The position numbers were made by a program, and so were the translations under genes. Of a stretch of DNA of 64,000 nt, positions 1 through 64,000 are shown in pieces (positions within the stretch are counted from its first letter, which is position 1; the number at the start of each line of letters is the position of its first letter). The notes under the pieces were generated by a model that worked only from the letters and a program-made list of their open reading frames with translations, did not search any database and was not told the origin of the DNA. The DNA comes from Ktedonobacter sp. (GTDB taxonomy: Bacteria > Chloroflexota > Ktedonobacteria > Ktedonobacterales > Ktedonobacteraceae): assembly GCA_041156125.1 (NCBI GenBank), contig JBEVTI010000008.1:63659-127658 (forward strand), given 5' to 3'.

Positions 1-120
1 AAAAGCCGCCGCCAACATTCTCTGCTTGAGCTCATAATTAGAGCGGCCTGGAAGGCCGCGAGATCTGGCTTGTCACCATCTTGTTGACTTCCACCACTAT
101 GGCGTCGAGGGGAGTTTTTG

Positions 121-540
121 TTAAAGGAAGATTACGCCAGTAGCCGGACTGAAAACTGACGCGCAATTGCTCCGCGATATAGCTGGCTGCCTGACGAGTG
201 ACCAGTAGGGTATATACCGATTTATATCCAGCGAGAAGAACGCTATCAGGCCGATGTACAAACAACTCAGCAGGCCGGTGATCAACGCCGCAGATGGCGG
301 CAACAAGGCTCCAGCGAGAATTATCGAAATTGTAAAAATACCGAAAAGTGGAACTAGTGCGGAAGTAAGTGGATTGGTAACCAGCGGTCCTGTCACGGAC
401 AAAAAAGTGATAGCGAGAATACAGATTGCTGAAAATCTCTGATAACCTCTGCGCCCGGCAAACCAGGAGATAGTCAAGATGCAGATCAGGACAAAGGCAA
501 CTGGTCGAGCCGATTGGCTGCCTGGTGAGAAGAAAAGCAT
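121..540 (-). CDS. hypothetical multi-pass membrane protein; may be partial or frameshifted with overlapping ORF 38..265
   Basis: 139-aa ORF dominated by hydrophobic helices; no recognisable catalytic motif; gene may continue beyond window start. Confidence 0.35.
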   Translation of the reverse strand: MLFFSPGSQSARPVAFVLICILTISWFAGRRGYQRFSAICILAITFLSVTGPLVTNPLTSALVPLFGIFTISIILAGALLPPSAALITGLLSCLYIGLIAFFSLDINRYIPYWSLVRQPAISRSNCASVFSPATGVIFL

Positions 541-907
541 TATCAGAATAAGTGGGAACTAATGCTACCGTACAAAAATAAAAAAACCGCGGTCAAGCGA
601 GCATAGCGCTCTTGCTCCCTCTCTGAGGGAGTCGTCGCCTGTGGACGAGAGGGAAGAGCGATTTTGTACCACCAGTCAAGAAGCCTTTTCATCGCATTCC
701 TCTTTCTCTTTAGGAAATCCTTTATTCAATCAAATCAAGTTCGCGTAACTCGCTTAAAGCAGCTTCAATATCCATGGAGGAGAATGGAAGCTGCGTTTTG
801 ATTTCCTCGATGTTACGCCTGCCATTGATCAGCGAAAAGACAGAGCACACAATCAAACGCTCCCGCATCGATAGGTTCTGCAAGAGAGTTGGATCGAGCG
901 GCCTCTT

Positions 908-1267
908 CTATCTCAAAGGGTAAACATACCAGGCATTGCCGGTGGAAGAGGGAAGCTTTCCTGAAGGTGAAAAAGGCTGCGTTGGCGAGGGTGGTAAAGA
1001 GGGCGTCTTCTCCTTTTTGTCGCGCGCTTCTAATTCTACCTGCCACTGCGTACATGTCTCAAGCTTCTTATATGCCTGTTCTCCATTGATTTGCATACCA
1101 TTCTGAAGCACGAGTTGACAGCTCATAATTGTGCCCTTTTCAAGCACAATAGAGCCTCTGGCGGCTTTGCCCGAGATCTTTAATTCTGTCGTCAATTCAC
1201 AAGACTGACCCCGGAGATAGGTAAGCAACGTTGGCAGATCCCAAAAATAGGTTCTTTGATCACGCAT
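908..1267 (-). CDS. hypothetical protein with DUF4388-like N-terminal domain
   Basis: N-terminal segment (YFWDLPTLLTYLRGQSCELTTELKISGKAARGSIVLEKGTIMSCQL) resembles DUF4388 fold; low-complexity P/S-rich tail. Confidence 0.4.
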   Translation of the reverse strand: MRDQRTYFWDLPTLLTYLRGQSCELTTELKISGKAARGSIVLEKGTIMSCQLVLQNGMQINGEQAYKKLETCTQWQVELEARDKKEKTPSLPPSPTQPFSPSGKLPSSTGNAWYVYPLR

Positions 1268-1404
1268 TTACCTGCCTTTATTCCCCCTATACTACAGGTT
1301 CTTTGGGATAGATCACAAATACACAAGCTATTGTACATTCTCTTTTATAAAATTGCTATTAAAATCGCCTTAAAGAGCCATTCATAAAAGATCCGAGTTA
1401 TGTA

Positions 1405-1470
1405 ATATCAAATTTCGCGAGGCAGATAAGCATGCTCCCACCTCTGGTCAGAGGTGGGAGCATGCTTATC
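1405..1470. terminator. long perfect hairpin (about 31-bp arms) immediately 3-prime of the BON-domain gene
   Basis: tcgcgaggcagataagcatgctcccacctctg / cagaggtgggagcatgcttatctgcctcgcga read directly; sits 24 nt past the stop of 1494..2354(-). Confidence 0.55.
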
Positions 1471-1493
1471 TGCCTCGCGAGACGCGCAAATGT

Positions 1494-2354
1494 CTAGATA
1501 CGCGCAATCCTGTTAGTTGTCCTGCCAAGATTGCCAGGAATATCTGTATTTAATCCGATATGGTTGACCACCACACGGGCACCCGGAACACCAGAGATCT
1601 CGCGCTCCAGGAGAGACTTCATTAAATCGTTGGGCACATTGCCATAGAGGCTGACAATGCCGTTTTCGACCAGCACCGAGAGATCGGTCGCGCCATTCAG
1701 TTTGTTGGCAGACTTCAGGCCATCGATAACTGCATTGACTGCATTCAGCAATTCATCCTCAGCTACCAGGAAGTTCATTACATCAAGCACGCCTGGAATC
1801 TGCCGCACTGCCGCTTCAACCTCCTGCTTCTGGGCCTCCAATTCGACTTTGCCATAGAGTGAGAGCACTACACCCTCGCGCTCCACAAAGACCTTCACTG
1901 GATGAGCGCTCCAGGCGGTGCTAGCAATTGTCACAGTGCTCTCCACTGTGGCTTCGGCCTGATCCAGAACTTGATCAGCGAAAACGGTCGGCTTGCCGGT
2001 AATGGCGGAGTCCGCGAATGAAGTCGCGTAGCGACCACCACGCGTCTGCGCTCCATGCGCCGCGCCGTGTGGATTCTCCAGGGCCCAACCCATAATACCA
2101 ATAAGGACACATGGAAGACCAATAAAAATAAACCAGGGTGCAAAAGGCGCCGTCTGGTCATGATTGGGCGTCCCAAAGAGGATCAGGCCAATAAAAACTA
2201 GCCCCATAGCCACAGTCAACAGAACCGGCCACAGGCTCGGACCTGGCAAATGAATATGGGCTTCCTCTTCTTCTAAAAATTCTTCCTCAGTAATCGCATC
2301 AGAAGCGCCCAGCTCTTCCTCAGTCATACTGGTACTTGCCAGAGGAGTATTCAT
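1494..2354 (-). CDS. membrane protein: acidic N-terminus, two TM helices, two BON domains
   Basis: Two hydrophobic helices (LWPVLLTVAMGLVFIGLILFG; WFIFIGLPCVLIGIMGWAL) then two BON-like repeats (VVLSLYGKV...GVLDVMNFLV; IVSLYGNV...GARVVVNHI). Confidence 0.6.
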   Translation of the reverse strand: MNTPLASTSMTEEELGASDAITEEEFLEEEEAHIHLPGPSLWPVLLTVAMGLVFIGLILFGTPNHDQTAPFAPWFIFIGLPCVLIGIMGWALENPHGAAHGAQTRGGRYATSFADSAITGKPTVFADQVLDQAEATVESTVTIASTAWSAHPVKVFVEREGVVLSLYGKVELEAQKQEVEAAVRQIPGVLDVMNFLVAEDELLNAVNAVIDGLKSANKLNGATDLSVLVENGIVSLYGNVPNDLMKSLLEREISGVPGARVVVNHIGLNTDIPGNLGRTTNRIARI

Positions 2355-2540
2355 CAGATCTCGCTTTCCTTCGAGAGTGGTTTACGATCTGTCGGGATGC
2401 TATTCCCAAGAGTAGATCCCTTGCATGTAGCATACCAGGAATGTTCCAATTTGACAAGGCATTGTTGCCAGGGCATTGCAGAAGTCTTTACAGGGGTCTT
2501 ACAAAGCGAGAAGGCGACTTTGAAACAGCCCTGGAAGTCT

Positions 2541-3179
2541 TTACTCCGCCAGGAGCACCTGGAGATCGCTCTGCAACTGATTGGCTGTAAAGCCGTCGCT
2601 AAAAAGGACACGCTCGCGGCCTACTTTATCGATGATGTAGATCGCGGAGGTGTGCATGCTGGTCGAACCGGTCGAGGGCTGAGCATAGATGCTATAGGAG
2701 TTCCAGACAGGGGCTAGCTCACTTTGCGTACCGATGAGGTAATGCCAGTTGCTGCCAAGTTTGTGCTCGCTAGAAAAGTTTTGTACGGCTGCAGGGGTGT
2801 CGCCTTTGGGATCAACACTGACCGCGAGCATCATTACATGCGCGGCGTTTTTACCTAAAAGCGTCTGGGTCTTATGCAAGATCTCTGCGGTCAGTGGGCA
2901 TACATCAGGACAATGGGCATAGAGAAAGGTCAGCACAACTGGCTCGCCGCGAAATTGGGAAAGTGTGATCGGTTTGCCGAACTGATCGCTCAGATGGAAA
3001 TCGGGCGCGGTAGTGCTGCCCAGATCAGTGCCTTGCAGACCAGATAAGGGACTTGTTCCCGCGTCCGCATTCTGACTCCCGCCAGTATTACGCAATCCCC
3101 AGAGCGCTACGATCACCACAATCAGTAGCGCCATAGTAATTACAGAGAGGCGAGATGCCAGACGCCAGCTCATTTTCAT
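2541..3179 (-). CDS. SCO1/SenC family copper chaperone for cytochrome c oxidase
   Basis: N-terminal TM anchor, thioredoxin-like fold with CPDVCP (CxxxC) motif, conserved downstream His region. Confidence 0.85.
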   Translation of the reverse strand: MKMSWRLASRLSVITMALLIVVIVALWGLRNTGGSQNADAGTSPLSGLQGTDLGSTTAPDFHLSDQFGKPITLSQFRGEPVVLTFLYAHCPDVCPLTAEILHKTQTLLGKNAAHVMMLAVSVDPKGDTPAAVQNFSSEHKLGSNWHYLIGTQSELAPVWNSYSIYAQPSTGSTSMHTSAIYIIDKVGRERVLFSDGFTANQLQSDLQVLLAE

Positions 3180-3220
3180 TGTCTTCGCCTTTTGCCTTAT
3201 CTCTAATGCTTGCTCTGTCT

Positions 3221-4129
3221 TTAATGAATCACTCTGTCCAAGACCATTACGGCAAAAATAAGCGTTAAATAACAGTTAGAATACCAGAAAATCGTGCGAG
3301 CCCATTTGCGGGTGGTGTCTAGCCACAAACGGATCGCCATATAGATAAAGATACCACCTAACGCAAGCGCGCCGATCAGGTACAGAGTGCCCATAGCCTG
3401 CATGGCGAACAAGACCAGCGTCACTGCTACTAACATCAGGGAATAGAGCAGGATCTGCTTTTTGGTCTCGCGCTCACCCATAACTACGGGTAACATAGGC
3501 ACATTCACGCGCGCATAATCCTTCTCAATCAGCAGTGAGAGCGCCCAGAAATGTGGCGGTGTCCAATAAAAGACAATTGCGAACAACCAGATTGCTGCTA
3601 GCGGCACGCTATTCGTTACCGCCGCCCAACCTATCAGCACAGGTGCTGCTCCAGCGGCCCCACCGATGACGATGTTCTGCGTCGAGGTGCGCTTTAACCA
3701 GGCTGTATAAATAAAGACGTAGAAAAGGATGGCTGCAAGACTTAGTAGCGCGCACAGCAGGTTTACAAAGACGCTGAATACTATTACCGAACCCACCCCT
3801 AAGACCAGCCCAAAAATCAACGCCCGCCTGGGCTGCACTTTGCCGGATGGTAACGCGCGCCGCTGGGTACGCGTCATAATCTGATCAATGTCGCGATCAA
3901 TATAACAATTGATGCAATTCGCGCTGCCCGCGGACATCAGCCCGCCGAGCAGGGTAGCCAGAATTAATCCCAGATCTGGTAGCCCCTGCCTGGCAATCGA
4001 CATAGTTGCTACAGTGATACCCAGCAAAAGTACTGTTACATGCGGCTTGATCAAATTAATATAGCTAGAGATGGTCTGACGCAAGAGACCAGGCTCGTGA
4101 CGAACTTCTTGATGGTCTAATATCTTCAT
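3221..4129 (-). CDS. ctaB: protoheme IX farnesyltransferase (heme O synthase), UbiA family
   Basis: NCYIDRDIDQIMTRTQRRALPSG UbiA/CyoE signature; 8-9 TM helices; start chosen at MKILDHQ (ATG 4127-4129) with GAGAGGG upstream instead of ORF-track start 4195. Confidence 0.85.
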   Translation of the reverse strand: MKILDHQEVRHEPGLLRQTISSYINLIKPHVTVLLLGITVATMSIARQGLPDLGLILATLLGGLMSAGSANCINCYIDRDIDQIMTRTQRRALPSGKVQPRRALIFGLVLGVGSVIVFSVFVNLLCALLSLAAILFYVFIYTAWLKRTSTQNIVIGGAAGAAPVLIGWAAVTNSVPLAAIWLFAIVFYWTPPHFWALSLLIEKDYARVNVPMLPVVMGERETKKQILLYSLMLVAVTLVLFAMQAMGTLYLIGALALGGIFIYMAIRLWLDTTRKWARTIFWYSNCYLTLIFAVMVLDRVIH

Positions 4130-4320
4130 CGGACGTATGAACCCTCTCTGTTCCGAATTCCGTGCAAGTGGGAAGAAGTTACCTTCTGTTTTCAAATAAT
4201 CTGACAGCTTTTATTCTCAAGGAAGCGCTCTGCCGCCTTCCTTGCAAGCCTGTAAGCTTACCTTACAACTACCTGAACAGAGATAGACAGGACGCAGGCG
4301 CGAAACAGTCCCTTTCTCTC

Positions 4321-4371
4321 AAGTCATTTTTTTGACCAGCGTGCAGAGCATGCTGGTCAAAAAAATGACTT
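4321..4371. promoter_or_regulatory. perfect 20-bp inverted repeat in divergent ctaB/ctaG intergenic region
   Basis: aagtcatttttttgaccagc ...11 nt... gctggtcaaaaaaatgactt; lies between divergently transcribed ctaB (start 4129) and ctaG (start 4450). Confidence 0.4.
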
Positions 4372-4449
4372 GTCTACTTATTCAAGGTTTGCTATAGTTA
4401 AAGGCGAACCCAGCAAATTCTGACTTATTGCTCTTGAAAGGCATGCGCT

Positions 4450-5304
4450 ATGGCCGCGAATATAGATTTTAGTTTCTGGCTAACTGAATGGAATCTGGCT
4501 CCGTCGCTGTTGCTTGGAGGCCTGGTGGTTGTGGCGCTCTATTGTTACGCGCTTGGCCCCTATCACAGACGCTACTATGCCACGGTGCCGCTAAAACGGG
4601 GCCAGACAATAGCGTTCTTCTGTGGCGTGGCGCTTATGTTGCTCGCTCTGATTTCGCCGCTAGATGCGTTGGGCGATGACTACCTTTTTAGCGCGCATAT
4701 GCTACAACATCTCTGCCTGACTACCTTTGGTCCTCCGCTGCTACTGATCGGTACACCAGAATGGATGTTGGAGCGCTTACTCAATATCCGTCTCCTCTTC
4801 CGCGTGCTGAAAATCCTGACGTGGGCGCCGCTGGCCTTCGCGCTCTATAACGCGGATTTCCTGATCTGGCATATACCTTCGCTCTACAATACGACTCTGG
4901 AGAACGAGACAATCCATATTTTTGAGCACATAACCTTTATTGTCCTGGGCATTCTGAGCTGGTGGCCGATCCTCAGCCCATCCTCAAAACTACCGCGCCT
5001 CTCACTTGGTGGCCAGGTGCTCTATATCTTTCTGAATGGCATGCCCGCGGTCCTGCTAGGAGCCGGTCTGACCTTTATGCCGCCTCTCTACGCGCCCTAT
5101 CTCTCCCAACCTCTTGTCTGGGGCATCTCTCACGGAGTAGATCAACAACTGGGCGGTCTGATTATGTGGATACCCGTCAATCTCTTCTATATCGTGATTA
5201 TGAGCGCGCTCTTCATTCGCTGGATGCAAAAGCAGGAGGCAAAACAGCTCGAGGCCGAGCGCGCAGGCGATGCGATCAATAATGATGTAGGAATTGTTTC
5301 CTGA
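4450..5304 (+). CDS. ctaG: cytochrome c oxidase assembly factor CtaG (Caa3_CtaG family)
   Basis: Polytopic membrane protein with conserved FSAHMLQH and histidine-rich helices typical of Caa3-type CtaG; located in cox biogenesis cluster. Confidence 0.7.
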   Translation: MAANIDFSFWLTEWNLAPSLLLGGLVVVALYCYALGPYHRRYYATVPLKRGQTIAFFCGVALMLLALISPLDALGDDYLFSAHMLQHLCLTTFGPPLLLIGTPEWMLERLLNIRLLFRVLKILTWAPLAFALYNADFLIWHIPSLYNTTLENETIHIFEHITFIVLGILSWWPILSPSSKLPRLSLGGQVLYIFLNGMPAVLLGAGLTFMPPLYAPYLSQPLVWGISHGVDQQLGGLIMWIPVNLFYIVIMSALFIRWMQKQEAKQLEAERAGDAINNDVGIVS

Positions 5305-5431
5305 GAAACGCTTTCTCACAGATCACACAAAGACATATGAGCATGCTATAATCACCCTGGATGTTTCCGCTTTTTGCGCCAGCAAAAGAATGGCAAAGAC
5401 AACAATCTGTTTCGATGTAGAGGATGTTAGC

Positions 5432-8400
5432 ATGCTCATCACGCGTCTTGAATTAGAAAATATTAAAAGCTATAAGCAGGTCACGATCAATTTTCAGCGC
5501 GGCACCACGGCCATCAGCGGCTCTAATGGCGCGGGCAAAACAACACTTGTTGAAGCGATTGGTTTTGCCCTTTTTGATTCGATGCCCTATAAACAGGATC
5601 AGTTTGTGCGCGAGGGCGAGAAATACGGGCGCGTGGTGGTCCATCTAATCGGCAGCGATGATCGACCATATATTGTAGAGCGCCGTTGCGGCTCTGGCGC
5701 GCTCTGGACACTCTACGACAGCGAAGCTAACCTGCGCCTGGAGCAGCGCGCCGATGTACAGGATAAGCTGCACGAACTCTTTGGCATCGAACGCGAGCGC
5801 TCGCTGGAGAATCTTTTCCGCGATGCGCTGGGTGTCCCTCAGGGCACGTTTACTTCGATCTTTTTGCAAAAGCCGGCCATGCGCAAGCAGACGTTCGATG
5901 CCCTGCTGCAGATTGAAGATTACCGCACTGCGTTCGAGTATCTTTTAGAGGCCCAGAAGCAGTATAAAGAGCAATTATTTACGCAAGAGCGCGAGATCCA
6001 GCGCCTGACCTTTGAGACACGCGATCTGGAGCCATGGCGCGCTTCCCTCAAGGCCGAGCGCGCGCGGGATCAAGAACTCAAAGCGCGCAATGTCGAGGCA
6101 ACACAACGCTTGAGCAAGCAGCAGGTGTATGCCGCGGTGCTGAAGCAGCGCCAACTCCATCTCCAACAATGCCAGAGCCAGTATAATCAGAGCGTTATCA
6201 TCCATGAGAGCACACGCAAGCAACTTGAGCTTGCCGATCAGACCCTCAATGATGCCCGCGCCTCTCACCAGGCTGTAGCGGAGAGCGGGCCTGACTTCGA
6301 GCGCTATCGGCTGGCCGAAACCGTGTTAACACGCCTGCGCCTTGATGAGCGCAAGCGCAACACATTGCGCCAGCAACAGGCTGATCTCAACAATGCGCTG
6401 GCCACCACCAGCGCTAATCTTCAGCATATTCAGTTCCGCCTGGACGAAGTCGCGTACAATCGCCAGCTCATCCTGGATCTATTGCCTGCCGTGGAGCGAC
6501 AGAGCGCGCTGGATACGCAGATCGCGATACTTAATCAGGATATGCGGCGCTACGAAGAATTGCGCGAGGCAGGCGTGAAGATCTATCGAGCGCGCGAAAA
6601 GAGCCAGCATGAGTTGGTCGGGGTGCGCCAACGCATCGCCGAAATTGAGCCACTCCTGCCCCTGGCGGATCTGCTTAGCGAGCGCCTCGCCCGCGTCACT
6701 CTTTTGAAAAATCAGAGCGAGCAGCGCCAGGATAAGCGCCTGCAACTTGAAGAGAAGCAGCAGGCTATGCTGGAGAAACAAAACGAACTGAAGCAGGCTC
6801 TGGCGAAACTGAATAAGGCTGAGCGAGCCATTGAAAGCATCGAGGCACACCGTCACGAGGGCGAGAAGTACGCGCTTGTGCTTAAAAGCCAGCAGAGCCT
6901 GGAAAATCAGCAGCACCACCTGCGCGGCAATATCGAGAGCTACGCAGATTCCCGCAGCCGCTCAGCGGGTGGTCAGTGTCCGTTGCTTCACCAGACTTGC
7001 CTGAACATTCAGCAACAGGGTCAGTTAAGCCTGGAGGCGTATTTTGATGGGGTGCTCATACAGGAACAGGAGCACCTGACGAGTCTTGAACAGCAGCTCA
7101 CGCTCATGGCTGAGCAGGGGAGCGCGTTAAGGAAACATGCCGAGGGGCTGGAGAAGTTGGGCCAATATATTGAGCAGCGCGACGGCAACGCGGAACGCAT
7201 TGAGCGTCTGAATGTGGAGATGCGCCGGATGGAGCGAGATGCTGAGCGACTGCGTAACGAGTGGGAAGGTTTCCAGCAAATCGACCAGGAGATTAGTCGG
7301 GCCAGAATACTCCACGCGGAGAGCGAGAGCGCTGATCGACTGACCCGGCAATTGCCAGGTTTTTATAGCCAGATAAAACAGCTCCTGGAGCGCATACAGC
7401 AATATGATGCCGAATTTGAGGAGCGCAAGAGCGAGAGCGAGCCGCTCAAACATAGTCGTGCTCAACTGGAGGAGTGCGCGCGTGAACTGGCCGCGCTCAA
7501 TAATCCGCGTCAAAGCAGTCAGACCGCGCAAGAGATCATCAAGCCAGAAGCAACCTATCGTCAGCAATTGCAGGAAGCCCAGCAGTCCTGGCAAGAGCTT
7601 ACATACCAGCTCAACCAGTTATGCACAGCACTGGAGGTCTACTCTCATCTCGATCAGTCTATCGCTGCTCAAGAGTTGCTGCGCGAACAGGCCGCGCCGG
7701 GTCATCAGAGGTATCTGCAAAATCTGGATGTTGCCGCCCGCTTGCCCGAAAAAGAGCTGGCCTGGGCAGAGGCGCGGGCCAGTATGGAGCAGGCTGAGCG
7801 CGAGCTCGCTCAGGCACATCAGGCATACCAACTGGCCGCTACAGCTTTTAGTGAGTATGAATTCCAGGTCGTTGAGGCAGAGATTAAGAGCCTGGGCGAG
7901 GAAATCGCTGGCCTGGCTGTCGAGATGAATAAACTCCAGAAAGATATCGATGCCCTGGAGCACAAGATTATTGCCGCTGAGGCTTTGCTGCTGGAACTGG
8001 AGACGGTACAAAAGGAAAAACAGACCCTGGAAGAACTGGGAACTATGATGGAGCAGTTCCGCAAGCTGATCAAGGATGCCGCGCCATATGTGCTGCACGC
8101 TATGCTCAGCGATATTTCAGCCGAGGCTAATCGCATCTTTGGCGAGATCATGGGCGATCGGAGCGCGCAGTTGAGTTGGAGCGACGATTACGAGATTACC
8201 CTGTTACGCCAGGGCGTCAAGCGTTCGTTTGCCCAGTTGAGCGGAGGCGAACAGATGAGCGCGGCCCTGGCTCTACGCCTGGCTTTACTCAAGAAGCTTT
8301 CCACGCTCAATCTGGCCTTCTTTGACGAACCCACGCAAAATATGGATGAACAGCGGCGCAGCAATCTGGCTGAACAGATTCGGCGTGTACGCGGCTTCGA

Positions 8401-8527
8401 TCAGTTGATCGTTATCAGCCACGATGATACCTTTGAACAGGGCCTGGATGCCCTGATCCGCCTGCGCAAGCAGGATGGTCAGACGTGCCAGTTAGATGAA
8501 AATGATGATTTAAATGATGCGGCTTGA
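5432..8527 (+). CDS. sbcC: Rad50/SbcC-like SMC-family ATPase (long coiled coil, hook-like Cys pair, ABC signature)
   Basis: N-terminal LELENIKSYK...ISGSNGAGKTTLVEAIGFALF Walker A; about 700 aa of coiled coil with central CPLLHQTC; C-terminal LSGGEQMSAALALRLAL signature, LAFFDEPTQNMD Walker B, VISHD H-loop. Start set at ATG 5432 (GAGGA 8 nt upstream), not ORF-track 5294. Confidence 0.8.
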   Translation: MLITRLELENIKSYKQVTINFQRGTTAISGSNGAGKTTLVEAIGFALFDSMPYKQDQFVREGEKYGRVVVHLIGSDDRPYIVERRCGSGALWTLYDSEANLRLEQRADVQDKLHELFGIERERSLENLFRDALGVPQGTFTSIFLQKPAMRKQTFDALLQIEDYRTAFEYLLEAQKQYKEQLFTQEREIQRLTFETRDLEPWRASLKAERARDQELKARNVEATQRLSKQQVYAAVLKQRQLHLQQCQSQYNQSVIIHESTRKQLELADQTLNDARASHQAVAESGPDFERYRLAETVLTRLRLDERKRNTLRQQQADLNNALATTSANLQHIQFRLDEVAYNRQLILDLLPAVERQSALDTQIAILNQDMRRYEELREAGVKIYRAREKSQHELVGVRQRIAEIEPLLPLADLLSERLARVTLLKNQSEQRQDKRLQLEEKQQAMLEKQNELKQALAKLNKAERAIESIEAHRHEGEKYALVLKSQQSLENQQHHLRGNIESYADSRSRSAGGQCPLLHQTCLNIQQQGQLSLEAYFDGVLIQEQEHLTSLEQQLTLMAEQGSALRKHAEGLEKLGQYIEQRDGNAERIERLNVEMRRMERDAERLRNEWEGFQQIDQEISRARILHAESESADRLTRQLPGFYSQIKQLLERIQQYDAEFEERKSESEPLKHSRAQLEECARELAALNNPRQSSQTAQEIIKPEATYRQQLQEAQQSWQELTYQLNQLCTALEVYSHLDQSIAAQELLREQAAPGHQRYLQNLDVAARLPEKELAWAEARASMEQAERELAQAHQAYQLAATAFSEYEFQVVEAEIKSLGEEIAGLAVEMNKLQKDIDALEHKIIAAEALLLELETVQKEKQTLEELGTMMEQFRKLIKDAAPYVLHAMLSDISAEANRIFGEIMGDRSAQLSWSDDYEITLLRQGVKRSFAQLSGGEQMSAALALRLALLKKLSTLNLAFFDEPTQNMDEQRRSNLAEQIRRVRGFDQLIVISHDDTFEQGLDALIRLRKQDGQTCQLDENDDLNDAA

Positions 8528-8568
8528 GACTGCTCGGCACCTGTGGCGCCTCGCATAAAGTCTCTTTT

Positions 8569-8619
8569 GTGGTGACTGTCAGGTTAATTGGTCGCGAGCC
8601 AGTTAACCTGACAGCCACT
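8569..8619. other. imperfect hairpin (12 bp perfect core, 17 bp total, 15-nt loop) between sbcC-like and nurA-like genes
   Basis: tggtgactgtcaggttaa ... ttaacctgacagccacta; no U-tract follows. Confidence 0.4.
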
Positions 8620-8637
8620 ACAGGACAGGACGTGTAT

Positions 8638-9906
8638 ATGCTACATAAGGGAAAATTGCTGGCAGCCCTGCACGCGAAACGGGGACAGTTTAGCGCTTAT
8701 GATGGATCGTTTGGCGACCAGTTGAACGCGTATCGCCACGCGTTAGAGACGCTTTATCTGGAATATCCTTCAGGAGAGCAACTGGCTTTTGTGCTGCCGC
8801 CGGATCGCAAGGGTTTACCGCCTGCCGGAGCGCGTCCCAGTGTGGAGTTTGACCGCTGGCTGGTCTACGCTCCACATCACGACTATCATGGCCCGCTCTT
8901 TCCATTTAATCATGAGTTTGCCAATCATGAACAGGCCCGGCATTGGGCCGAGTGTATCGAGGGCGTGACGACGATTGCTGTCGATGGCAGTCAGCTCCAG
9001 CCCTGGCGCGATGCCTCGATTCCTGTGGCCTTGATCCAGGTGGGCCTCTTTGTCAATCCGCACGCCCGCGGCAAGCCCTATACCAAAGATGTGTTTATAG
9101 AGGTGCTTTCTCCTGACGAAATCGCCGAGGCGTCAAGCACGGAAAGCGAGGACCCGGATAGCTATCCTTATTCCGAGATGCAGGTCAACCTGCGGCGCTA
9201 TCAGTTGGAAGTGGAGACACTGCGCCGCCAGATGGAGCAACACGCCCATAGTCGGCGCGAGGGCGAACCAACTCACAGCCCTGTCGTCTTCTTCGACGGT
9301 TCGCTTGTCGTTTCTTTCGCGGTGACTATGCCCGAACCATACCGCAGCGAATATATCCAGGCCGCGAAATCCCTGCTACAAACCTCGGAGGAGCAGCGTG
9401 TGCCGCTGGTGGGCTTTATCGATACCAGCTATGCTCGTGATATGATTACTATGTTACGCCGCCTGGACGCGAACCAGGCCAGGCCGGCTTTACGCGAAAC
9501 CAAGCGTATTCACGACGCGATACTCTGGCAGGGCCAAATGCGTTGGGGCGACCGCACGCCAGCTATGATCTGCGCGCGTGGCGATATTCTGGAGGACTAT
9601 GGCCCCTATCGCGAAAGTGTCGCATTTTGCTATATGCAAACCACCGCTCGCCGTCCGCCTGCCCGTCTGGAATTTCCGCGCTGGCTACTCGATGATGGCC
9701 TGCTTGAACCCATGCTGGATGCCGTGCGCGCCGAACTAATCGCTGGCAATGGCTACCCTTACGCCATCGAAACTGCCGACGCGGTAGCTGTGATCACAAT
9801 GCAGGATCGCCAGGAATTCTATGCCCAATTCCAGGAGTTTATGCTGCGCCAGGGCATGAAGTTCACTTTCTCGAATAAATCTGTCAGTAAAAGCAGAAGA
9901 CGCTAA
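8638..9906 (+). CDS. nurA: NurA-like 5-prime to 3-prime nuclease (RNase H-like fold)
   Basis: Two DGS motifs characteristic of NurA (IAVDGSQL and VVFFDGSLVV) plus C-terminal GYPYAIETADAVAVI resembling the NurA YPYxLxxA[HD]xxA motif; start set at ATG 8638. Confidence 0.65.
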   Translation: MLHKGKLLAALHAKRGQFSAYDGSFGDQLNAYRHALETLYLEYPSGEQLAFVLPPDRKGLPPAGARPSVEFDRWLVYAPHHDYHGPLFPFNHEFANHEQARHWAECIEGVTTIAVDGSQLQPWRDASIPVALIQVGLFVNPHARGKPYTKDVFIEVLSPDEIAEASSTESEDPDSYPYSEMQVNLRRYQLEVETLRRQMEQHAHSRREGEPTHSPVVFFDGSLVVSFAVTMPEPYRSEYIQAAKSLLQTSEEQRVPLVGFIDTSYARDMITMLRRLDANQARPALRETKRIHDAILWQGQMRWGDRTPAMICARGDILEDYGPYRESVAFCYMQTTARRPPARLEFPRWLLDDGLLEPMLDAVRAELIAGNGYPYAIETADAVAVITMQDRQEFYAQFQEFMLRQGMKFTFSNKSVSKSRRR

Positions 9907-10034
9907 TTGCTTTTGAAAAGCAGGCCAAAACAGCTTTTGCCTCGTTTATAGCGGGAAAGATTCCATGTGTTATACTTGTTTGTATACGAGAAACGATTTT
10001 GTTGATTAGCCTTAATGGTCAGAGAAGAAGACCC

Positions 10035-10682
10035 ATGATGTCTCGCGCGATTACACACACATTCAACTGTCCCTGTGGGGAACAGTTCGAACATACAATT
10101 TACAACTATGTCAATATCACCAGGGAGCCACGCCTGCGCTATATTGTCTTGAGTGGTCTGCTCAATGTCGCGACCTGCCCACATTGCGGGCGCAAGGCTG
10201 CGATTGGGCGACCCTTTATCTATTCCGATCCTGAACATAAGTTGCTCGCTTATGTTCATCCACGCAACGACGCTCCCGAAGAGGCCCGACTGATGATTCT
10301 CGAACAATTGCGCAATGTCTACGAGACTATTGTCAGCGAGGGTGAAGCGCCAGAATGTTCCGCGGACGAGCCCATCTCAGAAAGCTCCGCGGAACAAATC
10401 ATGGCCACGCCACCGCTTCAGGTGGTCTTCGGCAACGATCAGTTGCACGGGTTGATCAATGCTACGCTCAGCCAGCATGAGCGCCTGGGCAAGCTCGCGC
10501 TCAGCACCAGGAGTCATGCCGAAGCCGAACGTGGGCAAATGCTGGATATTGCGCGCAAACTCGCCAGCGAGATGAACTGCCAGATCGAGGTAGAGAATCT
10601 GGAGGATGAGTATACTGTGTGGATCTTTGGTCCACGTCGCCAGATCGGCGCTCTTATGCGCGAACTGTCGGCCATACATTAG
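10035..10682 (+). CDS. CpXC domain protein (hypothetical)
   Basis: Two CPxCG motifs ([17 protein letters not shown]) spaced as in CpXC domain; function unknown. Confidence 0.5.
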
Positions 10683-10726
10683 CAACCAGAACACATGCTG
10701 GCAACAAAAAAGGTGGGGCTACTGGG

Positions 10727-11212
10727 ATGATTACAATTGGCGTGCTGACCATTAGCGATGGCGGGGCACGTGGCGAGCGCGTAGATACCAGCGGCGAGAC
10801 GATTCGCGCCATGGTCGCGGATTTACCAGACGCGGTTGTAAGCGCTGGCGCGCTTGTGCCCGACGAGCGCCCGCTGATCGAAGCCACGCTACGCGAGTGG
10901 TGTGACGACAAACACCTCAACCTGATTCTGACAACCGGCGGAACCGGCCTGGCTCCCCGCGATGTCACCCCCGAAGCCACGCGCGCGTTAATCGAGCGCG
11001 AGGCTCCCGGTATTGCCGAGGCTATGCGCGCGGAGAGCCTGCGCCACACACCCTTTGGCATGCTCTCGCGCGGTGTAGCTGGCACACGCGGGCATACGCT
11101 GATCATTAACCTGCCCGGTAGTCCCAAAGCCGTCAAAGAATGCCTGCAATGCATCCTGCCAGTCCTACCTCACGCTATCAATCTGCTTATCGAAGGTCCA
11201 CGTGAACATTAA
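10727..11212 (+). CDS. mogA: molybdenum cofactor biosynthesis protein MogA/MoaB (MoCF_biosynth domain)
   Basis: [11 protein letters not shown]...[19 protein letters not shown]...[14 protein letters not shown] conserved MogA motifs; AAAGGTGG RBS 9 nt upstream of ATG 10727. Confidence 0.8.
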
Positions 11213-11359
11213 GCTGGCTAGCTCTCCACCTTCTCCTGTGAACATAAACGCGACTTTCTGCTACTCTTCTTATGAAGCATAATGACAATAGAGACCAGCC
11301 TGACTATCTTAAAATTACTTTGAAGAAGCTAAGCTATGCTCTCAGGAGAGATATCACAT

Positions 11360-12115
11360 ATGACGCCAAATTTTTATCTCATTCAACCGCTCAATCTGAT
11401 GATCGTGAGCATTCTTTTACTACCATTGATGGGCAGTGCCTGCCTGTTTTCCGTGGTCACAGTCGGTCTGCTTTTTGCGCGGGCCAAAATTTTTAAGCAG
11501 CGGGTGTATAAGCCGATGCTCTTCAATCTCTTTCTGGCCTGGCTTCCTATGGTCTGCGTGGGCATCGCGACACTGGCTTTTCTGGCAGCCGCGCTCAAAG
11601 GTCTGAGCCTGCTCTGGGTGACGATCGTGCTGCTGGGCATCTGGTTTGTCTTCTTCCCCAACTCTACCTACCTGGTGACTGAATTTCATCATCTGAGAGA
11701 TGAGAAAGCCGATATTCCTTACTGGTTCGATACGATTGTCATTCTTTCCCTGGCTCTCTGCGGACTGCTCCTGGGCAGTTTCTCGCTGCTCTTAGTCCAC
11801 CAGTTGTTGCTGATCTATCTGCCTGGCCCGCTGACCTGGACAATTTTTATCGCTTACCTTTTCTTATCAAATGTTGGTATCTATATCGGGCGCTTTCTGC
11901 GTTTCAATAGTTGGGATGTATTGACCAATCCACTCAAGCTGTTGGCCCGGCTAAAGGAGCTTTTTCAGGTCAAACAGACCAGACGCCAACTGCTGCTCTT
12001 CGCCAGCCTCTTTACGCTCTTTTTGCTGACGTTCTACATTTTTTTGTATAGCGCGGTAGCGCCTGTGGCATCATTATTGATCGTTGTCTTACAGCATTCT
12101 GGAGCGCTTAAATAA
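11360..12115 (+). CDS. multi-pass integral membrane protein (DUF1361-like), hypothetical
   Basis: About 8 predicted TM helices; AGGAGAGA RBS 6 nt upstream of ATG 11360; family assignment tentative. Confidence 0.55.
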   Translation: MTPNFYLIQPLNLMIVSILLLPLMGSACLFSVVTVGLLFARAKIFKQRVYKPMLFNLFLAWLPMVCVGIATLAFLAAALKGLSLLWVTIVLLGIWFVFFPNSTYLVTEFHHLRDEKADIPYWFDTIVILSLALCGLLLGSFSLLLVHQLLLIYLPGPLTWTIFIAYLFLSNVGIYIGRFLRFNSWDVLTNPLKLLARLKELFQVKQTRRQLLLFASLFTLFLLTFYIFLYSAVAPVASLLIVVLQHSGALK

Positions 12116-12166
12116 GCTCAGCACTGCTGTCACAGTTCGCTGGTCGCCAGTTGTGAGAGGTGTTCG

Positions 12167-13072
12167 ATGGTGGGGCCTGATCCCCTGCTAATCTATCGTG
12201 GTCACGAGGATAACGTGTTCGCGCTAAGCTGGTCACCCGATGGCACGCGGCTGGCCTCAGCTGGACGCGATCGTGTAGTGCGCGTCTGGCAGCCCTCAAA
12301 TGGCGCGGACCTCTACGTGTACCATAAACACAGCAGCCCGGTGCTTGCCCTGTCCTGGTCACCTGACGGTACACTGCTAGCTTCCGGCGATACCGCTGGC
12401 GAAGCCCATATCTGGCATGCTCAGACTGGCGCGCAGGTCACTGTCTACCGTGGCCATAAACGCTTTGTCCGCTCTCTGGCCTGGTCGCCTGATGGCGCTC
12501 TACTCGTTTCTGGCGGTGACTTTGGTGACGGTACAGTGCAACTCTGGCAGGCCACGACGGGTCAGCACCTCGCGACCCACACTGGCCTGGAGCGGGTCCT
12601 GGCCGTGGTCTGGTCACCGGACGGACAGCGCCTCGCAGCCTGCGGCTTCTCTGGCCGCGCGCAAACCTGGGACGCGCGCGCCAATACCCGGCTTTTCACC
12701 TACACAGGCCATAGCTGCCGACTTTACGCCCTGGCCTGGTCGCCAACTGGCCCGGCCCTTGCCTCAGCCGGCGAAGATGGCGCCATCCACATCTGGCAGG
12801 ACCTCACCGGTAAGCTGCTCTACTCAGCCAATTTTCACACGCGCGCGGTAAAGGCGCTGGCCTGGTCGCCTGACGCCAGCGCGCTTGCCTCCGGCGGTGA
12901 AGATCTGCTCCTGCGCGTCTGGCAACCCGCGACCGCTGGCGTTCCACTTGGCTATACCGGCCATACTCAATGGATACGCGCGCTCTGCTGGTCCCCTGAT
13001 GGACGCTTTCTGGCCAGCGCGAGCGCGCATACAGTGCATCTCGTCAGCCTCCACTCTCTCATTGTTGCTTAA
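12167..13072 (+). CDS. WD40 repeat protein (7 repeats)
   Basis: Seven tandem repeats of xLSWSPDGxxLASxxxDxxVRVWQ pattern. Confidence 0.85.
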   Translation: MVGPDPLLIYRGHEDNVFALSWSPDGTRLASAGRDRVVRVWQPSNGADLYVYHKHSSPVLALSWSPDGTLLASGDTAGEAHIWHAQTGAQVTVYRGHKRFVRSLAWSPDGALLVSGGDFGDGTVQLWQATTGQHLATHTGLERVLAVVWSPDGQRLAACGFSGRAQTWDARANTRLFTYTGHSCRLYALAWSPTGPALASAGEDGAIHIWQDLTGKLLYSANFHTRAVKALAWSPDASALASGGEDLLLRVWQPATAGVPLGYTGHTQWIRALCWSPDGRFLASASAHTVHLVSLHSLIVA

Positions 13073-13154
13073 AACCGATTCGTGCGATAATCTGGTTATC
13101 CGTGGCGCGGGTTCGTTGTAGTTCCTGGCGCGGATCGGCGGACATTTTTCAGAT

Positions 13155-14525
13155 ATGGGAAAGGTTCCAGCAAAGATGAGCACAGTTTTGAGCATAATCA
13201 GTCTCGCGCAGGCAGGAAACGGACAGGATGCTTTGCGCAGTACGGAGATCCTGGTAATTCTGTTGACAATCACGCTGGTGGTCTCGCTGCTGGCTCGACG
13301 GCTACGCTTGCCCTATACGCTGGTGCTGGTACTGGTGGGACTGGGCATCGGCTTTAGCCCGCTGGCCAATGGGGTGATTCTCAATCCTGACCTGGTGCTT
13401 TTTCTCTTTTTGCCAGCGCTCCTCTTCGAGGGAGCGTGGAGCACAGACGCGCGCCAACTGGTCGCGAACTGGCTACCGATCTTTTTGCTGGCGGTGCCGG
13501 GTCTGCTAATCGCGCTGGCACTGCTGATGGTGGTGCTGCACCTGGGCATTGGACTACCATGGATGCTGGCGGCGCTGGCGGCGGCGATTGTCTCGCCAAC
13601 CGATCCTATCGCGGCCCTGGCCCTGTTAAAACGCCTGGGACTCTCTGAACGGCTGCGCATCATTATTGAGGGGGAAAGCCTGTTTAACGATGGTGTGGGC
13701 GTAGCGGTCTTTGAGGTGGTACGCCAGCTATTATTGCCCTCACTGGGCCTGGCGACGGTCTCAATAGCTTTTCAGGGCGTTTCGTTGCTCCAACTCAATC
13801 TGCAGGTGCTCTGGTTGCTGATCGGCGGACCGTTATTGGGGATAGCTACAGGGTGGATCTGTTCGCGTTTTTTGCGCCTGGTGGATGATCATCTCTTTGA
13901 GACTGTGCTGACGCTCTGCGTGGCCTATGCCGCGTATCTTTGCGGCACGCTGTTACACACCTCTGGCCTGCTGGCGGTAGTCTGCGCCGGCCTTGTTATG
14001 GGCAGCTATGGCAAGGATCTGGGCATGTCGCAACGCTCGCAAGAGGCGGCTGAGGATGTCTGGGAGTTTATCGGCTACCTGGCTAATTCGCTGCTCTTTT
14101 TGTTGCTGGGCATTCAGATTGGTGCTTCTAACTTTCTCCAGGCTGTGCCAGGCATTCTCTGGGCCGTGCTGGGCGTGCTTGCTGGCCGCGCGGTAATTGT
14201 CTACACGCTTATGCCGCTCCAGGATCTGCTGGCGCGCCGCCTGGCAAATCGCGCTCGCTGGTGGGCATGGCTGCCACGCCCGCGCCCACTGAGTGCCGCG
14301 TGGCGCCCCGTGCTGACCCTGACTGGACTGCGCGGGGCGCTCTCGATTGCCCTGGTGCTGAGTCTGCCCGACAAATTTAGCCAGCGCAATCTGCTGGAGA
14401 GCATTGTCTACGGGGTCGTGCTGGTCACTCTGCTCGGCCAGGGCCTGGGGCTGCGTTTTCTCCTACCCCACTGGTCCGGCGACCAGACAAACGAGAGCGA
14501 GATCCAGGAGAGCGAGGCTCACTAA
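13155..14525 (+). CDS. Na+/H+ antiporter, CPA1 family (NhaP-type)
   Basis: 12 TM helices with conserved FLFLPALLFEGAW and ESLFNDGVGV motifs of Na_H_Exchanger family. Confidence 0.8.
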   Translation: MGKVPAKMSTVLSIISLAQAGNGQDALRSTEILVILLTITLVVSLLARRLRLPYTLVLVLVGLGIGFSPLANGVILNPDLVLFLFLPALLFEGAWSTDARQLVANWLPIFLLAVPGLLIALALLMVVLHLGIGLPWMLAALAAAIVSPTDPIAALALLKRLGLSERLRIIIEGESLFNDGVGVAVFEVVRQLLLPSLGLATVSIAFQGVSLLQLNLQVLWLLIGGPLLGIATGWICSRFLRLVDDHLFETVLTLCVAYAAYLCGTLLHTSGLLAVVCAGLVMGSYGKDLGMSQRSQEAAEDVWEFIGYLANSLLFLLLGIQIGASNFLQAVPGILWAVLGVLAGRAVIVYTLMPLQDLLARRLANRARWWAWLPRPRPLSAAWRPVLTLTGLRGALSIALVLSLPDKFSQRNLLESIVYGVVLVTLLGQGLGLRFLLPHWSGDQTNESEIQESEAH

Positions 14526-14884
14526 CCGTCATGCATGCCCTTTCTCAATTCGCGCACAAAGCCGAAGACGCCCTGCATCCAGGTTAATTCAGGCTCGCGC
14601 TCTGGCTCTGGCTTGCTCGGCTCCTGGCTACGCTGGCGCTCCCGCTCGGCCAGGATTTCCTCGGCACGTTCACGAGCCTCGCGCAATAACTTGTCGTAAG
14701 CCATACGTTTGCGCGCGTCGCTGAGAATCTCGTAGGCTTCATTCAGCCGTTTAATCTGCTCATCGCGCGTCGAAGCATGCAGATCGGGATGGTACTGGCG
14801 CGCCAGGCGACGGTATGCCTTTTTGATTTCCGCCGCGTTAGCACCGCTTGCTACACCCAATAGCTTGTAGTAATCGAGAATCAT
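14522..14884 (-). CDS. J-domain (DnaJ-like) co-chaperone, small
   Basis: DYYKLLGV...AEIKKAYRRLARQYHPD J-domain with HPD tripeptide; ATGA overlap with dut. Confidence 0.7.
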   Translation of the reverse strand: MILDYYKLLGVASGANAAEIKKAYRRLARQYHPDLHASTRDEQIKRLNEAYEILSDARKRMAYDKLLREARERAEEILAERERQRSQEPSKPEPEREPELTWMQGVFGFVRELRKGMHDG

Positions 14885-15330
14885 TCTCCTGTACTCCCAA
14901 AACCTCCACGCCCTTTTCCAAGCGTCTCGACCTCTTCCCAAACAACGCGCATTACCGGCAAAAAGAGTCCCTGAGCAATTCGTTCACCCTTCTTAACTAG
15001 CACAGCCTCTTCCCCAAAGTTAAAGACCTGAACTTTAAGCTCGTCCCCTTCACCAGAATAATCTTGATCGATAATGCCAACGCCGTTGGGAATAAGCAGA
15101 TGCTTCCGGCGAGGAGTACTACTGCGTAACGTGAGCATCAAAAAATAGCCCGCAGGAATCCGCACAATCACATTGCCAGGGATTAATTCAATCCTCTTCG
15201 GCAGAATCTCTACAGTCTCCCGGCACACTAAATCGAAGCCTACTGAACCCTCTGTCGCATAAACTGGTAGCGGCAGGCTTTTGTCAACGCGCTTAATGGC
15301 GACTTTGAGATGTTGCACTTGACTATCCAT
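14881..15330 (-). CDS. dut: dUTP diphosphatase (trimeric dUTPase)
   Basis: ATEGSVGFDL, GVGIIDQDYSGE and RGGFGSTG dUTPase motifs. Confidence 0.85.
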   Translation of the reverse strand: MDSQVQHLKVAIKRVDKSLPLPVYATEGSVGFDLVCRETVEILPKRIELIPGNVIVRIPAGYFLMLTLRSSTPRRKHLLIPNGVGIIDQDYSGEGDELKVQVFNFGEEAVLVKKGERIAQGLFLPVMRVVWEEVETLGKGRGGFGSTGE

Positions 15331-15564
15331 TCTGCTATTCTATTGGAGTAGATCGGTCGCGTCAAGTAGCTTCATCAAATGACAGAATGATGGCAAAAGT
15401 TGCTTGCAGCGAGATCGCAAAAGCTAGCTCGTCCTGGCCAGGATTGCTATTTCCCAGGCAGACAGGCATAGAGCGAGATAGCATCTCTTTTCAGAGCGGG
15501 CAGCGATCATTTTTAGACTGTTTTGATTGAGCGGCAGGTCTCAGTATAAAGGAAATTAAGCGGC

Positions 15565-15999
15565 TTGAAAACTCGCGTCAAGTTTATTTACACCAGCCTT
15601 CTCCTGTGCCTGGCCTTGATCTTGACCTTTTTCACGGCCACCAGTACAATCCAGGCTTACCAGCACTTTCAACAGGATCACCAGAGTGTTCAGAATGGTG
15701 ATGCAACAACGGTAAGACCATGGATGACGCTTCCATATATTTCTCACCTCTATAAAATCCCGGAACCCTGTTTCACCACAGCCCTGCGCCTGAAAGATCA
15801 CTGGTTGGTCGAACACGCAACCCTGCGCGTCATCGCTGACCATGATCATCAGTCACTTAGCCAGTTGATCCAGGATGTTCAGTCCACGATTCAGGGATAT
15901 CGACACAAACAACTCGCCTGTGGACCCCCGCTGCAAAGCACTCCGTCCACCAGTCCAAGCGCGTTTTCTGCTCCTCCACGGAAAGGGAAACTGCAATGA
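15565..15999 (+). CDS. hypothetical membrane-anchored protein, translationally coupled (ATGA) to dedA
   Basis: N-terminal signal/TM helix; no recognisable domain; 4-nt overlap with downstream gene. Confidence 0.4.
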   Translation: MKTRVKFIYTSLLLCLALILTFFTATSTIQAYQHFQQDHQSVQNGDATTVRPWMTLPYISHLYKIPEPCFTTALRLKDHWLVEHATLRVIADHDHQSLSQLIQDVQSTIQGYRHKQLACGPPLQSTPSTSPSAFSAPPRKGKLQ

Positions 16000-16781
16000 A
16001 TAGTCTTCTACCCTACCTGTTGACTCTACTCCAGGAATATGGCTACCCTATTCTCTGGCTCAGTATTTTTATCGGCGCGCTCGGTATTCCGCTACCCAAT
16101 ACGCTGGTGCTTCTGGCCGCGGGCGCTTTTGCCGCTTTAGGAAATTTCAACTTCGCCTTGCTGACACTAGTCGCGCTCAGCGCCTTTGTGGCTGGAGACA
16201 ATGCTGGCTACTGGATTGGACGGCGCTGGGGGAGCAAGATACTGCATTGGCTGGAGGGTCGGCTGATCAAACAGACGACCCTTGAGCGTTCGCGTAGCTA
16301 TTTCGACCGGCTTGGCGGCTGGGCAGTTTTTAGCAGCCGCTTTCTCGTGTCCGCCCTGGGTGGCGCTATTAATCTGCTCGCTGGCGCGCAGCTCTACCCC
16401 TACCGGCGCTTCGTCGTTTACGATACCGCGGGTGAAACGCTGGGCGCCCTCCTGCCGCTTACGCTGGGCTATATCTGCGGCGCAAGTTGGGACGCGCTAG
16501 GAGACGTGCTTGGTTCATTCTCGTTTTTTATCGTCGCTCTACTGATTGCGTTATTTCTCAGCGCTCAAACCACCCGCCTGTTCCTCCGTATGCGCAAAAC
16601 CGCTCAGGCCAGGCGGGCACTCACCGAGGAAAGACTGGCTCCCGGCGCGCAGCAAAAACGACCTGGCGCGCCAGCAAAAAAACCAGCTGCCTATGAAAAT
16701 TCTCTTGACGTGAACGCGGTTCTACCGGGCCTCTCCTCGTCAGAGGCGCCGTCATCACCGGCAGGAGATCTGCCACTTTAA
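15996..16781 (+). CDS. DedA/TVP38 (VTT domain) family membrane protein
   Basis: LLQEYGYPILWLSIFIGALGIPLP...GDNAGYWIGRRWG typical DedA signature. Confidence 0.75.
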   Translation: MNSLLPYLLTLLQEYGYPILWLSIFIGALGIPLPNTLVLLAAGAFAALGNFNFALLTLVALSAFVAGDNAGYWIGRRWGSKILHWLEGRLIKQTTLERSRSYFDRLGGWAVFSSRFLVSALGGAINLLAGAQLYPYRRFVVYDTAGETLGALLPLTLGYICGASWDALGDVLGSFSFFIVALLIALFLSAQTTRLFLRMRKTAQARRALTEERLAPGAQQKRPGAPAKKPAAYENSLDVNAVLPGLSSSEAPSSPAGDLPL

Positions 16782-17214
16782 TTGACCTGTAACGTATTAT
16801 AGATAGTAGGATGTTAATCGTCCTATTAATAAGGTCTGCGCAACAAACCTGGCCAGCGTAAATTCCGGCAAAGAGCGCGCAACTCTGGTGAACAGGCTCT
16901 TTGTCCGAGCCAGAACAGAAAAGAGCGGCATACAAAAGTATTATCGCAACCATTTTTCTAACAGTCTCAATCAAGGGACTAGATGAAAGGGGGCTTTTCG
17001 GTTATAATTAGGAGTGGAGAAGGAATATTTTCTGGTCTCTCCGTGTTTGTAGAGATAGAAACACGGATTGCGATGCGTCTTTGACTTCCTCCCACTCGGT
17101 TTGCGGACACAGTATCCGATCGCAGAATTGCTTTCCTTGAGTGTGTAGAGCTGAACCGACGGAAGATACTGCTATCTTGCTGCTAAAGATACTACTGTTC
17201 ACGGAGGGCGCAAA

Positions 17215-18435
17215 ATGATTGAATTAGAACGTGGCACGGCAGGCACAATTTCATCCCGCCATGGCACCGATACGGAAAATCTTGATCTTGTTGAGAAACA
17301 ATATGACGAAATTTTGGGTCATTTGCTCAACAAGGACCTTACATACACTGACGATGGTGAATGCAATAGTAAGGATGAACCAGAGTTGGAAGAGGACCTG
17401 CCAGGTCTTGACACTGGCCCCCTGGAATTAGATGAAATGGCTGACATCCACGAGGAACTGGCTGCGTTGCCAGGCACTTCTGATCTCGAACCTTCTTCGC
17501 TTTTAACTCTGCCTGCGTTGACTACCGATGACGCCCAGCATGCGCGGCGCGTGCATCCCCGCCGCAGACGCTCGGAAGATGCAGAAGAAAATTCAGTCCA
17601 TAACTCCGATGCTGGTGAGTCGGACGCAGTAATGACCTATCTACGCGAAATCGGTCGCGTGCCCATGATTACTCATGAGCGCGAAATCGAACTGGCTCAA
17701 CGCATTGAGATGGGCGATCGCGCGGCGCAAAAACAATTTATTCTGGCAAATTTACGCCTGGTAGTGAGCATCGCGAAACGCTATGTTGGCCGCGGCCTGA
17801 CCCTGCTTGATCTTATTCAAGAAGGCAATATCGGCCTGATTCGCGCGGTTCAGCGCTATGACTGGCGGCGTGGGCATCGTTTCTCAACTCACGCGACATG
17901 GTGGATTCGCCAGGCAATCAGTAGAGCCGTCGCCGATAAAGGTCGGACCATTCGCTTACCTGTGTATGTAAACACCGCTCTGAACCGCATTCGCCGCGAA
18001 CGCCAGCGCCTGCTCCAGGAACTGGGACGCGAACCTACAGAGTTGGAGCTGGCCGAGGCTACGGGTCTCGATCCCATTCGTATGGTCGAACTCCAGGCCG
18101 CGCCTGGAGCGCCCGTCTCCCTTGAACTACCTGTTGGCGAAGATGAAGAACAGGAACTGGGCGACGTACTGGCTGATACAGAATCAGCCTCACCCGAAGA
18201 TATCGCGACCACTCAGACTCTAAAAGACGAAGTTCAGCGCGTCCTGGAATCCGTACTTACTCCCCGTGAACGCCTTGTCCTACAATTGCGCTTTGGTCTG
18301 AACAATAGTCAGGCCCATCCCCTTGAACAAGTTGGTCGCGAGCTGGGTATTACGCGCGAGCGCGTACGCCAGATCGAGGCAGGCGCACTGGCCAAACTAC
18401 GTCAACCACCCGTGCTGGACCGCTTACGCGGCTAA
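17215..18435 (+). CDS. RNA polymerase sigma-70 family factor (RpoD/SigA-like, regions 1.2-4 present, acidic N-terminus)
   Basis: AVMTYLREIGRVPMIT (1.2), NLRLVVSIAKRYVGRGLTLLDLIQEGNIGLIRAVQRYD (2.x), RTIRLPVY, and region 4 HTH LEQVGRELGITRERVRQIE. Confidence 0.9.
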   Translation: MIELERGTAGTISSRHGTDTENLDLVEKQYDEILGHLLNKDLTYTDDGECNSKDEPELEEDLPGLDTGPLELDEMADIHEELAALPGTSDLEPSSLLTLPALTTDDAQHARRVHPRRRRSEDAEENSVHNSDAGESDAVMTYLREIGRVPMITHEREIELAQRIEMGDRAAQKQFILANLRLVVSIAKRYVGRGLTLLDLIQEGNIGLIRAVQRYDWRRGHRFSTHATWWIRQAISRAVADKGRTIRLPVYVNTALNRIRRERQRLLQELGREPTELELAEATGLDPIRMVELQAAPGAPVSLELPVGEDEEQELGDVLADTESASPEDIATTQTLKDEVQRVLESVLTPRERLVLQLRFGLNNSQAHPLEQVGRELGITRERVRQIEAGALAKLRQPPVLDRLRG

Positions 18436-18520
18436 GCAAATAGCGCAGTCAGCAGAAAAATGCTGAACAAATGAGTTGCACTCGTTTGTTCAGCATTTTT
18501 CTGCTGACTGCGCTATTTGC
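18436..18520. terminator. 36-bp perfectly paired hairpin; candidate bidirectional terminator between convergent sigma factor and rel genes
   Basis: gcaaatagcgcagtcagcagaaaaatgctgaacaaa / 13-nt loop / tttgttcagcatttttctgctgactgcgctatttgc read directly; begins 1 nt after sigma stop and overlaps last codons of 18513..(-). Confidence 0.7.
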
Positions 18521-20909
18521 GCTTGCCTAAATCGCGCTCGACGTGGCTCACATCTTTGATGCGCGCCAGTTTCTGCAATACAATACGCATCTGCTCCAGG
18601 TTCTCAATTTCCAGCATGAGCGTGACCACTGCCTGCTCACGGCTACTAGAAATATGGGAACTAACAGAAGTTATGTTAACACCCGCCTCGGAGACGATAG
18701 CCGCGATGTCGTGAATCAGTCCCGAGCGATCGCGCGCAGTAATCACAACCGGCGCGAGGTAGCGCTGCTGGTCCATCGTGGTCCAATTGACATTGATCAG
18801 CCGTTCGCGCTCGCGCTCACGATAACGCTCAATATTTTTACAGTCAGCGCGGTGAATAATCGCTCCTTTACCCCGGCTGATAAAGCCCACAATCTCATCG
18901 CCGGGCAGCGGACAGCAACAGTTCGCCAGTGAGGTAAGCAAACCGCTCACCCCTGCCACCTGCAACTGCGGCGCGGGCGTGCTACGCGTGACCACGGTCA
19001 GAGTGCGCTCTTCTTTGATCTCGACGCCATAAAGCTCTTGAACCTTGACCACTACGGCGCGCGGACGCAGTTCGTCGCAGCCAATACTCGCCAGCACATC
19101 CGCGAATGCCTCTTTGGCAAAGAACTTGCACAGCGCCTCCTGCGCGTCTTCGCCAATCTCTTCAACATCACGTATCGCCAGACCCTTCAGCTCGCGCTCC
19201 TGATTTTTCAGCTCACGCTCCAGGCGCTCGCGTCCGATCTGTATATTAATATCGCGCTCATAGACCTTTAAGTAGCGGCGAATCTTGCTCTTGGTCGCGG
19301 CAGTGCGCGCGAAATTTAACCAGTCGCGTGTTGGGTGAGCCGTACGTGTGGTAATGATATCGACAATATCGCCGCTCTGCAACTCGTAGTCCAGTGGCAC
19401 CATACGAGTGACCATATGTTTACCATCGCCATTGCCACTCTCGGTCGTCACGCGCGCGCCCGCGCAATGATCGCCGACCTGTGTATGCACGCGGTAAGCA
19501 AAGTCTAGCGGCGTCGAGCCAACAGGCAGATCTTTGACCTCGCCTTTAGGCGTAAAGACGAAAATCTGCTCTTCCAGAAATTCGTCGCGTACAGCTCTGA
19601 CAAACTCGCTATCACTGGAGGTGGTAGCATGCAGTTCGCGCTGCCATTCAGCCAATTGGCGCAGCCAGGAAAGTAACTCCCTGGCCGAGGCCGAGGCATG
19701 ATCGCCGATATCTTTATAGTGCCAGTGCATCGCGACACCATATTCGGCCTGCTCGTGCATCCCATGAGTGCGAATCTGCACCTCTACCAGCTGATCCTCC
19801 AGACAGAAGATCGTTGTGTGTAAAGCCTGGTAACCGTTGGGCTTAGGATTGGCAATAAAATCCTTGATACGCCCCTCTTTCGGCCTCCAGAGACTATGAA
19901 CATGTCCCAGAGCCAGGTAACAATCTGAGGTTGTATCGACCAGGATACGAAAGGCAATAAGGTCATGGATCTGGCTCAAATCAGCCTGGCTGAGAGCCTC
20001 AATCCGTCCATCATCGCTCATCGAGCGCTTAAGTTTTTGATAAAAACTGTAGAGATGCTTGACCCTGCCCGAAACTTCAGTTTGCAAACCCAATTTGCCC
20101 ATCTCGTCGCGCAAAATTGTGCAGACACGCTCGACATAAGCTCGCCACTGCTTGCGTTCTTCTTCGATCACGCTTAGCAGCCAGGTGTATTTCTCTGGCT
20201 CTAACACAGCGAAGGCCATGTCCTCCAGCTCGCTCTCCAGGCGCGACATACCCAGGCGACCGGCCAGCGGCGCGTAAATCTCCTGCGTCTCCCGCGCCAT
20301 CGTCAACAATTCCTGCGCATCCACAGCATAGCTCTTTGCGTAACCTACGCGCATCAAATGCAGTCGATAGGCCAGTTTTAAGAGCACAACGCGCGGATCT
20401 TCCGCCATCGCGAAGAACATCTTGCGTATCGTTTCCGCCTGGCGACGACGCTGATTTTCACGAATACGCTGCTTTTTGGGATCGTTGTTCTCTGCCTCAG
20501 CCTGACTAAGCTGAACTTGCGTCATACTTTGTTGCTTACGCTCCAAAATATTCATACGCAGCATACTATCCACGACACGCGCTACTGCTATCCCCAGCTC
20601 TTCCTCAACTTGCTCTAACGTCACCAGAGCGGCATCCACTGCTTCAAAAATCAGACCAGACGAGATCCCGATCGCGTCAATATGCATTTGCGCCAGAATA
20701 TTGGCTACAGCTAACGCGTACTCTAAAGGGGGGATCAAACGCAAACCACGCACACCTTCGCAGGTCTGTCGCGCGAGTTGGAGAGCATTTCGCACCTGCT
20801 CCTGTTCCACAGGCGGCATATAGCTTGCGATAAACTGGAGTAATTTTTGAACCGCGTCCCCAACAGGCTCCTTCTCTGCCGGCTCTTCACTAGTTGGCAT
20901 TTTTATCAT
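18513..20909 (-). CDS. RelA/SpoT homolog (HD-like, synthetase, TGS, ACT); hydrolase HD domain degenerate, synthetase motifs intact
   Basis: Synthetase motifs GRVKHLYSFYQK, GRIKDFIANPKPNGYQALHTT, EVQIRT, AEYGVAMHWHYKD present; HD region reads IPPLEYA...LIFEAVDAA...LAYRLHL (HP, HD and ADRLHN residues substituted). Start set at MIKMPTSEE. Confidence 0.85.
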   Translation of the reverse strand: MIKMPTSEEPAEKEPVGDAVQKLLQFIASYMPPVEQEQVRNALQLARQTCEGVRGLRLIPPLEYALAVANILAQMHIDAIGISSGLIFEAVDAALVTLEQVEEELGIAVARVVDSMLRMNILERKQQSMTQVQLSQAEAENNDPKKQRIRENQRRRQAETIRKMFFAMAEDPRVVLLKLAYRLHLMRVGYAKSYAVDAQELLTMARETQEIYAPLAGRLGMSRLESELEDMAFAVLEPEKYTWLLSVIEEERKQWRAYVERVCTILRDEMGKLGLQTEVSGRVKHLYSFYQKLKRSMSDDGRIEALSQADLSQIHDLIAFRILVDTTSDCYLALGHVHSLWRPKEGRIKDFIANPKPNGYQALHTTIFCLEDQLVEVQIRTHGMHEQAEYGVAMHWHYKDIGDHASASARELLSWLRQLAEWQRELHATTSSDSEFVRAVRDEFLEEQIFVFTPKGEVKDLPVGSTPLDFAYRVHTQVGDHCAGARVTTESGNGDGKHMVTRMVPLDYELQSGDIVDIITTRTAHPTRDWLNFARTAATKSKIRRYLKVYERDINIQIGRERLERELKNQERELKGLAIRDVEEIGEDAQEALCKFFAKEAFADVLASIGCDELRPRAVVVKVQELYGVEIKEERTLTVVTRSTPAPQLQVAGVSGLLTSLANCCCPLPGDEIVGFISRGKGAIIHRADCKNIERYRERERERLINVNWTTMDQQRYLAPVVITARDRSGLIHDIAAIVSEAGVNITSVSSHISSSREQAVVTLMLEIENLEQMRIVLQKLARIKDVSHVERDLGKRK

Positions 20910-21323
20910 GGCACGTTTCCAGTCAACAACATAAGAGGGCTTCCTCGCTGAGTAAACAGATAAACAGGCACTACACTCGCGGCACCCATTCACCCGCTCA
21001 GCATGAGGCGCGCTATGCGTTGTAAGCATAGATAGGCTCTGGTTACTAATCCTCGATCACTCTATTTCTTTCACGCCCATTACAGATAATACGTAGACCG
21101 CAGAAAAAATTCCCCTTTCCCGGCCAGGTTTTATCCATAACCCACTGCGCTTCTGCATCACTCTATTTAGACGATCGTGAATGTTTCGCGAATAAAGCGC
21201 AAAAAAAACGCACTACATAATCCAGACATATCAGTACGCGGCGCCAACGTCAGCGGCCCGGCGCCGTACACAAGCAGCCAGTTATGACTCATGATCTAGC
21301 GTGAAGAACGCACTGCACAGGCT

Positions 21324-23639
21324 CTAGCTGGTGTGGCGCCCCAGATCACGCGCCACGCTGACTACATTTTTGACCTGTTTAAGCTTCTCGTAGACGGGAT
21401 CAATCTGGTCAAGCTGGGTGATTTCAAGTGTAGCAGTAATCGTAGCACGTTGGAGCGAGCTTCTAGTCGTAGAAGCCATTGCGGTTATGTTAATACCAGC
21501 GTCGGAAACTACCGCGGCTACGTCGCGCAGCAGACCAGGCCGATCGCGCGCGACTACTATTGTGGGAACCAGAAAATGCTGTATCTCTATCTGGAGCCAG
21601 TTGACATCAATCAAGCGCTCACTCTCCTGATTACGATAACGGCGCAGAGTGCGACAGTCACTACGATGCACAATAATTCCCCGATTGGGGTTGACCGTGC
21701 CAGTAATCGCATCTCCAGGCAAGGGGCAACAGCAGTGAGCCAGGTTGACGACAATCAATGGCGCTTCATTCTTTTCAGAACTCTGCGTCAGACTCTGTTT
21801 GCGACTTTCAATACTCTCACTGGTCTTGAAGTCTCCGCGACTTTGCAGGATGGGGGCCAGATGATTGATCAGAGCCATCACCGGGAATTCCGCGCGGCCT
21901 AGCGCGAGATAGAGGTCATCCACTGTGATGTATTTCTTACTAGCAAGAAACTTTGTCAGATCTTCATCCTGGACGATCCCAATGCCGTTGGCTCCCATAG
22001 CCTTTAATGCCAGATCAACGCGCTCACGTCCCAGTTGCAAGTTGACTTCTCGCTCGTACGTTTTGAGATAGCGGCGGATCTTGTTCTTGGCCGAAGACGT
22101 ATGGGCAAAGTTTAACCAGTCACGAGTTGGATGCATCTTTGGATTAACAATGATATCTACAATCTCACCGCTTTTGAGTTCGTAGTCCAGCGGAGCAAAG
22201 CGCGTCACCAGACGCCCACTATCCTCCATATTGGTAACGATGCGCGCGCCAGCGCAGTGATCGCCAATATCGCTATGAACACGATAGGCCAGATCCAACG
22301 GCGTCGAGCCACGCGGCAGGTCTTTGACCTCGCCCTTGGGCGTAAAGACAAAGATCTGCTCCTGAAAAATATCCCCTTTGACCGCTTCAACAAACTCATC
22401 CGCGTTTTGCGGCAACTCACGCTGCCAATCTCGCAGTTGTTCGATCCAGGCAATCATCTCATTGGTAGAGAGGCGCGCACCGCCGCGATCCTTCATATAC
22501 CAGTAACTGGCAATGCCATAGTCCGCGGTACGTTGCATCTCGTGCGTGCGAATCTGAATCTCGGTCAGACGATTATCCAGACCAAAAACGGTGGTGTGCA
22601 GCGACTGATAGCCATTGACTTTCGGAATAGCGATGAAATCCCTGATGCGCCCATCAGTTGGACGCCAGAGCGCATGAATATAGCCCATCGCCAGGTAACA
22701 ATCGTGAACCGAGTTCACCAGAATGCGGAACGAAACCAGGTCGTGAATCTGCTCAATCTCGCCATTGTTCTGTTTCAACTTGCCGTACAGGCTGGACAGG
22801 TGCTTCTGCCAGGAATACACCTCAGCTTTAATACCGGCGTTCTGCATTTCTTGTCGCAACATCTGACAAACTCCCTCAGTGTGCGACTCGCGTTTTACGC
22901 GCTCTTCCTCAACTTCGCGAGCCAGCCAGGTGTATTGTTCAGGTTCCAGATAACTAAAGACGAGATCCTCCAGTTCAGCCTGCACAAGGATCATGCCCAG
23001 CCGCCTGGCCAGTGGCGCGTAGATCTCGCGCGTCTCGCGCGCCTTACTCTGCTGCTGCGTGGGATTCATCGCGCTCAGTGTACGCATGTTATGCAAGCGA
23101 TCTGCCAGCTTCAAGACCACTACACGTGGATCTTCGGCCATGGCCAGCAACATTTTGCGCACAGTTTCGCTCAACTGACGACGCTTCAGGTCACGCACCT
23201 GGCGCTGACGTTGCTCCATCTGCTCGGGCGTCTCAGGTATGCCTGGCGCTGGTTTCTCTTTGCTACCCTTGGATTTCAGCGCCAATGCGTCAAACTTGGT
23301 GACACCATCGACAATGTTGGCCACAGCTTCCCCAAAGCGCGTGCGCAATTCCTCCAGTGTAAAATCTGTATCCTCTACCACATCGTGGAGTAGCGCCGAG
23401 GCAATCCCATCCGCGTCAATACGCATATCCGCCAGCAAGAGCGCCACCTCCAATGGATGCAGGATGTACGGTTCCCCTGAACTGCGCGCAACTCCGGTAT
23501 GGGCTTGTTGTGCAAGTTCAAAGGCATCTTGAATCTTCTGCAGATCCTCTAGAGATAGGTACTCTGATGTCTCAGCCAGGAGATGCTCAAGCGTTATCTG
23601 AGATAATGCGATCGCTTCATTAGAATTAATGGCTACCAT
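21324..23639 (-). CDS. RelA/SpoT homolog with intact HD hydrolase domain; synthetase motifs partly substituted
   Basis: HPLEVA...LLHDVVEDT...LADRLHNMRTL intact; synthetase region SWQKHLSSLYGK (R to W), GRIRDFIAIPK (K to R), ADYGIASYWYMKD (H to Y). Start set at MVAINSNE with GAGGTG upstream. Confidence 0.85.
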   Translation of the reverse strand: MVAINSNEAIALSQITLEHLLAETSEYLSLEDLQKIQDAFELAQQAHTGVARSSGEPYILHPLEVALLLADMRIDADGIASALLHDVVEDTDFTLEELRTRFGEAVANIVDGVTKFDALALKSKGSKEKPAPGIPETPEQMEQRQRQVRDLKRRQLSETVRKMLLAMAEDPRVVVLKLADRLHNMRTLSAMNPTQQQSKARETREIYAPLARRLGMILVQAELEDLVFSYLEPEQYTWLAREVEEERVKRESHTEGVCQMLRQEMQNAGIKAEVYSWQKHLSSLYGKLKQNNGEIEQIHDLVSFRILVNSVHDCYLAMGYIHALWRPTDGRIRDFIAIPKVNGYQSLHTTVFGLDNRLTEIQIRTHEMQRTADYGIASYWYMKDRGGARLSTNEMIAWIEQLRDWQRELPQNADEFVEAVKGDIFQEQIFVFTPKGEVKDLPRGSTPLDLAYRVHSDIGDHCAGARIVTNMEDSGRLVTRFAPLDYELKSGEIVDIIVNPKMHPTRDWLNFAHTSSAKNKIRRYLKTYEREVNLQLGRERVDLALKAMGANGIGIVQDEDLTKFLASKKYITVDDLYLALGRAEFPVMALINHLAPILQSRGDFKTSESIESRKQSLTQSSEKNEAPLIVVNLAHCCCPLPGDAITGTVNPNRGIIVHRSDCRTLRRYRNQESERLIDVNWLQIEIQHFLVPTIVVARDRPGLLRDVAAVVSDAGINITAMASTTRSSLQRATITATLEITQLDQIDPVYEKLKQVKNVVSVARDLGRHTS

Positions 23640-24065
23640 CCAACACCTCGGCGTTTCGGGAAGAATATCTTGCACCTAGTTTAAACCACAAACGCGTACA
23701 ATGCAACGAAAATGTCAGGCGTTCTCGATATAGTATCTTACGGATAACGAACAAGTAATGTCACGAATCCGCGCCTGGCCCGTATATTTAACGCTCTCTA
23801 GGGCCTGGACCGGCTTAGCAAGACCGATCCCGCGCAACGCCGCGCTCCTGATAGAGGGTTCCCTCGCTGGAACAAATTTCTCTCGCTCTTAAAATACATT
23901 CCCCCTAATAAGGACGTAATGTCAAGAGGCTTCTTAAAAGATGTGGCAAATTTGGGGAAAAGGAAAACCCCTATCCAACCATACACTCAGGTAAGGCTGA
24001 ATAGGGAGTGAAAACGGCTCTTCTAATTAACATCATCAGAAGGCCGATTAAGAACATTCGCTTAG

Positions 24066-24431
24066 CTAACTGCGGGCCACGCGAATCTTATCGTAGCAGG
24101 AGCTGCAATAGACAGGTCGGTCGTTCTTGGGCAGGAAAGGTACCTGCGTCTCCACACCGCACTCCGCGCAAGTGACAGTATGCATCTCGCGAGGCGCACG
24201 CTCAGAACGTCCGCCAGATCCAGCTTCCGAGCGGTGGCGCGCACGACAACTCGAACAACGGCTAGGCTGATTCAACAGACCTTTTTGCTGGTAAAACTCC
24301 TGTTCGCCTGCGGTAAAAATGAAATCATTTCCGCAATCACGGCATTTAAGGGTCTTGTCAACGAAACTCAAACCAGAGACCTCCTTGTGATATGATGGTA
24401 TTCCTCCGGGTCCATATCCTTGCAGAGTCAC
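24066..24431 (-). CDS. tandem CxxC zinc-ribbon protein (zf-trcl-like)
   Basis: Two modules CxxC-x(17-20)-CxxC: KCRDCGNDFIFTAGEQEFYQQKG...CSSCR and CAECG...CSSCYDK. Confidence 0.55.
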   Translation of the reverse strand: MTLQGYGPGGIPSYHKEVSGLSFVDKTLKCRDCGNDFIFTAGEQEFYQQKGLLNQPSRCSSCRARHRSEAGSGGRSERAPREMHTVTCAECGVETQVPFLPKNDRPVYCSSCYDKIRVARS

Positions 24432-24714
24432 CAGTCGTCTGTCACCTCTAGCAGCGCGGGACTAATTGTTCTGGACGAACACTGTATACCAGACCGAGAT
24501 CGGATACCGTTGGAAAGCATACACTATACTTTAGCGATTAGCAAGACTTTTTCTTTTAAAAGCAGGGGCTTCTTCACATTTTAATAAAATTTTTATGTGT
24601 ACTCTGTCTATATAGGAATTTTAAATGCTTAAACTGTATTTAGTAAGGCTGCCAAACAGAACCAGTGCTCTGTCAAGCTTCAGTTGAGGAATGCGAGAGA
24701 ATGGAAGTGCAGTC

Positions 24715-25049
24715 TGAGTCATCCCTGATTTTGCAAAATCAGACCAAAACAGGTTTTGCCTCCCCGCCCCCTTGTGTTTTGCAGAGGTTTGGCGGGCGTT
24801 GCAGCGCACGCCAAACCTCTGCAAAACACAAGGGGTGGGGAGGACAACGCGCTCATGCTGCTTCAGAAAAATTGGATACCGTTGGCGAACTCCTTTTATG
24901 AGCCTCTGGCACCTCGCACCTGTTCTTGTGTGGCTGGTGAGCGGCCTGGCCGCTCACCAGCCACACAAGAACAGGTGCGAGGTGCCAGAGGCGCCGAGGA
25001 GTCCAGAAGAAGCGTGCGCCAACGGTATCAAAAATTGGGGATGACTCAT
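24715..25049. mobile_element. MITE-like palindromic repeat element, copy 1 (about 335 bp) with inverted termini CTGAGTCAT / ATGACTCAT
   Basis: Contains 86-nt near-perfect palindrome 24905-24990 nested inside gataccgttggcg...cgccaacggtatc; second copy at 57418-57679 in opposite orientation. Confidence 0.6.
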
Positions 25050-25198
25050 AGTGCCCCAGCCTTCTCCCCCCTCCAGGGATGTAGGGAGGTTTCGTCAAAC
25101 AAAGTTTGACCGAGTACCAGTAAATCTACAGCTTGACGCTGGTGAGAAAATGAGGGCAGCAATTTGCTCAATCAGTAGAATGGTATTCAAAGAAATAA

Positions 25199-26383
<1,185 letters not shown>

Positions 26384-26400
26384 GTAAGGGGAGATCAGTT

Positions 26401-27222
26401 ATGAGCGAGACATATCGTTTTATTGATAGCGGAATACAGGATGCCGCGCTGAATATGGCTATCGACGAGGCCATCCTGGTGCGCCATCTACAGGGACAGG
26501 TGCCCCCCACGCTGCGCGTCTTTCGCTGGTCGCGACCCTCAATCTCGCTGGGCCGCTTCCAGCAGGTGGAGCGCGAAATACTTAGTGAACTCTGTCAGCA
26601 GCAGCAGATCACCCTGGTGCGCCGTCCCACAGGCGGACGCGCGGTCTACCATCGCGACGAGTTCACCTATAGCTTTGTGAGCAGCAAAGCCTATGGCATT
26701 CCCTCCGGCATTGTCGCGGCCTACGCTCATCTCGCGCAGAGCCTGATCGCCGCGCTGGCCCTGCTGGGCGTTCCCGCTGAATTAAGTGAAGGGCGCGTCA
26801 GCAAACAGCCGTCCGCGGCCTGCTTTGCCTCCGCCACCCAGGCAGACCTGACCAGTGGCGGCTTTAAATTGATTGGTAGCGCCCAGGTCTGGAAAGAGGA
26901 CGCGCTGCTACAGCAAGGCTCGCTGCCGCTCGCAGATCGCTCCGCTGAATTTTACTCACTGCTAAGCTTTCCCGACGAAGAAGCACGGGCAGCAGCGCTG
27001 GAACTCTACCGCGAGATGACCACGCCACTGCGCACTTTCGTACCCGCGATCACCTGGGCAGAGGTAGCACAATCTTTCCAGACTGGTTTCGCGAGCGCCC
27101 TGCAAGTTGATTTCCAGGTGACCGACCTGAGCGCCGAAGAATGGGCGCTGGCCCGCGAACTCGCGCACGAAAAATACAACCATCTGACCTGGCAGAACGA
27201 GCGCGTCAAGCTAGTCAAGTAG
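26401..27222 (+). CDS. lipoate-protein ligase / octanoyltransferase family protein (BPL_LplA_LipB domain)
   Basis: RRPTGGRAVYHRDEFTYSF motif and downstream K-containing GFKLIGSAQ; GGGAGA RBS before ATG 26401. Confidence 0.7.
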   Translation: MSETYRFIDSGIQDAALNMAIDEAILVRHLQGQVPPTLRVFRWSRPSISLGRFQQVEREILSELCQQQQITLVRRPTGGRAVYHRDEFTYSFVSSKAYGIPSGIVAAYAHLAQSLIAALALLGVPAELSEGRVSKQPSAACFASATQADLTSGGFKLIGSAQVWKEDALLQQGSLPLADRSAEFYSLLSFPDEEARAAALELYREMTTPLRTFVPAITWAEVAQSFQTGFASALQVDFQVTDLSAEEWALARELAHEKYNHLTWQNERVKLVK

Positions 27223-27230
27223 CTAGCTAG

Positions 27231-27818
27231 CTAACGGCCTCCACTGCCACTTTCGCGATATTGATTGTTTGACGATGGTCCATCGCCATAGGGGTTTTCC
27301 CGGCTATTGAGTTCATCTGCCATATCCAGATTGACAGTTCCCAGAGGATGTTCGGGCACCGGTGAGTGAGGAATTGGGGTCCGCCCGGGTTGAGGTACGT
27401 AGCGCACGGCTTCTACAATCGTCAGGCCAGCGCGCGCGATATCATCATCGCGCCCGGCGGCATTGCCACCGCTTACCCCAATACCACCAATCGTCGCACC
27501 ATTTAAACGAATTGGCCAACCACCAGCGGCCATCACAAACTTACCATCGCTCATCGCAGCCATGCTTGAGGCAAAACCAGGAATCTGTGCCCCCCAGCGC
27601 GCCACTGCGTCCGTAGATTGGTTAAACATGACTGCCGTTGTAGCCTTGGCAATACTGATCTGAATAGTAGCCCAACCATAGGGGGCCATCATACGTTCAG
27701 CAAGGACAAGATGACCACCAGCATCGACAATCGCGATGCTCACCGGGCTGCGCAATTCATGGGCTCGCTGCTTGCTGGCCTCCAATACCCTCCGAGCAAG
27801 ATCTATTGTTAAGCTCAC
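27231..27818 (-). CDS. GlcG/HbpS-like (DUF336) protein
   Basis: GATIGGIGVSGGNAAGRDDDIARAG signature; GTG start with AAGGAG RBS 6 nt upstream. Confidence 0.7.
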   Translation of the reverse strand: MSLTIDLARRVLEASKQRAHELRSPVSIAIVDAGGHLVLAERMMAPYGWATIQISIAKATTAVMFNQSTDAVARWGAQIPGFASSMAAMSDGKFVMAAGGWPIRLNGATIGGIGVSGGNAAGRDDDIARAGLTIVEAVRYVPQPGRTPIPHSPVPEHPLGTVNLDMADELNSRENPYGDGPSSNNQYRESGSGGR

Positions 27819-28236
27819 GAAACACTCCTTTTTGACGGCTTCACTGCTGAAATGCCGCTCAGAAATTCTCCACACGAGATGGCTGGCCCAAGTATAACAT
27901 AGCTAAAACGGAGAAACAAATGATAGTATGCAAAAGTCACTTGACCTTTTCGGCTTTCTGATGTACCATTCCTCAAGGTGGGAGCGGCCTGTCGCTTGTT
28001 TGATCACGATCCGCTTAAGGATACTGAAATTTTTAGGGATCAGGAGTATGCTTGCTTCCATCTGTAGGGGGCGACTCCACTCAAGACCTTGCTGTAGTCC
28101 ACTTGAGAGTACTGAAATGAGCAGCGAGCTGGTTAAGTACTATAGGGCAGGACATCGTAGAGTGCAGTTAGAGAACGCCCTTTGGTGATGGACCCGCAGC
28201 ATCTGTTCAATATAGTGAAAACAGCGGAGGCCGCTC

Positions 28237-29064
28237 ATGAACTTAGAGTCCACTTCAAAGATACAAAGGACTCAATCCAGCAAACCTGCATCTTATAAAC
28301 GCGCGCATCGTGCAAACCGCCCGGTTCTGGTCACAAGCCAGAATACCGTGGCCAGCGCCACAGAACCCGCTCTGGATCTCGTGGAGCCGACATCCGATGC
28401 CCCGGTCGCACTCGAAGAGAAGGTGAGCAGTGAAGCAGAGACTGTTCGCAGGCGGGGGCCACGTTTCTTCTCCAGTGTGGGTAAAGCTGAGATGGTCTCA
28501 GATCAGCCCAAAACTGACCCCATAGCTGCGCGCCTCACGCGGGCATTACGTGGCAAAGGCGTTGAGAACACACCAGCCAAAGAGACGGTTAAAGAGAAAA
28601 AGACTGCCAGCGTTGCGAGCACACCTGCTACAAGCGCAGCAGTTCGCCCCAAATCTGGCTTTAAGATGAAATACATCTGGGGCATGATGAGCTATCTGCT
28701 GATCGCTGACTTTCTGGGTGTCTGGATTCAAAATTGGATGAAGGCTCAGGGTGTGGACGGGCTAGTCTTCACTTTAGGCGCCTTCCAGGCCAGCCGCTCA
28801 ACGCTAGTCTTCCTGGCCCTGCTCATCGTTATTCTGGTTTTGATGGCGCGTTTTGACCTGATTCCGCGCAGCTTCGGAGCGGCGCTAGGTGGCCCATCGT
28901 CACAGCGCAAAGACGGCCCCAACTCCAGCTCGCGCCAGGCTACTTTTGATACCAGAGAACCTCAGCCAACCATCAAGCAGGGCATCAAAGGTTCCAACGA
29001 CGAACTGTATCGGGAATATCGCGAAAACCAGCGCTATTTCCAGAAACGCGACCGCAAGCGCTAG
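28237..29064 (+). CDS. hypothetical protein, low-complexity N-terminal half and C-terminal TM helices
   Basis: ORF with S/T/A/K-rich N-terminus, two hydrophobic helices near C-terminus; no family recognised. Confidence 0.45.
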   Translation: MNLESTSKIQRTQSSKPASYKRAHRANRPVLVTSQNTVASATEPALDLVEPTSDAPVALEEKVSSEAETVRRRGPRFFSSVGKAEMVSDQPKTDPIAARLTRALRGKGVENTPAKETVKEKKTASVASTPATSAAVRPKSGFKMKYIWGMMSYLLIADFLGVWIQNWMKAQGVDGLVFTLGAFQASRSTLVFLALLIVILVLMARFDLIPRSFGAALGGPSSQRKDGPNSSSRQATFDTREPQPTIKQGIKGSNDELYREYRENQRYFQKRDRKR

Positions 29065-29068
29065 AGAT

Positions 29069-29133
29069 AATTTCTCATGCCTGCGCGGCATAGTGCTCCC
29101 AGGGAGCGCTATGCCGCGCAGGCATGAGAAATT
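29069..29133 (+). terminator. 32-bp near-perfect hairpin 4 nt after stop of 28237..29064
   Basis: aatttctcatgcctgcgcggcatagtgctccc a gggagcgctatgccgcgcaggcatgagaaatt (one T-G wobble). Confidence 0.55.
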
Positions 29134-29412
29134 AGATGTGGTTCTCCGTTACAGCAACTGACAATCCTCATAGCGCAGGATGGACTGCGCTTCACCCAGG
29201 TAGCACGACGAGGTGAACGAAGGACTCCACGGCCCGCCTGATTGCTCAGAAAGAGCGGCTTGCGCCATCTCTTGCTCACTAGTGTATCGACTCATCGGAT
29301 ATCGATATGGTATACTAGCGATGTCCAGCACTTATCATAACGGTAATCTGAGAACCGATCGTACCCTATCGTTACTGCACTGAAACAGTGACGACATTCA
29401 AAAGGGAACTCT

Positions 29413-29985
29413 ATGCCTACACGCATTATTATTGCCGACGACGAAACAATCCAGCGCATGGATTTAAAAGATGTCTTAACGCGCCAGGGCTACCTGGTAA
29501 TTGGTGAAGCTGGCGATGGGGTGAGTGCCGTTAACCTGGCCCGTGAACTGCGCCCGGACCTTGTGATCATGGATATTCGCATGCCTGATATGGATGGCAT
29601 TGCCGCGGCTGAAACATTGACCGAGGAGAAAATTGCTCCAGTCCTCTTGCTGACGGCCTTCGGCGATCAGCCCCTGGTGGAACGCGCCAAAGAGGCCGGC
29701 GTGGTGAACTATATCGTCAAGCCCCTTCGCGAAAGCGAGGTCACGCCAGCGATCGAAGTCGCCCTGGCTCGCTACGGCGAATTCCGCGCCCTGGAAGAGA
29801 AGACGCGCACCCTGACCGAACAACTGGAGACCCGCAAAGTGGTTGAGCGCGCTAAAGGTCTGTTGATGGACAAACAGGGCTTGAGCGAGCAAGAAGCCTT
29901 CCGCAAAATCCAGAAGGCCAGCATGAACAACCGCAAATCGATGCGCGAGGTTGCGGAAGCCATTCTATTGACCAACGAAATGTAA
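29413..29985 (+). CDS. ANTAR-domain response regulator (REC + ANTAR, AmiR/NasT-like)
   Basis: REC domain with phospho-acceptor D in LVIMDIRMPDMDG; C-terminal ANTAR helices VERAKGLLMDKQGLSEQEAFRKIQKASMNNRKSMREVAEAIL. Confidence 0.85.
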   Translation: MPTRIIIADDETIQRMDLKDVLTRQGYLVIGEAGDGVSAVNLARELRPDLVIMDIRMPDMDGIAAAETLTEEKIAPVLLLTAFGDQPLVERAKEAGVVNYIVKPLRESEVTPAIEVALARYGEFRALEEKTRTLTEQLETRKVVERAKGLLMDKQGLSEQEAFRKIQKASMNNRKSMREVAEAILLTNEM

Positions 29986-30113
29986 TTGAAATGTAATTGA
30001 TAAAGGAAAAGGAAGTCGAGGGTTGTGAACAGCGTGGCCACCTGACCATGGCCACATCATTCCCGGCCCACAAACAACTCCCTTCTCCTGGGGTCTAGCA
30101 AGGATCGACACCT

Positions 30114-31115
30114 ATGTCTCTAGCCATGAGTGCGGAGAACAGTGTAACCATCGTGGGCATTCGATTTCGCCCTGCCGGACGTATCTATTACTTTGATCCT
30201 CAAGCAATGCTCTATACCACGGGCCAGTACGTCATAGTAGAAACTGTACGCGGCGTGGAGGCCGGGCGCGTGGTAATTGCCGCCAAAAAAGTTGTGGAAA
30301 GCGACCTCAGCGATCCACTTAAACCAGTTGTGCGCGTGGCCACTGAGGACGAATTACGCATGATGCTCTCGTTTAAAAGTAAAGAGAAAGATGCTCTGGT
30401 TCAATGCGCGCATCATGTCGGACAGCACAAACTTCCTATGAAGCTAGTAGAGGCGGAGTATACTTTCGATGGGAGTCGTTTGACCTTTTATTTCACCGCC
30501 GACGAACGCGTTGACTTTCGCGCCCTGGTGCGCGACCTGGCTGCGACCTTCCGCACACGCATTGAACTGCGCCAGATTGGTGCGCGTGACCAGGCAAAAT
30601 TGCAAAGTGGGGTCGGACCCTGCGGGAAAACGCTGTGTTGTAGCTCGTGGATCAATGACTTTGGCGTGGTCTCTATCAAGATGGCCAAAGAGCAAGATCT
30701 ACCACTCAACCCGGCTAAAATCTCTGGAGTCTGCGGTCGTTTGCTCTGCTGTCTCTCGTATGAAAACGACAATTATATCCAGGCCAAACAGCATATGCCG
30801 CAGGTGGGCACCTTTCTGGATACCCCCAGCGGGTCCGGCAAGGTTGTCTCTGTGAATGTGCCGCGCTCTTCTGTTGAGGTCATGCTGGAAAGTGGCGCAA
30901 CTGTTCAGGTACCAATCGCTCAGGCAGCGCTCGCAAGCGGATGTAGTTCGTGCAACTCGCGGGGAAGTTGCTGTAGTAGCAGCAATGAGACCAGCAGCAC
31001 GGGCTCAGCATGCAGCACATGTGGTTCTGGCGGTGGGTGTAGTACCTGTGGCACGGGTGGCGGATGTGGAACAAAACGCAAAACAACTCCTCGGACTGAA
31101 AAAACTGTAGATTAG
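30114..31115 (+). CDS. PSP1 C-terminal domain protein (YaaT/RicT-like), Cys/Gly/Ser-rich tail
   Basis: VTIVGIRFRPAGRIYYFDP ... GPCGKTLCCSSWINDFGVVSIKMAKEQDLPLNP...CGRLLCCLSYE PSP1 signature. Confidence 0.8.
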   Translation: MSLAMSAENSVTIVGIRFRPAGRIYYFDPQAMLYTTGQYVIVETVRGVEAGRVVIAAKKVVESDLSDPLKPVVRVATEDELRMMLSFKSKEKDALVQCAHHVGQHKLPMKLVEAEYTFDGSRLTFYFTADERVDFRALVRDLAATFRTRIELRQIGARDQAKLQSGVGPCGKTLCCSSWINDFGVVSIKMAKEQDLPLNPAKISGVCGRLLCCLSYENDNYIQAKQHMPQVGTFLDTPSGSGKVVSVNVPRSSVEVMLESGATVQVPIAQAALASGCSSCNSRGSCCSSSNETSSTGSACSTCGSGGGCSTCGTGGGCGTKRKTTPRTEKTVD

Positions 31116-31235
31116 TCAGGAAAAGTGCTCTTCCTTTTATCGGGTGTAGTCTGAGCCTGGCACATCCTATAACAGGCGCAAGTACTGTAAAAACAGAGGG
31201 TTCGCGACCTGGCCGCGAACACGAGAGGAGGGCTT

Positions 31236-32765
31236 ATGCCGTCAGATCAGGAAGAAAATCGCGCGGTATCGCAACATACTAACATACCAGAATGGCCAGT
31301 GCCAGTGGCACAGGTTCCGTCAATTGTTGATATTTTACCCGCTGACAATAAAGAATTCTCAGATGGCGAATTCAGTATGGATCAATTCGCGGCTGATCAA
31401 CTGGCAGATGAGGCAATCAACACAGATGACCTCGTTACGCCAGATACTGAGAGCGATCTCCTCCAATGGTCCAGCCCTCCCCCTCTGGTCAGCAAAGAAG
31501 CTCTCAGCACGTTCTGGCGCCAATCCATACCTTTTTCTGTGCCGCTGCTCTCAGGCCTACTCGTTTTTGTCGCGACGCTGCCCGTGACTCTGCAAGCATT
31601 ACCCACTCGTCCTCTTTCTGTGTTGCTGATGGCTATTATGCTGCTTGTTCTCATGGTTATTGAGGGTACACTGCTTTATTTCGCGGGTTCAAACGATACG
31701 CTTATGGCGCTGTATGTCGTCGGTGGCTCGGTGCTATTTATCGTTGCGGGTGTTTACATCGCTTTCAGCTTTGTGGCTGCGTTGCTTGTCTTTGGTGGCC
31801 TGCTGATCATTGGTTTGCTGCTTGCCAAACGCAGCGTTCACAATACCAACCTTGGGCACGTCGATATCGTGACCTCATTCGGTAAATACTCGCAAACCCT
31901 TGAGCCAGGCCTGAACCTGCTGCTACCCTGGGAGCATGTGGTATATAGTTTGAATATCCAGGAAGATACCTGGACTACCCCCAGAATGGAGATACCGACC
32001 TCACGTGAGCAGAAGGTGGAATTAGCCGCCACCATCTCCTATCAGTTGATGCCGGAAGATGCCTACCTGGCGGCTACCAGCGTCAAAGATTGGGAAGGTA
32101 GCCTGAAAAATCTCTTTCGTGGCACTGTACAGAGCGTCGTTAATGAACTGACGCTGGCCGATTTTGTCACCTGGACGCAGAGCATCTATACACGCTCAGT
32201 TAATAGTGACGCCAATTCATTCAATCCTGCTTCCGCCACGCGCTGGGATCGCATCAACAATACTCTGGCCCGGCGTATGCAGGACGAGGTCGCGGCCTGG
32301 GGAGTGCAAATCAACTGGGTGCGCATCGAGGATCTGACTCCACTGCCCAGCGTAAGCGGGGGCAACATTCCGCGTCTCAATGGCGGAAATACAACACATA
32401 TTATGAAACATGAAGAGGTGCTTGCCGCGACCCCTGGCGCAGTGCAGCAACTCTCAAAGACAGAGACCCTGCCTATGCCTGTGGAAGCGGCCAGCCCCAA
32501 ACCCGCGCCAGCCGCTCTTCCCACCACACCTAAAGCGCAACCAGCCGGTAAACCACCCAGAGTTGAAACACTGATCGATACCTATAGCGCTGTACGCGAG
32601 GGCAAGATTAGTGATCCAGCACTCATTCTGGCTCTCGCGGAACACTTCGATACGTTGGCAAATGATCGGGTCGCCAACAAAACTATCGATTTCGACGCCG
32701 GGCGCGCGGCTGCTACACTGCGCCTGCGAGCCCAGAGGCTGCAGGAAATAGCGAGCACCGAATAG
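31236..32765 (+). CDS. SPFH/band-7 domain membrane protein with long N- and C-terminal extensions
   Basis: Two TM helices followed by SPFH-like core (HVDIVTSFGKYSQTLEPGLNLLLPWEHVV...). Confidence 0.65.
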   Translation: MPSDQEENRAVSQHTNIPEWPVPVAQVPSIVDILPADNKEFSDGEFSMDQFAADQLADEAINTDDLVTPDTESDLLQWSSPPPLVSKEALSTFWRQSIPFSVPLLSGLLVFVATLPVTLQALPTRPLSVLLMAIMLLVLMVIEGTLLYFAGSNDTLMALYVVGGSVLFIVAGVYIAFSFVAALLVFGGLLIIGLLLAKRSVHNTNLGHVDIVTSFGKYSQTLEPGLNLLLPWEHVVYSLNIQEDTWTTPRMEIPTSREQKVELAATISYQLMPEDAYLAATSVKDWEGSLKNLFRGTVQSVVNELTLADFVTWTQSIYTRSVNSDANSFNPASATRWDRINNTLARRMQDEVAAWGVQINWVRIEDLTPLPSVSGGNIPRLNGGNTTHIMKHEEVLAATPGAVQQLSKTETLPMPVEAASPKPAPAALPTTPKAQPAGKPPRVETLIDTYSAVREGKISDPALILALAEHFDTLANDRVANKTIDFDAGRAAATLRLRAQRLQEIASTE

Positions 32766-32837
32766 CGCAGGCAGACATAGAGAGGCGGGAGAGTGATGAG
32801 CGCGGTTGTACTCATCACTCTCCCGCCTCTCCATAGG

Positions 32838-34610
32838 CTAGCCGATGCGCTCAATGGTCTGGCCGATAGTATAGACTTCATTCTCCATGGCAGTGATGCC
32901 GATCAGGGCTGTATTGGTACGATTCTGCTCGGCGCGCACAAAACGCGTGTACGGCGCGATCGCATCCTGCAAGCGTGTCGTCGAGTTATTAAGTTCTTTG
33001 TGGAACTGGTCCGACATGGCCTGATGCAAGCGTGTACGCAATTCATCCATCTTTGCGTTAAATTCGCGCTTGGCTCGCGTGCGTTTGGCGGGAATGATAT
33101 AAAAGCCTACTCCCAGCAGCAGAATACCGGTCAGGACGCCCGTAATATCGAGCGCGGCAATCGTTGTCGCCGCGACCACTGCCGCGCCCAGACCAATTCC
33201 ACCGACGCTGACAAGCCCTGCCTGCACGACTGAGACACGCAGACTTTGCGATAACTCGGCTGCCTCGACTTCCCGGTCGTAAGTGCGCAGAATGTTCTCG
33301 GCGCCACGCGCGACCTCTTGCAGCAGGGTGCGCCGACTATGGTCAAAACGTCGATCAACTGAACCAATCATTTCACTTTCCCGGCGCGCGCTGACCTCCC
33401 TGCGCTTATCCAGGTATTCCATGATGTCCTGCCAGAAGCGCTGCTCCTGTTCTACCATCCAGTCAATCAACTGCTGTATGGTCTGATCTATGAGTTTCTC
33501 GCTATCCCCAATGACTTTCTCATGAAATTCGTTTTTGACGCGCTCAGGGTGCAGCAGATCAAAGACACGCCCCAGGCGAATGGTGTCGTCAAAAAAGCGG
33601 TCTCCGCGCTCGCGCATCTCCAGAATAAGCTTCTCGATTTCGTTAAGACGGTAAGCAAAATTGCGCTCCATATCCTCGCGGTAGAGTTGCTGCTGATTCT
33701 CAATCGCCTTGAGTGTACGCGCGTCTTCCTCCAACAAAGCGGCGCGCCGAGTTACCACATCGCGTGTCTCTCCCAGCAGGCGTCGCATCACTCCCAGCGG
33801 CGTACTCAGCTTGAGGCGAACGCGCTCGGTCTCGTCAAGGGTCTCAAAAAGATAGTGCTCAAACGCCTCAAAGCCGCTCTGCTTCCATAAAGTACTGACC
33901 TCCGCCTCTCCCGCGCTCGGTTGCTGAGACTGCTGAGCCTTGTGGGCGGAGACTGGAAAGATCTGTGGCGTAAAACCCAGGAGTTCTTTGCATTTATCGC
34001 GCACAAAGTCCAGCACCTCCTGTAACTCCTGGGGACCTGGCAGGAGATCGATCTTATTGACGACTATTACGATTTTTTTGCCCCACAGGCGCATGCGCTC
34101 CAGAAAGGCGCGCTCACTTTCGGTAAACGGACGATCCGCCGAGGCAATAAACAGCACAAGGTCGCTGCGTGGGATAAATTCCTCGGTGAGCCGCTCGTGC
34201 TCGCGTAGTACTGCATTTACACCCGGCGTATCCACAATCGTGATATCGCGCAAGAAATCCGCCGGGTAGCGCACATCTGCCATCCCCTGCTCGTTGATCT
34301 GCTGTTGCGCTTCCGTGCCGTAGCGCAGGAGCGTGATGACCTGAGTTGTGGGTATGACTCCCTCTTTTAAGACAGAGGCGCGTAGCAGGGCGTTAATGGC
34401 CGCTGACTTACCAGCATTAAATTCGCCGACAATGACCAGCAAGAACAACTCGTCAAGAGCGGTCATCACCTGGCTCAAGGTTACAACATGGGTAGGATCG
34501 ATCTCGGCAAACTGGACAAGGCTGGTTTGCAACTGGTTGACCAGCCTGCGCTCCTGGCTCAGTAATGCTCGCTGCTGTTCTTGCAGGATAGAACCTGTCG
34601 TCATAGCCAT
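32838..34610 (-). CDS. dynamin-family GTPase (bacterial dynamin-like protein)
   Basis: G1 GEFNAGKSAAINALL, G2 T, G3 DTPG, G4 NKID; C-terminal hydrophobic paddle GLVSVGGIGLGAAVVAATTIAALDITGVLTGILLLGVGFYIIP. Confidence 0.8.
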   Translation of the reverse strand: MAMTTGSILQEQQRALLSQERRLVNQLQTSLVQFAEIDPTHVVTLSQVMTALDELFLLVIVGEFNAGKSAAINALLRASVLKEGVIPTTQVITLLRYGTEAQQQINEQGMADVRYPADFLRDITIVDTPGVNAVLREHERLTEEFIPRSDLVLFIASADRPFTESERAFLERMRLWGKKIVIVVNKIDLLPGPQELQEVLDFVRDKCKELLGFTPQIFPVSAHKAQQSQQPSAGEAEVSTLWKQSGFEAFEHYLFETLDETERVRLKLSTPLGVMRRLLGETRDVVTRRAALLEEDARTLKAIENQQQLYREDMERNFAYRLNEIEKLILEMRERGDRFFDDTIRLGRVFDLLHPERVKNEFHEKVIGDSEKLIDQTIQQLIDWMVEQEQRFWQDIMEYLDKRREVSARRESEMIGSVDRRFDHSRRTLLQEVARGAENILRTYDREVEAAELSQSLRVSVVQAGLVSVGGIGLGAAVVAATTIAALDITGVLTGILLLGVGFYIIPAKRTRAKREFNAKMDELRTRLHQAMSDQFHKELNNSTTRLQDAIAPYTRFVRAEQNRTNTALIGITAMENEVYTIGQTIERIG

Positions 34611-35171
34611 GCTTTCGCAGCCTCCCTTCTACAAAAAACAGAAAATTCGCAAGTAGCTGCTTATATTTCTATATTACTCTGTGTAGAAACTCATCTTTGC
34701 TAAAAGTCCAGTGAGGTCACAATCTGTAACTGTCTTTGTCTGCCATAAGATGAGAATTATTGACCGTTTGTTGCGTATTATAATACATAACTCGTCGCAA
34801 ACGGTCTGATTAGTAGAGATCTCGGTAACTCTTCTTTCTCTCAGTCATCATGTTTGCTTTTTCTTTAGACAACAAAGGTGATCTATGGATCATTCATTAC
34901 ACGCGCTTTCACCTGGCACAGGTTCAGCATCATTGCCGGCAAGCATGACGCTGGCTTTTCAGCGCCTGGTGAACTTCGCCGCCCTGCGTGCTCTGGGTGC
35001 TTCACCTCTCCAGATCGTCATTCCTACTGTGCTCTGGATCGCGCTGAGAAGGCTGATTGTACTTTGTTTTCTCGCCCTGGTCATGATGGTGCGCATCGTC
35101 TGACGCCCCTCTATTGCCCAGGTGCTACGTTTAAATGCAGACTGATAGGAGTCCTGAATGGAGAAAGAAGT

Positions 35172-36119
35172 ATGGCGGAACAATTGATTATCTGTGATAA
35201 TCTCGTCAAAATTTACAAAGTGGCAGATCTGGAGGTGGTGGCCCTGCAGGGTCTGGATCTAGAGGTGATGCCGGGCGAAATGCTCGCCATTGTTGGCGCT
35301 TCCGGCTCAGGCAAGAGCACGTTAATGAACATCCTGGGTGGCCTGGACATCCCTAGCGCCGGTAAATGTATTGTTGGAGGGCATGAGCTAACGCGCCTGA
35401 GCGAGGCGTAGCGCATTCGCTATCGCCGTTTCGAGGTGGGCCATGTCTGGCAGCAAAGTGGACGCAATTTGTTTCCTGAGCTAAGCATTGCCGTGAATGT
35501 CGAGGAACCTCAGATGCTGCGCGGGGCCAGTTTTAAGCACAGACGGCAACACGCGCGCCAGTTGCTAGCACTGGTCGGCCTGGCCGGTAAAGAGAAGAAG
35601 CGGCCCACGCAACTCTCCGGTGGCGAGCAGCAACGCGCCTCGATCGCGGTCGCCCTGGCCAATCAGCCGCGTATCCTGCTCGCTGATGAACCAACTGGTG
35701 AACTTGACTCGCTAACGGCGGGTGAGATTATGCAATTGTTGCGTACTCTCAATCGCGATCTCGGCCTGACGATCCTGATCGTGACGCACGATGCTACAGT
35801 TGCAGCCGAAGTGGACCGCACGATCGCTATTCGCGATGGGCGCACGAGTACTGAGACAATACGCCGCGCGACTCCGCTAGAGGAAAAACACGCCCAGACG
35901 CAGGCCAGCAGCGCTATTATCGGCCTTTCCACCCAGACCCATCGCGAGTCCATTCTCATTGATCGCGTAGGTCGCTTGCAATTGCCCAAGGAAGCACTTG
36001 AAGAGTATCCCTTCCACGGACGCGCCGAGGTGCGCTTCGCCGAGGGACATATCCAGCTCTGGCCTCTGAGCGGCAGGACAGTAGAGGCCGAGGGGAATGA
36101 ACCCGAGTCTACACCTTAA
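35172..36119 (+). pseudogene. ABC transporter ATP-binding protein (MacB/LolD-like) interrupted by an in-frame TAG at 35409-35411
   Basis: Walker [11 protein letters not shown] in 34878-frame ORF, Q-loop/signature LSGGEQQRASIA, Walker B ILLADEPTGELD and H-loop VTHD in 35436 ORF; both ORFs in the same frame separated only by TAG (..LTRLSEA*RIRYRRFEVGHV..). Confidence 0.6.
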
Positions 36120-36145
36120 CTACATATTTAAGAAGGGCAGCGCTT

Positions 36146-38885
36146 ATGGCTTCGTCAGTACAAACACAGCCCCCATCCGCGGGGCAAACGCTTTTACCGC
36201 CTACATTGATGCTGGCTGGACAGCGAGCACGCAAAACCTGGAGTTTGCTCTTGTTGATCGAGCTTGGCTTGCTAGGCGCAGTGCTGCTAGCCTGCGTCGT
36301 GCCATTATACACCAATATTACCCTGACCGCTGCGCTGCGCACGATGTTAAATGGACAGGATTCCGCGCTCGTTGTGAGCACTACGCCTCGTTTGCTCTCA
36401 GCGTCGATCATTGCCCAGGCGGGACAGATGCTCAATAAAGAGATAACGCGCACACTGGGCACTGATGTGGACGTGATGCAGTTTGCTATTCACACTCAGC
36501 AGTTACCGCTTTTATCCGCCGGTCCTCATGGCTCTTTACAAGCAGTCCCGGCGGACATGAACCTGGTTAGCGCGGACTTAAAGCAGGCTACTGCCCATCT
36601 CAAGCTAGTCGCGGGCCACCTGCCAGATCCCGCCAATCCAGAGCTTGAAGTCGCGCTTACGCCCACGACCGCCCAGGCGCTGCATGTCAATATTGGTGAT
36701 ACGCTGTATATGCACGTTGACTTTACCGATGTCTATACAACTATCTATTCACAGATTCTGAAACTGCATCTGAGCGGCCTGTTTACGCCTGACGCGAATG
36801 ACGCTTCATTCTGGCATGGCAATGATTTCGCGCCATCATATCAACAAGGGACACATTTTTATGCTTTGATGCCTGATGAAACCCTGCTTAATACATTCAC
36901 CAGTTTTTCTAATGCCGCAGGCACACAGCATCACGTCTTTGCCTCTCCACCCACCGTGCTATGGTATTATCACTTTAATTCAGCACATCTAACCATTAAC
37001 GACCTGAATGCATTTTTCTCCGGCATTCAGCAGGTGCAGTTTGACAACGCCAATAACTCCAATCTGCAACAAGATCCTTATCTTCTGCAGACTCAGACCT
37101 TTCTCTCTTTGCCAGATACGCTTAATGGGCTGGTCCAGCGGGCTACGGTGATTGCTGGCAGATGTTTGCGGGACGCGATCAGGGCGCGCTGAACAGCTTT
37201 ATTGAAGATCCTGTAGGGATAGCGCAGCTTGCCGGTCCTTATGCTCTGCTGGCTATCGCGGTCGCGTTAATCACGCTGGTCGTGTCCATCTGGACAGCCG
37301 CCAGGCGCGATATTGTCTCACTACGCCAGTCCAGCGCTCGTTCGACACAGCGTCCGCTCTGGCAGCGCCTGCGCCTGGATGTTATAGCCGCAGTCATAGC
37401 ACTGGTGGGCTTTGGTGCCTCGCTCTACCTGCTCAACTCAAACACGCTGGATAGCCAGCTCTACTTAATGCTTCTCTCGCCGCTAGCCCTACTTCAAACC
37501 CTCTTTCTCTTGCTGGCCGCGCTATTGATCTTCTTCCGCTTCTATCCACAGATCATGCGCTTTGGCACATGGCTGGCAGAACGCCGGCGCGGCGCGCCTC
37601 CCATCCTGGCGCTGGCCCAGATTGCTCGCGCGCCGCGCCAGCCAATCAACATGACCATGTTGCTCGCCCTGACCAGCGCTTTCGCAATCTTCTCGCTGGT
37701 CTTTACCGCCTCGCAGACGCAGCGCGTCCAGGATGTGGCCAGCTACCAGGTCGGCGCGGACTTCAGCGGCGCTATCCCCACTCCCAGCTTCTCTGCGCGA
37801 GATTTACAGGGCATGACGCAACGCTATAATCAGTTGCCGGGCGTGCTTGCCAGTTCAGCAGGCTTTATACACCAGGCCCAGGCTACGGCTGGCCTTCATC
37901 TCTCCATCGCTTTCCAGGCCATCGATAGCAGCACCTTTGCCGCAGCCGCCACCTGGTCCGCGCAGGACAGTCAACAGTCACTCGCCAGCCTGACACAGCA
38001 GCTCCAGCAGCAGAGCAGCGTGGCCGATCCGCAAGGAGCCATTCCGGCCATCGTTGATGCCAATACCTGGAACACCTTGCGCAGGGCGCGATTTTTATCC
38101 TGCAATTCCCAGATATCAAGCTCGACCGTTCATTCACTTTGCGAGTGCTTGGCGAGGTGCAACATATGCCTACTTCTAGCAATAGCGCGCTACCTGGCGT
38201 GCTTGTGGACTACACTGCCTTTGCCCATGCTTACGCAAACGGTATCACACTGAGCGGCACAGGTATCGCGCTCAATTATGTCTGGCTACATACACGCACT
38301 GACGCGCATTCCCTGGCCACTATACGCGCTCTGCTGAGTACTGGCGATCTGCGCCTGGCGCCTCTCTACGATCGCAGTGCCATTGAGGCCGCGCTCTACG
38401 CCGACCCGGTCTACCTGGCGCTGAGTGGAGAACTGGAGTTGGGCGCGTTTACAGCTCTATTTCTGGCATTGCTCGGCTGTCTTGTGGCTTCCTGGCAAAG
38501 CGCGCGCGCCCGCCTGAGCAACTTTGCCACCCTGCGCGCCCTTGGTGCCACTCCGCGCCAGGTTACAGGCACCCTGGCCTGGGAACAGGCCATCATCTAT
38601 ACCACGGCGCTTCTGCTGGGTATTCTCATTGGTTCTCTGTTAGCCGCGCTCAGTCTGCCCTCGCTCGTGCTAACCAGCGTTCTGCCCAGCCAGCTCAGCG
38701 GCAGCATTAGCAACGCCAGCTTCTACGCCGCGCCGTTCATTCCACCACTGCAAATCGCCATCCCCCTCTCGCTCTGGCTGATCCTGGCTGCTCTACTTCT
38801 CAGCTGTCTGCTTGCACTTAGCCTGATGGTCACAAAAATCGCGCGCTCCTCGCTCAGTCTGGTGCTCAGGTTGAGCGAAGATTAG
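36146..38885 (+). pseudogene. FtsX-family ABC permease (double FtsX/MacB-like) split across three reading frames
   Basis: ORFs 36146..37192, 37162..38253 and 38139..38885 each carry FtsX-like TM/ECD segments, lie in frames 2, 1 and 0, and overlap by 31 and 115 nt, implying at least two frameshifts. Confidence 0.5.
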
Positions 38886-39290
38886 CCAGTTCACACAGGA
38901 AACGACTATGCTAACTACCCATGACCCCTTTATAGGGGACGTAAAAACCGATAAAAGCCGAAGAGGCAGTCACTGTAGAACAGCCGCTAACGCCGCCTAT
39001 CACCTTGCGCCCACCTGTTTCCGAAGAGGAGAGAAACAAGGTCATTGAAGCTTATACCCAGGGCATTCCCCGGCGCGAAATCTGTGCCTACCTTCGCTGG
39101 GGAGCCGCGAAATACACCCCTCTAGCACAAACCCGCCAAGCCTTCTCATATGATAAGATAGGCTGACAGAAAACCAGCACCGTCTAAAAAAGAGCAAGAT
39201 ATGATAAACGAGTATCAGATGCAATATTTCAATTTCTGCTCTTTTTTGTCGGAATGGGAGTAGCCCTGATACAATACAACGAGGTGGATT

Positions 39291-40754
39291 ATGCCTTATC
39301 AGATGTGGATTAACGGCGCGTACACAGCAAGCAGTTCAGGCAAGGTCATTGAAGTACAGAACCCTGCATCGGAAGAGATCATTGATACTGCACCAGCGGC
39401 CAACGCCGCCGATGTTGAGCGCGCGGTAACGGCGGCTCAGACTGCTTTCCCTGCATGGAAACGAATTCCAGCTGGTGAGAAGGCAGAAATGTTACATGAA
39501 GTTGCCAGAAAATTGACTGAGCGTACTGAAGAAATCGCGCGTCTCTTGACCCTGGAAGGCGGCAAGCCACTGGTCGAAAATAGGGATGAGATGGGCTGGT
39601 CGGCTGCCTGTTTCCGCTATTATGCGGAACTTGGTAGAAATTCTCGCGGCAGGGTTGTCCCATCCATCGAAGAAAGTCAATTGGCGATGGTGCTGAAAGA
39701 GCCGTATGGGGTGGTCGGCGTGATTGTTCCCTGGAACTATCCTATTTTGCTGATGGCCTGGAAGGTAGCACCGGCTCTGGCCGCAGGCAATACGGTAGTA
39801 CTTAAACCTTCAGAAATGACACCCCTCTCAACACTGCTCTTTGCTGAAATATTTGAGCACCTACCGCCTGGAGTGGTGAATATTATTAGCGGCTACGGCG
39901 CGGATTGTGGCGAGCCTCTAGTGCTTGATCCTCGTGTGCGGGTGATCGCTTTTACAGGCTCGCTAGCAACGGGACAACGCATCGCACAGCTAGCCGCGCC
40001 TATGATGAAAAAATTGCACCTGGAACTAGGTGGAAAAGATGCTTTTGTCGTAGCTGAGGATGCTAACCTGGACGTTGCTGTTCCCGGTGTGGCCTGGGCC
40101 AGCCTGCTTAATACAGGTCAAGTATGTACTTCAACGGAACGTGTATATGTTCACGAGTCTATCGCGCCCGAATTTATTGAGCGCATTGTAGCCTATACTC
40201 GCGCACTCCGCCTTGGGCCTGGAATGGAAGCCACAACAGATTTAGGCCCGCTGATTGGCGAACGCTATAGAGCAAAGGTCGAAGCTCAGATCGCAGAGGC
40301 GCGGAGTCAAGGGGCGCGTATTCTCACTGGCGGGCAGCGTCCTCCCCAATTTGAGCGCGGCTACTTCTATGAGCCAACTGTTATAACGCATGTTTCCCAC
40401 TCCATGCCGATTATGCGTGAAGAAACCTTTGGCCCAACCATTCCAATTATGACCTATCGTGATTTCAGTTCAGCAATCGAAATGGCAAATGACAGCGATT
40501 TTGGTCTTGGTGCCAACCTCTATACCTATGATCCCCTGAAAGCCAAACGCTTCTTTGAGGAGGTTCAGGCAGGTACCCTCTGGATTAACGATCCCCTGAC
40601 GGATAACGATGCAGCTCCCTTTGGTGGCTTTAAGTTCAGTGGCGGCAGCCGCGAACTAGGCGAAGAGGGTCTGGAAGAGTTCCGCGCAACCAAACACGTT
40701 CACTGGGACTTTGAAGGTGGCCCGAAGTCCTGGTGGTATCCCTACGGGAAATAA
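39291..40754 (+). CDS. NAD(P)-dependent aldehyde dehydrogenase
   Basis: ELGGKDAFVV and catalytic Cys in GQVCTSTERVYVHE; PWNYP and GNTVVLKPSE motifs. Confidence 0.85.
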   Translation: MPYQMWINGAYTASSSGKVIEVQNPASEEIIDTAPAANAADVERAVTAAQTAFPAWKRIPAGEKAEMLHEVARKLTERTEEIARLLTLEGGKPLVENRDEMGWSAACFRYYAELGRNSRGRVVPSIEESQLAMVLKEPYGVVGVIVPWNYPILLMAWKVAPALAAGNTVVLKPSEMTPLSTLLFAEIFEHLPPGVVNIISGYGADCGEPLVLDPRVRVIAFTGSLATGQRIAQLAAPMMKKLHLELGGKDAFVVAEDANLDVAVPGVAWASLLNTGQVCTSTERVYVHESIAPEFIERIVAYTRALRLGPGMEATTDLGPLIGERYRAKVEAQIAEARSQGARILTGGQRPPQFERGYFYEPTVITHVSHSMPIMREETFGPTIPIMTYRDFSSAIEMANDSDFGLGANLYTYDPLKAKRFFEEVQAGTLWINDPLTDNDAAPFGGFKFSGGSRELGEEGLEEFRATKHVHWDFEGGPKSWWYPYGK

Positions 40755-40784
40755 CGCCGGTTACTCAAGTGAGTATCTCTAAAA

Positions 40785-43700
40785 CTATGTCATTATGTCT
40801 GTTTCATTATCCTGCTCTTCGGTAGAAGGCTGAGACGAGATCATAGCGGCAAGGCGATCTCGGGTTATTTGTGTGTCCATATGCTCTGGCCCCAGCACAC
40901 GCTCCTGGAGAGCGAGGATACGTTTGTAGATAGAGCTTTTTTCATTCTCTCGATGTTGACGGTGGTAGAGCATTGCCAGAGCGTTGAGGGAGTATATGAG
41001 AGCAGGATGATCGAGGCCGAGAATGCGTTCTTGCGCTTTTATTCCCTGCTGAAGCACGCTTTCAGCTTGTTCATACTGACCTTGTTCTATATACAACCTG
41101 CCGAGTTGGCTGAGCGTTCGCAATGTGTCGGGATGCTCGTGTCCGAGAAGACGTTTCTGGATGCTGAGGGTTTGCTCAAGCAGGTTCGCGGCCTGTTCAT
41201 ATTGTCCCTGCTCAGTATAGAAACTGCCAAGGTCGCTCATGCTACGTAGGGTATCAGGGTGTTCATTTCCTTGAGCGACCTGGCTCATGGCCAGTGCCCT
41301 CTTATAAAGCATCTCTGCGTTCTCAAGGCGTCCCTGATCGTGGGCTAGCCTGGCCAGATTATGCACAGTTTGCGCGGTGAGAGGATGTTCTGGTCCCAAA
41401 AATTGTTCGCGGATAAGCAATGCACGTTCATATAATTGTCTGGCTTGCTCGTATTTCCCTTGTGCTCGATACATCCCGGCAAGGTTGTTTAAACTCTGGG
41501 CTGTATCGGGATGGGTGTTGCCAAGGACTCGCTCCCGTACTGCCAACACTCGTTCATATAACGGTTGAGCTTTCTCAAACTGTCCTTGTTCCCGATAGAG
41601 ACCAGCCAGATTATTTAAACCACGCAACGTATGTGGGTGTTCCCCGCCAAGCGTTTGTTCCCAGAGTTGATTGGCTTGCTGAATTAACGGTTCTGCTTCC
41701 ACATATCTGCCTTGTTCTCGATAAAGCCCTGCCAGTGTGTGAAGTGTTTGGACATGGTCGGGATATTCTGGTCCTCGTATGTGTTGCCAGATTGCCATTG
41801 CCCGAAGCAGTAAGGTCTCGGCTTCCTGATATTGCCCCTGTTTGCGCGCCAGGAAAGCCAGATGCCCAAGGCTACGAGCTGTCTCAGGATGCTCAGGGCC
41901 TAAGATCTGCTCTCTTAATGCCAATACGTGCTCTAGAAGCTGTCGTGCTCGTTCGTAGTTTCCCTGTTCGCGATAGAGCCTTCCGAGCGTCATCATCGTT
42001 TGTATGGTTTCAAGATGGGCTTTTCCCAGGACTCGTTCACGAATAGCCAATGCTCTTGCGTAAAGCGTTTCTGCCTGTTCATAATCTCCCTGAGCTGCTG
42101 TCAGTTCAGCAAGATTATGGATGGTTTGTGCTGTTTCTTTCTGTTCTGTGCCTAAAACCCGTTCGTAGAGAGCAAGTGACTGGCGCAGTAAAGGCTGTGC
42201 TTCCTCAAAACGTGCTCGCCTGAGAAGAAAGTAGCCTGCTTGATTGAGAAGATAGGCTAGATCTGCCGTTGCCTGTACCGTGTCATGCCTGCTCCACTGG
42301 GCAGCCAGAAGCACATGGGGAAGCAAGCGTTCACAACGGTCCCAGTTGCTGACTTCTATGATGACGGGAAAGGCTCGCGCAAGCAGGAGCGTGACTCTCT
42401 GTACCCAGTTTTGTTGCTCCTCCATATGCAGTGATGTTCGTACCACACTCTGAACAAGCCGATGGATGCCAAGAGTCTGGTGGAATGCGTCACGAGTGAT
42501 AAGCGAGTAGGCTCGTAAGGCTTCTATGGCTTTTTCAAAGAGAAAACGATTGCTTACCACTGGTGAGAGCAACGGACCCAGCATCTCTCCTCCTTGCATA
42601 AGAAGGGCTTCATCAATGGCATCGGGATGCAAGAACGCGCAGACCTGGAGAAGGGCAACAGCGGCGGGATTGCGAGCTTCGACGCGTTGAAAGGCGAGTT
42701 GCCAGGTCGTCGCTACTGGTGCAGGATGATATTGTTCTTGCCCACGATGCTCGGCAAGCAAGTCAAGTTGATACTGATGATAGATTTGTATGTATACATC
42801 TAGATTCATGCCTGTGGCTTCCAGATAGGCACCCGCCTGGTCGAGCGCCAGCGGCAATACCCCCAATTCCTGCGCTAACTGTAGGGCCAGATGTTGCTCC
42901 TCGGCAGGGGCGTTTTCAAGGGGATCGTCGGGGAGGAGGCGTCCAGCACGTCTGAGGAGCAGCAGAGTAGCCTGAGCAGGCGTGAGACCTTCGAGCGTGA
43001 GGATATGAGCAATGCCGAGACGACGCAATGCTGTTGCCTGGGTGGTAAGCAAAATGTGTCCAAGAAGGAGAGAGGGAAGAAAGGGGAGACAGAGATCTGG
43101 CTCGTTGGCATTGTCCAGGATCAAAAGCCAGTGCTCATGATTCTGTAACCAGGTTTTCACTGCTCGAACAACGATTTCCTGCCTGGGGTCTTTTTGCTGT
43201 GGCAGATCGAGTACTCGTGCTATTTCCGCATATGATGCATACAAGGTCTCGGCATTTTCTGCTGAGACCCAGAACACGGCCTGATAGTGCTGACGAAAGC
43301 GATACGCATATTCAATCGCAAGTTGTGTTTTGCCAATGCCACTCAATCCTGTAAGCGCCTGTGCAGCGTGCGAGCCATTCGCGAGCTTTGCTTGAAACCA
43401 GGTATGTAGACGGTTCAGTAACTCTTCCTGACCAAGAAAAAAGGGATTGCGTGCAAAAGGGAGATGCCAGATGAGAGTAGATGTGTTCTGTGGCAGGCGC
43501 AGGGTGAGAAGGAAGAGATCTGCGAGCATGCGGCGCAAACCGGCTGTAATTTCAGCAAAGGCACGATCAATATTTGTCCATTCTGTCAAAAACGTTGCAT
43601 CAGATGGCAAGGGATGGAGGCGAGCAAAAGGAGCATCTTCCCAGTCAACAGGTCGAAGCAAGATAGGAACGACACGCACGCCATTTGTTTGTTCTCGTGC

Positions 43701-43967
43701 CAACGCCTGTTTCATTTGAGTGCTATAGCAATAATCGGATGCGAGGAAATCGGGACTAATCAGTAACAGAATAACAGAAGCACTTTGTAAGTAGCTATCA
43801 ACAATCTTTTCCCAGTCTTCCCCTGCCTGGATAAGTCGAGGATGCCAGGTGGTAATCAGGTTTTGCCGTTGAAGCAATGCGAGATGTTTCTCTAGTTCTA
43901 GCGCCCAGGAGGTATCCTCTTGTGCATACGCATAAAAAATAGCAATGGGTTGGTGTTGTTCTGGCAT
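40785..43967 (-). CDS. TIR - NB-ARC (STAND P-loop NTPase) - TPR repeat protein
   Basis: N-terminal TIR-like IAIFYAYAQEDTSWALELEKHL...ASVILLLISPDFLASDYC; P-loop GLSGIGKTQLAIEYA and Walker B WLLILDNANEP; more than 10 C-terminal TPR repeats. Confidence 0.8.
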   Translation of the reverse strand: MPEQHQPIAIFYAYAQEDTSWALELEKHLALLQRQNLITTWHPRLIQAGEDWEKIVDSYLQSASVILLLISPDFLASDYCYSTQMKQALAREQTNGVRVVPILLRPVDWEDAPFARLHPLPSDATFLTEWTNIDRAFAEITAGLRRMLADLFLLTLRLPQNTSTLIWHLPFARNPFFLGQEELLNRLHTWFQAKLANGSHAAQALTGLSGIGKTQLAIEYAYRFRQHYQAVFWVSAENAETLYASYAEIARVLDLPQQKDPRQEIVVRAVKTWLQNHEHWLLILDNANEPDLCLPFLPSLLLGHILLTTQATALRRLGIAHILTLEGLTPAQATLLLLRRAGRLLPDDPLENAPAEEQHLALQLAQELGVLPLALDQAGAYLEATGMNLDVYIQIYHQYQLDLLAEHRGQEQYHPAPVATTWQLAFQRVEARNPAAVALLQVCAFLHPDAIDEALLMQGGEMLGPLLSPVVSNRFLFEKAIEALRAYSLITRDAFHQTLGIHRLVQSVVRTSLHMEEQQNWVQRVTLLLARAFPVIIEVSNWDRCERLLPHVLLAAQWSRHDTVQATADLAYLLNQAGYFLLRRARFEEAQPLLRQSLALYERVLGTEQKETAQTIHNLAELTAAQGDYEQAETLYARALAIRERVLGKAHLETIQTMMTLGRLYREQGNYERARQLLEHVLALREQILGPEHPETARSLGHLAFLARKQGQYQEAETLLLRAMAIWQHIRGPEYPDHVQTLHTLAGLYREQGRYVEAEPLIQQANQLWEQTLGGEHPHTLRGLNNLAGLYREQGQFEKAQPLYERVLAVRERVLGNTHPDTAQSLNNLAGMYRAQGKYEQARQLYERALLIREQFLGPEHPLTAQTVHNLARLAHDQGRLENAEMLYKRALAMSQVAQGNEHPDTLRSMSDLGSFYTEQGQYEQAANLLEQTLSIQKRLLGHEHPDTLRTLSQLGRLYIEQGQYEQAESVLQQGIKAQERILGLDHPALIYSLNALAMLYHRQHRENEKSSIYKRILALQERVLGPEHMDTQITRDRLAAMISSQPSTEEQDNETDIMT

Positions 43968-44299
43968 ACTTCGGCCTCCCTCTCATTACAAGCCGCTCTC
44001 CTGGCCTTTGGTCTAGCTGCATCCAGATGAAAAAAGATGAAATGCTTGTATTTTGTTTGTTTTATTTATATAGATTATAAACAAGAATATGTCTGCCGTC
44101 CAGTTTGATGTCTTTTGTGTTTTCTTTGCGTTTCTCAAAAGGAGAATTGATGGCAGCTTTGTCCTATCCATTGGGTACTGGCAAGAAAGGCCTTGAAGGA
44201 GAACAGAGTAAACAAATGTTATTCATTTTTAATGATATACTATTTAAGCGACACGGAAGGAATGAGTTTTCCGCGGGAGAGACGAGAAGAAAGAAGTTT

Positions 44300-45676
44300 A
44301 TGAATCGGCATCCTTATAAAGATCGCATCCCTGAAATTATCTGGGAGCTTGTGTTTGGCTCATTGCGTAAGGCAGGACCGCTTCTTCCTGGTCCTGATTC
44401 ACGTACCCGACATATCAGCTATACGCACGAATTATTGATGCTCTTAGATATAGATTTTCATCGTTGGCCTCGCGTGACAGTAACGGGGAGCAAAGGGAAA
44501 GGCTCCACGGCGGTTTTATTGGCAAGTATTCTGCAAGGGAGTGGCGAGCGTGTGGGATTGGTGAGTAGTCCAGAAATGCGTCGTTTCAATGAACGTATCA
44601 GGATTGATGGGACGTGCGTTTCTGACGATATGTTGGTGTGGGCTGCAAACCGGATTGCCCCTGCCGTCAGATCCCTGATAGAGCGTATTCAACCACCTCA
44701 TTACCTGGGTTCAGGAGGAGTTGTGCTTGCTCTGGCAGCCACCCTTTTCGCGGAAGCAGGCGTATCAGCCGTGGTTGTGGAGGCAGGACGTGGAGGAGAG
44801 TATGATGAGGCACGGCTGATTGAAGCGAATGTTTCCGTACTTACACCTATCATGTTAGAGCATGCCGATAAGTTAGGATCAACGACGCAGGCCATCGCCC
44901 ACACCAAAGCATTGATTACGTTTCCAGGGAGTCCTCTCGTCACCGCGCCACAAATAGAAGAAGTCCAGAAAGTGATTGAGGATGTTGGGAAAGAGCTTCA
45001 GAGTGAGGTCCACTCGGTCGTCCAGGAGATGAGCCTGGAACATGTCACGAATGAGCGCATGGGTGTTCGTTGTGATCTCCAGTTTGGTGAGCATGCCTTT
45101 CAGAATCTCTTGATCTCTCTCCCAGGATTACATCAGGCTGAGAATGCAGCTACTGCGATCCTGGCTGCATTCCAACTCAAACGTATTGCCGGAACAAACT
45201 GGACCACTGAGGGTATCAGCCAAGGATTACAAGAGGTTTCCTGGCCAGGTCGAGCGCATATGCTTCAGCAGGAGCCCTGGGTTCTCCTTGATGGAGCAAT
45301 CAATCGAGAGGCCGCTGAACAAATTGCCACAATTGTGCATGTGCATCCGGCAAAGAGGCTGACGGCGGTCGTGTGCGTGCCTAAACCGAAGGATCTGGAA
45401 GGTCTGTGTGCAATCATTGGTCCGCTTGTCACCACGCTGATCCTCACCAAAGTTCCTGTGCATCATCTGGCATGGTACGAGAATGCCTCTGCAATCGCCT
45501 CCCAATGGTGTACTGATGTCAGAACCATCGATGTTCCCGAAACAGCTTTCCACTATGCCCTCTCACAGGCTGGACCAGACGAAGGGGTGCTCTTGCTCGG
45601 GACTCAATCATTCCTGGGAACAGCATTGACGTTTTGGGATGTTGATACCTGTCGCGTTTGGCAAAAGCACGCGTGA
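44300..45676 (+). CDS. FolC-like Mur ligase family protein (folylpolyglutamate/dihydrofolate synthase-like)
   Basis: VTGSKGKGSTA P-loop, SPEMRRFNERIRIDG, DGAINREAAE; start uncertain (ORF track 44105; ATG 44300 gives canonical N-terminal length). Confidence 0.6.
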   Translation: MNRHPYKDRIPEIIWELVFGSLRKAGPLLPGPDSRTRHISYTHELLMLLDIDFHRWPRVTVTGSKGKGSTAVLLASILQGSGERVGLVSSPEMRRFNERIRIDGTCVSDDMLVWAANRIAPAVRSLIERIQPPHYLGSGGVVLALAATLFAEAGVSAVVVEAGRGGEYDEARLIEANVSVLTPIMLEHADKLGSTTQAIAHTKALITFPGSPLVTAPQIEEVQKVIEDVGKELQSEVHSVVQEMSLEHVTNERMGVRCDLQFGEHAFQNLLISLPGLHQAENAATAILAAFQLKRIAGTNWTTEGISQGLQEVSWPGRAHMLQQEPWVLLDGAINREAAEQIATIVHVHPAKRLTAVVCVPKPKDLEGLCAIIGPLVTTLILTKVPVHHLAWYENASAIASQWCTDVRTIDVPETAFHYALSQAGPDEGVLLLGTQSFLGTALTFWDVDTCRVWQKHA

Positions 45677-45901
45677 TCCATGCATCCAACAACATGTCCC
45701 ACATCTTGCGTCACCTGAGCGTACCAGGGACGCAACTCAGTAGAAGTGCCGCAGGGTTGTTTCCACGATTGTCGAGCCTGCTCAGATCCCGACATCTCAG
45801 GAAGTCAGACAGCGCATCTGTAAGCACTTTGGCTGTGAATAAGTCGAGTGGCTGACGTAAAGGGCTGCGTCCTACGCTAATACAGCCTTCTCCTTCAGCT
45901 C

Positions 45902-46138
45902 TTATGCCTCAGGTTTTTCTTGTCTCTCTGGTAGTAACGCCTCATCATCATAATACAGATCTTCCATTGGGACGTTGAGATACGCTGCTACTTTGGCGAG
46001 TGTCGCGAACGTGGGTGTGTAGGTAGGATCGTTGACCATGCGTCGAGCAAGAGTAATAGGCACATCTGCGGCACGCGAAAGCTTTCCTATGCTCACGCCC
46101 TTGTCTTTCAGAACGTCTTTTACCCTTAATCGGTACAT
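45902..46138 (-). CDS. small XRE-family HTH transcriptional regulator
   Basis: HTH_3-like LKDKGVSIGKLSRAADVPITLARRMVND; AAGGAAGAG RBS before ATG. Confidence 0.7.
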   Translation of the reverse strand: MYRLRVKDVLKDKGVSIGKLSRAADVPITLARRMVNDPTYTPTFATLAKVAAYLNVPMEDLYYDDEALLPERQEKPEA

Positions 46139-46250
46139 ACTTCTCTTCCTTCTTTCTCTCAGCAGCTTCATTATACCTGGACGCGGCGTTCGGAGAGTAG
46201 TCCCGCTTGGTATGCGCCTTGACCTGGACGCAAAGCAATGATAGTCTCTT

Positions 46251-46283
46251 TCTAGATATCTAGATCTAGTCTAATATCAGACT
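46251..46283. promoter_or_regulatory. cluster of overlapping palindromes (candidate operators) between divergent XRE genes
   Basis: TCTAGATATCTAGA (14-bp perfect palindrome), CTAGATCTAG (10 bp), AGTCTaatatcAGACT inverted repeat, read directly. Confidence 0.45.
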
Positions 46284-46391
46284 CAAAGAGTGACTAATTT
46301 TCTCGCATCACAGAAGCTATGTACTGAGCGGAAAGTAGAGAGTGAGCTTGATCTACAAGTATCAGCGCGTTTTTTCTTTTCGCGTTATTTT

Positions 46392-46444
46392 CTGCTCGAC
46401 AAAGGCGATATTGTCATGGTATGCTCTAGAACATAGAGCGTAGG
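46392..46444 (+). promoter_or_regulatory. 53-bp promoter-like element (TCGACA-18 nt-TATGCT), copy 1, upstream of XRE gene
   Basis: ctgctcgacaaaggcgatattgtcatggtatgctctagaacatagagcgtagg; near-identical copy (3 mismatches) at 50588-50640. Confidence 0.5.
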
Positions 46445-46484
46445 CCAGAATCGTTACTGAGCAGAGTTGAAGAGGGTAGATAAG

Positions 46485-47174
46485 ATGGAACGGGCACAGC
46501 TATCAACGGCCAGGGGCAAGGAACGGACGCTACTCATTGCAGCGCGACATGCCTGTCATTTCTCTCAGGATGAGGTAGCGGCGAAGATCCAGGTGAGCAA
46601 GGTGACAGTGCATCGATGGGAGAGGGAGGGAGATATCCCCCAACCGTTACACCTTCGGAAACTTTGCACGCTTTACGGCAAGACTGCGCAGGAACTTGGT
46701 TTCGCGCGACAAGAGCCAGAGCCTGACGAGGCAGTCGTTGATGTACAGACCATCGACAAGACAGAGCACAATGAGGCTGAGGAGTGCGCGCTGACGATCT
46801 TTCGCCAGCACAACCTGATCTCACGCCTGATGCGCCTTCTCTGGAACTGGCCTTCTGGTGATGCCCGTTATCATCTTGGAATGTCACAACAGGCACTTGC
46901 TTGCTTTGTCAAAATTGACCAGCTTCCCATCGCCCATGAAACCAACCGTGTCGCATCTCTTCTTCACCAGGTCATGGCCGAAGTCAATCGCGGAGACAAA
47001 ACGCACGACCTGGACTTTTGTCTTGAGCGCTGGCAACGGGGCATCCAGGGAGCCATCGCCATGCGGAGCGAACAGACGCTGACAGAAGCAATCCACGCAT
47101 ATACTGCGCTATGCATTGCCTGGCCCGGCGAGAAACGGGTAAAACAGTTGCGCGAGTCGATTATTCGCTGGTAG
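46485..47174 (+). CDS. XRE-family HTH regulator with about 150-aa C-terminal domain of unknown function
   Basis: HTH_3-like FSQDEVAAKIQVSKVTVHRWEREGDIPQPLHLRKLCTLYG; ATG 46485 preceded by GAGGG. Confidence 0.65.
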   Translation: MERAQLSTARGKERTLLIAARHACHFSQDEVAAKIQVSKVTVHRWEREGDIPQPLHLRKLCTLYGKTAQELGFARQEPEPDEAVVDVQTIDKTEHNEAEECALTIFRQHNLISRLMRLLWNWPSGDARYHLGMSQQALACFVKIDQLPIAHETNRVASLLHQVMAEVNRGDKTHDLDFCLERWQRGIQGAIAMRSEQTLTEAIHAYTALCIAWPGEKRVKQLRESIIRW

Positions 47175-47445
47175 CAGCCAATTTATCAACCCAGCAGGGT
47201 CTCTGATTGCCCTGCTGAGTTTTTCTTTACATGCTGTTACTCGCTATTCCTCGCGAGGGGAACAAGATGTAAAGCGAGTAACACAATAACGGTGCGTTGT
47301 ATATCTTCCATCAAAGTGATTTAAGATCCCTTTAAATTACTCTGAGCTAGAAAAAAATACTTGCTATGAAGTATTTGTTATGTTAATATAAGTCTATCTA
47401 TAAATAAAATACAGAGCAGAAGCGAGTTTTGCATAGGTCATCTCC

Positions 47446-50400
47446 ATGAAGAATTTTCAAGAAGGCCAGATATTTGGGAATTATCGACTGATCGAGCTTA
47501 TCGGTAAAGGTGGCTTTGCCAGCGTCTGGAGATGTGAGCATATTCATCTTGGCGTCAAAGTGGCGATAAAGTTTCTGAGCGACATGGATAGCTTCGGAAG
47601 GGTGAGTTTTCTCCAGGAAGCAAAGATCATAGCCACACTTCGTCATCCAAACATTGTTCGCTTATTGGATTACTCGGTGCAAGACAATCAGGCGTACCTG
47701 GTTATGGAATATGCTCTTGGTAGCCTGGGCCAACGACAAAGCACACAAGAATTGTTGGATCTCGCAACTGTTGTTTCCTATGTGAAGCAAATGGCTGCGG
47801 CACTTCAGTATGCTCATAAGCAAAATATCATTCATCGTGATGTCAAACCACAGAATATGCTTATAAGTGAGAGCGGTAATATCTTGCTCAGTGATTTCGG
47901 CATTGCGATTGCAAGCGCTAATACGAGCGAGAGCGGTGAATTAAACACGGGTTCTATGGTTGGCACTGCTCATTTTATAGCCCCTGAACAGATTCTGGGT
48001 AAACCCCGCCGGGCGAGTGACCAGTACTCTCTGGCCATTTGTGCCTATTTCTGGCTATGCGGAACCTATCCTTTTCAAGGATCAATCTCTGCACTGATTG
48101 CTCAGCACATGCATACACCACCCCGCCCGCCGCTAGAATTCAACCCGGCTCTACCCTCTTCTGTAGGAGATGTGTTGCTGAAAGCACTGGCTAAGAAGCC
48201 CGAAGATCGTTTTAGCAGTGTGGAAGATTTTGCCAAATCTTTAGAATTGGCCTGTTCTGGCCAGGGTATCATCCCTCAAGTTCCCGCAACTACTCCGTAT
48301 CAGGCTACTGGGATAGCCACACACTATTATTCACGAAGCACCAATATTGGACCGATAAATGTTTCAATAATACCTACTTCCGCTAGTCTTAATGCCACAA
48401 AACCAGTACAAGTATCTACAATCTCAGCACCAGCCAGACAGCATTCAAACTTAGGCTTACGCTTCTTTACTTATCTGTTAGTAATGCCACTACTTATACT
48501 GCTCACACCGTTTCTACTGCTTTATCATTATTCTATGCAAATTTGGCGTTCGACAAGAAGAGCTCATCGTCCCAATCCCATACAGCCAGGGCGGGTAATA
48601 GCCATCCTGGAGCTACTTCCGCTACCACAAAATTTCTGGCCAGCCAGGCTATTGAGCGGGAAAGCAGCATCTCTAGCACCACCATTACCAGGTGATGCTA
48701 TTCAGAACTCCTCCCGGCTAGCCAGCGTACCATTATTGGCCAGTGGTCAGCATAATGCTTCTTGGGCGAAAGCCGCGTGGATGCATACAGCATCTTTTCT
48801 AACAAAGGGGCCACCTTCTTTATCCACTTTAGCAGATCAGAGTACGCTCGTGCAAACATTGCCTGGCAAGGATGGCTTTCTTGACGAGTCACTTCAAAAC
48901 CCGGACGCGCAGCCCCCAGAATTGGCCAGTGTAGACAAGCAGGCACCTCCAATCTATCACTCGCCCGAAAGTTTACAACCCGAGGAACGACCAGATAGGT
49001 GGAGCAGGGCATCCGCGCGCAAAAACTTTTGCATTCTGCATCATGACAAAGATCGCAGTTGGGCTGAATGGATTGCCTGGTTGCTTGAAGATGACGGGCT
49101 TAGTAGCATCTTGCCGGAATGGGACTTCCGCCCGGGTTACAGAGTTGACCGGGAGACACGCAACGCTATGAGTCAGGCAGAGCGGATAATTGTGATTATC
49201 TCACCCGATTATCTGGATGTGAGCAATGATCAATGGGGAATCGTCTTTAATAGAGAGAGAGTCCGCCGAGAAGGGATGATATTGCCCATCATTGTAAGAG
49301 AATGCAACTCTCCCTTAAAAAAGCCACTCGATACACTTGTCTCCATCAACCTCGTCGGTCGAGGTGTGTTTCACACAAGCGAGAAGCTGCTCAAAGCTGT
49401 GCGCCTGAATCGCAGTAAACCGACATTGGCGCCGGCCTTTCCATTACCCAACCAGGATGATAGCTCGCTAGCAACTCGCAAGCTGGATCGCGCGGACAAC
49501 CAGCAAGATACCCCGCCACGCGGGCTTGATATTATAAGTAGCTCTAATCCTAAAGTTACAACTACGCCTACTGAGCGCTTTGATACAGGTATCTCATCTC
49601 CTCAAATAATCGAGCAAATTAAAACCGCTTTCAGTCAGGAAGACTGGTTAGATGTCATTCGCAAAGTCCGTCTTCTCATTCAAGACTCGACACCTACAGG
49701 TATTTCCTGGCAGATTTATCGTATGCAAGCGCTTGCTTATCATTCTTTGGGGCAGATGGCAGAGGCACATGGCGCTCTAGAAGCTGCTCTCGCCATGGTG
49801 AACGATAAGAAAGAACGTCTCGCCCTTCTCGACGAGTATACAAATAAGCTTGCTTCGCTGAAACACTGGTCAGAAATGCTTCCATATGCGAAGGAGGCAT
49901 TAACTCTTGCACCTGAGGATATCCGTTGGCAAGTATTACACGAACACATTACCACTCATCTACAACGAGAAGCCTTCGGCCTGGAAAGGAGCCAGGGATT
50001 TGACCAAGCGCTCCAGCAGAGTGATGACAAACAAAATCATCAGAAAACGTCCGCAGAACATATAATATCCTTTCATACACAGTTTTCTAACCCTGAGGAT
50101 ATGAAAACTATGATTATATCTGATAAGACAATTAACATTTTTATTGCCTACGCTCTTGATGACAAAGAATTATGCACTCGTTTAAAGCATCAATTGATTC
50201 CACTAGCCAATCAATCTCCATTAATCATCTGGTATGACCATGAAATAGTTCCAGGTAAAGAGCGTGTAAAGATTATGGAGAAGCGCCTTACATCGTCTCA
50301 AATCGTCATTCTGTCCATAAGCGCGGCCTTCCTGGCTTCAGAATACCATCAGAGAGAAATGAGGCTCGCATTAGAAAGGTACGAGGCGAACACAGCAAGC

Positions 50401-50574
50401 ATAATTCCCGTTCTCTTACGACCCAGCGACTGGGAGAAAACTTCACTGGGCAATTTCCAACCGCTTCCCCAAAGTGGTCTACCAGTTACGACCTGGCCCA
50501 ATACTGATGAGGCTCTATTAGATATTGTCAAAGGTATTCGCCAGGCAGTCGAAGAACTTCAAAATACTCTTTGA
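47446..50574 (+). CDS. Ser/Thr protein kinase - TM - TIR - TPR-like - TIR multidomain protein
   Basis: Kinase: GKGGFASV, VAIK, HRDVKPQN, DFG, APE. Hydrophobic LLVMPLLILLTPFLLLY. TIR-like 1 around CILHHDKDRSWAEWIAWLLED...IIVIISPDYL. C-terminal TIR-like 2 IFIAYALDDKELCTRLKHQL...IVILSISAAFLASEYHQRE. Confidence 0.8.
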   Translation: MKNFQEGQIFGNYRLIELIGKGGFASVWRCEHIHLGVKVAIKFLSDMDSFGRVSFLQEAKIIATLRHPNIVRLLDYSVQDNQAYLVMEYALGSLGQRQSTQELLDLATVVSYVKQMAAALQYAHKQNIIHRDVKPQNMLISESGNILLSDFGIAIASANTSESGELNTGSMVGTAHFIAPEQILGKPRRASDQYSLAICAYFWLCGTYPFQGSISALIAQHMHTPPRPPLEFNPALPSSVGDVLLKALAKKPEDRFSSVEDFAKSLELACSGQGIIPQVPATTPYQATGIATHYYSRSTNIGPINVSIIPTSASLNATKPVQVSTISAPARQHSNLGLRFFTYLLVMPLLILLTPFLLLYHYSMQIWRSTRRAHRPNPIQPGRVIAILELLPLPQNFWPARLLSGKAASLAPPLPGDAIQNSSRLASVPLLASGQHNASWAKAAWMHTASFLTKGPPSLSTLADQSTLVQTLPGKDGFLDESLQNPDAQPPELASVDKQAPPIYHSPESLQPEERPDRWSRASARKNFCILHHDKDRSWAEWIAWLLEDDGLSSILPEWDFRPGYRVDRETRNAMSQAERIIVIISPDYLDVSNDQWGIVFNRERVRREGMILPIIVRECNSPLKKPLDTLVSINLVGRGVFHTSEKLLKAVRLNRSKPTLAPAFPLPNQDDSSLATRKLDRADNQQDTPPRGLDIISSSNPKVTTTPTERFDTGISSPQIIEQIKTAFSQEDWLDVIRKVRLLIQDSTPTGISWQIYRMQALAYHSLGQMAEAHGALEAALAMVNDKKERLALLDEYTNKLASLKHWSEMLPYAKEALTLAPEDIRWQVLHEHITTHLQREAFGLERSQGFDQALQQSDDKQNHQKTSAEHIISFHTQFSNPEDMKTMIISDKTINIFIAYALDDKELCTRLKHQLIPLANQSPLIIWYDHEIVPGKERVKIMEKRLTSSQIVILSISAAFLASEYHQREMRLALERYEANTASIIPVLLRPSDWEKTSLGNFQPLPQSGLPVTTWPNTDEALLDIVKGIRQAVEELQNTL

Positions 50575-50587
50575 ACGAGCGGCATCC

Positions 50588-50640
50588 TGCTCGACAAAGG
50601 CGATACTGTCATGGTATGCTTTGGAACATAGAGCGTAGGT
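50588..50640 (+). repeat. 53-bp promoter-like element, copy 2, 13 nt after kinase-TIR stop
   Basis: ctgctcgacaaaggcgatactgtcatggtatgctttggaacatagagcgtagg. Confidence 0.5.
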
Positions 50641-50918
50641 GAAAAATCTACGCGAGTATATCATCCAGTAAAGGGTGGTACCAAAGAAACGCGGCATAGC
50701 CTTCACAGGTTATGCTGTTTTTTGTTCCCGCTCGTTCTATTTTGTTACTCGCTCTGCCTCTGGCGGGTAACAAAATGTAAATCAGTAACATAATGATTAT
50801 AAGCTGAATATAGTCCGCAATCGCTATTTCTGGGTATTTTCATCTATACTCTCTCATGGTGCTACTTACCAGTCAAGTCTGTTTGATTGGCAGGTAGATC
50901 TCGCAGCGATGGCTGCCC

Positions 50919-51352
50919 ATGCCGTCGCTTCGTTCGGGAGAGATCTGTGAAAGAGGGAAATTCTTGAGCGAGCAGAATGGTTTAGCTGGTCCCTCTCCAA
51001 TTCTGTGGCGTCTTATCCGAAGAGCTTTCCATCGGCCTCAGCTCTCTCCAGACTTTGTTGAGTCTCACACACGAATCGCTACACAAAGGATGAAGAGCGT
51101 CAAAGTGAACAATAACCAGAAGACTCTTATCGAGCAGATACGCAAGGAACTCGGAGCCTCTGAAGACACGGAGCATCTCGTTGATTGGCTCATCGATCTC
51201 TGGTCCACATTTGAAATCCTCAGCGACCGCTTTGGAAAAATCAGAGCGCTCCAGATCGTCATTGCGTCTGATCCGTTGCCGCAGATGAGGACGCAAGAGG
51301 CGCGACGTTCGCGTGAGGACTGTCTCCCACTTCTCATGGAAAGGATATTCTT
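50919..51352 (+). CDS. hypothetical small protein (only the N-terminal part of ORF-track 50919..51590 looks protein-like)
   Basis: MKSVKVNNNQKTLIEQIRKELG...ILSDRFGKIRALQIV looks globular; the 3-prime part overlaps the methyltransferase in another frame and is R/S-rich. Confidence 0.2.
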
Positions 51353-51895
51353 ATGGCATTCCTGCAGTGGCCGTTGCGCGGCAAGAAATCTGTCTCACAG
51401 CCTCAAGTGTGGGTGCGCACAGAAGCAGCGCAAACCCGGCGTCGTTACCTGGAAGAGACAGACTATCCGCTTCCCAAAGACGAGGGGGAAAAAAGTCGGC
51501 TGGACTTTCAACATCACGCGCTCAATCTCACGCCTGGCAACCAGTATCTCGCGCCTCTTCCGCAAAAAGTGCGTACGATCCTTGATGTAGGAAGTGGGAC
51601 AGGTATCTGGCCAGCAGACATGGCACGCCTCTTTCCTGAATCGCTGGTCCTCGGGTTGGATCTGGATACCGAACTGTTCAGCAAAAACGTACCAGCTAAC
51701 TGCCTGCTTCGCGCGGGCAATATCCTCACAGGATTGCCATTACCAGATGCCATTATAGAGTTCACTCATCAACGTTTCCTCGTGCTGGCCATCCCCGACG
51801 AACATTGGCCAAAGGTCGTACGTGAACTGCGGAGATCATCAAATGTGACGGAGTTCCAAAATTGGGGTAAAATCACAGTTTTACCGTTGCAGTAA
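51353..51895 (+). CDS. class I SAM-dependent methyltransferase (UMTA/LaeA-like N-terminal region)
   Basis: RRYLEETDYPLPKDEGEKSRLDFQHH then motif I ILDVGSGTGIW and LGLDLD. Confidence 0.65.
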   Translation: MAFLQWPLRGKKSVSQPQVWVRTEAAQTRRRYLEETDYPLPKDEGEKSRLDFQHHALNLTPGNQYLAPLPQKVRTILDVGSGTGIWPADMARLFPESLVLGLDLDTELFSKNVPANCLLRAGNILTGLPLPDAIIEFTHQRFLVLAIPDEHWPKVVRELRRSSNVTEFQNWGKITVLPLQ

Positions 51896-51995
51896 GAGAA
51901 CAAAGCGTTCTGACAGAAGAATGAAGGCTTCACGCCACTCGCATTCCCACGCATCTAGATCAGGAATCCTCCTGGTACTCACAGGCAATAGGCCT

Positions 51996-52093
51996 GTTCC
52001 AATCTCTACCGAGAAGCCGCCCCTCTATCCACCGTTATTGGAACGCCGTTTCAACATCCTTATCACAAGTTCCAATCTCTACCGAGAAGCCGC
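51996..52093. repeat. two identical 25-bp direct repeats separated by a 48-nt spacer
   Basis: gttccaatctctaccgagaagccgc at 51996-52020 and 52069-52093; spacer contains inverted partial copy attggaac. Confidence 0.5.
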
Positions 52094-52337
52094 TCCTCCT
52101 CGTAGCATCGCGCAGTAACTTTGTTTGACTCGCGTTCCAATGCAGCGGAGTATACATGCTCGCAGTTCACAGCGTCTTTCAACGCCAATCGCCCAGCGGC
52201 ATGACATACATCACGCGAGATTGCAGCGTCCCTCTCCATCCATCGTGAGGCTAGCGGGGTATCCCTTATAGCAAATGAGCATCTTTAAGTCAGGTATTCT
52301 ACAGCAGTTTCCAGTTGTAGAAGTATCCCGCCTGGCA

Positions 52338-52835
52338 TTATAAACCTCTGATCTGCATCAGCGCCGCTTTTAATTGCAGGTAGACATTATCCAGGTGATC
52401 TGGCATAACCTTGATATCGGCAATGACTGGCATAAAATTGGTGTCGCCATTCCAGCGAGGTACGACGTGGAGGTGCATATGATCGGCGAAGCCGGCTCCG
52501 GCAACTTTGCCTTCGTTAATGCCCATATTGAAGCCATCGGGCTTCATAGCCAGGCGCAGGACGCTAAGGGCCAGTTGGGTCTGCGACATTAGCTCCGCCA
52601 GGGTTTCAGCGTCAAGCAGTGAGATACTGCCAGCATGCTTGTAAGGGGCAATTAACAGGTGGCCGTTATTGTAGGGGTAAAGATTGAGCATAATAAAACA
52701 TCGCTCACCGCGATAGAGAATACGGAATTCCTCATCTGTGTACGCGTCCGGTTGCGTACAAAAAATGCATGCGTCTGATCGTGGAGTCTGCGGCGTAATA
52801 AAAGCCATACGCCAGGGCGCCCATAGATTTTCCAT
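52338..52835 (-). CDS. HIT (histidine triad) family protein
   Basis: HMHLHVVPR histidine triad and upstream NNGHLLIAP. Confidence 0.75.
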   Translation of the reverse strand: MENLWAPWRMAFITPQTPRSDACIFCTQPDAYTDEEFRILYRGERCFIMLNLYPYNNGHLLIAPYKHAGSISLLDAETLAELMSQTQLALSVLRLAMKPDGFNMGINEGKVAGAGFADHMHLHVVPRWNGDTNFMPVIADIKVMPDHLDNVYLQLKAALMQIRGL

Positions 52836-52861
52836 GACTCCAGTATAACATAGATGCTACC

Positions 52862-53251
52862 CTATTGAGCAGCTCCCTCTTGCACCAGGACCCCTACCGC
52901 CTCAGCTTCTTCCCCTGGCAGAGGAATCCATTTCTCGGCCCAATCGTGAATAGCCGCGACCACTGGCTGTAAATCGAGTCCCTTAGCGGTCAGACGATAT
53001 TCGACGCGCACAGGTATCTGTGGATAAACAATGCGCTCGATTATCCCCTCCGTTTCCAGCTCGCGCAGGCGATCGCTCAAGACGCGGTCCGAGAGTCCTT
53101 CTACCGCCGCGGTCATCTCGCAGAAACGCTGGGGACCATGCATAAGGGCGTCCAGGATCAAGCCGGTCCAGCGCTTGCCCAGCAATTGAATTGCATGCTC
53201 AAAACGCGGGCACATACGATTATTTGGTACTTCAGCCGGCTTCATCGCCAA
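52862..53251 (-). CDS. HxlR-family winged-helix transcriptional regulator
   Basis: CPRFEHAIQLLGKRWTGLIL...RFCEM...GLSDRVLSDRLRELETEGII typical HxlR. Confidence 0.8.
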   Translation of the reverse strand: MAMKPAEVPNNRMCPRFEHAIQLLGKRWTGLILDALMHGPQRFCEMTAAVEGLSDRVLSDRLRELETEGIIERIVYPQIPVRVEYRLTAKGLDLQPVVAAIHDWAEKWIPLPGEEAEAVGVLVQEGAAQ

Positions 53252-53532
53252 TCCTTATCTTGCTGATCTCAGGCTCCAGCAACAGCCAGTAGGTATCAAT
53301 CACTTGTAATGATAACAGTATAACATAAATCCCTGTACTAAGACAATCACTGAAACTATATTAAAGTAAGTAGAAGATAGCCGCTATTTTTAAGACTATC
53401 TATCATAAGTAATGTAGCACACAGAGCAATTTCCCTGAGCAATTCGTAGGAGCTACAAGCTTGCCTGACTGAGGACTGATCTAATAGGGACAGGCTGGAT
53501 GTCAAACGAGCGCGCAAGGGCGGCGAGCCAGT

Positions 53533-54042
53533 TCAATCGTGGACGGTCTCGCTCAACCATTCGCAAGTCTCCGGGATAGCATCTTTGAGGGCCAGGGCCA
53601 GCGCATCGATATCAGTTACATCGTCACGGTATACAGCCCAGGCTTTAGCCTTTTCCTGTGGGGAAGCGGGTTTGCGATAAGCAGTAATACCGATGCGTTT
53701 CCCATTATGGAAAAATTCTTCTTTTACCCGCGTCAGATTCTCCCAGCGCACCTCAATAACCTCGCCCTTTTGGTTGCGTTTAAGCAACGCCTCCTGCCCC
53801 AGTTCGATCACAAAAGGGACTGGAGCGATCAGGCGCAGATAATAGATAAAACCCAGCACAAAGAGGAGAGCCACAATCGTGCTGCCAATGGCCGAGCCAC
53901 CCTGTAGGAAGCCTTGATAGGTACCAATCCAGAGAATCAGAGCCAGCAAAAAGATCACTCCCAGGATAGTGATCAAACGTTTAAAAAGGCTGAGGCCAGG
54001 GCCAATAAAGACTCTGACCTGGGCGGTCGCCGATGCTGCCAT
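53533..54042 (-). CDS. hypothetical membrane protein (3 TM helices plus soluble C-terminal domain)
   Basis: Start set at MAASATAQV (GGAG upstream); no family recognised. Confidence 0.5.
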   Translation of the reverse strand: MAASATAQVRVFIGPGLSLFKRLITILGVIFLLALILWIGTYQGFLQGGSAIGSTIVALLFVLGFIYYLRLIAPVPFVIELGQEALLKRNQKGEVIEVRWENLTRVKEEFFHNGKRIGITAYRKPASPQEKAKAWAVYRDDVTDIDALALALKDAIPETCEWLSETVHD

Positions 54043-54367
54043 AATAATGCTCCAAGCATATAAAGATAGATGCTTCTTGTACTTCTGTGCTATTGTAGCA
54101 CAGAAGTACAAGAAAATCTTCTTCTTTTGAGATCCTCACAGGGCAATGGAAACAGCCTTTCTACCCCGCTCACCTGGAAGAAAAAAGACTTTTGTCTGGC
54201 TGGAAACAGCCTTGAAATATAGCTTCTAAAGGCTTTATATGATATACTGGCGTAGCTACTTAACCTGTTTCTGCAAAAAAGAAGAGATCTGTTTGACAGA
54301 AGAACTTCCCGCTTCAGCGACTAAAGCGCTAGCGCCATAGGGTAAGCAAAAGAGGGAGACCGGCAGT

Positions 54368-55468
54368 ATGGTTACATCTAAGACACCGGAGCGTTCAGAA
54401 AAGTCGCCGTTTATGCAACGGCAATCTGGCCCCCTGACGACTACGAGAACGACGGGCAAATTGCTGGCCACTCAAGGCTATGTGGTAGGCATCGAGATCA
54501 GCGGCAGTGGCTCTCGGCAAACGGTCGCACTGGCCAACCTGGAAGGCAAGGTTCTGCACAAAGTGCGTCGTCCACTCGACTATGTCCCGGATACTCAAAG
54601 TGTATTGAAGCTCATAGATGAAATGTTAGAGGAAGTAGCGGGACCAGAGCGTTTGCAGGATGGGCGTATTTTGCGGGTTGGAGTGGCGGTGGGAGGTCTG
54701 GTCGATGCCAGGCGAGGCGTTGTGCGCCGCTTACACCACGCGCGCGAATGGAATAATTTCCCACTCCAGGACTATATGGCTGAAAGGCTTGAAGCACCTT
54801 GTATAATAGACAACAATGCCAATGCGGCAGCATTGGCGGAAGTTGAGTATGGTGTGCTGGGCGAACGTGAAAATGGCAATCGGCGGGGTGAGCAGGTTGT
54901 GCTCTACGTGGGAATGGGGCGAGGGATTGGTGGAGCATTGGTGGTGAACGGGCGTATTTATCATGGCTTCTCTTCCACCGCTGGCGAGATCGGCCATATG
55001 ATCGTCAAAGAGCATGGTCCCAAATGCTCGTGTGGGTGCTTTGGGCACCTTGAAGCTATCGCGTCCGCGCAAGCAATTGTGCGACGTATGATTGGTCTCT
55101 CCATCGAATACCCGCAGACTTTCGAGGCTATGAGCCAGCTTACGGGTGCGCGGGCAGAACGCATCACGATAGATCAGATTTTCAAATTAGCCACGGACGG
55201 CGACAAAGTGGCTTGCCAGGTGGTAGAAGAGGTAGAAAACTATCTGGGCATCGCCCTGGCGAATATCATTCACCTTGTCAATCCCAGCGTGATTATCTTA
55301 GGTGGACCGGTCGCGCAAGCGGGGGATCTGCTAATTACTCCCTTGCAAGCCCGCGTTCAGGCTCTATGCATGGAAGAAGCACGTGAGGCAATGTATATTG
55401 TTCAGGGTAAACTGGGTGCCGAAGCAAACATTATCGGAGCGATTACGTTGGCGCTTCAAGATATATAA
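54368..55468 (+). CDS. ROK family sugar kinase (no N-terminal HTH)
   Basis: VVGIEISGSGSR, DNNANAAALAE, zinc motif GHMIVKEHGPKCSCGCFGHLEA; AAGAGGGAGA RBS. Confidence 0.8.
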   Translation: MVTSKTPERSEKSPFMQRQSGPLTTTRTTGKLLATQGYVVGIEISGSGSRQTVALANLEGKVLHKVRRPLDYVPDTQSVLKLIDEMLEEVAGPERLQDGRILRVGVAVGGLVDARRGVVRRLHHAREWNNFPLQDYMAERLEAPCIIDNNANAAALAEVEYGVLGERENGNRRGEQVVLYVGMGRGIGGALVVNGRIYHGFSSTAGEIGHMIVKEHGPKCSCGCFGHLEAIASAQAIVRRMIGLSIEYPQTFEAMSQLTGARAERITIDQIFKLATDGDKVACQVVEEVENYLGIALANIIHLVNPSVIILGGPVAQAGDLLITPLQARVQALCMEEAREAMYIVQGKLGAEANIIGAITLALQDI

Positions 55469-55512
55469 CTAGAAACTCCTTTGTGCTTTAACAGGCGCTT
55501 CCTTCAGCGTGG

Positions 55513-56655
55513 GTGGTGTTAGAGCGCAATCAAGAGGGTAAGAGGCAAATTGTGGAAACAGGTCGGGTTATTCATGGGCGTTATTTGCTACAACGCCTGA
55601 TTAAGCAGACAGCTTTTTGCTGCGTTTACCAGGGCATGGACCAGAGGCTTAAGCGCGCGATAGCTGTTAAATCGGTGTTTCCCGCCCATATCACGGTCTA
55701 TCGTACAGCCATGAAGATGACGGCAAATTTCTCCCACCAGCATATTCTCGGCCTCTATGACCTGGTAATTGAGCCTGAAGCTCTATATGTGGTGCAAGAA
55801 TATGTTGAAGGGGAGAGCTTTGAGACGCTGCTTCAAGCCCAGCTAAGTCCTTTCGAGATCGCCGAGGCCGGCTGGCAAATGTGCCTGGCCCTGATGTACG
55901 CAGGCAGTTCATCGCGCCGCGTCTGCCATGGAGATCTTACGCCTTCCGTGATTATCCGCGAATCCTCCGGGACGATTAAAATCAATGATTTTGCTTTGCC
56001 TACCGACGCAGTCTATTTTGAGAAATGGAGCAGCATGGGCGGAGAAGGAGTCGCCTTGCTGGAAACGGAGATGGCCTGGGGTCAGCAAAGCGAGGAGCGC
56101 AAGGCTGATGATACGCGCGCTGTGGGCTTGCTACTCTACCAGTTGCTCACCGGTATGCTGGAACCCCAGGTTGATGGACGCCTGCGCTTTTCACGCGGCA
56201 CGCCACCAGAGTTATGCGAAACTCTCGCCCGCGCTATCGTTCGCCAGCATCCTCAGAATATCAATACACCAGAAACACTTTACGCCCAACTCAAGGTGCT
56301 CGCAGAGGCGCTAGAACCGGCTCCAGCCACAGTAGAAGAACCATTGATACGTCAGTTCTCACCCGCCGGCGCAGGTAAGATGGGCTCCCCATCCCCCCTG
56401 CCATCTAGAGATGCCGAGCGTAACGCGCGCAATCTCTCTTCCTACAGCGGTCAACTCCCCCGCATTGAAGCGTTATCCTCAGATCCCACGGTCGCTAATG
56501 TTCCCTTCATCGCTTCCAGGCAACCGCTGCAGAAGCCTTTCGCGACCAATTTCAATAAACCTTCACCGATGCTGATTATCCTGCTGCTCGGCCTGATAGC
56601 TTTTGGCTTCTTTTTCGCAGTTGGCTACTTTCTAGGCCATATGCTGATTCCTTAA
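55513..56655 (+). CDS. protein kinase-like protein with degenerate catalytic motifs (likely pseudokinase), C-terminal TM anchor
   Basis: Kinase fold cues (GRYLLQRL, AIAVKSV, HGDLTPSVII in place of HRDLKPxN, NDF in place of DFG); no Gly-rich loop; C-terminal LIILLLGLIAFGFFFAVGYFLG helix. Confidence 0.6.
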   Translation: MVLERNQEGKRQIVETGRVIHGRYLLQRLIKQTAFCCVYQGMDQRLKRAIAVKSVFPAHITVYRTAMKMTANFSHQHILGLYDLVIEPEALYVVQEYVEGESFETLLQAQLSPFEIAEAGWQMCLALMYAGSSSRRVCHGDLTPSVIIRESSGTIKINDFALPTDAVYFEKWSSMGGEGVALLETEMAWGQQSEERKADDTRAVGLLLYQLLTGMLEPQVDGRLRFSRGTPPELCETLARAIVRQHPQNINTPETLYAQLKVLAEALEPAPATVEEPLIRQFSPAGAGKMGSPSPLPSRDAERNARNLSSYSGQLPRIEALSSDPTVANVPFIASRQPLQKPFATNFNKPSPMLIILLLGLIAFGFFFAVGYFLGHMLIP

Positions 56656-56815
56656 CGCCAAATTTGCTCAGAATATGTCATGGAACAGGGCAATTATCCA
56701 AAAGGGCTATTTTACATGTGTCTATACGATTTGCAAATTGCCAGTCGTTTGATACAATAGACGTGTTCTGGGAAGAACCAGAACAGGCATTTAGCATTTA
56801 GAGAGGTAAATTTAT

Positions 56816-56998
56816 ATGAAAATTATTTCCCTGGTCGTGGCCGTAATAGGTCTCGCAGGCATTGCCGCTGGTGTGTATTGGGATTTCTTGAAACACGATC
56901 ATCCCGCCCGCGGCCTGGTAGCTCTGATCGTTGGTATTGTCTTCTTGATTGCTGGCATCGTTGGCGCCTTCGTTCTCAAACCACGAGTCGCTGCTTAA
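56816..56998 (+). CDS. small two-TM membrane protein (60 aa)
   Basis: GAGAGG RBS 9 nt upstream; two hydrophobic helices. Confidence 0.5.
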   Translation: MKIISLVVAVIGLAGIAAGVYWDFLKHDHPARGLVALIVGIVFLIAGIVGAFVLKPRVAA

Positions 56999-57018
56999 GC
57001 GCCAGTTGCTTAACAGGC

Positions 57019-57043
57019 AGGCTCTTCTTCTAAAGAAGAGCCT
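57019..57043 (+). terminator. hairpin plus T-rich tail after 56816..56998
   Basis: aggctcttc ttctaaa gaagagcct followed by actttgctgttacttcc. Confidence 0.5.
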
Positions 57044-57131
57044 ACTTTGCTGTTACTTCCTCGATGTGCAGTTGCCTGGTCCCGGTGCAGTTGACGCCTG
57101 GCCAGTTTTCCGATATATTCGTCCACAAACT

Positions 57132-57359
57132 ATGTTAAGAAAGGGAACTCCTTTGAAAAACCCGGCTCTTTTCTTTGGTGGGATTATTCTGACACTTCTG
57201 GGCATCGCGCTCGGCGTTTTCTTCCTGGTTCCGAATATTCCCCATGTTATTGTTGATTCCGCGGTACACACAAAGCACGCGATCGCATGTTTTGTCGTAG
57301 CTGCCCTGGGAATCATCGTGGCTCTGGTCAATCGCCCCAAAGCTGCTGAAGTCTCCTAA
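57132..57359 (+). CDS. small two-TM membrane protein, paralogue of 56816..56998
   Basis: Internal ATG of ORF 56949..57359; shares architecture (FFGGIILTLLGIALGVFFLV / FVVAALGIIVALVNRPKAA vs LVVAVIGLAGIAAGVYW / IAGIVGAFVLKPRVAA). Confidence 0.35.
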   Translation: MLRKGTPLKNPALFFGGIILTLLGIALGVFFLVPNIPHVIVDSAVHTKHAIACFVVAALGIIVALVNRPKAAEVS

Positions 57360-57371
57360 GAACAGACAAGT

Positions 57372-57416
57372 TTAATGCATCATGCCTGATGCGAAACATC
57401 AGGCATGATGCATTAA
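57372..57416. terminator. 20-bp perfect hairpin with 5-nt loop directly abutting MITE copy 2
   Basis: ttaatgcatcatgcctgatg cgaaa catcaggcatgatgcattaa. Confidence 0.5.
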
Positions 57417-57417
57417 T

Positions 57418-57679
57418 ATGAGTCATCCCCAATTTGATACCGTTGGCGAACTCCTTTTATGAGCCGCTGCGCGGCTCATGGCTTCCTGTTCTGGTGTGGC
57501 TGGTGAGCGGTCAGGCCGCTCACCAGCCACACCAGAAAGAACAGGTGCGAGGTGCCAGAGGCGCCGAGGAGTCCAGAAGAAGCGTGCGCCAACGGTATCC
57601 AATTTTTCTGAAGCAGCACAAGCGCGTTGTCCTCCCCACCCCTTGTGTTTTGTAGAGGTTTGGCCTGATGATGACTCAT
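57418..57679. mobile_element. MITE-like palindromic repeat element, copy 2 (262 bp) with perfect 9-bp inverted termini ATGAGTCAT / ATGACTCAT
   Basis: Same core palindrome and subterminal modules as 24715-25049, opposite orientation, about 70 bp shorter. Confidence 0.65.
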
Positions 57680-57702
57680 AATTAAAGTCTGTTCAGGCCA
57701 TC

Positions 57703-58686
57703 TTATTCCAGGCTTTCTCCTACGATTCCACCATAGCCACGCAAAAATTCCTCGACACTCATGGCCTTTTTGCCCTCCAAGTGGACCTGCTCAACCAGCA
57801 AGCTTCCCTGACCAGTCGCGATACGCAGAACTTTGTGCATCCTGTTATCGCTGTTAAGTGTCTCAAGTGCCACCTGGCCTGGCTTTGCGGCGTCGATGGT
57901 AGCTGACTGAGCGTGTGCTACGAGAATTTTGAGGGCTTTGCCACGCCAGATGGTGCTGGCGTGTGGCCAGGGAATATAGGCGCGCACCTCGCGTGCCAAC
58001 TGCTCGGCGGGCTTCGACCAGTCGAGACGCCCATCCTCTTTCTGAAGCATGCGCGTATGCGTGGCCTGCGTGTGATCCTGCGCCTGGGGAACTAGCTGGC
58101 CGCTGATCCAGAGCGGCAATGCCTCCAGCAGTGCAGAGGCGCCAAGTTCCGCCAGTTGAGGAGTCAGGCTCGCTGTGGTCTCTTCTTGCGCCAGGGGTAT
58201 CGCCCGTTTGAGCAAGATCGGGCCGGTATCTATGCCCGCGTCAAGCAGCATAATCGAGATCCCCGTTTCGTCGTCGCCACGCAAAATGGCTGCGGAGATA
58301 GGCGAGCTGCCGCGATACTTTGGTAATAGCGAGGCATGGATATTGAGGGTGCCATAGCGCGGCAGATCTAAAACTGCCTGGGGCAGAATCTGGCCAAAAG
58401 CGGCCACGATAAAGAGATCGGCTTGATAGGTCGCCAGCGCTTGTTGATTCTCCACTTTCTTAAACGAACCTGGCTGCCAGACGCTCAGACCGTGGGCCAG
58501 CGCCGCCTGTTTCACAGGAGAATAGACAATCTCCTGCTGGCGTCCCACCGGCTTGTCAGGTCGCGTCACTACAGCCACAATCTCATAACCTGCGGACAAT
58601 ACATCTCCAGGAGCCATTCCACGCACCAGCGCCTCAAGCGCCGGCACAGCAAACTGAGGGGTACCCATATAGATAATTCGTAACAT
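57703..58686 (-). CDS. fmt: methionyl-tRNA formyltransferase
   Basis: RIIYMGTPQFAVPAL, NIHASLLPKYRGSSPI, HxxD-type motifs of Fmt N- and C-domains. Confidence 0.9.
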   Translation of the reverse strand: MLRIIYMGTPQFAVPALEALVRGMAPGDVLSAGYEIVAVVTRPDKPVGRQQEIVYSPVKQAALAHGLSVWQPGSFKKVENQQALATYQADLFIVAAFGQILPQAVLDLPRYGTLNIHASLLPKYRGSSPISAAILRGDDETGISIMLLDAGIDTGPILLKRAIPLAQEETTASLTPQLAELGASALLEALPLWISGQLVPQAQDHTQATHTRMLQKEDGRLDWSKPAEQLAREVRAYIPWPHASTIWRGKALKILVAHAQSATIDAAKPGQVALETLNSDNRMHKVLRIATGQGSLLVEQVHLEGKKAMSVEEFLRGYGGIVGESLE

Positions 58687-59290
58687 AAGAAGCATCTGTC
58701 CCTTCTACTTATTAGTTAGATACCTGGCTCATTCATAGTAACATATTCTAGTATACGAGCCTTTTTCAGCAGGTGTACTCTCCGGCTGGAAAAACTCGGC
58801 TGGAATGAGGATGAGGAGCGTTCTCTCCTCTCAGATGCACAGGGCGGCTGTGCATACTCCTTTCTCGGCGCTGATGCGTGTCTTGCGCATCAGCGCCGAG
58901 AAAGTTTTGGGGACATGCAAAAGTTCTCACGATGCTTTTACAAGATCAGGGGATTTGCAAATAAAGAATTCCATTGACAACACCCTGACATGCCTGTATG
59001 ATCTGGTAGACAGAGGAAGAAAAGAGCCGAGCACGCCACGAGTATTTGGAGAAGCTCTGGACGCCTTGCCAGTCAGGGTAATTGCCCAACTGCGGAGTTG
59101 GAGCCAATGACACTTCCATTGCATGATGAAGCCATTGAAGAATACGTCGGACAGTAAGAACTGCAATATGAGGGACCAGGGCACAATGCTTAAGTATTTA
59201 GACCCGCGCGCTGGCTCTCATGCTGAAAGCTATTGAGGCTCTGCGAAGAACGGTTTGCCACCTTCTAATGGAGGATTCCAGTACGCATCT

Positions 59291-61378
59291 ATGCAGCAAC
59301 CAGGGTATTTTACGTTTGGCATTCTAACCGATAGACCACCCACGCTTGATTTGCAGAGAACGCTGCCACGCACCGCTGAAGTGAACGAGCTTGTAACTCT
59401 TTTGAGCGATGCGCAGACGCGTACTGTGCTCCTCACAGGGAACGCGGGCGTGGGTAAATCGACGCTGGCCATGCTTGTCTTTGCTCAACTCCAGAGCCAT
59501 ACATTTGAGGGCCTGCCGGAGTTTCGTCACTACATCTGGTTAAGGATCGGCCCGCGCGCGACATGGCCAGATATCGTTAGCGCGCTCCTGAACAGCTTGC
59601 AAAATACAGCATCCACCGGGGGCATGAACCTCTCACAGCAGACAAGCATGAAGCAGCTCTATGAACTGTTGCGCCAACCCGGTCAGGGCGCTCTGATTGT
59701 GCTAGATCAGTGTGAAGAGCTATTCGATCGCGCTATCGAGGCGCGCAATGAGGATACGCCCTATACAGTTGGCGTGGGACTCAGCGGGGCTGTGCGTTTC
59801 CTCGAAATCCTGCAACAGGATCTCGCGCAGAGCCGCTTTCTTCTGACCTCTACAAAGTCACCCTTTGGCTCGGGCTATAGCAACATGCCGGGAGTGCATG
59901 AATACGCGGTCGGAAGTCTGACCATAGTCGAAGCGCTCGCTTTGCTTCAGCAGCATGGTGTATTGGGCCTGCAACAGGATCTTTCAGCTATCTGGCAACA
60001 CTGCTCCGGGCATATGTATACCCTGCTTATCTTTAGCGCTTTAAAAAGCCTCAGCGGCCTCTCGCTGCACTATCTGCTGAACTCCCCTATGTATCAAATT
60101 CTCTGGGAGGGCAATATACCGCAGAATCTGCTCGAAGCCATGTTTGGTTTCCTCAATCCTATGCAGATGGCACTGTTACGCGCGCTCTGCCTCTTTCGCG
60201 AGGCACCTCCGCTCGCTGGCATTATTCACGTCGCGCTTAGCGGGCAAGCGCGCCTGGAAACTGATCTCCAGGCCTTTGAACTGGCCACGCGCAGCCTGCT
60301 GGCCCTGGGCATTGTCAAGCAGATCAAACGTCCCGATGGCCAGGACGGCTATCTCCTGCATGCACTGCTTGTGCGCTATCTGCTCAACCACTATCTGGAA
60401 AGCGAGCAACGCAAAACTACTGGCTACCTCACTTCTTCGCTGGGCGTGACTAACCAGCCAGAGGAACTCCTGCTGACAATGGAAGCGCGGCAAGGGGCTC
60501 TGGCAACCGGACATACTTATATCGCTGACTACTACTGGCGCGTCTCTCAGCAAAACAGCCCGCCACGCCAGCAGCGCAGCGGTCCCAACGATGTCACATC
60601 CCTGCTGGCCATGCTTGAACATCTCTGCCTGGGCTGGCACTGGCAAACAGCCTACGACCAGTTGTGTGCATTGGAGCTTGATAAAGACCTCCTGCACTGG
60701 GAAATCTGGCATACATTAATTCGCCTGTATGAAATGATGTTGCCGCCGATTGGCTCACTCATCCGCCGCGACGAAGGGCTGGTGTGTAGTGCATTGGCCA
60801 TGATCTATAGTAGGATAGGCGAATTTGAACAGAGCAGAACATACTATACCAGCGCTCTGGCCATTCAACGCGATATGGAAGACCAGCAGAGCGAGGCGAT
60901 TACCCTGACAAACCAGGGCGAGTTTCTGCGCACCCTGGGCGATATAGAGCAGGCTCGCCAGAATTTTCGCCAGGCACTCGCGCTCATAGAACCACGCGTA
61001 AATCTTGAACTGGCCTGCGTGCTCGCTCACAATATGGCCCTGCTCGCCCAACATCAGCACGACTACCAGCAAAGCCTGCACTATTTTCTGCAAGCGCTAC
61101 AACTTGCCAGGCAAAAGCAAGATTGGGAGCGTGAGGGTCTGATCCTGACCAATATTGGACTCTTTCTCTGCGAACAGCAACGCTACCAGGATGGCCTGGC
61201 ACTACTGCTGCCAGCTCTCCAGATACGCCTGGCTCGCAATGATCCACGCACCGCGACCCTCGTTGCTTTCCTCAATAAACTCGAACAGCGCATGGGCCAG
61301 GCTGCCTTCGCCAGCCTACGCCGCAACGCCCAGGCCGAAGGACAACAGGAGCAAGTGCTGCAAGCACTAAAGTCCTGA
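59291..61378 (+). CDS. STAND P-loop NTPase (NB-ARC/AAA-like) with C-terminal TPR repeats, no TIR
   Basis: VLLTGNAGVGKSTLAMLV Walker A, LIVLDQCEELFD Walker B, TPR-like repeats from about residue 500. Confidence 0.75.
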   Translation: MQQPGYFTFGILTDRPPTLDLQRTLPRTAEVNELVTLLSDAQTRTVLLTGNAGVGKSTLAMLVFAQLQSHTFEGLPEFRHYIWLRIGPRATWPDIVSALLNSLQNTASTGGMNLSQQTSMKQLYELLRQPGQGALIVLDQCEELFDRAIEARNEDTPYTVGVGLSGAVRFLEILQQDLAQSRFLLTSTKSPFGSGYSNMPGVHEYAVGSLTIVEALALLQQHGVLGLQQDLSAIWQHCSGHMYTLLIFSALKSLSGLSLHYLLNSPMYQILWEGNIPQNLLEAMFGFLNPMQMALLRALCLFREAPPLAGIIHVALSGQARLETDLQAFELATRSLLALGIVKQIKRPDGQDGYLLHALLVRYLLNHYLESEQRKTTGYLTSSLGVTNQPEELLLTMEARQGALATGHTYIADYYWRVSQQNSPPRQQRSGPNDVTSLLAMLEHLCLGWHWQTAYDQLCALELDKDLLHWEIWHTLIRLYEMMLPPIGSLIRRDEGLVCSALAMIYSRIGEFEQSRTYYTSALAIQRDMEDQQSEAITLTNQGEFLRTLGDIEQARQNFRQALALIEPRVNLELACVLAHNMALLAQHQHDYQQSLHYFLQALQLARQKQDWEREGLILTNIGLFLCEQQRYQDGLALLLPALQIRLARNDPRTATLVAFLNKLEQRMGQAAFASLRRNAQAEGQQEQVLQALKS

Positions 61379-61493
61379 AAAACTCGCGCTGCTCCTGGCA
61401 GCGCGGGCCACCAGCTAAAAAAGAGCCTGGGGACAGTGACATAGCTGTTTCAAAGTCGCCTTCTCCCTTTGCAAGACCCCCACAGAGTTGTGA

Positions 61494-61539
61494 GAGGGTG
61501 GAGCATGCGGCAGCCGAGGCTGCCGCATGCTCCACCCTC
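61494..61539 (+). terminator. 22-bp perfect hairpin followed by T-rich stretch after the STAND gene
   Basis: gagggtggagcatgcggcagcc gag gctgccgcatgctccaccctc then ttatgttcttt. Confidence 0.55.
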
Positions 61540-61837
61540 TTATGTTCTTTAAGGGCGGGCGGGTGGGGCAAAAAACTTTTGCATCGCTCTGAGGGACAGT
61601 GAAAACACTGATGAGAACACAGACAAGACTATGCTATAATCAAAGCTGAATAGCGACATCCGTCTGCTCCCAAACAGGGCTTTTCCCTTCTGGCACAGAG
61701 CTGTAGCCCGGATAGTGGCCCTTTGCGCGCTCCTGCCAGATCTCTCCTTTTTGGCTAAGTAGGTAGAGAAAAAGAGAACGGGAAGCCCTGGCTCCAGAAT
61801 AGCGGTAAAAAAAGAAGGAAAGTGTAAGCGATACAGT

Positions 61838-64000
61838 TATGTCCACTTCTACGCAATCCGATTCCCATATGCTCAAACAGAGCAAACCTCCTGGCACGCC
61901 AGGTAGCGCGCGCGGTAGCCGGGGCTGGATGTTGATCACGCAGGTTTTTGTAGCTGGAGCCTGTTCGCTGGCACTTGAGGTTTCGGCCTCGCGCTTGCTG
62001 GCTCCATATTTTGGCGATACTCTCTTTGTCTGGGCTAACCTGATCGGCCTGATTCTGCTCTATTTGACCATTGGCTATTACGCTGGCGGGCGCTTTGCTG
62101 ATCGCTTTCCGCTCGCCAGGGTTTTCTATCTGCTAACAGGCACTGCGGCCCTTTTTATCAGCCTGATTCCCCTGCTTGCCCATCCAGTGCTCTCCTGGAC
62201 CCAGGCGATCTTCGCCAGCAATGCGCTGGGGGTCTTTTATGGGTCGCTAGTTTCAGTGCTTCTGCTTTTTGTGGTCCCTACGGTTCTACTGGGTTGCGTC
62301 TCGCCCTTTGCTATTCGCCTGAGCATCGAGCAGGCCGGCAGTTCGGGGCGCATCTCTGGCAAACTTTATGCCATCTCAACTGTGGGCAGTCTGCTTGGAA
62401 CATTCCTGCCTGTGCTCTGGCTCCTACCCAATATCGGCACCTCTAAAACCTTCTTCGCCTGTGGCATCTTGCTCCTACTCACCTCTCTGCTCGGTCTGTG
62501 GATCTCGCGCTCCCCGAAGGAGCTTGCTGCTAGCGCAACGAGCAGTTCAAGTCCAGTCCCTGCCAGCGCGTCAGTTCCGCAAAAGCCCGCGCCCGCCAAC
62601 AGCGAGTCCGCTAAACAGACCCGGCAAGGCACTTCATTCTGGTCAGAAATCTCAGCCTATAGCGCGCAGGATTGGATGTTGATCGCGCTGGTCTTTGTCG
62701 AAGGAGCCTGTACACTGGCGGTCGAGATCGCGGCTTCGCGCCTGCTGGCCCCTTATTTTGGCACCTCGCTCTTTATCTGGGCCATCCTGATCGGCCTGAT
62801 CCTGCTCTACCTGACTATCGGCTACTACGTGGGTGGGCGAGTCGCTGACCGCTATCCACGCCATGGAGTGCTCTATCTGCTGACGATTAGCGCGGCTTTT
62901 CTGATCGCGCTTATTCCACTTGCCGCGCATCCCCTGATGGCGCTCTCGCAGTCGTCCTTTGTCACGTACTCGGTCGGCAACTTTATTGTCTCACTCGGCG
63001 GCACCATTCTGCTTTTCGCCGCGCCTGTGATCCTGCTCAGTTGCGTCTCCCCTTTCGCCATTCGTTTACAGATCGCGCAGGCAAACAAGTTGGGCAGTTC
63101 AGGCAGCATTGCTGGCAAGCTCTACGCTATTTCAACCGCAGGCAGCATTGTTGGCACCTTCCTGCCTGCCCTGGTGCTTATTCCTACCATTGGCACCTAC
63201 CGCACGTTTTTCACCTTTGGCCTGGCGCTGCTGTTGATCTCTATCGTCGGTCTATTTGTGGCGGGCATGGGCAATTCTCACCCTCTGACCTTCCCCAGGA
63301 TGAGCGCGCGTCTGCTCGCGCTGCTCCTACTGATCCCTATGATCTGGTCCACTCTGGCTATTCAGGGACCAATCAAGCGCGCCGATGGTAGCAATGGCGG
63401 CGGGACTCTGATTACCGAGCGCGAATCGCCTTACAACTATATTCAGGTGGTCAAAGTTGGCAATGAGATGCAGCTCATTCTTAACGAAGGAGTGGGCATT
63501 CACTCGATCTATGATCCCAATAATATCCTGACTGGTGGTCCCTGGGATTATTTCGGGGTCGCGCCCTACTTCAATAATCCGCCCTTTACGCAGGCGCAAG
63601 TGCGCTCTATCTGTGTAATCGGCCTTGGCGCGGGCACGATTCCTCGCGAACTGAGCGCGGCCTATGGTCCCATTCCCATTGATGGCGTAGAACTGGATGG
63701 CGCAATCGTCAACCTTGCTCGACAATATTTCCATATGAACGAACCCAATCTGCATGTAATTGTGCAGGATGGCCGTTACTATCTGCAAACAGCGCAGAAA
63801 AAGTACGATGAGATCGCTATCGATGCCTACCAGCAGCCTTACGTGCCTTTCCAACTTGCCACTCAGGAGTTTTTTCAGCTGGTACGCGCGCATCTGACTC
63901 CTACCGGCGTCGCGGTAATCAACGCGGGCCGCACCAATAGCGATTTCCGCCTGGTTGAAGCGCTGGCGCAGACCATGCACGCGGTCTTCCCGAATGTCTA
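61838..64000 (+). CDS. spermidine-synthase-like aminopropyltransferase with tandemly duplicated N-terminal polytopic membrane module; 3-prime end truncated by the window
   Basis: Open frame 61838 to window end not in ORF track (no stop). Membrane module WMLITQVFVAGACSLALEVSASRLLAPYFG...GRFADRFP repeated as WMLIALVFVEGACTLAVEIAASRLLAPYFG...GRVADRYP; C-terminal SpeE-like ICVIGLGAGTIPRELS...DGVELDGAIV...DEIAIDAY. Confidence 0.7.

Follow-up and report, generated by a model that had tools for sequence, protein, structure and literature searches.

Whether a bacterial protein can place TIR domains under the control of a Ser/Thr kinase carried on the same chain is the question raised by one gene in the 64,000-nucleotide Ktedonobacter stretch analysed here (the window). 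To our knowledge, bacterial TIR domains are understood almost entirely as NAD+-cleaving enzymes. Their known triggers are STAND NTPases, cyclic-nucleotide sensors and phage proteins acting directly. In the family described here, the TIR domains are instead wired to a Ser/Thr kinase of the eukaryotic-like type.

Composition of the kinase-TIR-TPR-TIR protein

The gene belongs to a metagenome-assembled genome of a Ktedonobacteria-like soil bacterium of the Chloroflexota. As the initial sequence-only reading had proposed, its 1042-aa product unites a kinase, a hydrophobic helix, a TIR domain, a TPR-like region and a second TIR domain in one polypeptide (Table 1). Searches against Pfam placed the kinase and TIR assignments above the cut-offs, with PF00069 (Pkinase) matching residues 13-258 (162.2 bits against 31.7) and PF13676 (TIR_2) matching two separate stretches (123.9 bits against 28). 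The general TIR profile PF01582 also matched residues 912-995 (28.7 bits against 21.3).

Table 1. Features of the kinase-TIR-TIR locus, with positions in the window.
Feature	Position	Strand	Remark
Promoter-like site within the AT-rich gap (272 nt) 5' of the ORF	47383..47410	+	consensus match only
Complete ORF, 1042 aa + stop	47446..50574	+	kinase-TIR-TPR-TIR protein
Hanks-type RD Ser/Thr kinase, residues 11-270	47476..48255	+	Pfam Pkinase E 2e-47
Sole hydrophobic segment, residues 340-367, FFTYLLVMPLLILLTPFLLLYHYSMQIW	48463..48546	+	KD maximum 2.34
Linker motif LPLPxGFWPARLL, residues 391-403	48616..48654	+	conserved
TIR1, residues 524-655, 'WAEWIAW' class	49015..49410	+	Gln596 at catalytic-Glu position
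TPR-like middle domain, residues 716-846, all-helical, seven helices	49591..49983	+	
TIR2, residues 895-1042	50128..50571	+	catalytic-position Glu971 kept
Terminator-like hairpin, 12-bp stem + T-run, 117 nt past the stop	50691..50718	+	

The description of a complete Hanks-type kinase held in full. The domain carries every Hanks motif, namely GKGGFASV (20), K42, E58, HRDVKPQN (130-137), DFG (150) and APE (179), and across 27 relatives (alignments A1 and A2) there is no or almost no variation at residues K42, E58, D132, K134, N137, D150 and T174. The AF2 model of this domain reaches pLDDT values of 80-97, and its activation loop (residues 158-170) is Ser/Thr-rich and disordered. Judged from these intact catalytic residues, the kinase is active-looking. 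Profiles of PD-T4-6 (E 4e-68, covering the generic kinase region alone), mad6 (E 2e-66) and PknB_PASTA_kin (E 8e-71; 240 bits, cut-off 450) matched the kinase domain only. Because all NCBIfam kinase scores fell far under the equivalog cut-offs, the likeness to PD-T4-6, mad6 and PknB is one generic to Hanks kinases.

The kinase is followed by the hydrophobic segment, which is conserved in sequence in P0001-P0005 and which AF2 models as one continuous helix of ~40 residues (332-371, pLDDT about 75-80) rather than a hairpin. The subsequent linker (residues 372-523) is rich in Pro, Ala, Leu and Ser, with pLDDT <50 over most of its length, and P392 and P394 of its conserved motif are invariant (alignment A1). 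A search with residues 331-460, spanning helix and linker, returned no matches, and local phmmer matches to this module were confined to P0001-P0005. The pTM of the full-length model is only 0.39-0.43, so its inter-domain arrangement is not to be trusted.

The two TIR domains and the catalytic glutamate

Both TIR modules have the flavodoxin-like TIR fold that had been anticipated, and TIR2 in particular was modelled with high confidence (pLDDT 93-98) and clear beta-alpha alternation. TIR2 was matched by the PADLOC ThsB1 profile (E 1e-35) and by PdTIR (PDB 3h16; E 1.6e-5, query residues 9-144), and its family profile matches 38 TIR chains in the PDB. Its betaA motif reads FIAYALDD (AYALDD) in place of the usual FxSYSxxD, the family form being SYSHxD. 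According to a codon check, E971 is encoded by nt 50356-50358; in alignments its counterpart in PdTIR, TIR-STING and Cat1 is their conserved Glu, and 15 of 18 family members have a Glu here. On these grounds, TIR2 is a possible NADase. In P0002-P0004, the three clusters of closest orthologues, and in cluster members P0274-P0276, the position is occupied by Gln. The closest orthologues carry Gln in both TIR domains. NAD+ cleavage is therefore not conserved and appears dispensable in the nearest clade. TIR2 of the P0002-P0004 group is still 55-64% identical to that of the 1042-aa protein. This natural Glu/Gln polymorphism among close orthologues makes the question of enzyme versus scaffold directly testable.

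The corresponding position in TIR1 is occupied by Gln596 (nt 49231-49233), preceded by a loop with a two-residue deletion; it aligns with the Glu of the 'PEW' motif in homologous TIR domains from >40 loci in many phyla. An alternative alignment, to a TLR15/TLR2 TIR chain (PDB 7ylf), brings Gly598 to the Glu position, and neither alignment places an acidic residue there. The Glu is likewise absent from TIR1 in 16 of 19 kinase-TIR-TIR relatives. These assignments rest on alignments anchored at the motif's conserved W/F positions; an automatic catalytic-residue table over 276 proteins was unreliable for TIR1-type domains, in which the HMM shifted the loop gap.

TIR1 is degenerate and yet the best-conserved domain of the protein (69-71% identity), which argues that it is functional in a role other than that of an enzyme. 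Most likely, as its sequence suggests, it serves as a non-catalytic partner. The sequence-only reading had coupled phosphorylation to TIR effectors: two TIR domains are indeed present, but they are not equivalent effectors, as only TIR2 retains the Glu. The pairing of a conserved degenerate TIR with a canonical one makes it possible to test, on a natural example, whether phosphorylation controls how TIR domains assemble. We also considered a pseudo-TIR followed by a TIR as a general module and dropped the idea, as stand-alone tandem-TIR proteins keep 'PEW'.

Relatives and genomic neighbourhood

The sequence-only reading knew of no comparable kinase-TIR-TIR fusion. The layout does recur: among the matches listed, a kinase is combined with TIR1-like and TIR2-like domains in about 19 protein clusters, all uncharacterised. 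Our search of the literature returned no account of a kinase-TIR fusion in bacteria. The distribution given here refers to an exhaustive representative search; a word-index search with residues 517-1042 gave 12 proteins and missed known orthologues. A scan of a genome collection found single TIR1-like domains in many phyla, which supplied the Glu comparison for TIR1, and no full-length relative, nor was a full-length relative found on phages, plasmids or IMG/VR contigs. The collinear homologues identified by alignment are P0002-P0006 and P0020. Two of these, P0006 and P0020, are collinear through TIR1, the middle domain and TIR2 and have no strongly hydrophobic segment.

Other layouts exist among the relatives. 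One family (P0039, P0044, P0045, P0047, P0048 and P0051) has the order kinase-hydrophobic segment-TIR1, and another TIR-FHA-kinase-TM, in some cases followed by an extracellular domain. In the latter, the TIR lies on the same side as the kinase. It retains the canonical 'PEWAAAF' Glu, and the arrangement recalls that of a receptor kinase whose output is a TIR. Both features point to signalling from kinase to TIR. Many related Ktedonobacterial kinases have instead a kinase-TM-extracellular domain layout, in which the outer part is a WD40, PQQ or solute-binding domain.

No neighbours were shared across the five homologue loci examined. The upstream HTH gene was considered as a conserved partner and rejected, as the neighbours differ at all five. 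A terminator-like hairpin follows this HTH gene (47192-47217), and together with the hairpin past the stop codon it suggests a monocistronic unit. The unconserved neighbours, the gene's own promoter-like site and the flanking hairpins suggest that the kinase-TIR-TIR gene is a stand-alone unit. An Rfam search of 45600-52500 returned no matches, no SIR2, SLOG or Macro gene was located within 10 kb on either side, and no recognisable defence island surrounds the gene or the homologue loci examined. A TIR-NB-ARC-TPR gene (40785..43967) lies 3.5 kb upstream; the TIR of its product is TIR2-like (E 6e-26), with Gln at the Glu position. At the P0006 locus, too, a TIR-STAND gene is found within 10 kb, whereas the other homologue loci examined have none. 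With uncultured Ktedonobacteria-like hosts and no conserved partner genes, the practical impact of the protein is moderate.

Topology, signalling and comparison with known systems

If the hydrophobic helix spanned the membrane, kinase and TIR domains would lie on opposite sides. The charge distribution is the reverse of what such a pass would call for: two K/R residues precede the helix and four follow it (means of 1.2 and 2.4 in TIR-bearing proteins), whereas 26 related receptor kinases average 4.3 ahead of the segment and 1.2 behind it. In addition, 11 of the ~19 kinase-TIR-TIR clusters among the matches listed have no strongly hydrophobic segment and are presumably cytoplasmic. From the reversed charge bias, these helix-less relatives and the placement of the TIR on the kinase side in TIR-FHA-kinase-TM proteins, we infer that the TIR domains of the 1042-aa protein are probably cytoplasmic. 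The proposed membrane association remains plausible, although a classical single pass, which would put the TIR domains outside, is improbable. The protein contains neither a PASTA domain, as PknB-type receptor kinases may, nor any other known extracellular domain. The single helix makes the location of the tandem TIR, inside or outside the cell, a tractable question.

We tentatively favour, at somewhat short of an even chance, a membrane-tethered single-polypeptide protein of signalling or of conflict and cell suicide, in which assembly driven by the kinase would govern the TIR1/TIR2 pair, with TIR2 as a possible NADase. The RD-type Hanks kinase would be tethered by the one conserved hydrophobic helix and joined through the long disordered linker to a cytoplasmic tandem-TIR module. 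A cue that acts at the membrane or binds to the TPR-like domain may cause the kinase to dimerise and to trans-autophosphorylate its activation loop and the Ser/Thr-rich linker. Phosphorylation would alter the packing of TIR1, as built-in non-catalytic partner or brake, against TIR2, and assembled TIR2 would cleave NAD+, resulting in depletion or in a signal nucleotide. Such a protein may act in abortive infection or in regulated cell death of a filamentous bacterium.

In animals, TLR/MyD88 TIR assemblies recruit IRAK kinases, and by this analogy a scaffold-only role is a serious rival, if on balance a rather unlikely one. TIR1, TPR and TIR2 would then form an assembly platform that needs no TIR enzyme, and the kinases gathered on it would trans-activate and provide the output, as in TLR/MyD88 to IRAK signalling or in the manner of Stk2/PD-T4-6-type effector kinases. 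Assembly could be homotypic or proceed by docking onto TIR proteins such as TIR-NB-ARC-TPR receptors. The strong conservation of a TIR1 mostly devoid of Glu, the constraint on closest orthologues with Gln in both TIR domains and the near invariance of the kinase catalytic residues are all consistent with this, as are the PD-T4-6 defence-kinase matches, though these profiles are generic, and the TIR-NB-ARC-TPR and TIR-STAND genes at the present and P0006 loci. However, the TIR2 Glu is retained here and in most of the family, which would not readily be expected if catalysis mattered nowhere in it. In addition, TIR-STAND neighbours do not recur at the other loci examined, and there is no evident kinase substrate. 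The more specific proposal that a non-enzymatic TIR1-TPR-TIR2 platform switches on the fused kinase through induced proximity, as a one-polypeptide bacterial counterpart of TLR/MyD88-IRAK, we regard as unlikely; the platform might dock onto activated TIR-STAND receptors, for example the upstream TIR-NB-ARC-TPR protein. It would represent a possible scaffold-type TIR function in bacteria, so far thought typical of animal innate immunity, and, if true, kinase-coupled TIR signalling of the adaptor (non-NADase) type would not be an animal invention.

It is improbable that the protein is a receptor kinase with the N-in/C-out pass of PknB-type enzymes, in which an extracytoplasmic TIR-TPR-TIR module, acting as sensor, adhesion or assembly domain or surface NADase, would regulate the cytoplasmic kinase. 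Exactly one strongly hydrophobic segment, modelled as a single long helix, does separate the kinase from the remainder, the same order recurs in the kinase-hydrophobic-TIR1 family, and kinase-TM-extracellular layouts are common among related Ktedonobacterial kinases. Against this stand the charge bias, the helix-less clusters (P0006 and P0020 among them) and the kinase-side TIR of the FHA-containing relatives. Furthermore, every characterised TIR domain that we know of acts in a cytoplasm, either the bacterium's own or, for secreted effectors, that of a host, and NAD+ is scarce outside cells. Finally, a chimeric assembly, or loss of a stop codon fusing a kinase gene to a tandem-TIR gene without integrated function, could be suspected from the metagenomic source, from the occurrence of tandem TIRs as separate proteins about 300 aa long and from nearby ABC-permease ORFs that look frameshifted. 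This explanation is essentially refuted, and highly improbable in our estimate, as two independent assemblies carry the identical 1042-aa protein and the collinear homologues, from other samples and 38-57% identical, conserve the four folded domains while their linkers diverge; the frame is also intact and has its own promoter-like and terminator-like sites.

The kinase-TIR-TIR protein shares features with several known systems. TIR-STAND proteins and the present kind are both abundant in multicellular bacteria, and for both a regulated oligomerisation of TIR domains is presumed (Kaur et al, 2020/2021, PMC7159879, PMC8195603). In common with these NLR-like TIR-NB-ARC-TPR proteins it has a TIR2-like TIR and TPR-type repeats in one large, predicted cytoplasmic protein, but a Hanks kinase holds the regulatory position, two TIR domains (one degenerate) and a hydrophobic helix are present, and neither Pfam nor NCBIfam detected a P-loop STAND NTPase (NB-ARC, NACHT or AAA) in it. 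PdTIR (3h16), AbTIR (8g83) and the ThsB1 profile agree with it in fold and, in the case of TIR2, in having Glu at the catalytic position; unlike stand-alone TIR NADases and ThsB, it has a TIR1 without Glu and embeds its TIR domains in a kinase-bearing chain. No ThsA-type gene of a Thoeris system accompanies the ThsB1-like TIR2 within 10 kb. PD-T4-6 is likewise a single-gene unit, but the PD-T4-6, Stk2, MADS Mad6 and PknB families have no TIR domains. In contrast with TLR-MyD88-IRAK and SARM1, kinase and TIR domains are covalently fused here and death, SAM and ARM domains are absent; no orthology is implied. Plant TIRs associated with protein kinases form group 16 (Toshchakov and Neuwald, 2020, PMC7075850). 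Set apart by their description as eukaryotic, of another TIR subgroup and with no tandem TIR/TPR insert described, they too combine a TIR and a protein kinase in one architecture.

Domain organisation and predicted structure

The ORF at 47446–50574 (+) is genuine and uninterrupted, with a product of 1042 aa. Contig DAOTTF010000020.1 (MAG GCA_034437995.1) carries a gene for an identical protein, a second identical copy was identified in an independent Logan assembly (SRR11271805), and it is highly improbable that the fusion is an artefact. Homologues with source-given names came from Ktedonobacteraceae and other Chloroflexota. The motifs cited in the sequence-only reading, which had proposed a kinase fused to two TIR domains, were all found where expected, and Pfam bore out this layout with a Pkinase match (residues 13–258, E 2e-47) and a TIR_2 match in two separate stretches (E 6.6e-36). 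PF01582 matched residues 912–995 and TPR profiles matched weakly at residues 755–790. In PADLOC, the kinase domain was similar to the PD-T4-6 and mad6 profiles, the likeness to PD-T4-6 being confined to the generic kinase fold, and the C-terminal TIR (TIR2) was similar to the ThsB1 profile (E 1e-35). All NCBIfam kinase matches fell far under their equivalog cut-offs. A full-length AlphaFold2 model, made on a 27-sequence family alignment, had a mean pLDDT of 70 and a pTM of 0.39.

Regions of the kinase-TIR-TIR protein as predicted by AlphaFold2
Region	Residues	Prediction	pLDDT
Kinase domain		Confident; activation loop (158–170) disordered	80–97
Ser/Thr-rich stretch	274–334	Disordered	
Helix	332–371	Single, continuous	about 75–80
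Long linker	372–523	Disordered for the most part	
TIR1	524–655		55–88
Stretch after TIR1	655–714	Disordered	
Seven-helix domain	716–846		91–96
Stretch before TIR2	846–893	Disordered	
TIR2	895–1042	Regular beta-alpha alternation	93–98

Catalytic residues and related architectures

The alignments show the full set of Hanks-kinase catalytic residues, invariant or nearly so across the family. The domain is an RD kinase, for which activation-loop phosphorylation is expected. Both TIRs had been read as effectors; this may hold for TIR2, which retains Glu971, aligned with the conserved glutamate of PdTIR, TIR-STING and Cat1, but most likely not for TIR1, which has Gln596 in its place. The TIR2 glutamate is kept in 15 of 18 family members, and the three orthologue clusters nearest to this protein (P0002–P0004) carry Gln instead; in the protein studied here TIR2 is potentially catalytic, judged by alignment. 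TIR1 falls in the widespread “WAEWIAW ... SPxYLxSxFxxPEWAAAF” class, and TIR1-homologous TIRs retain the “EW” glutamate at more than 40 loci, whose sources range from Methanothrix to Frankia. Gln596 occupies this position directly after a two-residue deletion. With the conserved W/F residues of the motif as anchors, the site is Glu in 3/19 kinase-TIR-TIR clusters, Asp in 3/19, and Q, P, R, N, T or A in the others. TIR1 is yet the most conserved domain relative to P0002–P0004 (69–71% identity, against 58–62% for the kinase, 56–66% for the TPR-like domain, 55–64% for TIR2 and 12–40% for the linkers); we conclude that it is a putatively functional but non-catalytic TIR.

Among 131 retrieved proteins, about 19 clusters combined a kinase with TIR1-like and TIR2-like domains, some having the TPR-like insert and some lacking it; further layouts were TIR-FHA-kinase-TM(s) and kinase-hydrophobic-TIR1. 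An exhaustive HMMER search with residues 517–1042 returned 22,613 TIR-containing representatives, of which only P0004, P0134, P0006, P0139, P0020 and the truncated P0005 were collinear across TIR-TPR-TIR. Because two to six tandem TIRs occur in many proteins, including stand-alone ones of ~300 aa, the kinase was probably fused onto an already existing tandem-TIR module.

The metagenomic proteins P0042–P0062 recurrently carry an N-terminal TIR1-like domain that retains the canonical PEWAAAF glutamate, then FHA, kinase and one to five hydrophobic segments, and part of the group has an extracellular-type C-terminal domain (e.g., solute-binding or PQQ); this layout looks like a receptor kinase with TIR output. 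A 1027-aa protein of an Actinophytocola sp. MAG (L041 9338–12421 (+)) comprises an N-terminal domain, TIR1-like and TIR2-like domains, a P-loop NTPase (GPSGIGKTT) and, at the C-terminus, a third TIR; its TIR1-like domain also lacks the “EW” glutamate. The TIR1-like/TIR2-like pair is thus also employed with other switches. In P0020 (L054 9893–12337 (+)), the called start leaves the N-lobe of the kinase incomplete; extension of the reading frame as far as a TTG at 9893 regains GGFASVY...VAIK, and because stop codons lie directly upstream, strand beta1 may be absent.

The sequence-only reading had named a comparable logic for STAND-TIR proteins but none for a kinase-TIR-TIR fusion. Protein-kinase-associated TIR domains are on record for plants (PMC7075850), and the conflict systems of multicellular bacteria, including their TIR and kinase domains, have been surveyed in general terms (PMC8195603, PMC7159879). 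Our literature searches found no description of a bacterial kinase-TIR(-TIR) fusion, but the clusters counted here make the layout recurrent in databases yet uncharacterised. Unlike STAND-TIR proteins, the protein has no NTPase domain match in Pfam or NCBIfam, and unlike in Thoeris, no ThsA lies within 10 kb of the gene on either side, so it belongs to neither group. We rate it as a multidomain bacterial TIR signalling/conflict protein in which a kinase replaces the usual NTPase switch.

Topology and proposed mechanism

The protein contains just one strongly hydrophobic segment, YLLVMPLLILLTPFLLLYYY (residues 340–367; maximum KD hydrophobicity 2.34), which is unusually strongly conserved in P0001–P0005 and followed by a conserved LPLPxGFWPARLL motif. 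In the AlphaFold2 model it forms one straight helix. If it were a classical single pass, the membrane would separate the kinase from the TIRs. However, 11 of the about 19 clusters have no strongly hydrophobic segment, among them P0006 and P0020, which are collinear across TIR1, the middle domain and TIR2; the TIR lies on the kinase side in related TIR-FHA-kinase-TM proteins; and the flanking K/R bias of 10 TIR-bearing proteins (mean 1.2 before, 2.4 after) is the reverse of that in 26 related receptor kinases (4.3 before, 1.2 after). These observations argue that the TIRs stay cytoplasmic, and an extracytoplasmic TIR module is unlikely. The reversed bias and the lack of an extracellular sensor domain also set the protein apart from PknB-type receptor kinases. 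The 28-residue segment may anchor without crossing, as a hairpin, by monotopic insertion or as an oligomerisation element.

We tentatively favour a cytoplasmic protein tethered to the membrane. Its kinase would dimerise and autophosphorylate and so control how the built-in TIR1/TIR2 pair packs, and TIR2 would cleave NAD+. The main rival, in which the TIRs would be pure assembly scaffolds and the kinase the output, is somewhat less likely; the nearest orthologues, with Gln in both TIRs, and the extreme conservation of TIR1 speak for it.

Six kinase-hydrophobic-TIR1 proteins (P0039, P0044, P0045, P0047, P0048 and P0051) share a short motif, NPLLxLLSLLxxPFVxxGR, similar to the PLLILLTPFLLL core of the helix; this likeness hints at a specific function over a generic membrane anchor.

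Genomic neighbourhood and repeats

The gene is set among housekeeping genes, and its immediate neighbours are an XRE-type HTH gene and a methyltransferase gene. Downstream of the HTH gene is a terminator-like hairpin, the AT-rich gap before the ORF holds a promoter-like site, and behind the ORF lies a strong hairpin plus T-run; the gene is likely monocistronic. Neighbourhoods were unlike one another at all homologue loci examined, and no full-length relatives were found on plasmids, phages or in IMG/VR. A NAD kinase gene (L055 6945–7787 (-)) is the divergent neighbour of the kinase-TIR-TIR gene P0033; it was not seen at the other homologue loci examined and is probably coincidental.

The window also encodes a 1060-aa TIR-NB-ARC-DUF7779-TPR (STAND) protein (40785–43967 (-)) with an N-terminal, TIR2-like TIR (E 6e-26 against TIR2) that carries Gln at the catalytic position (DYCYSTQM); a TIR-DUF7779-TPR gene lies within 10 kb at the P0006 locus. 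A second kinase-like gene (55513–56655 (+), 380 aa, Pkinase E 6e-17) encodes a protein that has a hydrophobic tail at its C-terminus and degenerate motifs (HGD for HRD, DFA for DFG, Gly-rich loop absent), and may specify a pseudokinase. What resembles a single FtsX/MacB-type ABC permease is spread over three successive, overlapping ORFs that differ in frame (36146–38885 (+); 348, 363 and 248 aa), which suggests frameshifts, either because this is a pseudogene or through errors in the MAG assembly.

Just upstream of the HTH gene (46392–46444) and again 13 nt past the kinase-TIR stop codon (50587–50639) lie the two copies of a 53-nt direct repeat (94% identical). It contains TCGACA-18-TGgTATGCT with an internal GACAA-N8-TTGTC inverted repeat and looks like a promoter/operator. 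Because a terminator-like hairpin (50691–50718) lies about 50 nt after the second copy, a transcript of ~100 nt is possible; an Rfam search of 45600–52500 gave no match. A weaker 50-nt repeat (76%; 47224–47273 and 50732–50781) lies behind both terminator hairpins, one copy each. The shared leader AGAGCGTAGG has its complement, CCTACGCTCT, within the ORF (~50146–50156, where TIR2 begins), possibly by chance. In the methyltransferase-HIT gene gap, a 30-nt direct repeat (97% identical, 43-nt spacer) has two clear copies, at 51996–52025 and 52069–52098, and perhaps a third, degenerate one near 52135; a CRISPR-like remnant is one possibility among others.
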